From a virus (taxonomy: Duplodnaviria > Caudoviricetes), in IMG/VR virus record IMGVR_UViG_3300017778_002038, positions 1-29,863 of that record: a stretch of DNA of 29,863 nt; one strand, 5' to 3'. Positions 1 to 29,863 of this stretch are shown here, one piece after another (the first letter of the stretch is position 1; the number at the start of each line of letters is the position of its first letter). Under the pieces are notes generated by a model. The model was not told the origin of the DNA, made no database searches, and saw only the letters and a program-made list of their open reading frames with translations. Made by a program: the position numbers and the translations under genes.

Positions 1-1347
1 ACCGCTGCAGGCACAACAGGTCAAGTGTTAACGGCTACCACAGGAGGTAACCCCACTTGGGCGGCTGCAGCAACTGGAGTTACAAGCATATCATTTGGTA
101 CAACTGGTTTATCACCAAACACAGCAACGACAGGCGCTGTTGTAGTCACAGGTGCGTTAGCTACTACTAATGGGGGAACAGGCGAAAACACCTTTACAGC
201 AGGCGATACGCTGTACTACATCACTGGTAGTGCGTTGTCTAAACTTCCAATCGGTACTGCGTATCAAATCAACGCAGTAAATTCGGCGGGTACTTTGCCG
301 TCATGGCAGGGGCTGTCCTCGCTGATTGACAACGCTCTCACCGCCTCAACCCAAGGTCAAATCCTGTACCGTAACGCTACAACTTGGGTGGCGTTGCCAA
401 CAGGTACAAGCGGGCAAGTGCTCACAACTGGCGGTGCCGCCGCCAACCCCTCGTGGGCCACTGCCGCCGCAGGGCTGACTGGTCTTACATCTGCGCTAAA
501 TGTTGCAGCTCCAAACGCTACCAACAACGTCAGCTCGCTCATAGCCAGCGGCGGTACGGCAATACAGTACATAGCCCTTGTACCAAAAAGCACGGGCGGT
601 ATCACAGGCGCCATACCGGATAGCACCGCCACAGGAGGTAATATTCGCGGCGCTTCATCTGTGGATCTTCAACTACAAAGAACTACAGCAGCACAAGTTG
701 CTTCATCGCAAGGCGCATCACTTCTAGGCGGCGGTAATAACACCGCGAGCGCGCAAGACTCTTCAGTTATCGGCGGTAACACTAATACTGCAGGCGCCAC
801 TAGATCCGCAGTTTTAGGTGGAACAAACAACAGCTTAACAGGAGGCAGCTCTGCAGCTATTGGGGGTAACCAAGGCACTGACCGAGGCGTGCAAGGCACA
901 ATCGTTTACGGCTCAAACGGCTCCACATCAAGCGGCTCTAATCAAAATCGAATGATGGTTTTGATGTGTGAAACTACAAATGCAACTTCAACTAAACTCA
1001 CTGCAGATGGTGCTGCTGCCAGTGCAGCAAACCAACTGGTTTTAGTTGACGCTTTAGCTCTTAGCTTTACAGCAACCGTCATAGGTACGGTTAAAACGTC
1101 AGGCAGTAACTTGAAGGCTTTTACCATTACAGGTGCTATAAAGCGAGGAGCAGGTCTAGGAACTACAGCCCTCGTAGGAACTCCCGCAGTTAACGTAGAT
1201 GCAGCAGATGCAGGTGCTTCTACATGGACAGCATTAGCTACGGCTGACACAACATACGGCGCTTTAGCAATCAGCGTAGTTGGACAAGCATCGACAAACA
1301 TTCGATGGACTTGCACAGTAGTTGTAACTGAAGCGATTGCGGCATAA
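1..1347 (+). CDS. Tail fibre / receptor-binding-like protein 1 (5'-truncated by window edge)
   Basis: Frame 1 is open from base 1. T/G/A/S-rich with repeated GTxGQVLTxxxGxxPxW fibre-type motifs; has the PDSTATGGNIRGASSVDLQ motif and a C-terminal domain shared with the next three ORFs. Confidence 0.75.
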   Translation, partial: TAAGTTGQVLTATTGGNPTWAAAATGVTSISFGTTGLSPNTATTGAVVVTGALATTNGGTGENTFTAGDTLYYITGSALSKLPIGTAYQINAVNSAGTLPSWQGLSSLIDNALTASTQGQILYRNATTWVALPTGTSGQVLTTGGAAANPSWATAAAGLTGLTSALNVAAPNATNNVSSLIASGGTAIQYIALVPKSTGGITGAIPDSTATGGNIRGASSVDLQLQRTTAAQVASSQGASLLGGGNNTASAQDSSVIGGNTNTAGATRSAVLGGTNNSLTGGSSAAIGGNQGTDRGVQGTIVYGSNGSTSSGSNQNRMMVLMCETTNATSTKLTADGAAASAANQLVLVDALALSFTATVIGTVKTSGSNLKAFTITGAIKRGAGLGTTALVGTPAVNVDAADAGASTWTALATADTTYGALAISVVGQASTNIRWTCTVVVTEAIAA

Positions 1348-1348
1348 C

Positions 1349-2488
1349 ATGGCTATCCAATTTGACAACACTAACACAGGAAGCATAACTTTAGCGTCTC
1401 CAGCATCTGGCACCTGGTCGTTGACTTTTCCTCCTGCTTTCGGCACAACAGGTCAGTATTTAACGACAAACGGGGCAGGCGTGCTAGGTTACACCTCTGG
1501 TGGTGCAGCAACTACGATAACAGGTTTTACTTCTGCGCTGAACACATCATCGCCAAATGCCACTGTTAACGTAAGCTCTCTTACACCAACCGCTGTAAGC
1601 ACAGAAGTAGGGTTTGCGATTGTACCTAGAGGGTCTGGAAGTCTTTTAGCTTGCATACCAGACGGAACAACTACTGGAGGCAATGCAAGAGGCACTAAAA
1701 GTGTTGATTTACAGTTTGCAGGGCAAAGATCAGCAGCCACTCAGGTTGTTGGTTCTAACTGCGCAAGGTCTGCTATTTTAGGCGGCTATGGAAATTCGAT
1801 ATCAGGATTTAACACGGAATGTGTGATAGCAGGCGGTTACTTTAACACCATAGATAGTCTTGTCGCTAGTAGTTTTATAGGCGGCGGTTATTCAAATCAG
1901 ATTACAGGCTCGCCTAGTTTTCCTTGCTCAGCAATACTTGGAGGAAGAGATAACTACATTGACACTGCTGAAAAATCTGTACTTATTTTTGGGGGTAGAG
2001 GCGGCACTAACCACGGAAACTCAGGGTTTACAGCGGTGTATAGCGGTAATAATTTTGGCTTATCTACACCGAGAGGACAAACACAGACGAGGTTACAAGT
2101 ATTAAGCGGAAACCCTACATCAGCGACTTATGTAGACCTAGTTCTTACTCCAGCAAGCGCAGCTACAGCTTCATCGGTTAATACTACAAATTTACCTGCA
2201 GGGTACGTTATGCTATGTACTGGTACGGTGACAGGGTTTAAAACAACCACTTTTGGGATAGCAAACTGGAACGTGTCAGCTTTATTTAAAAGAGCAACTG
2301 CAGGTAATATAGTTTTAGTCGGTAACTCTGTAACTGCTAAAGGAACTGCTGGAACAGTAACAAACTTTAATGTCCAATGGGCGGCTAACACAACTACTCA
2401 AACAGGCGTTTTGCAAGCTAGGGCAAACGCTGCTGTGGTGAGGTACAACTGTTTTATGAACACTTTAGACTTAAAGGCTACGTTTTAA
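1349..2488 (+). CDS. Tail fibre / receptor-binding-like protein 2
   Basis: Start reassigned to ATG 1349 (MAIQFDNTNTGSITL), 1 nt after the upstream TAA and matching the paralog N-termini. Contains GTTGQYLTTNGAGVL, PDGTTTGGNARG and GGYxNxI repeats. Confidence 0.75.
   Translation: MAIQFDNTNTGSITLASPASGTWSLTFPPAFGTTGQYLTTNGAGVLGYTSGGAATTITGFTSALNTSSPNATVNVSSLTPTAVSTEVGFAIVPRGSGSLLACIPDGTTTGGNARGTKSVDLQFAGQRSAATQVVGSNCARSAILGGYGNSISGFNTECVIAGGYFNTIDSLVASSFIGGGYSNQITGSPSFPCSAILGGRDNYIDTAEKSVLIFGGRGGTNHGNSGFTAVYSGNNFGLSTPRGQTQTRLQVLSGNPTSATYVDLVLTPASAATASSVNTTNLPAGYVMLCTGTVTGFKTTTFGIANWNVSALFKRATAGNIVLVGNSVTAKGTAGTVTNFNVQWAANTTTQTGVLQARANAAVVRYNCFMNTLDLKATF
1658..1692 (+). repeat. 35-bp direct repeat, copy 1 (copy 2 at 3934-3968)
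   Basis: ccagaYggaacaactactggaggcaatgcaagagg, 34/35 identical between fibre genes 2 and 4. Confidence 0.9.
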
Positions 2489-2489
2489 A

Positions 2490-3626
2490 ATGGCTATACA
2501 GTTTGACAACAGCAATAATTTTAGCGTTACTTTAGCAGCCCCCAGCACTGGAGGTTCGACGTTAACTTTTCCAACATCAGACGGTACCATTGGTCAAACG
2601 CTTATAACAAGCGCTGCAGGTGTTTTAAGCTGGGGAGCTATTCCTGCAGCTGCCACTAGCGGATTAACTGGCACAATTAACACAACAGGAACAAACGCAA
2701 CAATTCACATAGACGCTCTGACCGTAAGCGCTACAGGTGCTAGCACAGACCAGCACATTGCTTTAATTCCTGGAGGCGCTGGAAATATATATGGCTACAT
2801 ACCTGCAACAGCAAAAGGTACAGGCTCATTTAATTTAAAACTTGACGACATTGTCGTCGGGAACTCTACTATAAGTGGCAATAATTCTGTTTTTATCGGT
2901 GGAGGCACAAACTTTTCAGTAGCAGAAACCAAAGGGCACACCGCGATTACTAGCTTTTACACGTCTTACGGGCAAAACTACAATGTAGGGCTATTGGTCG
3001 GAAACCGAGGTATTACTATACCTAGCTACATAGGGGTAAATGCTCCGTCTAATGATGATGGGTATAACGTAGGGGCTGTACTTCTTGCAAGCTCAGGCGC
3101 TGTTCGACTTAATGGCACAGGTCAAACAGCAATAGCGGGAGAACATACTAGAACTGCTTTTGACTATGAGCACGCTATTGGAGGTTATGGTTACGACGCC
3201 CCTAGTTACTTAGGGAACCCAACTCGGTACTCGTTTGTACATCTTGTAGGCCAAACTACAAATGCAACGCCTACAGGTTTGTATGCAAAAGAGAATACTA
3301 GTTTAGGTCTTAGTTTGGTGGCAGACACGGCACAAACTCAAGCAGCCTATCAATTTTGGGGAACAGTTGTTTGCGCTTCTAGCAGCACGTCAGGGTCAGC
3401 CAAGGCTTGGGAGTTTTCAGGGTGCGCAAAAGGGTTTAGTGCGGCATCTTATGCATTTGTTGGAACACCAACTGTAACGGCTTTACACGGAGACACTGCA
3501 ATATCCGCATATGCCGTGGCTATCACAATAACCAGCGGGGTTATATCAGTAACAGTGACAGGTGGGGCTTCTGATACAGTAAACTGGAATTGTCAGTTTA
3601 ACTTTATAAAAGTAGGGGCAAAGTAA
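2490..3626 (+). CDS. Tail fibre / receptor-binding-like protein 3
   Basis: MAIQFDNSNNFSVTL N-terminus, GTIGQTLITSAAGVLSW motif, C-terminal domain (TTNAT...KAW.F.G...VNW.C) paralogous to its neighbours. Confidence 0.75.
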   Translation: MAIQFDNSNNFSVTLAAPSTGGSTLTFPTSDGTIGQTLITSAAGVLSWGAIPAAATSGLTGTINTTGTNATIHIDALTVSATGASTDQHIALIPGGAGNIYGYIPATAKGTGSFNLKLDDIVVGNSTISGNNSVFIGGGTNFSVAETKGHTAITSFYTSYGQNYNVGLLVGNRGITIPSYIGVNAPSNDDGYNVGAVLLASSGAVRLNGTGQTAIAGEHTRTAFDYEHAIGGYGYDAPSYLGNPTRYSFVHLVGQTTNATPTGLYAKENTSLGLSLVADTAQTQAAYQFWGTVVCASSSTSGSAKAWEFSGCAKGFSAASYAFVGTPTVTALHGDTAISAYAVAITITSGVISVTVTGGASDTVNWNCQFNFIKVGAK

Positions 3627-3627
3627 A

Positions 3628-4794
3628 ATGGCAATAAACTTAGATAGTACAGGTTTAGGGACGTTTTCATTAAAGCCTCCGGCTTCTGCCGGAAACTACA
3701 CACTTACACTTCCTAGCTTTGCATCGATTAGCGGTGCGGCGCTGTCTACAGGACCAACAGGTGGCTTAAATTTTAATACACTCGGAACAGGTGCTTTTTC
3801 AACTGGGATAGCAAACACAGGCACAAATGCTACAAATTATGTAACAGCTATATATGCTGTAAGTGGTACAGTTAATCAAGATTTTGCCATAGCTAGAAGA
3901 ACCGGCAACGCGCCTTTTCTTATGGTGCAGGTTCCAGATGGAACAACTACTGGAGGCAATGCAAGAGGAACAAACAGTATAGATTTTCAAACTACAAGAA
4001 CTGCCGCATCACAAGTAGCAGCTGGAAATTATTCTGGTTTAATAGGGACTTCTACTTCTAGTGTTGGTAGCTCTAGGTCTGTTGTTTTGGCTGGTTCTGG
4101 TATGATTGTTAACGGAAGCAGCGGTAACGACCCTTCGCTATGGGTAGGTTGTAGGTCGATGTCAGGCGACAGTAGCACTAGTGGGTTTAAAGCATATATA
4201 GCGTGCTTTAGCCCAACTACTGACTCTTTTCAAACAAACCACGGCGCATACAATATTGTCGGTCCTGGCCAAACACTTTCAGGAACCTCAGCGTATTGTC
4301 ACCTTATGGGTAATGAAGGACCGACAGGAGGCGCAGCTAATGGGCTCATAGGTAAACGTCAAGTGCTATGGGCGCGTTCAACCACAAACACCGCCGTCCC
4401 TATGACAACAAATGGTGCAGCTGCAGGATCAGTGCCAGGAACTTCTAACATAGTGGTTTTTTATAGTTCTGACTATGATAGCATGTATGTACGGTTGCGT
4501 ATCATCGCGACTGTGGAACAAGCAGGGTCCAGTACGATAGGCGATACGGCGGCTTGGCTTTTAGAGTTTTACAGTTACAGACTAGTAGGCGTAGCGTCTG
4601 TAGTCACCACCGCAGTAACCAACACTCAATTGTACGGGGATGCAGGAACAACTGGCTGGTCAGTTGCTGTATCCGCTAACACAACACTTGGTAACAACGG
4701 CGGACCACTAATAACTTGTACGGGTCAACTTACAACTACCATACGCTGGCTTGGCTATATTGAAGTTGTAGAAATGAACGCCGTAAACATATAA
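3628..4794 (+). CDS. Tail fibre / receptor-binding-like protein 4
   Basis: MAINLDSTGLGTFSL N-terminus, PDGTTTGGNARGTNSIDFQ motif, shared C-terminal domain (TTNT...AAW...TIRW). Confidence 0.75.
   Translation: MAINLDSTGLGTFSLKPPASAGNYTLTLPSFASISGAALSTGPTGGLNFNTLGTGAFSTGIANTGTNATNYVTAIYAVSGTVNQDFAIARRTGNAPFLMVQVPDGTTTGGNARGTNSIDFQTTRTAASQVAAGNYSGLIGTSTSSVGSSRSVVLAGSGMIVNGSSGNDPSLWVGCRSMSGDSSTSGFKAYIACFSPTTDSFQTNHGAYNIVGPGQTLSGTSAYCHLMGNEGPTGGAANGLIGKRQVLWARSTTNTAVPMTTNGAAAGSVPGTSNIVVFYSSDYDSMYVRLRIIATVEQAGSSTIGDTAAWLLEFYSYRLVGVASVVTTAVTNTQLYGDAGTTGWSVAVSANTTLGNNGGPLITCTGQLTTTIRWLGYIEVVEMNAVNI
3934..3968 (+). repeat. 35-bp direct repeat, copy 2
   Basis: Matches 1658-1692 except for one C/T. Confidence 0.9.
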
Positions 4795-4823
4795 AATAAA
4801 GTTTTTTCAACCACCAAAGGAGT

Positions 4824-5027
4824 ATGTCTATGAACCCCAACTCGGTAACCCTTACTTTAGATCTTGCAAACCAGTTGCTAGGTTATTTAGGTAAAAGACC
4901 GTATGAGGAAGTTTTTGGTTTAATCGCTGAATTCCAAAGACAGCATAAAGAAGCAATGGATTTAAGTAAGGTCGATTTTCCTACTCGAGAAAAGCTAAAG
5001 GCTGAGGAAGTTGATGGAACAACTTAA
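4824..5027 (+). CDS. Small helical phage protein (possible fibre chaperone)
   Basis: 67-aa ORF with AAAGGAG SD immediately upstream, directly after the fibre genes; function inferred from position only. Confidence 0.6.
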   Translation: MSMNPNSVTLTLDLANQLLGYLGKRPYEEVFGLIAEFQRQHKEAMDLSKVDFPTREKLKAEEVDGTT

Positions 5028-5042
5028 AAAAGAAAACTTAAA

Positions 5043-5336
5043 ATGCCAAATTTAACTGAATGGTCTATAGTAGACATGGTTCACAACACTTCTGATGGCT
5101 TTGTAACGACAGTGCATTACAACATCACAAAAGTAGATGGTGAAATCTCTGCATACGCCTACGGCACTGTTGACTTTGAAGTTGGTACGCCCACAACCCC
5201 TTACGAATCTTTGACCAAGACTCAAGTGGTTGGGTGGGTTAAAGACAAGCTAGGTGAGGAAGTAATCGAGGCTTCACTGACTTCTCAGATTACCGCACAG
5301 AAGAATCCAGTAACAAGATCAGGAGTGCCTTGGTAA
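5043..5336 (+). CDS. Conserved phage tail-fibre-associated protein
   Basis: 97 aa, W.I..M.....DGFV..VHY ... PY..LT..QV.GWV ... GVPW pattern resembling small proteins found next to fibre genes in aquatic phages. Confidence 0.65.
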   Translation: MPNLTEWSIVDMVHNTSDGFVTTVHYNITKVDGEISAYAYGTVDFEVGTPTTPYESLTKTQVVGWVKDKLGEEVIEASLTSQITAQKNPVTRSGVPW

Positions 5337-5379
5337 TGAACAAAATCAAAACCACTTCTGAGTCGCCTGCGGAGTAATC

Positions 5380-6045
5380 ATTGACCCGCTTAGCATCCTG
5401 TTTGCCGCTAATGCTTGCGTTGCAGCGATCAAACAAGGATGCAAGCTATACAAAGACGCTAAGACGTCTTTCATGGAGATCAAAAAGACTGTTGATGAGG
5501 TCGTTTCAGATGCAAAACAAGTCAGAAGCTTTTGGCAAAAGTTGTTTGGTGCAGCACCAGATGCGCCAAAGTCAGTGTCTAAAAAGAAAGAAACTTATGT
5601 TGCAGTTGATGAAACTCAAGTCATGTCGGACATCGTTACTCAACTGTCTCAGTTTTTTAAGCTACAAGAACAGCTTGCTGAACACATAAGAGAAGCGGAA
5701 GAAAAGAGCAAAACAGTCTACGACCCTGATGCTAACCTGATGGAAGCCGCCTTAAAACGGGTTATGGCTCAAGACCAGATGGCATTGTTGGAGACGGAGA
5801 TAAGGGAAGCAATGGTGTACGGCGCCCCTAAAGAGATGGGGGCTTTGTATAGCAAAGTGTTTGATATGCGGGATGTCATCAAGGTAGAGCAGGACAAAGC
5901 AAGGAAGAAGCGGGATGATGAATCATGGCAACGCAAAGAGGGGGAACGTCTTCTAAAGGAAAGGCAGGCATATCTGCTGGCGACTATCCTATTCCTCCTA
6001 TATATGTGGTTGCTCCTCGGCCTCTTGTACAGGATTGGGAACTAG
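5380..6045 (+). CDS. Coiled-coil protein with C-terminal transmembrane helix (lysis-cassette associated); probable ATT start
   Basis: The ORF track calls 5473-6045, but the frame is open back to TGA 5359-5361. GGAG at 5371-5374 precedes ATT GAC CCG (x-DPLSILFAANACVAAIKQG). C-terminal LLATILFLLYMWLLLGLL is hydrophobic. Confidence 0.65.
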   Translation: MDPLSILFAANACVAAIKQGCKLYKDAKTSFMEIKKTVDEVVSDAKQVRSFWQKLFGAAPDAPKSVSKKKETYVAVDETQVMSDIVTQLSQFFKLQEQLAEHIREAEEKSKTVYDPDANLMEAALKRVMAQDQMALLETEIREAMVYGAPKEMGALYSKVFDMRDVIKVEQDKARKKRDDESWQRKEGERLLKERQAYLLATILFLLYMWLLLGLLYRIGN

Positions 6046-6047
6046 TT

Positions 6048-6233
6048 GTGGGATGGATAGCGGCTTGTGTTCTTGTAGTATTGTTGCTACCGCTTCTTGG
6101 TATGCTGTATTTGGACATACTGGAAGCCAAGCAAGAAACTAAACGTCAGCAAGAGCAAGTGCAAAGATTAATTAACAAACAGAAAGCGAATGATGGACAG
6201 TCTACTAAATCTACTGAAAAGCGTAGCCCCTAG
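6048..6233 (+). CDS. Small N-terminally anchored membrane protein (spanin/holin-accessory-like)
   Basis: GTG at 6048, just after the upstream TAG. TM helix WIAACVLVVLLLPLLGMLYL followed by a charged coiled coil. Confidence 0.5.
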   Translation: MGWIAACVLVVLLLPLLGMLYLDILEAKQETKRQQEQVQRLINKQKANDGQSTKSTEKRSP

Positions 6234-6690
6234 TCTTGCAACTGTTGTTGCCGGTCCATTAGGCGGCATGGCAGTCAAAGCCATGGCTGACAAATTTGGC
6301 GTGGCTGACAGTGTTGACGCAGTTGCAAAAGCCATAGCTGGCGACCCGTCGGCGGCGGCAAAACTTCAAGAGTTAGAAATTGAATACGCAAAGTTGGACG
6401 CAGCTAACACTGCCAATGCGCGAGATATGAACAGCAAGATTCAAGAGTCAACTAACGCAGCTTGGATCGCGAAGAACGCTGCTTATTTGCTTGACTTCGC
6501 CATTGTGGGCGCCACAATTTTTATGACTTGGATTGTGTTTTTTAAAGGCGTACCTACCGAAAACAAAGAAATCGCATACATGGCTATCGGCTCACTGATC
6601 ACTATGTGTGGCACTGTTCTTAACTTTCACCGCGGCTCTTCTGCTGGAAGCAAGTCTAAAACTGAAGAAATGATAAAGGCTATTAAATGA
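6190..6690 (+). CDS. Putative holin
   Basis: VAPSLATVVAGPLGGMAV N-terminus, AR.M motif, two C-terminal TM helices ending NFHRGSSAGSKSK; ATGA overlap with the endolysin. Confidence 0.7.
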   Translation: MMDSLLNLLKSVAPSLATVVAGPLGGMAVKAMADKFGVADSVDAVAKAIAGDPSAAAKLQELEIEYAKLDAANTANARDMNSKIQESTNAAWIAKNAAYLLDFAIVGATIFMTWIVFFKGVPTENKEIAYMAIGSLITMCGTVLNFHRGSSAGSKSKTEEMIKAIK

Positions 6691-7115
6691 AACTATCTGA
6701 GCACTTCACGCTTGAAGAACTTACACATACAGACCACCGTAACTTGGAGAACGAACCAAATGAAACTGAACTTGCAAACCTTAAAAGACTGGCTGAATTC
6801 CTTGAAACAGTCAAGACTGTTCTTGACGGTCGGCCGATCATGGTTAACTCTGCTTTTCGTAGTCAAGCAGTCAATACAGCTGTTGGGTCGAAAGAAACCA
6901 GCCAGCACCGAAAAGGCTGTGCCGCAGACATCAGAGTCCCAGGACTGACACCTGATCAAGTGGTTAGAGCCATCATCGAAGCCAACTTGCCATACGACCA
7001 AGTAATTCGTGAATTTGATCGATGGACTCATGTATCGATCCCAAACACCGAAGAAGCTGAACCTCGCGAAATGGCTTTGATTATTGACAAAACTGGTACA
7101 AGATCATTCGCATAG
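6687..7115 (+). CDS. Endolysin, peptidase M15A (Zn D-Ala-D-Ala peptidase fold)
   Basis: LSEHFTLEEL start, SAFRS..VN.AVG, SQHxxGxAAD (His/Asp Zn ligands) and WTHVS (third His ligand). Confidence 0.9.
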   Translation: MKLSEHFTLEELTHTDHRNLENEPNETELANLKRLAEFLETVKTVLDGRPIMVNSAFRSQAVNTAVGSKETSQHRKGCAADIRVPGLTPDQVVRAIIEANLPYDQVIREFDRWTHVSIPNTEEAEPREMALIIDKTGTRSFA

Positions 7116-7157
7116 CCTATAATGAAAGCATGACTAGACACTAAGGAGCCATTGGCG

Positions 7158-7793
7158 ATGACCGCAGCATCAGTGATGACGTACACTAGTCTAGTCGAGA
7201 ATATTCAGTCATATCTTGAGCGGACTGATACTGCCACGATAGACAAGATTCCCTTGTTTATCATGTTGGCTGAGCAAGTAATTGCCAGCCAAATTAAGTT
7301 TTTAGGCAACCTTACTGTTAACACTAGCAACATGATTGCAGGCACAAATGTAATTCAAAAGCCTGCAAGGTGGCACAAAACAGTGTCTTTCAACATCACT
7401 GTCAACGGTGAACGAAATCCGGTGTTGCTTAGAAAATATGAGTACATTCGAAACTATTGGCCTGACCCTGCATTGACAGGAACGCCTTTGTATTTTTGCG
7501 ACTATGACTATACAAACTGGCTTGTTGGTCCTACACCAGATGCGGCATACGCATTTGAAGTTTTGTACTATGACAGATCGCAGCCACTCGACTCTAGCAA
7601 TCAAACGAATTGGTTCACAATTTATGCGCCACAAGCGTTATTGTACGGGTCTTTGTTGCAAGCAATGCCGTTCTTAAAGAACGATCAGCGACTTGCATTT
7701 TTTCAACAACAGTACGATCTCATTATTGCAACGCTTACCACTGAAGATAAGCTTCGCATTGCTGATCGTCAAGCCATAGCGGTGGATTCATGA
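7158..7793 (+). CDS. Putative head-tail adaptor / tail tubular protein
   Basis: AAGGAG SD at 7143-7148 fits ATG 7158. Has TY.SL..NIQSYLER, IP.FI.LAE, GTP.Y, PTPD.AY, TNW and P..LLYGSL motifs typical of podophage adaptor proteins. Confidence 0.7.
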   Translation: MTAASVMTYTSLVENIQSYLERTDTATIDKIPLFIMLAEQVIASQIKFLGNLTVNTSNMIAGTNVIQKPARWHKTVSFNITVNGERNPVLLRKYEYIRNYWPDPALTGTPLYFCDYDYTNWLVGPTPDAAYAFEVLYYDRSQPLDSSNQTNWFTIYAPQALLYGSLLQAMPFLKNDQRLAFFQQQYDLIIATLTTEDKLRIADRQAIAVDS

Positions 7794-9022
7794 GTTACGT
7801 TTCTCCTTTTACTGGCGATGTTATTCAGCCAACAGATGTTTCGTTTAGAGCTGTTACGCTTTCGGCTGATGTTCAACTTGAATGGCCTATTAACGGAACT
7901 ACAACAGATGACTATGTTGCTCGAATCTTGCAGGTTACTGCTACATCGCCAAGTTTGGCTATGTGGATGCCGCCTGCTAATCAGACTTCAGTAGGCAATG
8001 ACGTACTTATTCGAAACGTAGGCGCCAACTCATTCACTGTTAAAGACTATGCAGGTACAAACACAATCATTACGATTGCTGCAGGTGAAGCAAAATACAT
8101 CTACATAACCGCCAATCCCACGACAACAGGTACATGGGGCATCATTGCATTTGGTGTAGGCTCATCTACTGCCGACGCTACAACATTGGCAGGCTATGGG
8201 TTGTTGGCAATCACAACAACACTAAATCAAAGCCATCCGGTCAGCACATTTAGCTCGCCATATACAGCAATTGCTTCTGATCGTTCACAAATGTATGCAT
8301 GGACAGGCGGCGCAGGCACGCTTACTTTAACTGCAGCATCAACGCTTGGCAATAACTGGTTTATGTTTTTGCGAAATGCAGGAACAGGCACGCTAACTGT
8401 TGCAGGATCAGGTGGAAATACGATCAATGGTTCATCTACCATTGCATTTCAGCCTAATGATTCAGCAATCATAGTTTGTACAGGCACAACGTTTTATACC
8501 GTTGGCTTAGGCAAGTCTACACAGTTTGCATTCACACAACTTACAAAAGCAGTTGTCACAGGCACGTACACACTGACTGCTGCTGAAGCGTCTAACGTTA
8601 TTCAAAAATACACCGGCGCTCTTACAGGCAACGTTATCATTACTGTGCCTGCAACGGTTCAAGTGTACTACATTGTGAATGCCACAACAGGCGCTTACAC
8701 AGTCACTATTACTACAGGTGGTGGTGGTACAACAGCTGTACTTACAACAGCTACGCAAGCAACGCTGGTTTGTGATTCAGTTAACTTGTTTAATGCCAAC
8801 ACGATTCTTGCCGGTTCAAGTACGATTTCATTGCAAGACGGTCTCGTGTCTGCACCATCATTGTCGTTTGCATCTGAAGCAAACACCGGTCTTTATCGAG
8901 CAGCTGCAGGACAGTTTAATACGGCAGTTCTTGGTGTTTTGGTCTCTACAGTAAGCGCTTCAGGCTTAACAATTGCAGGCACGGGGACTTTTACAGGCGG
9001 CGTCTCTGGAGGCGCATTCTAA
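7790..9022 (+). CDS. Virion structural protein (tail/fibre-like)
   Basis: 410 aa, Thr-rich beta-type repeats, DG..SAPSLSFASE.NTGLYR motif common in fibre proteins; translationally coupled on both sides. Confidence 0.65.
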   Translation: MSYVSPFTGDVIQPTDVSFRAVTLSADVQLEWPINGTTTDDYVARILQVTATSPSLAMWMPPANQTSVGNDVLIRNVGANSFTVKDYAGTNTIITIAAGEAKYIYITANPTTTGTWGIIAFGVGSSTADATTLAGYGLLAITTTLNQSHPVSTFSSPYTAIASDRSQMYAWTGGAGTLTLTAASTLGNNWFMFLRNAGTGTLTVAGSGGNTINGSSTIAFQPNDSAIIVCTGTTFYTVGLGKSTQFAFTQLTKAVVTGTYTLTAAEASNVIQKYTGALTGNVIITVPATVQVYYIVNATTGAYTVTITTGGGGTTAVLTTATQATLVCDSVNLFNANTILAGSSTISLQDGLVSAPSLSFASEANTGLYRAAAGQFNTAVLGVLVSTVSASGLTIAGTGTFTGGVSGGAF

Positions 9023-11013
9023 TGACCATTAAAGTTTTCTCTATTGATACGCTGCCTGGCGTTCAGCGAGATGGCACCGTGTTTGACATGAATTTTTATG
9101 TTGATGCTGAGTGGGTTCGATTTCAGCGTGGTAGACCTCGCAAGATAGGTGGCTATCGATCGTTGACTAACTTGGCAACAGGCTATTCTCGTGGCATCTA
9201 TGTAAATACAACAAACGGTATTAATCAAATCTTTAACGGCACTTCAAGTGCTTTAGAAGTTTTAGCAATTGACAATACAGGTATTGGTGCAGGCGTTAAC
9301 CAGTTTACTTTGTCTAACTTTACTTCAAGCGTTCTTAATCTGTGGCAGTTTGATTCGCTATTCGATGCAACTGGATCAGGCAATCAGTTATTACTGGCAC
9401 ACCCAGGACAAAACTTAGCAGAAATTAATGCAATTGTGAATACGCCTGTGTTGCAAGGTAACATTAGCAGCACAACAATGTCTTCGATTGGCGTGTTCTC
9501 GATTACAGGGTGCACTAAATCAAGTGGCTCACCAACATTCACTATTCCGTCTGCCGATACACGAATCGGAATTGGTCAAGTAGTAAGTGGCGACGGAATT
9601 GCGTCCAACACTGTTGTGACAAACGTATCTTCAACAACCATCTCAATTTCGCCTAATACAACAAACGCGAACACTGCAACAATCACGTTTGACAATCAGA
9701 TTACTGTATCTGGAGGCGTAGTTGTATTGCACCCATATGTGTTTGTGTATGGCACCAACGGGTTAATTAAGAACTGTGCAGCAGGCGATGTAACTGATTG
9801 GGTTAGTGCCGATTCCAACGAAACTAACGCATCATCTACAAAGATTGTTAAAGGTTTGCCTGTTCGAGGCGGCTCAAACTCGCCGTCAGGTTTGTTTTGG
9901 TCTCTTGATTCTCTTATTCGTGTTTCTTATGCGCCTACAACAATTGGTGCAAGCACATTGTATTGGCGCTATGACGTTATTAGTAGCCAATCATCTATTT
10001 TGTCGTCGTCATCAGTGATTGAGTATGATGGTGTGTATTACTGGGTTGGTGTTGACAGATTCTTGTTGTACAACGGTGTTGTGAAAGAAATTAAAAACAA
10101 CTACAACCAGAACTACTTTTTTGACAACTTAAACTATGCCCAACGACAAAAAGTATGGGCAACAAAAGTGCCGCGGTTTGGCGAGATCTGGTGGTTCTTT
10201 CCGTCAGGCGATTCCGTAGAGTGCAATGATTGCGTGATCTACAACGTTCGAGAAGAAGTCTGGTACGATGCAGGTCAAGCTTTAGGCGCTAATAGATCGG
10301 CAGGATACTTTTCACAAGTGTTCAGTTTTCCGATTAATGCAGGCACTGATCTTTCTACATCAGTAACGCTTTTCAGTGCAGACATTATTACGCAAACAAC
10401 CGCAGTAATTCTTGTGCCTTTGCCTACGCTTTTAAACCCTAATACAAACTTAATTGCATTAGGCCAGTTAGTGACGGCAACAGGTATACCGGCGAATTCA
10501 GTTATTAATGCAATTGCACCAAGCGCTACGCCTGGCTATTGGAATGTGACATTAAGCAATGCAGCAACAGCATCTGCAACTGTTGTAGGTACGTTTAGCA
10601 CGATCGCAGGAAAAGTTACACTTTGGCAGCATGAAATCGGTACTGATGAAGTGAATGGCCCTTCATCAAATGCGATTAATAGTTTCTTTGAAACATCTGA
10701 TCTAGGTTGGGTCCAAGGTGGTCCTGCTCAGCCTTCACTGGTCGGCGACAACAATTGGGTACGTGTTGAGAGAGTTGAACCTGATTTTGTGCAGTCAGGG
10801 ACAATGTCAGTACAAGTCACTGGTAGACCTTATGCACAAGCTGATGATGTTATTTCGGATCCTTACTACTTTGAACCGGACACTCACAAGATAGATATGC
10901 GTGAGCAAAGACGTGAGATTCGTCTTCGGTTTAGTAGTAATGAACAAGGCGGTAACTATCAACTAGGCAGAGTTTTGCTGTCCGTTGACATAGGCGATGT
11001 GAGAGGTTACTAA
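9022..11013 (+). CDS. Putative tail tube/nozzle (DNA stabilisation, P22 gp10/T7 gp12-position) protein
   Basis: 663 aa, PG..RDGT...WVRFQRGRP.KIGG N-terminus, beta-propeller-like aromatic repeats (GVYYWVG..RFLLYNG, FGEIWWFFP), C-terminal R..RLRF.S...GR. Confidence 0.7.
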   Translation: MTIKVFSIDTLPGVQRDGTVFDMNFYVDAEWVRFQRGRPRKIGGYRSLTNLATGYSRGIYVNTTNGINQIFNGTSSALEVLAIDNTGIGAGVNQFTLSNFTSSVLNLWQFDSLFDATGSGNQLLLAHPGQNLAEINAIVNTPVLQGNISSTTMSSIGVFSITGCTKSSGSPTFTIPSADTRIGIGQVVSGDGIASNTVVTNVSSTTISISPNTTNANTATITFDNQITVSGGVVVLHPYVFVYGTNGLIKNCAAGDVTDWVSADSNETNASSTKIVKGLPVRGGSNSPSGLFWSLDSLIRVSYAPTTIGASTLYWRYDVISSQSSILSSSSVIEYDGVYYWVGVDRFLLYNGVVKEIKNNYNQNYFFDNLNYAQRQKVWATKVPRFGEIWWFFPSGDSVECNDCVIYNVREEVWYDAGQALGANRSAGYFSQVFSFPINAGTDLSTSVTLFSADIITQTTAVILVPLPTLLNPNTNLIALGQLVTATGIPANSVINAIAPSATPGYWNVTLSNAATASATVVGTFSTIAGKVTLWQHEIGTDEVNGPSSNAINSFFETSDLGWVQGGPAQPSLVGDNNWVRVERVEPDFVQSGTMSVQVTGRPYAQADDVISDPYYFEPDTHKIDMREQRREIRLRFSSNEQGGNYQLGRVLLSVDIGDVRGY

Positions 11014-11261
11014 TGGCACTTGCAGTTGTTTACGATCCTCGGCATCACACATGGGAGTCATGGACATGTCTTATGTGTGAAGCATATGCAGGTCAACAGC
11101 TTCAGATGCATAGTTTAGAGACTGACTGGAAAAGCTGGGCTGAAGGATTAAAGTCAATTGATGTGTTTTCAAATGAAGCTATTCCAGGTCCGTCGGCTTT
11201 TGCCTCATGGCAAGAGTGGGCGCAACAGCTAGTGAATACCGTTAACCAAGACATAGCATAA
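11013..11261 (+). CDS. Hypothetical Trp-rich phage protein
   Basis: 82 aa, TAATG-coupled to the upstream gene, six Trp residues. Confidence 0.65.
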   Translation: MALAVVYDPRHHTWESWTCLMCEAYAGQQLQMHSLETDWKSWAEGLKSIDVFSNEAIPGPSAFASWQEWAQQLVNTVNQDIA

Positions 11262-11262
11262 C

Positions 11263-11634
11263 ATGACACCAGAAGAAATCTTAGCTGTCGATGTAAAGCG
11301 CAATCCGCAAGGAGGCGATATAAAAGACTTAAGAAGAGCGATAAACTCTTATGCTGAAATAGGCGGTCACCTAGTACAGCAAGGTAACACGCTGATAATG
11401 TTTAGAACTGAGCGAGGAACTACGGCAGATTTTCACTGCTTTAATGCAGACACCCCAGAAAATCTAGTGCAGAACGTAAAGACTTTTTACGAACTTTTAA
11501 GAAAACTGGGGTATACAAAAGCTCAGACGCCTTATGACAACGAAAAAATTAACTCTTTAATTATGCAGACTTCGGATAAAGTAAAGATCACTGAAGGAAA
11601 AGAGTATAAGTTTCTTGCAAAGGTGGTTTTGTAA
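11263..11634 (+). CDS. Hypothetical protein (possible GNAT-like assembly protein)
   Basis: 123 aa alpha/beta pattern; occupies the position between nozzle and ejection proteins where P22 gp14/T7 gp13-type genes lie. Fold is inference. Confidence 0.55.
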   Translation: MTPEEILAVDVKRNPQGGDIKDLRRAINSYAEIGGHLVQQGNTLIMFRTERGTTADFHCFNADTPENLVQNVKTFYELLRKLGYTKAQTPYDNEKINSLIMQTSDKVKITEGKEYKFLAKVVL

Positions 11635-14600
11635 TGGGGTACGTAAAGAAAGTATACAGCAAAGCCTCAAACGCGTTATCCAAAGTCGATGACGAAATTT
11701 TACAGCCTATAAATAAGACCGTAGATACCATAGTACGTGACCCAAAACTTCTAGCCGCTGTGGCTATCTCAATTTACGCCCCTGGTGCGGGTTCAATGAT
11801 CGGAGAGTATATAGGGTTAGGTTCAGGAGCAATTGGTCAAGTAGCAGGTAATACTATTCTAAATACTGCGCTAAATGGCGGCAACACCAAGGCAGGGTTT
11901 ACGTCTGCTTTAATTCCTGTACTCGGTGGGGAAGTTACTCGTACTGTTACTTCACGATTAATGGATCCTTCTACGTTTAACATGAGCAAGGTGCTTGCAA
12001 CATCGCTGGGTTCTATGTCTGGTAGTATGGCGGCTGCCATCATTACAGGTGGCGATGTAAAACAAGCTGCTTTAAGCGGTCTAGCTACTAATATCCCAGC
12101 TATTTTAAGTAAAAATTCAACGTTTGCTTCACTGCCTAAGTCTGTTCAGTCTACACTAGCAGCTGGTGTGTCAGCATCTGTTACTGGAAGAGACGTGAAC
12201 GCAGCAATGTTGTCTGCAGGTATAGCCAGCGCTGATATTCTGGCTAGAGCAGTACAAGGTAACCCAACTTTAGCAGCAGCGTTTGCAGACCCTAAAAATG
12301 GTGCATCTGTAGCTCTAGCGGTTAACGCTGTAAATGCAGGAATAACTGCATCACTACAAGGCAAAGACGTAAGTACTGCTATTCAAGGCAATTTAGTTGG
12401 CACTTCGGCGAAAATGCTAACAAGCACCGCATCTCAAAATCTGCAGATGTACACGTCGAATGCTAAAAAATACTATGATCTCTCAAAAGACAATTTGTCT
12501 AAAATTGATGAGTTATCACAAAAACAAAATGATGCTTATAAAGCTTACAATGAATACAATAAGAATATCGCTGACAGGATCCCTGGGTTAGGCAAAACTG
12601 AGAATGAGATGCTTGCTAAAGCAGGCCAGTACCAAAAACTTTACTCAGAGCATGACGCTCTTGTGTCTTCTCTTAGAGCTGAGCAAGAGGCATACAACAA
12701 AGGCGTAGCTGAAGCACCTAAATTACAAGAGACAGCTAACGAATCGTACAAAAAACTAGACGCTATGCTGTATGAGTATAAAGCACAGCGAGCTATATAT
12801 GACAATCCTGCATGGGGTGCAGACGCAAGAAACGCTGCGGCGAACAAAATAAACGAGATTTCAGATCGGTATGAGACCGAGGAGAAAATATACACTTCGG
12901 CTACTAACAAGCTTAATGAGATAAGCACTGAATATAAAGATGATGCTGAGCGGTTAAAGCAGAATTCGACAAACCCCTTGCTGGCAAAACAATATTTCGA
13001 ATTGCGCGATTTAAAAACAGACGTTGACAAACTTGAAAAAGAGTACCAAGGTAAGATAGATGCGTATAAAAAAGATAGTGGCATCGTCGACGACCGCAGC
13101 TCACTAATTAAAGCCGCAGGTGATGCGTACAATGAGGAACTAGATCGGCTACGAAACGAGGCAGCAACAAACATCGATTTGATGAATGATTATGCCACTA
13201 AAGTACAAGGCTCACAAGATGAACTAACAGAGCTGTCATCTGATTCAGTTAACGAGTTATTAGATAACGAAAAAACACAAGGCGCTTTACCTGTTGACAA
13301 AGGCATTCAAGTAGTGTCGGCGGATGACAAGTTCATGCCTGAAATGAACGTACAAATTTCAGGCACGCCGATCTTTGGTGACGACCCTAGAAGTAAAAAT
13401 GTTGAACCTCCGCCTGGGTATCGTTTAGTTGACTCAAGTGAAGGAACACCTGCATACAATGAAGAGTATGACGCAAACGTTGACCCTGTAAAAGGCACGT
13501 TCTACGACATGGCTCAGAATGCTTGGTTTACAAAAGACAAAACACAAGAAGAAGATCTTGCCAAAATGCGTGACTGGTTGGCAGACTCAAAACCACCTGT
13601 TGGGTTTGGAAGTGTTTTACTTGAAGATGCGCAAAACCCTGACATTGAAGAAGCTGAGTCGCCGCTAACCAGTAGCCCTGAACTTGATCGTGCTGACGAA
13701 GGTGATGAAGATCTTTACAATGAGCTTGCACAACAAGACACGGCTGCAACTTCTGGAACATTGCCTACGATAGCTGATCGTGTTACACCGCGGACGCCGT
13801 TGCAAGTAGACAATGACCCTACAAACAGTGATTCATCCGGTTACTACACACCTGTAAATAACGATTCATCCGGTTACTACACACCTGTAAATAACGATTC
13901 ATCCGGTTACTACACACCTGTAAATGACGATTCATCCGGTTACTACAAATCACCGCTAACCAATAGCCCTGAACTTGATCGTGCTGACGAAGGTGATGAA
14001 GATCTTTACAACGGGCTTGGTGTGACTATTAAAAGTGAAAACCAAGCTTTTGGGCCTGGCATGTCGGAAGAAGACTTCATTAATAGTGAAGAAGAAGGCG
14101 ACATTACTTTTGAAGATTATGAAAGAGCAGGTGAAAAATACACCGAACCTACACAAACAACTAAGCCGCCTTTGTCTGTAAACGAAAAAGGCTTCATGAC
14201 TGAGCAAGATTTTATTGACAGTGAAGAAGAAGGCGATATTACATTTGAAGATTATGAAAGAGCAGCTGAGAGATACACGAACGATAGTTCGAGTGGCTCT
14301 ACTAAGACAGGCATATCTGTTCCGATTAAAACATCTACTGGTTCGTCAAGTGCGCTTAAACCGTCTACTACAATGTCGCCTACGCCTAGCGTTCCAGTTG
14401 TGCCATCAGAATCGTCTGACCCAGGTTCAAAAATTGCAGGTGGCACAACTTCAGTGGCTGCTGCCTTACCTGTTGCGCCGCAAGCTAACATGCTAGCAGC
14501 TGCACCGCTTATTGAAGCACAATCAGGCCTACAACAGCTTACACAGCTTTACCCACAGTTGGCAAATGTTCGACCTGACATTTTAAGCATGCTGTCAGGT

Positions 14601-15095
14601 GGTGGCCCATCTAAGTCGTCATATTACACGTATGGTGGCTCAAACATGTCAACGCCTTTAATGAATACCAGCATTTCAGGCGGGCCTAGTTCCAATTCGC
14701 CATTACGAAATATTGGTTCTGTGTCAACCGACCCAACAGGCTTTCAGTCATTTAACCCTTCAGGTAGTCTAACTCAGCAAGGTCTAGGTATGATCGGCTA
14801 TAAGAAGGGCGGTCCTGTTTCACAGCATGTGCCTGAATTCATTACAGGTGAAACAGGGTACTATGTCCGAGGCAAAGGCGATGGGCAGTCAGACGACATT
14901 CCAGCAATGTTGGCGGATGGTGAATATGTGTTCGATGCAGATGTAGTTGCTGCATTAGGCAACGGTTCAAATGAAGCAGGCGCAGAAGTCCTTGACAAAA
15001 TGCGTAAAGCAATTCGTAAGCATAAGCGATCGGCGCCCATTGGAAAGATTCCGCCTAAGGCAAAGTCACCACTTGAATATTTGAAGGAAGCTTAA
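11634..15095 (+). CDS. Large putative internal virion/ejection protein
   Basis: 1153 aa: Gly/Ala hydrophobic N-terminal region, coiled coil, acidic repeat region, Ser/Pro linker, and C-terminal GGPV...VRGKGDGQSDDIPAMLADGEYVFDADVV motif also seen in phage tape-measure/ejection proteins. Confidence 0.7.
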   Translation: MGYVKKVYSKASNALSKVDDEILQPINKTVDTIVRDPKLLAAVAISIYAPGAGSMIGEYIGLGSGAIGQVAGNTILNTALNGGNTKAGFTSALIPVLGGEVTRTVTSRLMDPSTFNMSKVLATSLGSMSGSMAAAIITGGDVKQAALSGLATNIPAILSKNSTFASLPKSVQSTLAAGVSASVTGRDVNAAMLSAGIASADILARAVQGNPTLAAAFADPKNGASVALAVNAVNAGITASLQGKDVSTAIQGNLVGTSAKMLTSTASQNLQMYTSNAKKYYDLSKDNLSKIDELSQKQNDAYKAYNEYNKNIADRIPGLGKTENEMLAKAGQYQKLYSEHDALVSSLRAEQEAYNKGVAEAPKLQETANESYKKLDAMLYEYKAQRAIYDNPAWGADARNAAANKINEISDRYETEEKIYTSATNKLNEISTEYKDDAERLKQNSTNPLLAKQYFELRDLKTDVDKLEKEYQGKIDAYKKDSGIVDDRSSLIKAAGDAYNEELDRLRNEAATNIDLMNDYATKVQGSQDELTELSSDSVNELLDNEKTQGALPVDKGIQVVSADDKFMPEMNVQISGTPIFGDDPRSKNVEPPPGYRLVDSSEGTPAYNEEYDANVDPVKGTFYDMAQNAWFTKDKTQEEDLAKMRDWLADSKPPVGFGSVLLEDAQNPDIEEAESPLTSSPELDRADEGDEDLYNELAQQDTAATSGTLPTIADRVTPRTPLQVDNDPTNSDSSGYYTPVNNDSSGYYTPVNNDSSGYYTPVNDDSSGYYKSPLTNSPELDRADEGDEDLYNGLGVTIKSENQAFGPGMSEEDFINSEEEGDITFEDYERAGEKYTEPTQTTKPPLSVNEKGFMTEQDFIDSEEEGDITFEDYERAAERYTNDSSSGSTKTGISVPIKTSTGSSSALKPSTTMSPTPSVPVVPSESSDPGSKIAGGTTSVAAALPVAPQANMLAAAPLIEAQSGLQQLTQLYPQLANVRPDILSMLSGGGPSKSSYYTYGGSNMSTPLMNTSISGGPSSNSPLRNIGSVSTDPTGFQSFNPSGSLTQQGLGMIGYKKGGPVSQHVPEFITGETGYYVRGKGDGQSDDIPAMLADGEYVFDADVVAALGNGSNEAGAEVLDKMRKAIRKHKRSAPIGKIPPKAKSPLEYLKEA
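13659..14011 (+). repeat. 62-bp direct repeat pair (13659-13720, 13950-14011), SPLT(S/N)SPELDRADEGDEDLYN
   Basis: Two near-identical copies (two mismatches) bracketing the tandem array. Confidence 0.9.
13830..13947 (+). repeat. In-frame 33-bp tandem repeat, about 3.6 copies (DSSGYYTPVNN)
   Basis: gattcatccggttactacacacctgtaaataac units start at 13830, 13863, 13896 and 13929 (partial). Confidence 0.95.
14061..14265 (+). repeat. About 70-bp degenerate direct repeat pair (14061-14130, 14196-14265), MxExDFIxSEEEGDITFEDYERA
   Basis: The peptide is nearly identical in both copies, with several synonymous nucleotide differences. Confidence 0.9.
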
Positions 15096-15097
15096 TC

Positions 15098-16210
15098 ATG
15101 TCATTAACGCAAGGTTCACCGTTACCAGATGTAAACACCAAACAAACTCAGACGACAACAGCTCCGAGTTGGTATACTGACTATCTTAGTGATCTGTCAA
15201 AGAACGTTAGCACACAAACGACAGGACCTGGTGCTGCTCAGTATGTAGGCGCACAACCACTCCAAAACCAAGCATTTACTGCAGCAGGTGCACTGCCTGG
15301 AACACGTCAGCCGACTCTACAGTCCGGCATTGATATGACAAATCAAGTTGGCACTACAGATGTTGCCAAACGAGCCGGCGAGTTTATGAACCCATATACG
15401 ACACAAGTCGTAGATGCATTAGGACAGCTTGGTCAACGTAACATTCAACAGTTCTTGGCACCACAAGCCACGTCAGCTGCTGTAGGCTCTGGTCAGTTTG
15501 GTTCAAAACGAGGTGCTGAAGCGCTAGGTAGTGCGATTAATACAGGACTTCAGAATCTTAATGCAACACAAGCGCAAGCATTACAAACAGGCTACACACA
15601 ATCTCTTCAAGCGGCACAAGCAGATCAGCAAAACAGGCTGGCTGCAGGCTCTCAAATGGGTGCACTGGCACAACAAGGTCAAGGGATGGACTTGGCAGAC
15701 ATTAATGCGTTGGCTACCATGGGCGGACAACAGCAAACAATTAAGCAGAATGAAGAGCTTTTTCCACTGCAAACGTTAAACCAAGGCGCACAAGCACTTC
15801 GTGGCTATAGCATTCCAACCAACGTAACTTCAGACTACAAAGGGCCACTCCCTGGCGCATATGCATCGTCACCGTTACAACAAATTGCAGGGCTAGGCGC
15901 AGTGGTTGCAGGCGCTAGTGGTACAAACTTTGGCAAGTACATTGGTGACAAGATTAGCGGTTGGTTAGGCACCCCTGGAAAAACAGTAGGACTTAATACA
16001 GGCCAAGTTAGTGGTGGTTCAACAACAGGCGGTTCAAACCCTGGTAATAGCTTCGGCGGTGGCAACTACTTTGATGAACTTGGCAATGAGTATACATCCG
16101 GTGGCACTCCTATTTATGACAATTCAGGCCAAGGCGATGTATACGACAACTACTTTGACGAACTTGGCAATGAATTCACACCAGATGGCACGCCAATCTA
16201 TGACAACTAA
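15098..16210 (+). CDS. Putative internal virion/DNA-ejection protein
   Basis: 370 aa Gln/Gly/Ala-rich; T.T..P.W, FMNPYT.QVVD, GQFGS.R and SPLQQIAGLG motifs typical of podophage pilot/ejection proteins. Confidence 0.7.
   Translation: MSLTQGSPLPDVNTKQTQTTTAPSWYTDYLSDLSKNVSTQTTGPGAAQYVGAQPLQNQAFTAAGALPGTRQPTLQSGIDMTNQVGTTDVAKRAGEFMNPYTTQVVDALGQLGQRNIQQFLAPQATSAAVGSGQFGSKRGAEALGSAINTGLQNLNATQAQALQTGYTQSLQAAQADQQNRLAAGSQMGALAQQGQGMDLADINALATMGGQQQTIKQNEELFPLQTLNQGAQALRGYSIPTNVTSDYKGPLPGAYASSPLQQIAGLGAVVAGASGTNFGKYIGDKISGWLGTPGKTVGLNTGQVSGGSTTGGSNPGNSFGGGNYFDELGNEYTSGGTPIYDNSGQGDVYDNYFDELGNEFTPDGTPIYDN
16064..16207 (+). repeat. 60-bp direct repeat pair (16064-16123, 16148-16207), NYFDELGNExTxxGTPIYDN
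   Basis: Duplicated C-terminal peptide visible in both protein and DNA. Confidence 0.9.
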
Positions 16211-16222
16211 TCGGAGATAAAA

Positions 16223-17989
16223 ATGGCATTACCTACAACAGTAGTTCCGCCTGCGCCTGCCATGTTAGGCGCAGGTGAAGACAGAGCAAAACAAGAATAC
16301 TTTGCAGCGCTTCAGAAAACACTGTCTGCGCTTGAAGCACGAGCCAATCAAGGCACAAACTGGTGGCAAGTTGCAGGTGCATTGTTAAACCCTGGAAAGA
16401 CAGGCAGTCTTGGTGAATCACTTGGTAATGTTGCCAATGTGATGGGTGAACAGCAACAACGACAGCTTGATCAACAAATACCTATTGCACAAGCTCGTGC
16501 ACAAATTGCAGGACAAAAATACGAGATTGAGAGCCAAAGCAAAGCAATACAACTGCTATCTCAAGCAATTGGCGTTCCTCCACAAGTAGTGGCTCAGCAA
16601 CTATCTGACGGATCACTTTCACCTCAAGCTGTTGCAAATATTCCGCCGGCAGTGTACGCACAAATTGCAACTTTATCGCCTAAGGTTGGTGAAGTTGTGA
16701 AGAACATTGCTGATATGTCAAACAAGAATGCAAATTTAAATCTTGATCAGCGAAAATTTGACGAGACAAAGATACAGAACAAAATTGGAAATGCTCGTGA
16801 AGACCTTAAGTCAGGCATAAGCATAGCGGAACTGGTTGCTAAGTATGGTCAAGACATTGTAGGACTAATTTACACTAACAAGCCTGCATCTTCTGCAGGT
16901 GCAATGCCACCACCTGCTATTGGTGCAATGCCACCACCTGTTGCGCCACCTGCTATTGGTGCAATGCCACCGCCTGTTGCGCCACCTGTTGAACCACCAC
17001 CTGCTGCGCTACCTGTTGCGTCAAATAACCCAGGTACTTTTGGGGATCCTTCGGGGATGCCATCTGCAGTTCCTAGTGCTCTAGGGATGCCTGGACCATC
17101 GCCAAAGCCGATGCCTATTACACCACCTCCTGCAGCAGCACCACCAGCAGCAGTACCAGCGGCACCTCCAAAGTTAAGCATGACGCCACCTGCAAAACTG
17201 CCCTTAGACCAACAGCCTACCATAGCACCAAGCAAAAGTGCTTTGTACGGCAAGAATTCACAGCTTGGTGCCCCGCCTGATGTTGCCGGCGTTGTTAATG
17301 CAATTGACGATTTGTCTGGGTTGCCTTTGGCTACACAAGCTGAAGTTAAGAAGAAGAGACTGGAAGAAGGTGACAAAGTATGGCAAACCAAACGTGACGA
17401 GATCTTTTCGTACACGCCACAAACGCTACAAGGGTCAAACACTAATCTTCGACAGTTGGACTACTATGCAACTAAGTTCCCCAATATTTTTGCATTAATG
17501 CAACAGCAAGGAACGATTGCAGCTTTGCAACAAGCGGCACAAGACGGTATTACATTACAAGCAGGTCAGTTTAATGCACGTGTCGGCTTAAATGTTCGTG
17601 ACTTCTTACAAAAAGTAAAGCTTAATCCGAACGAGCAGCAAGCGGCTAGAGATGTTGGTCGAATTCTTGGTTCTGAATTCTTGAACAACTTGAAAACACA
17701 GCGTGGACTGCTAGGTGTTAACCCAACAGACAATGATGCTCGTTTGTTGCAAGCGCCTATGGCAAATATCGATGATTCATCCAAGGCAATGCAGTTATGG
17801 GCACGAAACCAACTGTTGCTGAACAAACAGCGTGAAGCTTTGTACGGTGGCTTACAAAAATATAGTCAACAAATAGGCCCAACTAGTTCGCCTGGTTCGT
17901 TCTTCAGACCAGGCAGCATTTACGAGAAGATCAACAATGACTATGCCAACTACCGCATGCAGTTGTTTAATCAATTCAACCCTAAATAG
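16223..17989 (+). CDS. Putative internal virion/ejection protein with Pro-rich linker
   Basis: 588 aa, GGAG SD at 16213-16216, helical Gln-rich ends, central Pro/Ala tract, GVNPTDNDARLL motif. Confidence 0.7.
   Translation: MALPTTVVPPAPAMLGAGEDRAKQEYFAALQKTLSALEARANQGTNWWQVAGALLNPGKTGSLGESLGNVANVMGEQQQRQLDQQIPIAQARAQIAGQKYEIESQSKAIQLLSQAIGVPPQVVAQQLSDGSLSPQAVANIPPAVYAQIATLSPKVGEVVKNIADMSNKNANLNLDQRKFDETKIQNKIGNAREDLKSGISIAELVAKYGQDIVGLIYTNKPASSAGAMPPPAIGAMPPPVAPPAIGAMPPPVAPPVEPPPAALPVASNNPGTFGDPSGMPSAVPSALGMPGPSPKPMPITPPPAAAPPAAVPAAPPKLSMTPPAKLPLDQQPTIAPSKSALYGKNSQLGAPPDVAGVVNAIDDLSGLPLATQAEVKKKRLEEGDKVWQTKRDEIFSYTPQTLQGSNTNLRQLDYYATKFPNIFALMQQQGTIAALQQAAQDGITLQAGQFNARVGLNVRDFLQKVKLNPNEQQAARDVGRILGSEFLNNLKTQRGLLGVNPTDNDARLLQAPMANIDDSSKAMQLWARNQLLLNKQREALYGGLQKYSQQIGPTSSPGSFFRPGSIYEKINNDYANYRMQLFNQFNPK
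16898..16993 (+). repeat. Imperfect in-frame tandem repeat encoding GAMPPP(V)A(PP)
   Basis: ggtgcaatgccacc occurs three times, with internal gccacctg units. Confidence 0.85.
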
Positions 17990-17996
17990 GTGATAC

Positions 17997-19190
17997 ATGG
18001 ACGACGATCTTTCTAAGATAGACCCTTTGTTTGCTGTACCTCCAGGTCAAACAGCGCCTGCTAGCGAAGAACAATCAGGCAATGCATTAGCAGACATTGA
18101 TCCTATTTTTGCAAACCCGATCGGTCCGTCCGCTGATGCAAGCAAGGGCTCGCCTCCGGCGCCTCCTCGTGACAATATGCCTGAAGTTGTAGGTGGCGCA
18201 GCAGGCACAGCAGTCGGCTTGTTTGCGCCTAAGTATGAAAACCCCAGACTTACATCTGCTAGAGCAGATTATGCAGGCTCTAGAGCTTCTGAAGGACAAC
18301 TACGAGGCGACCTTACACGTATGCAAGGCGATCGTCTTGATGCAGTAGACAATGCCAGATTTGCAATACAAGATGCAGATGCCGGCGTGAACATGGCAAG
18401 ACAAGAGCTGAATGCAGCTGAAGACGCGGCAAGACAACTTAATGCTTTGCCTGACGCACCTCAACCTCTTCCATCTGCAGATAATGTTGTGAAAGGCGCA
18501 TCTGATGTTGAAGGTTCACTAACACAAGGCGCGCTAAAACACTCTGAAAAGATGGGTGAAGTTAGAGAAGCCAACCAAGTCAGGAAAGGCATTGCGGGTT
18601 ACAAGCAAGGTCTGCCGACATCCGAACGTGTTCCTCTAACCGGTTATACACAGTCAAGCCGCTTGATCGTGCCGAATGAACTAGCCAATGCGCCTGTAAA
18701 ATCAGCTGCACAAATAGAAGCAGAAAACAGACTGAAAACCGCTAAAGATAATCATGCAGCTGCAGTTAAACAAGCTGCTGAAGCAAAAATGAAGCAAGAA
18801 TCAGCAGGCAAGCCTTCACGAACTGAGTCAAGTCTTTCTTCTGATGTTTCAAAGGCTTCAAGCACTACAGCAGGTAAGAAAGCAGCGCTGCAAGAACTGG
18901 AAAAAGCCAGAAGCTTCTTATCCAAGATCCCAGGGTTTAACACTCTTATGGGTGGATTATCAGGTGCCGAGCTTGTTCATGCTTACCGCCAAATTCGTGC
19001 AGGAAACACGTTGGATGGCGTAATGGCAGGTCTCAGTGGTGCAGGCGGCTTACTTGCCATGGCACCGCACCCTGTTGCAAAAGCGATCGGAACTGCTATG
19101 GCAGTGCCACCACTTGCATACCAAGCTTATCAGGCATACAAGGGTGACAATGCAGGTGTGCCGACACAGACAGACCCAATGGGCAACTAA
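17997..19190 (+). CDS. Putative internal virion protein (last gene of + strand arm)
   Basis: 397 aa, AGGTG SD, Ala-rich coiled coil and C-terminal Gly/Ala hydrophobic helices. Confidence 0.65.
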   Translation: MDDDLSKIDPLFAVPPGQTAPASEEQSGNALADIDPIFANPIGPSADASKGSPPAPPRDNMPEVVGGAAGTAVGLFAPKYENPRLTSARADYAGSRASEGQLRGDLTRMQGDRLDAVDNARFAIQDADAGVNMARQELNAAEDAARQLNALPDAPQPLPSADNVVKGASDVEGSLTQGALKHSEKMGEVREANQVRKGIAGYKQGLPTSERVPLTGYTQSSRLIVPNELANAPVKSAAQIEAENRLKTAKDNHAAAVKQAAEAKMKQESAGKPSRTESSLSSDVSKASSTTAGKKAALQELEKARSFLSKIPGFNTLMGGLSGAELVHAYRQIRAGNTLDGVMAGLSGAGGLLAMAPHPVAKAIGTAMAVPPLAYQAYQAYKGDNAGVPTQTDPMGN

Positions 19191-19480
19191 GCATGCTCAA
19201 TTGCAGCCTTAACATTTCGAATCATTGAATTCTGAAGTTGTTTAACTTCTTCAACTGTTAAAGTTGTTACACCATCGTGCTCTTCAGTTGATGCTTCTGT
19301 AATCTTAGTGTCAATTGCTCGACGTAACCGTTCACGCATCAGAATCTCGCCTACTGAGAACGCTTCAACCCAGATGTTATACGGGTCTTTAAGCAAATCT
19401 CTGCTTGACGTGTGTTCCAACAGCTTAATCCAGTCATCAAATGCTTGCTTGACATGAAAGTCGGTTGATGTAATGATCAT
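19187..19480 (-). CDS. Hypothetical protein
   Basis: 97 aa; ATGA overlap with the upstream gene; its stop overlaps the stop of the + strand gene. Confidence 0.65.
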   Translation of the reverse strand: MIITSTDFHVKQAFDDWIKLLEHTSSRDLLKDPYNIWVEAFSVGEILMRERLRRAIDTKITEASTEEHDGVTTLTVEEVKQLQNSMIRNVKAAIEHA

Positions 19481-20157
19481 AGTTCTTTTCCTTTAGTGTT
19501 AAGCCACATTCTTAAAGTCGACATACCGCCGTCAATTAGAACATGATTAGAAAACCGCTGATACTTGTGATACAGCGGATGGTTGATGAAGTTCTTCATA
19601 AGTAAGTATGCATCAGCATCAGGAGGATTCATACCCATAGCTCGATCAGTATCAATGCACTTAATGCTGTAAATGTCTTTAAACTCTTGACTGATTTTAT
19701 GCACTTGATCGTTTAGCAAACCAACAATGACAATCCTAGGCTTAGGCGTGTTTGTGGCGTCGTAAGTTGGGTCGTGCTTTTCAAGTCTGAACTCATGTTC
19801 CAACGTTTTAACAGCCGATCTAACTCGTGCCTTCACTATACCTGCAATTCGTTCAACAATTGCTTCAACTAGGCCGTCCAAACTGACTTCTGTCGGAGCC
19901 GATGAAGGCTCTACCATAGGAGTTGGCTCAGTTGGTGCCGCAGGCTTAAGATCGTTGGCAAATCTGTTCCTTAGCTTTTCAGTTAAGTTAGTGCATGATG
20001 AATGTGAACCAAATGCACGATGCCGATGTGATGGAATAACTAATTGTGCTTTCTTTAGAGCCTCATAAGCAGTGTACCAATTGAAGTGCATTAAGCGAAG
20101 AGCTTCAGTAAGAACAAGTTCTTCTTCAGCGCTTGTCCAACGAATTTTTGTTTTCAT
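19477..20157 (-). CDS. Hypothetical protein with N-terminal Myb/SANT-like helix motif and C-terminal alpha/beta domain
   Basis: Start reassigned to ATG 20157 (AAAGG SD upstream). KIRWTSAEEELVL resembles WTxEEDxxL; Pro-rich linker; RIVIVGLL...D(A)YLLM Rossmann-like C-terminal domain. Confidence 0.65.
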   Translation of the reverse strand: MKTKIRWTSAEEELVLTEALRLMHFNWYTAYEALKKAQLVIPSHRHRAFGSHSSCTNLTEKLRNRFANDLKPAAPTEPTPMVEPSSAPTEVSLDGLVEAIVERIAGIVKARVRSAVKTLEHEFRLEKHDPTYDATNTPKPRIVIVGLLNDQVHKISQEFKDIYSIKCIDTDRAMGMNPPDADAYLLMKNFINHPLYHKYQRFSNHVLIDGGMSTLRMWLNTKGKEL

Positions 20158-20416
20158 GTTTAACCTTTTTGCAGTATTTGAATTTAGTGACGAAGTAACG
20201 ATAGTGCCTGACACTTCTATTGAGTGCTTGCTTCTTTAGCTCAAATTCATTGCATACATCAACTTGACGATCAAGGTAGACGACAACCTGACTTAATGCT
20301 TTCACTGTGTGACTTTTCCAATTTGGATGGTCGGTGACAAAGTGCTTAAAGATTTGCTTACGCTTTGTTAGCGTCATTTTTGCTAGAGAACTCTGAATTT
20401 CAAACCAGTTGTTCAT
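20126..20416 (-). CDS. Hypothetical basic protein
   Basis: 96 aa, ATGA overlap with the stop of the ThyX-like gene. Confidence 0.6.
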   Translation of the reverse strand: MNNWFEIQSSLAKMTLTKRKQIFKHFVTDHPNWKSHTVKALSQVVVYLDRQVDVCNEFELKKQALNRSVRHYRYFVTKFKYCKKVKHENKNSLDKR

Positions 20417-21339
20417 ACGTGGTGTGTCTTGGTGATTGCATCAATTTGGTTAAGCAAGTCTTCACGAATTTTCAGGTAGGTGTCACTGCCTGCATATTCA
20501 TCACGCCCTTGCGTGTGGTAGAACTGTTCTTCACACCAGTCAAAGTTGTCATTCTTAGTATTAGGCGGAAAGATGTTTGTCTTGCCTTTGGCAGATTGCC
20601 GTTGGTAGAAAACATCAGGTTTACGGAAGTCCACCAGCCCTTGTAGGAATGGATACACCTTTAGAACTTCTAGCCATAGCTTCATAGCTATGATGTTGTC
20701 TACCGTCGTTTGAATTTGTTCATCACCGCGCATAATGCAGTAACCAATGAGGTCTTTAATTGTGCAACGTACCATGTAAAAGTGCTCAAAATTTCGCGGC
20801 ATAATAGTTCTAGTGTCAAGCCCATGGACCAAACCGCTATCAAGCATGTCCACATACAGGTCACGAGCCATCGTCGTAATTTGCTTATAACGTTCATAGA
20901 AGTCCTTGTTTGCCATGATGCCGGGTTTAACCATTACACGATCATCACGCATATCGCGATCACCGTGAACCTGTGCTGCAAAACTAAATAGCCGATGACG
21001 TATCAGATGTGTTGTATCAATCATGTCCATGCCGTTGACCGACCATGTGATGTTGATTGTTTCCATAGCGGTAGGTAACAGCTCATAGCGGAACAGTTCA
21101 TCAATTGTTTGGTCAATGTCTGCCTTTGGAAAATCCCATTGGATCTTGTCATTCCATGTGTTCATTAAGAACACTGAAATTGTTTTACGAAACTGGTCAA
21201 CCGTAGGCGCATGGACGATCTGAACGTCTATGTTTTCCAGCTGGTTAACAAATTCGATAGGGCCAGGTTTCTTACCGAATTTAAGTGTTGTGTGCATCTT
21301 TTGTAGATGCGGCATTTGTGCTTTATTGACTTTAGACAT
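20413..21339 (-). CDS. thyX: Divergent ThyX-family (flavin-dependent thymidylate synthase-like) protein
   Basis: TAMETINITWSV, HLIRHRLFSF (RHR FAD-binding motif), D.R.IMP, and MRGDEQIQ (equivalent to LR...AQ); the canonical RHRx7S serine is absent. Confidence 0.75.
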   Translation of the reverse strand: MSKVNKAQMPHLQKMHTTLKFGKKPGPIEFVNQLENIDVQIVHAPTVDQFRKTISVFLMNTWNDKIQWDFPKADIDQTIDELFRYELLPTAMETINITWSVNGMDMIDTTHLIRHRLFSFAAQVHGDRDMRDDRVMVKPGIMANKDFYERYKQITTMARDLYVDMLDSGLVHGLDTRTIMPRNFEHFYMVRCTIKDLIGYCIMRGDEQIQTTVDNIIAMKLWLEVLKVYPFLQGLVDFRKPDVFYQRQSAKGKTNIFPPNTKNDNFDWCEEQFYHTQGRDEYAGSDTYLKIREDLLNQIDAITKTHHV

Positions 21340-21613
21340 TTGTGTTTTCTTTCATGAGTTGTAGTTCTACTAGTCTTGCATATCCTGCAATGTCTGTCCA
21401 GCTATCCACATGGGATGGCGATACAGCCAAGCGAGAAAGTTTCATGGCGATCTTAGAGAGATAAATAACATGGACAGGATCCATTTCTACATTGTGTTGC
21501 TTGCGATACCTGTCCTTTATATTTTCAAGGATAACTGCCTCTAATGAAACACCTTCAAAAAAATCACCGTAAACCTCGCCTCTCTGTTCTAAGACTTGAT
21601 CTGTCGTTTTCAT
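21332..21613 (-). CDS. DUF6378-like small helical protein
   Basis: L.QRG..YGDF N-terminus and K.SR......H.DSW.DIAGYA.L C-terminus, a recognisable phage family found near nucleotide-metabolism genes. Confidence 0.7.
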   Translation of the reverse strand: MKTTDQVLEQRGEVYGDFFEGVSLEAVILENIKDRYRKQHNVEMDPVHVIYLSKIAMKLSRLAVSPSHVDSWTDIAGYARLVELQLMKENTNV

Positions 21614-22122
21614 GGCAGCACCTCGTAAGGTTGAAGTTTTTCCTCAAGTTTAGCTAACCGTTTTGCGCTATTTTCGTGGACGTCTACCATGTAGCCGCCA
21701 TTGCCTAAGCCTATCTCGTTAGCCGAATACTGAAGGCACTGAAGTGCATCGGCATAATGGACGACCAATGCTTCAGTCGTATCACCGTGGTATAGGCCAC
21801 AATAGTCTCTAACTTGTTCTGGAAAGCCTTTCACAATTTCATGTTCAGCTTTCTTAAGCGCATCAGCAACTATTGGAAAGTTCTTCTTGACCAAGTGGTT
21901 TACATCAGATATTTCCATTTCAGCCAAGTCATGGCATATGGCAATCTTGACTGCTTTGTCAACATCAAACTTGTACGTTTTTGATAGCATGAGAACGCCA
22001 AGAGCTACGAAGAAACTATGTGTTGCAACGCTTTCTTGGTGAACCACAGGCTTCATGCTGTAACGCTTGGTGTGTTCAAGCGTGTAGCTTTGCATAAAGA
22101 ATGAAAAGTCGCCTTTATTCAT
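21610..22122 (-). CDS. HD-domain phosphohydrolase (YfbR/DatZ-like 5'-deoxynucleotidase family)
   Basis: KRY...ESVATHS (first His), ICHDLAE...SDV (HD motif), VHYADAL (distal Asp). Confidence 0.85.
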   Translation of the reverse strand: MNKGDFSFFMQSYTLEHTKRYSMKPVVHQESVATHSFFVALGVLMLSKTYKFDVDKAVKIAICHDLAEMEISDVNHLVKKNFPIVADALKKAEHEIVKGFPEQVRDYCGLYHGDTTEALVVHYADALQCLQYSANEIGLGNGGYMVDVHENSAKRLAKLEEKLQPYEVLP

Positions 22123-22576
22123 AGCTGATGTTTTCTTCAGACCAGTTACGGCGAACGAAGACCTCTTCTATCTTTATCTCATCTAAAGCCCTAACCAGCT
22201 CTGGGTATGAGCGCACAACTGAACCTGATGCTGCCAACACCAAGTTAAATTTCTGACCAGGCTGTCCACCAAGCCAGACATAAATGATAGGAATGAGTTT
22301 TGCATAACACCAGCCTGCTTCAAACATTGTGCCGGGGTCTTTACCATCCGTGATGCAAATGGTTAAGTCAGTTTTGTTTAGTGCTACCAAGTTAATGTCA
22401 AGCACTTGTTCTGGCGTTGTTTTGCTTGGCTCATACAGGCATTCATCCTTGGGGCTAAAGTACTTGAAGCTTTGCCTCTCTAAGATGCTTTTAATTTCTT
22501 CTACAATGGCAATTTGTTCTGGGTTAAAGAACGGGCCTGCAATGTAGACATACGGATGCTTTGTGATTGTTTCCAT
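22115..22576 (-). CDS. Nucleoside 2-deoxyribosyltransferase / nucleotide N-glycosidase family protein
   Basis: VYIAGPFFN, FSP, DPGTMFEAG (catalytic Glu) and FNLVL motifs; AAGGA SD upstream. Confidence 0.85.
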   Translation of the reverse strand: METITKHPYVYIAGPFFNPEQIAIVEEIKSILERQSFKYFSPKDECLYEPSKTTPEQVLDINLVALNKTDLTICITDGKDPGTMFEAGWCYAKLIPIIYVWLGGQPGQKFNLVLAASGSVVRSYPELVRALDEIKIEEVFVRRNWSEENISYE

Positions 22577-22592
22577 TTAGTTCCTTACAGTT

Positions 22593-22655
22593 AAGAATTT
22601 TTGTTTGTTTACTTAGTAAACATTTGCATTGTACCATGCTTTAGAAAAGTAAACA
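22593..22655 (-). promoter_or_regulatory. Conserved promoter/operator element, copy 1
   Basis: Extended -10 TGGTACAAT on the - strand (22636-22628), palindrome TGTTTACT-T-AGTAAACA at 22606-22622, extra AGTAAACA half-site at 22648-22655; near-duplicate at 28871-28934. Confidence 0.75.
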
Positions 22656-22664
22656 CTTTTTTCG

Positions 22665-24053
22665 CTAAACTACCTCCGTTTCTCTGATCTTTTTTGCATA
22701 GTCCCTCACGGCATTCATAAGGGCTTGTTGGGTTTTATCTTTGCTACTAATGGCAGTCACAATGGCTTCATCAATAGTGTCTTTGGCAATGATCTGATGA
22801 ACCACAATGTTATTCCTTTGGCCTTGACGCCAAACACGACGGATAAACTGATCATAGATTTCCAATGACCATGTATTGCTAAACCAAATGACCGCATGCC
22901 CTGTTCCTTGCAAGTTCAAGCCGTGGCCTGCCGATTGTGGGTGTGCCAGCAATACAGGATAGTCGCCGTTGTTCCATCGGTCAATAATGCCAGTCAGGTC
23001 TTTGTCTTTAACGCCTGAGCCGATGAACGGGGCATTAGGGAATAGCTTTTGTAGCCGCAATAAATCATGCCTGAAATGATAGCCAATTAAGCAAGGCTTG
23101 CCGTTCAAACCTTCAACCAGCTCTTCAACAGCATTTAGCTTTTCATCATGGACATTCTTAATTTCACGTTCCAGACCGTCCATGTAAATTGCACCATTTG
23201 CCAACTGTTGGCACTTACCTACTGCAACAGCAGCTGTAGAAGCAGTAACTTGATCACTGTCAAACTCAATAAGCAACTTATCTTCTAGTTCCTTGTAAAG
23301 CTTCCTAGCCGCTTTAGGTAGTTCCACATAGACACGATTAAGCATCAATTCTGGTAGGTCTAGATAGTCTTCTGCTTTCATACGAAGGACTTTGTCAGCC
23401 AACAACCCATGGATCTTGTCCTCTGACTCAGGCTTTAACGTCCATGTGTAACCACCGTAGCCAGTTTGGTAGAAGTAGTTTGTACGAAAATGCGTGATGA
23501 ACCTGCCAAATGTTGCACCTCGGTCAATCACAAGCTGTGGCCCAAAGATGTCGAGCAAGCCGTTAGATGCAGGTGAACCAGTTAACCCAAACCTACGCTT
23601 AAACTTATCAAGAAACGGTGAAAGTGACTTGAATCGTTCGGTTCGTGTGTTCTTAAGATAGCTGATCTCGTCTACAACCAGCATGTCATACGGAAACTTT
23701 TTGCCGTTTAGTATTTTTGACAGCCATTGCAAGCCTTCGAAGTTTATGACATGAATGTCAGCCTTGTCAAACAACATTTTGTCTTTGTTAGGGCCATGCA
23801 ATACAGATACAGACAAGTCGGCAAAGTTATCCCACTTGTTAATCTCTACTGGCCAAACAGCATAGGCAGGTCTAAGTGGCGCAAGTACTAGAACTTTTGT
23901 AACTGCTTTAGCCGCCTTCAGCACTTTAATTGCTTGCAAAGTAATACTGGTCTTGCCAAGCCCTGGGTCTAGCCATAGCTGGCCTGATCCGTTCTCCACT
24001 AAAAACTTTACAGCTTTCTTTTGGTACTCATGAGGTTCCCAGAACACGATCAA
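22665..24053 (-). CDS. SNF2-family (SF2) helicase
   Basis: PHEYQ Q-motif, DPGLGKT Walker A, VVDEIS Walker B, LTGSP motif III, SAGHGLNLQ motif V, Q...RVWRQGQ motif VI. Confidence 0.92.
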   Translation of the reverse strand: MIVFWEPHEYQKKAVKFLVENGSGQLWLDPGLGKTSITLQAIKVLKAAKAVTKVLVLAPLRPAYAVWPVEINKWDNFADLSVSVLHGPNKDKMLFDKADIHVINFEGLQWLSKILNGKKFPYDMLVVDEISYLKNTRTERFKSLSPFLDKFKRRFGLTGSPASNGLLDIFGPQLVIDRGATFGRFITHFRTNYFYQTGYGGYTWTLKPESEDKIHGLLADKVLRMKAEDYLDLPELMLNRVYVELPKAARKLYKELEDKLLIEFDSDQVTASTAAVAVGKCQQLANGAIYMDGLEREIKNVHDEKLNAVEELVEGLNGKPCLIGYHFRHDLLRLQKLFPNAPFIGSGVKDKDLTGIIDRWNNGDYPVLLAHPQSAGHGLNLQGTGHAVIWFSNTWSLEIYDQFIRRVWRQGQRNNIVVHQIIAKDTIDEAIVTAISSKDKTQQALMNAVRDYAKKIRETEVV

Positions 24054-24321
24054 TCCCTTCTTTTGAATCTAGAACATAAACCTTGTGCCCAATCTTGCCT
24101 AAGTCGGCATGAAGCTTAGCCTGTAGTGCTGACAATTTACCGCCTGGTCGTTTTAGTTCTACCCATATCACTTCACCATTTTCTATTGCCACAATGCGAT
24201 CAGGCCAGCCTCTTGCAAACCGAACATGAAGTTTAAGTGTTAACAAACCATGCTTTTTGCACTGGGCTGTGAAATACCTTTCAAGATCACGTTCAAGAAC
24301 GACCCTTATTACCATTTGCAA
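24028..24321 (-). CDS. VRR-NUC domain nuclease
   Basis: LERDLE, GWPDRI, WVELKRPGGKLSALQ signature; the true start may be slightly downstream of 24321. Confidence 0.88.
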   Translation of the reverse strand: MQMVIRVVLERDLERYFTAQCKKHGLLTLKLHVRFARGWPDRIVAIENGEVIWVELKRPGGKLSALQAKLHADLGKIGHKVYVLDSKEGIDRVLGTS

Positions 24322-24950
24322 GGACCGCCATTGTCTTTACGGTAATGACAAAACTTACACAAGCCTGACGGATTAGCAGCATAGATGCTGTCTGACTGAA
24401 GCTGTTTGATCCGTGTTACTAGGCTTGTTTGCAGATCAGCAAGATGGCCACGAATAATTGTGTTGTATGACCTGTACTTTTTAAGGTCAACAAATTCAAT
24501 GCCAATGTTAACAGCATCTATGTGTGGTTTAGTTGCTAAGATAACAGCTGCATACACAGCCACTTGGTCAGTGTAATCTCTGTCTTTGCCTGTCTTAAAG
24601 TCTAGAACCGTAGCTTCATTGTCTTGTTCCATGTACAAGTCAATTACGCCGCGAAACCATGCTATTGGATCGTCATATTCCACAGCTTTCCAGTCTTTGT
24701 CAACCGCAAACTTCATTTCAGACTGTGCCTTTAGTCCGATCCAAGTCGCAATCTTAGGCAACAAGTGTTGGACTTCATCTGAAATGATAGTAAGACCACC
24801 GTTCAGAATGTTTTCAATCTCTGAATGGATCATTGTGCCTCTACTAGCAGCAGCACCGGTAGGTTGAGGAAGTCTGTCTATACGATTGAACTTGTACTGA
24901 GCAGGGCACTGCTCGTATTGCTTGACTGCAGAATAGGAATAAGCCATCAT
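24309..24950 (-). CDS. PD-(D/E)XK exonuclease (RecB/Cas4-like)
   Basis: SYS....YEQCP, RGT.IH, GVIDL, LDFKTGK, QVAVYA and C-terminal CxxC...C (four Cys, Fe-S/Zn type). Confidence 0.88.
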   Translation of the reverse strand: MMAYSYSAVKQYEQCPAQYKFNRIDRLPQPTGAAASRGTMIHSEIENILNGGLTIISDEVQHLLPKIATWIGLKAQSEMKFAVDKDWKAVEYDDPIAWFRGVIDLYMEQDNEATVLDFKTGKDRDYTDQVAVYAAVILATKPHIDAVNIGIEFVDLKKYRSYNTIIRGHLADLQTSLVTRIKQLQSDSIYAANPSGLCKFCHYRKDNGGPCKW

Positions 24951-26767
24951 TTAACCTCAGCAAAATTAGCACCGATCTTGGCATCGGCAATCAGTGGCAC
25001 ATCAAGCTTAAATGAGTTAATCATGCAAGTGGCTAGTTTGTCGGCTTCACGTTGTACAACATCAACCCTGGCTGAGATAATCAATTCATCATGCAAGGAT
25101 AACAGCAATCGGCTATCTTTGGCAACCCGCCAATAGTCGATCATTGCCTGTTTTGTCATGTCTGCACCACTGCCTTGAATCAGCGTGTTTAATGACTTAA
25201 AGCCAAAGTTCATAAGCTTACCGTTGATGATCTTAGGCGGTTCACCTTTAACCAGCCTGCCACCAATGGTCGAGAACGGGGCTCGGATCTTGTATCTGGA
25301 CATCAAATCGTTGTTCACTTTGTCCAACCCAGGGGCTACCTCAGACTTATAAAGATCTATCAACTGACGGGCTTCTGAATAAGGTATGCCTAACATTTCA
25401 CATATCTTCTTAGGGCCTGCACCGTACAAGATGCCAAAGGACATTGTTTTAGCATAGTCCCTGATGACTGTCTTGCCAGACTTTTCACTCATTAAGTTGG
25501 CTGCAAAAGCATGAAGGTCTGCATTGGGGTCTTGCCTGTACTGTTCAGCCAGCTTACCGTCCTCGAAGTGTGCAAACAGTCGTAGCTCTTGTGCTTGAAA
25601 GTCAGCAGCTGCCATCATATGCCCTTCATCAGGTAGTATGAACTGTCTGACTTTAGGTATTATGAGACCTTGTAACTCTGTAGGCAGTGAGGTCTTTGGC
25701 CCACGTGTAGGCATGGTCTGAAGTGTAGGCTTTGCCGATAGCCGACCGGTTCTTGTACCACCAATCTCGCCTCTTACCGTGTTCCATTCAGTAAAGATCC
25801 TGCCTGTCGTGGCTGATTGTTCTAACCACGGTTCAAGGTACGTACCTGTTAGCTTTGTCAACACATCTCGATGCCGTAATACTGATGATAGTTCATCATC
25901 GGTCAGCATGTCTTTTAGTGTTTCTTTGTCGGACAGTGGCGTACCTTTGTCGCTGGTTGGCCACTTCTTTGTCTTGTCATAAACGCCTTTAGACATTACA
26001 ACGTTTACTAATTGCACACCAGAATTAAAGTTAATGTCTTCAGTGTTGAAGTATTTGTACAACCACACTTCACACATTTCAATGTCAGACTTAGCTTTTT
26101 CCAAACAAGCCTTCATGCCTTCCGTGTCAACACGTATTCCAAGCTTACTGTTCTCAAGAAGCACTGGCATAAGCTGTATTTCACGAAGGTAGGCAACTGG
26201 CATTGTCCTGCGTACTTCTTCAGTAAAGTCAAACAGTTCAGCCGTTAGTCTAACGTCAGCACAAGCGTACTTTCCCACAAGATTAGCCGGTCCACGTGCA
26301 ATATAAGCACCTGCAGTCTTAGGTTTCTTTCTGACTTCAGGTATATGCATTTCAAGCCAAATGAATAGCTCATCACGTTCCTCCGGCTTAATGCCTAACC
26401 ATTCTTTGCATAGCTCTTTTAGTGACAAACTACGAACATAAGGGTCAAACAGGAAAGCAAGTACAAGTGTGTCATGTAAATGTTCGGCAGGTGGCAATGG
26501 TATGTCAAACTTTTCATAGATCACCGACAAGTCGAACATTGCATTGTGGAAACACATATGACGGCCTGATTCGAAGATCTTAATGAGTAATTCACGGACC
26601 GTATTAAAGTCCGTATTGTTGTTTGAGTCATGCGCAAATGACCAATATGTAGACTCAAACTGCCCAGTCCTATCAAGAACCGCCAAGCCGACAGGGGCAG
26701 GAGGGTAATGATGAGGACGTGGGCCGATTGCTTCCGTCTCAAAGTCGAGGAAGATTGGATCAGACAT
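24947..26767 (-). CDS. polA: Family A DNA polymerase with 3'-5' exonuclease
   Basis: Exo I DFET, Exo II HNAMFD, Exo III YACAD; TRTGRLS, motif A DFQAQELR, motif B RDYAKTMSFGILYG, NTLIQGSGAD, motif C LHDE. Confidence 0.95.
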   Translation of the reverse strand: MSDPIFLDFETEAIGPRPHHYPPAPVGLAVLDRTGQFESTYWSFAHDSNNNTDFNTVRELLIKIFESGRHMCFHNAMFDLSVIYEKFDIPLPPAEHLHDTLVLAFLFDPYVRSLSLKELCKEWLGIKPEERDELFIWLEMHIPEVRKKPKTAGAYIARGPANLVGKYACADVRLTAELFDFTEEVRRTMPVAYLREIQLMPVLLENSKLGIRVDTEGMKACLEKAKSDIEMCEVWLYKYFNTEDINFNSGVQLVNVVMSKGVYDKTKKWPTSDKGTPLSDKETLKDMLTDDELSSVLRHRDVLTKLTGTYLEPWLEQSATTGRIFTEWNTVRGEIGGTRTGRLSAKPTLQTMPTRGPKTSLPTELQGLIIPKVRQFILPDEGHMMAAADFQAQELRLFAHFEDGKLAEQYRQDPNADLHAFAANLMSEKSGKTVIRDYAKTMSFGILYGAGPKKICEMLGIPYSEARQLIDLYKSEVAPGLDKVNNDLMSRYKIRAPFSTIGGRLVKGEPPKIINGKLMNFGFKSLNTLIQGSGADMTKQAMIDYWRVAKDSRLLLSLHDELIISARVDVVQREADKLATCMINSFKLDVPLIADAKIGANFAEVK

Positions 26768-27510
26768 TAATACTTGCCAGACTTTTCAGCAGATGCTTGT
26801 TCAGGTGCTGCATCTTCTTCAACACCTGCAGTTGCAATTGCCGCCTCAAGTTCTTTCTCACCACGAGCAACCAATGCCTTAATGACGTCCATATCATCAA
26901 TAGTGCGAACAAAGTCAAAGTTAAGTTTAAACTGTGTTTTTGCATCAGGCACTAAGCTAATTTTTGTCACAACAGCTGACAATGGGCGACGTGTAGTACT
27001 AGCGATCTTCTGCAAGTATGTAGCAAAGCCGCGAACACTAGTTACAGGTGTGCGAAGTGCTGCCACTTCACCGCCATTTACACCATCAACTGATACAGCT
27101 GAATCAGCAGTCATCACTAAAAGCCGACGCTTTTCAGCGCATGCTTTACCTTTACCACCGTTTGTAGCACTACCCCATTGGTCTTTAGGGCAACCTGCAC
27201 ATGTGTCGGCTTGCTTTTCAGGCGACAAGTGATTAGCCTTAAGACCTGTCAATGTTGCACCAAGTGAGAAGCATACAGGACCGGCGGGGTTGGTTGGGTC
27301 ATACCTAGCTGTGTAGTACAAGCGTTCTACAGGCGAACTAAGAATCACAACTTCCAACTGATTGTTTGCAATTGGGTTATCTCGGTAAGTAAGAACACCG
27401 CCTTTAGTGCTAAGAAACTGTGTTCCAGCAGTACTACGTTCCGCCACCATACCGGCATTTGCCAGCTTTTCCATTTCAGACTCGAATAAAGCTAATTGGT
27501 TTTTAGACAT
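26767..27510 (-). CDS. Putative ssDNA-binding/annealing protein
   Basis: 247 aa with P.CFS, CxxCP..QWGS...GKGKAC motif and acidic C-terminal tail, immediately upstream of the polymerase. Confidence 0.65.
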   Translation of the reverse strand: MSKNQLALFESEMEKLANAGMVAERSTAGTQFLSTKGGVLTYRDNPIANNQLEVVILSSPVERLYYTARYDPTNPAGPVCFSLGATLTGLKANHLSPEKQADTCAGCPKDQWGSATNGGKGKACAEKRRLLVMTADSAVSVDGVNGGEVAALRTPVTSVRGFATYLQKIASTTRRPLSAVVTKISLVPDAKTQFKLNFDFVRTIDDMDVIKALVARGEKELEAAIATAGVEEDAAPEQASAEKSGKY

Positions 27511-27521
27511 TTTGAAAACTC

Positions 27522-27896
27522 CTATTTTCGTGATTTAGTTACAGAAAGACCCCACACCTCAGCAGTGGTAGACCCGGGGATGGTCTCACCGGCTTCCCAA
27601 CGATCTTTGAAAGCAGTGCTACTGAGCCTTTTATGAAGTAAGTCAAAGCTGTTAGTCTTGGTGACGTACTCATAAAACAAATCCCAATCCATGATGGTTG
27701 GGTGAACTTTTTTTGCCATGGTTACTGAATGGCCACGTTCGGATGCAGCTTTCATTGTTCCTGCTTCATTCATCGCGTGCATGATGTCAGATTCTAAAGT
27801 AGCAAGTTGTTTAGATAGTTCGCTATCTTTTTCAGCCAAATCAGTTCTTAGCTGTTTAACCGTGACATAGTTGTCTATTAAGTCATTCAATTTCAT
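27522..27896 (-). CDS. Conserved phage replication-region protein
   Basis: Start reassigned to ATG 27896 (MKLNDLIDNY; GGAAG upstream). Coiled coil followed by P...DWD.FY.YV......DLL.KR...GE.IPG. Confidence 0.7.
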   Translation of the reverse strand: MKLNDLIDNYVTVKQLRTDLAEKDSELSKQLATLESDIMHAMNEAGTMKAASERGHSVTMAKKVHPTIMDWDLFYEYVTKTNSFDLLHKRLSSTAFKDRWEAGETIPGSTTAEVWGLSVTKSRK

Positions 27897-28350
27897 TTTC
27901 TTCTTCCAAATTAAGAGGGTCGTAAAGATGTACGTCCAATTTAGCTTCATTAAACATAACCTCTGCAATTTTGCGTGAATCATTCCAGCGTTCAACTGGG
28001 TTATCTATTGTGACATGATGCTTTATGCCTGATTGAATAATCATAGCAGCGCATTGTGAACATGCATGCATTGGCCAAGTGTAAATTGTGCAATTGTCTA
28101 ATGGTTGTTTAGCAAATAAAATAGCGTTTACTTCAGCATGAATGGTCATCATTAGCTTTGTGTTTCGATGCAGCAACCAATCATCATGGTCACTTATACC
28201 TCGAGGAAAACCATTAAAGCCAGTGCTTACGATTTCATTGTTTGCATTTACAATTACTGCACCGCATTTTGTTGACGGATCTTTTGACCATGACGCAACT
28301 AAACGAGCCATTTTAAGATAGCGTATACGCCATTTGCTAGACTGTAGCAT
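27883..28350 (-). CDS. dCMP deaminase
   Basis: SKDPSTKCGAVI, GFNGFP, HAEVNAI (Zn His/catalytic Glu), CSQC and IIQSGI. Confidence 0.92.
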   Translation of the reverse strand: MLQSSKWRIRYLKMARLVASWSKDPSTKCGAVIVNANNEIVSTGFNGFPRGISDHDDWLLHRNTKLMMTIHAEVNAILFAKQPLDNCTIYTWPMHACSQCAAMIIQSGIKHHVTIDNPVERWNDSRKIAEVMFNEAKLDVHLYDPLNLEEENEIE

Positions 28351-28846
28351 GACTGTCTGCTGACATAAATTCAGGTGAATATGAACCTTCGTTACGGTAC
28401 CACACCATAGTCATAACGTTTTTCTTCCAACGGTAGTAATTACGGTAAGCAACAACTACATCTTCGTGCTTACATTCATCTGGCATGCACTGTGGTGGAA
28501 CACGCCATTTGCAAGGCATGTCTTTCATAGCAGGCGGTACATCAGCAAGTTCGCCAAAAAACAAACCATAGCAACTATGTTGTTTGCCATAGCGTAAACG
28601 AAATTGCTTACACAAACTTTTGCCTAAGTCTACAAGGTATGCATAGTGCAACCTAGACTCACGTGCCCATATAGCACTTGGGTGATTAACATGCGTTGGT
28701 TTGTATGTAACTGCATGACCGTTGCCATGTTGGTGGTGTGCAGTAGCTAACAATTGCGCTGTTTCTACGATCATCTTTACAACATGCTTGTCGCAATGAT
28801 ACAAGGCAGCTATTTGTGGTGAATGGTGCAAAAAGAAGATGTTCAT
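28337..28846 (-). CDS. Pyrimidine dimer DNA glycosylase / endonuclease V-like protein
   Basis: MNIF.L...P..AA..HCDKHVVKM..E.AQLL, YKPTH.NHP..IW and PPQCMP...AYR.YY signature. Confidence 0.8.
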   Translation of the reverse strand: MNIFFLHHSPQIAALYHCDKHVVKMIVETAQLLATAHHQHGNGHAVTYKPTHVNHPSAIWARESRLHYAYLVDLGKSLCKQFRLRYGKQHSCYGLFFGELADVPPAMKDMPCKWRVPPQCMPDECKHEDVVVAYRNYYRWKKNVMTMVWYRNEGSYSPEFMSADSHATV

Positions 28847-28870
28847 TTGTTACCTTTGTTTTCAGAATTT

Positions 28871-28934
28871 AAGAATTTAAGTGTGTTTACTAAGTAAACA
28901 AGTGCATTGTACCATGCTTTTTGCAAAGTAAACA
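28871..28934 (-). promoter_or_regulatory. Conserved promoter/operator element, copy 2
   Basis: Palindrome TGTTTACT-A-AGTAAACA at 28884-28900, TGGTACAAT on the - strand (28914-28906), extra AGTAAACA at 28927-28934. Confidence 0.75.
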
Positions 28935-28935
28935 T

Positions 28936-29328
28936 TTATTTACGATTTTTTGCAAGTAAAAGCAAGGCAATCATGTCCTCTGGTCCTCGCCAATCGGCAG
29001 GCTTCATAGCATCTTGCTGTGTGCCACGATTAGTTTCACCTGGCACTTTTTTCATGTTGCAACTATGCACAATGTCTAAGATTTGTGGCAATGGCAAACC
29101 CATGTGATGAGCACAACCCATAGTCACGTATGCCAGATCGGCAATTGCATCAGCTGCATCTGTTAAGCTGCCTTTTTCGTGTGCTTTTAGCAGCTCTGAC
29201 AGTTCTTCCATGAGGAACCTAGCATAGAAGCTAATGTCAACAGGCTCCAGCAACTTTGGTTGCATTGATACAGGCAAGTTAAGCTTGGTGCGAAACTCTA
29301 AAACTTTGTCGAATATTTCTTGGTTCAT
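28936..29328 (-). CDS. MazG-like / PRA-PH family all-alpha NTP pyrophosphohydrolase
   Basis: EELSEL...DAIADLAYV acidic metal-binding helices, VH..NM.K and KP..W..PE tail. Confidence 0.85.
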   Translation of the reverse strand: MNQEIFDKVLEFRTKLNLPVSMQPKLLEPVDISFYARFLMEELSELLKAHEKGSLTDAADAIADLAYVTMGCAHHMGLPLPQILDIVHSCNMKKVPGETNRGTQQDAMKPADWRGPEDMIALLLLAKNRK

Positions 29329-29329
29329 G

Positions 29330-29560
29330 TTATTTCCAAACAGTTTGTAGTTGAGAAGTTTTGTAGTTCTTTTGAATTTCTTTTTGCACAGGATCTGTCA
29401 GTATTTTTTTAATGACAGGAATTACGCCTTCAAACACGTCTTCACGTGTCTTAAAGCTACAAAAGCAAAGTTTACAGTATCTTCTACGATACGTGTGTTG
29501 GCCGTGTTGTGTGGTTTCAACAATGGCTAGTTTGTCGCCTTGGCATTTAGGGCATTCCAT
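29330..29560 (-). CDS. NrdR N-terminal-like zinc-ribbon protein
   Basis: MECPKC...V.ET....YRRRYCKLC...FKTRE; ATG 29560 overlaps the upstream TAA. Confidence 0.75.
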   Translation of the reverse strand: MECPKCQGDKLAIVETTQHGQHTYRRRYCKLCFCSFKTREDVFEGVIPVIKKILTDPVQKEIQKNYKTSQLQTVWK

Positions 29561-29718
29561 TACAGCACCGAGCAATCATGTCGGTCACCTGCCGACTTAG
29601 TGATAAACACCAATTTGCACTTAGTGCATCGCCAAAGCTGTCCTTCAACAATCACTGTTTTCTTTGTCCCATACATACCAATCATGCGACCAAAGAATGT
29701 GCGTATCTTCTCAATCAT
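29560..29718 (-). CDS. Small zinc-finger-like protein
   Basis: ATG 29718 with AGGAG SD; WRCTKCKLVF.......HDC (CxxC...HxC). Confidence 0.6.
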   Translation of the reverse strand: MIEKIRTFFGRMIGMYGTKKTVIVEGQLWRCTKCKLVFITKSAGDRHDCSVL

Positions 29719-29863
29719 GCTTGTCTCTCCTGAGTAAGGAGATGCGTGATACACAAAGCCAATAACAACAAAAAAGTTTTGATTGGTTGGTCAACAACAT
29801 TGACTCCAGCAAATCCTATAACTGCGCCAGCCACGATTGAGAAAATAAAAAATCGGATATTCA
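29715..29863 (-). CDS. Small two-TM membrane protein (5' end at/after window edge)
   Basis: Reads NIRFFIFSIVAGAVIGFAGVNVVDQPIKTFLLLLALCITHLLTQERQA*, with TGA in an ATGA overlap with the next gene; not in the ORF track. Confidence 0.5.
   Translation of the reverse strand, partial: NIRFFIFSIVAGAVIGFAGVNVVDQPIKTFLLLLALCITHLLTQERQA

What the first reader, a model, noticed from the sequence alone, without database searches (positions are those of the whole stretch)
20413..22655. Candidate new DNA base-replacement/modified-pyrimidine cassette: NDT-family + HD hydrolase + DUF6378 + atypical ThyX behind its own promoter
Seen: four genes with overlapping or coupled starts and stops, behind a dedicated promoter-like element whose only other recognised copy precedes the glycosylase/dCMP deaminase/SSB/PolA genes; a MazG-like pyrophosphatase lies just upstream of that copy. 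Established: phages that substitute a base pair a synthetic enzyme with enzymes that destroy the canonical nucleotide (PurZ with HD-family DatZ and MazG-like MazZ in Z-genome phages; dCMP deaminase, dUMP hydroxymethylase and dTTP/dTMP hydrolases in hmdU phages such as SPO1). NDT-fold proteins include nucleotide N-glycosidases (DNPH1/Rcl, MilB). Inference: dCMP deaminase supplies dUMP, the divergent ThyX-fold flavoenzyme converts it (or another dNMP) to a non-thymine product, and the NDT/HD/MazG enzymes remove the competing canonical nucleotide so the phage PolA incorporates the new base. The ordinary alternative is dTTP supply and pool sanitation.
Basis: partly seen in the sequence, partly recalled or inferred. 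Interest (0 to 1): 0.85.

Follow-up and report, generated by a model that had tools for sequence, protein, structure and literature searches.

The report
Phage sugar-on-uracil base-making cassette
A freshwater phage carries a conserved gene set that likely makes a modified DNA base, most likely by freeing deoxyribose from nucleotides and attaching it to uracil, which would explain a 50-year-old puzzle about how phage SP-15-type bases are built; none of this chemistry has been measured.

Summary
Observation confirmed: four overlapping genes (NDT, HD hydrolase, DUF6378, ThyX-fold protein) follow a promoter-like element found twice in the window. The ThyX-fold protein keeps the RHR flavin motif and two nucleotide-binding arginines but lacks the folate-stacking His and the SxRY loop. 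An NDT lies nearby in 116 of 119 related (redundant) loci, a deoxynucleotidase in all 119; 12 also carry a canonical ThyX, and distant versions add kinases, glycosyl- and methyltransferases. The three phages with a chemically measured pentyl-linker thymine (SP-15, Carin-5, YerA41) all pair an NDT with the same active-site signature with a degenerate ThyX. Deoxyribose reductively joined to uracil gives T+104 Da, the YerA41 linker mass. Best reading: HD and NDT supply deoxyribose and the ThyX-fold enzyme attaches it to dUMP, so the hydrolases would feed the pathway rather than only destroy a competitor. Odds: about 0.7 for some modified pyrimidine, 0.4 for this chemistry. Against: only fold-level similarity to SP-15 gp130, no kinase or glycosyltransferase detected in two complete relatives, one failed prediction, no chemistry. 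No PurZ. The scan noted this module before on three other genomes.

The parts
22591..22660 (-). Promoter-like element: TGTTTAC box, extended -10-like TGGTACAAT, downstream palindrome TGTTTAC-N3-GTAAACA
   Evidence: function inferred
22115..22576 (-). NDT-family N-deoxyribosidase/transferase, 153 aa; N61-D79-E85-N110 signature shared with NDTs of SP-15-type phages
21610..22122 (-). HD-domain YfbR/DatZ-like deoxynucleotide phosphohydrolase, 170 aa
21332..21613 (-). DUF6378 small protein, 93 aa; its slot holds a kinase-like gene or another small helical protein in relatives; not part of the invariant core
20413..21339 (-). Divergent ThyX-fold flavoprotein, 308 aa; R114-H115-R116, R177, R204 kept; folate His replaced (LLPTAME), SxRY replaced by VHGDR
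28869..28934 (-). Second copy of the promoter-like element, ahead of the glycosylase-like/dCMP deaminase/PolA operon
27883..28350 (-). dCMP deaminase (likely dUMP supply); in several relatives it moves directly behind the ThyX-like and MazG-like genes
28936..29328 (-). MazG/PRA-PH-like all-alpha pyrophosphatase; a gene of this fold follows or precedes the cassette in distant relatives
24947..26767 (-). Family A DNA polymerase with 3'-5' exonuclease (would incorporate the product)

Best explanation
The four genes form a conserved phage nucleotide cassette that likely makes a 5-(polyhydroxypentyl)uracil nucleotide before replication, by a predicted folate-free ThyX reaction. Steps: (1) dCMP deaminase and the MazG-like enzyme would supply dUMP (inferred from family). 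(2) The HD enzyme would strip phosphate from a deoxynucleotide (family function; substrate unknown). (3) The NDT would cleave the nucleoside and release or hand over 2-deoxyribose, an aldehyde in its open form (inferred). (4) The ThyX-fold enzyme would capture that aldehyde on reduced flavin N5, as canonical ThyX does with formaldehyde, transfer it to C5 of dUMP and reduce it, giving 5-(3,4,5-trihydroxypentyl)-dUMP, T+104 Da (inferred by analogy). (5) A host or phage kinase and the phage PolA would put it into DNA in place of part of the thymine, as protection from host nucleases. In this clade it would stay undecorated; relatives would add sugar, phosphate or methyl groups. Shown: genes, fold, residue changes, co-occurrence. 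Inferred: every chemical step.
For: Fold is ThyX (model pLDDT 95; Foldseek E 1e-10). Aligned to M. tuberculosis ThyX, the His that stacks folate (T. maritima H53, PMC11940539 passages) and S88/R90/Y91, which contact the flavin carbinolamine (PMC8316439 passages), are replaced, while the R174 equivalent that activates dUMP is kept (R204 invariant in 43 of 43 rows). ThyX can use free formaldehyde through that carbinolamine. The gene is the most conserved of the region (84-92% where the NDT is 45-73%). NDT nearby in 116 of 119 loci; HD in 107 and an NT5C nucleotidase fusion in the other 12; canonical ThyX also present in those 12. Kinase-NDT fusions or adjacent kinase-like genes; glycosyltransferase in GR1 (annotation), a GT2-ThyX fusion (E 2e-4, under cut-off), TylF and FkbM methyltransferases inside the cassette point to a hydroxylated product. 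Window NDT hits 6 of 50,697 phage records, 5 of which carry a degenerate ThyX; Carin-5 NDT hits 8 records, all with one; GR1's second NDT finds a different set of 37 records. SP-15, Carin-5 and YerA41 all have NDT plus degenerate Thy1; RP13, phiLo, IME392 and TM30 have no NDT. Phage GXN1 has the order NDT-HD-gp130-type ThyX, and its NDT falls inside the window-type clade (97% SH-like). Calculated mass T+104.05 equals the YerA41 linker (PMC12686479); a 1978 title reports ribose label entering the SP-15 base (reference list).
Against: No activity or DNA chemistry exists for any window-type member. Similarity to the SP-15 gp130 family is fold-level only (BLAST E 0.19; profile probability 0.4% and 49%), weaker than to canonical ThyX structures (E 3e-13). 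The other SP-15-type NDTs are not resolved with the window clade. My prediction that YerA41 (+104) lacks the SP-15 SDR failed: it has a homologue. Two complete relatives show no kinase, glycosyltransferase, second ThyX or ThyA (43 and 60 ORFs scanned; the kinase search also missed known kinase-like genes, so is weak). Several distant loci carry a ThyA-fold neighbour with Asp at the recalled dCMP-specificity position. The measured linkers carry phosphate, whereas this NDT type should release unphosphorylated sugar. The phage is readily sequenced from many metagenomes, which argues against a bulky base. The 119 loci are redundant, not independent.
Confidence: 0.4

Rival explanations
1. A different modified pyrimidine: the ThyX-fold enzyme hydroxylates, hydroxymethylates or methylates dCMP or dUMP, and HD plus NDT destroy the canonical competitor.
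For: Same residue loss and same accessory genes. Asp127 is present in 70 of 115 rows and could read a cytosine amino group; Cys is common at the S88 slot. Degenerate ThyA-fold neighbours with Asp after RSxD in L095-L097, L105 and GR1. A published phage NDT from restriction-resistant DNA is a dA-preferring transglycosylase (bioRxiv 2025.10.22.683976).
Against: Does not explain why this NDT subfamily tracks the pentyl-linker phages or why an NDT is more constant than any other partner; one-carbon chemistry would need the lost folate site; no ThyA match in the window clade.
Confidence: 0.27
2. Ordinary dTTP supply and salvage: an atypical but functional thymidylate synthase with nucleotidase and NDT recycling host nucleotides.
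For: It is the only Thy1 or ThyA gene in three complete relatives, beside a dCMP deaminase; no kinase or decorating enzyme there; some databases name homologues thymidylate synthase (FAD).
Against: Folate His and SxRY loop lost; S88A, R90A and Y91A mutants slow the canonical step strongly; 12 loci and SP-15 carry a canonical ThyX as well; dephosphorylating and cleaving nucleotides does not serve dTTP supply.
Confidence: 0.2
3. The product is not put into DNA: the cassette depletes or reshapes host nucleotide pools, or counters nucleotide-based defence.
For: Two hydrolase families at the core; no kinase in the window clade.
Against: Kinases, UDG, dUTPase-like genes and polymerases flank distant versions; SP-15-type phages with the same pairing have modified DNA.
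Confidence: 0.1
4. A Z-genome (diaminopurine) module.
For: HD matches the dATP triphosphohydrolase PHROG; NDT, YfbR-like HD and PolA co-occur on dZ-enriched contigs.
Against: No adenylosuccinate-synthetase-family gene in 16 of 16 records, 5 of them complete IMG/VR genomes and 5 GenBank genomes; DatZ W20/I22 pattern in 0 of 72 HD rows.
Confidence: 0.03

Closest known systems
Bacillus phage SP-15 genes 127-130 and kin (Carin-5 genes 018/049, YerA41 genes 081/086): 5-(dihydroxypentyl)uracil-type DNA
   Same: NDT with the same N-D-E-N signature paired with a degenerate Thy1 protein; dCMP/dCTP deaminase; PolA; GXN1 has the same NDT-HD-ThyX order
   Different: gp130 is about 400 aa and looks like a tandem of two ThyX halves, only fold-level similar; those phages have sugar-modification clusters and a UDG-fused polymerase; the pathway is undeciphered and gp130 was proposed to be a hydroxymethyluridylate synthase (PMC5977210)
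Flavin-dependent thymidylate synthase ThyX (T. maritima TM0449, M. tuberculosis 3GWC/2AF6)
   Same: Fold, RHR flavin motif, R147 and R174 equivalents
   Different: No H53, SxRY replaced by (C/V)xGDR, extra N- and C-terminal segments, phage-restricted, tied to NDT
Geobacillus phage GR1 (OK896991) nucleotide cluster
   Same: 37% identical ThyX-like gene, best NDT hit (41%), HD gene
   Different: Unrelated siphovirus; adds annotated glycosyltransferase, kinase-like gene, nitroreductase, truncated ThyA-like gene; DNA chemistry not reported in the papers found
Z-genome cluster PurZ-DatZ-MazZ-DpoZ
   Same: Logic of synthase plus HD and MazG-like hydrolases plus PolA
   Different: No PurZ; synthase is a pyrimidine enzyme fold
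hmdU phages (SPO1 type)
   Same: dCMP deaminase, pre-replicative T replacement
   Different: Those use a ThyA-fold hydroxymethylase (recalled); none found in the window clade

Membership tests
Canonical ThyX (FDTS) | ThyX fold / Thy1 domain | tested here: met
Canonical ThyX (FDTS) | RHRx7S motif with S88, R90, Y91 | tested here: not met
   RHR present; loop reads FAAQVHGDR; mapping is by sequence alignment, no coordinates were available
Canonical ThyX (FDTS) | Folate-stacking His (H53) | tested here: not met
   LLPTAME against GHxSxxEH; His form in 10 of 115 rows, all in the canonical-looking clade
Canonical ThyX (FDTS) | dUMP to dTMP activity, thyA complementation | not testable with these tools
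   needs assay
SP-15-type pentyl-uracil system | NDT paired with a degenerate ThyX | tested here: met
SP-15-type pentyl-uracil system | Orthologue of gp130 | tested here: not met
   fold-level similarity only
SP-15-type pentyl-uracil system | Sugar-decoration genes and UDG-fused large PolA | tested here: not met
   606-aa PolA without UDG match; no glycosyltransferase among 43 and 60 ORFs of two complete relatives
SP-15-type pentyl-uracil system | Pentyl-linker thymine in DNA | not testable with these tools
   needs LC-MS
Z-genome cluster | PurZ | tested here: not met
   0 of 16 records
Z-genome cluster | DatZ W20/I22 | tested here: not met
   window reads Y-S-M; 0 of 72 rows W-x-I, 5 of 72 Y-x-T
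hmdU system (SPO1 type) | ThyA-fold dUMP hydroxymethylase | tested here: not met
   0 of 5 relatives
DNPH1/MilB nucleotide N-glycosidase | Phosphate-binding Ser in place of the Asp before the catalytic Glu (recalled) | tested here: not met
   window has DPGTMFE; best structure hit is N-deoxyribosyltransferase 6EVS, then 5VTO
NDT (nucleoside type) | Catalytic Glu, 5'-OH Asp and Asn; general-acid Asp (numbering recalled) | tested here: inconclusive
   Glu, Asp, Asn kept; general-acid Asp is Asn in 89 of 92 window-type rows and 1 of 13 bacterial control rows

The most novel reading that the evidence does not exclude
A widespread, phage-restricted ThyX offshoot is a folate-independent flavin C-alkyltransferase that joins deoxyribose, freed by a partner NDT, to C5 of dUMP. 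This would be a new enzyme chemistry, the missing first step for the SP-15, Carin-5 and YerA41 bases, and would mean an abundant freshwater podovirus-like group carries bare trihydroxypentyl-uracil in its DNA.
Probability: 0.4. Interest if true: 0.93.

Novelty: new variant of a known kind. Interest (0 to 1): 0.78.

Why it matters
How the pentyl side chain of the SP-15 base is made has been open since the 1970s, and 2025-2026 papers on Carin-5 and YerA41 still leave it undeciphered and discuss a hydroxymethyl-uracil route. This cassette is a minimal version of the same gene pairing and yields a three-enzyme in vitro test, with a cultured phage (GR1) for DNA analysis. If right, it adds a new flavin reaction, a gene signature for predicting modified genomes in metagenomes, and a way to put a polyol handle on DNA.

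Tried and rejected
SDR prediction (absent from +104 phage): failed, YerA41 has a homologue. Direct homology to SP-15 gp130: not shown. Z-genome and hmdU readings: no PurZ, no ThyA. Sigma-70 scan does not flag the element; first palindrome pattern had the wrong spacer. Neighbourhoods for two far clades (P0159, P0219) not found, so NDT linkage is untested for the more distant half of the family. Genome collection: 3 loci, all MAG contigs with phage-like neighbours. RNA runs: five 151-246 nt contigs at 99% or more, four in or at the edge of the cassette, but contigs in an RNA library do not show transcription. Atlas search for DUF6378 returned only DUF6378. VIA-align comparisons did not complete, so residue mapping rests on sequence alignments. 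First tree run timed out; FastTree used instead. Walker and Mandel 1978 full text is not held. Literature searches found no paper on this cassette or on a deoxyribose-donor ThyX; subscription journals are mostly not covered, and the closed supplement of bioRxiv 2025.10.22.683976 may list Thy1 or these NDT sequences. No complex prediction was run because binding is not claimed.
Full report
Setting. The window is half of a podovirus-like phage genome: virion genes on the plus strand to 19190 and replication genes on the minus strand beyond. Complete relatives are 56-58 kb. Sequencing runs that hold the stretch are freshwater metagenomes.

Observation. The four genes, their Pfam families and their overlapping junctions are as described. 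The 52-nt upstream element recurs once, ahead of the glycosylase-like, dCMP deaminase and PolA genes, and a similar box lies between helicase and NDT in 28 of 46 distinct relatives. It resembles T4 early promoters (recalled); its function is inferred. The SSB label could not be confirmed.

The ThyX-fold protein. The AlphaFold model is confident (mean pLDDT 95) and matches ThyX structures best. In ungapped alignment to M. tuberculosis ThyX and in a 115-row alignment, RHR and the equivalents of T. maritima R147 and R174 are kept, but GHxSxxEH becomes LLPTAME and SQRY becomes VHGDR. Of 115 rows, 10 have the His form, 11 the SxRY form and 70 have Asp at window position 127. H53 stacks folate (PMC11940539, passages); S88 and Y91 contact the flavin carbinolamine, S88A, R90A and Y91A slow its use, and R174 activates dUMP (PMC8316439, passages). 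So the nucleotide-activating side is kept and the carbon-donor side is rebuilt. The gene is not decaying: it is the most conserved in the region and defines a large family (159 clusters at 50% identity with E up to 0.001, the weakest being canonical ThyX). Among 185,579 prokaryote genomes the pattern scan found 3 loci, all with phage-like neighbours.

Partners. Among 119 loci with at least 2.6 kb upstream (redundant, so not independent), 116 have an NDT; the three misses are cut short on the side where their group keeps it. HD is present in 107; the other 12 have an NT5C nucleotidase fusion directly upstream and a canonical ThyX 3-6 kb away. DUF6378 is in 95; its slot otherwise holds a kinase-like gene or another small helical protein. 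Distant versions have kinase-NDT fusions, an annotated glycosyltransferase (GR1), a weak GT2-ThyX fusion and TylF or FkbM methyltransferases inside the cassette. The core is therefore deoxynucleotidase, NDT and ThyX-like.

Link to known modified genomes. An earlier scan note pointed to SP-15 genes 127-130; I tested it. SP-15 gp130 homologues occur in 10 phage records, 9 distinct phages, and an NDT was found in each. They include all three phages with a measured pentyl-type thymine linker: SP-15 and Carin-5 (T+88) and YerA41 (T+104) (PMC12686479, first part and passages; PMC13697223, passages). YerA41's NDT is annotated as a mannosyltransferase. Four polymerase relatives (RP13, phiLo, IME392, TM30) have no NDT. 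The window NDT finds 6 of 50,697 records: GR1, four gp130-type phages and one unannotated Listeria contig. Carin-5 NDT finds 8, all with a degenerate ThyX. A control NDT from GR1 finds a different set of 37. The N-D-E-N signature is in 87 of 92 window-type rows, 6 of 9 SP-15-type domain rows (one more is cut short, two are degenerate second domains) and 1 of 13 bacterial control rows, several of which are weak Pfam matches. GXN1 has NDT-HD-gp130-type ThyX in the window's order, with its NDT inside the window clade. LIS04 has a single-domain degenerate ThyX in the gp130 slot.

Mechanism. Uracil plus 2-deoxyribose, minus water, plus two hydrogens is T+104.05; ribose would give T+120.04. The first equals the YerA41 linker. 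The title of a 1978 paper reports ribose label entering the SP-15 base, and DHPU is made before DNA synthesis (PMC5977210, passages and reference list). Canonical ThyX can take a free aldehyde on flavin N5. I therefore propose that HD and NDT free deoxyribose and the ThyX-fold enzyme transfers it to dUMP. All chemistry is inferred.

Against. The window protein and gp130 share only the fold. My test prediction about the SDR failed. Two complete relatives show no kinase, glycosyltransferase or other thymidylate synthase (PolA, helicase and a few other ORFs were not rescanned), which fits ordinary dTMP supply or needs host kinases. Some distant loci have a ThyA-fold neighbour with Asp where dCMP-specific enzymes have it (recalled), which favours a cytosine product there. 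The measured linkers are phosphorylated. A preprint (bioRxiv 2025.10.22.683976, passages and sections 11 and 13) found NDT, YfbR-like HD and PolA together on restriction-resistant aquatic contigs, not beside PurZ, and read them as dZ genes; one such NDT exchanges purines and prefers dA. The authors note that their selection can admit other modifications. None of 16 records here has PurZ, and 5 of 72 HD rows have the Y-x-T motif they describe, so some of their contigs may be this cassette; their supplement is closed, so this is a lead only.

Verdict. The feature is real and conserved. A modified pyrimidine is likely (about 0.7); the deoxyribose-to-uracil route is the single best reading (0.4). 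It works like the SP-15 gene pairing but is not a member by the gp130 test, and it is not a canonical ThyX, Z or hmdU system. Nine literature searches found no description of it in the held library. The scan noted the module on three other genomes before.

Noticed in passing
L084:9380-9916 (YerA41 gene 086): Annotated as mannosyltransferase but is an NDT (PF05014, E 8e-14), 61% identical to Carin-5 gene 018.
   Followed up: yes
L082:9525-10367 (Carin-5 gene 017): Ferredoxin-reductase-like gene directly behind the NDT; a candidate for the deoxygenation from +104 to +88.
   Followed up: no
L095:9039-9947, L096:9019-9558, L097:9002-9598, L105:3539-4192, L081:14939-15394: Truncated or divergent ThyA-fold genes directly behind the ThyX-like gene, with Asp at the recalled dCMP-specificity position; role unexplained.
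   Followed up: partly
L090:10019-10453; L094:16688-17125: Phosphoribosyltransferase gene just upstream of the MazG-like gene in both complete relatives; could salvage the base released by the NDT.
   Followed up: no
L084:8242-8739 (YerA41 gene 084): Annotated structural protein, matches anti-CBASS Acb1 (E 1e-14).
   Followed up: no
window 19187-20416 (-): Three ORFs (96, 245, 97 aa) coupled downstream of the ThyX-like gene with no family match; the 96-aa gene is kept in most close relatives.
   Followed up: partly
window 13659-14278 and 16886-17015: Tandem and dispersed repeats (33-nt units; proline-rich units) inside the large virion or ejection protein genes.
   Followed up: no
window 25-4794 (+): Four consecutive paralogous tail-fibre-like genes of 380-440 aa with shared segments and similar starts.
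   Followed up: no
L220:7678-9533: Bacterial locus with a QueC-like gene beside a sugar-kinase-NDT fusion that has the same N-D-E-N signature but no ThyX-like neighbour.
   Followed up: partly
L099-L112, 1.5-3 kb upstream of the ThyX-like gene: Fpg-like and HhH-GPD glycosylase genes cluster with the cassette in large phages; UDG inside it in L095.
   Followed up: no
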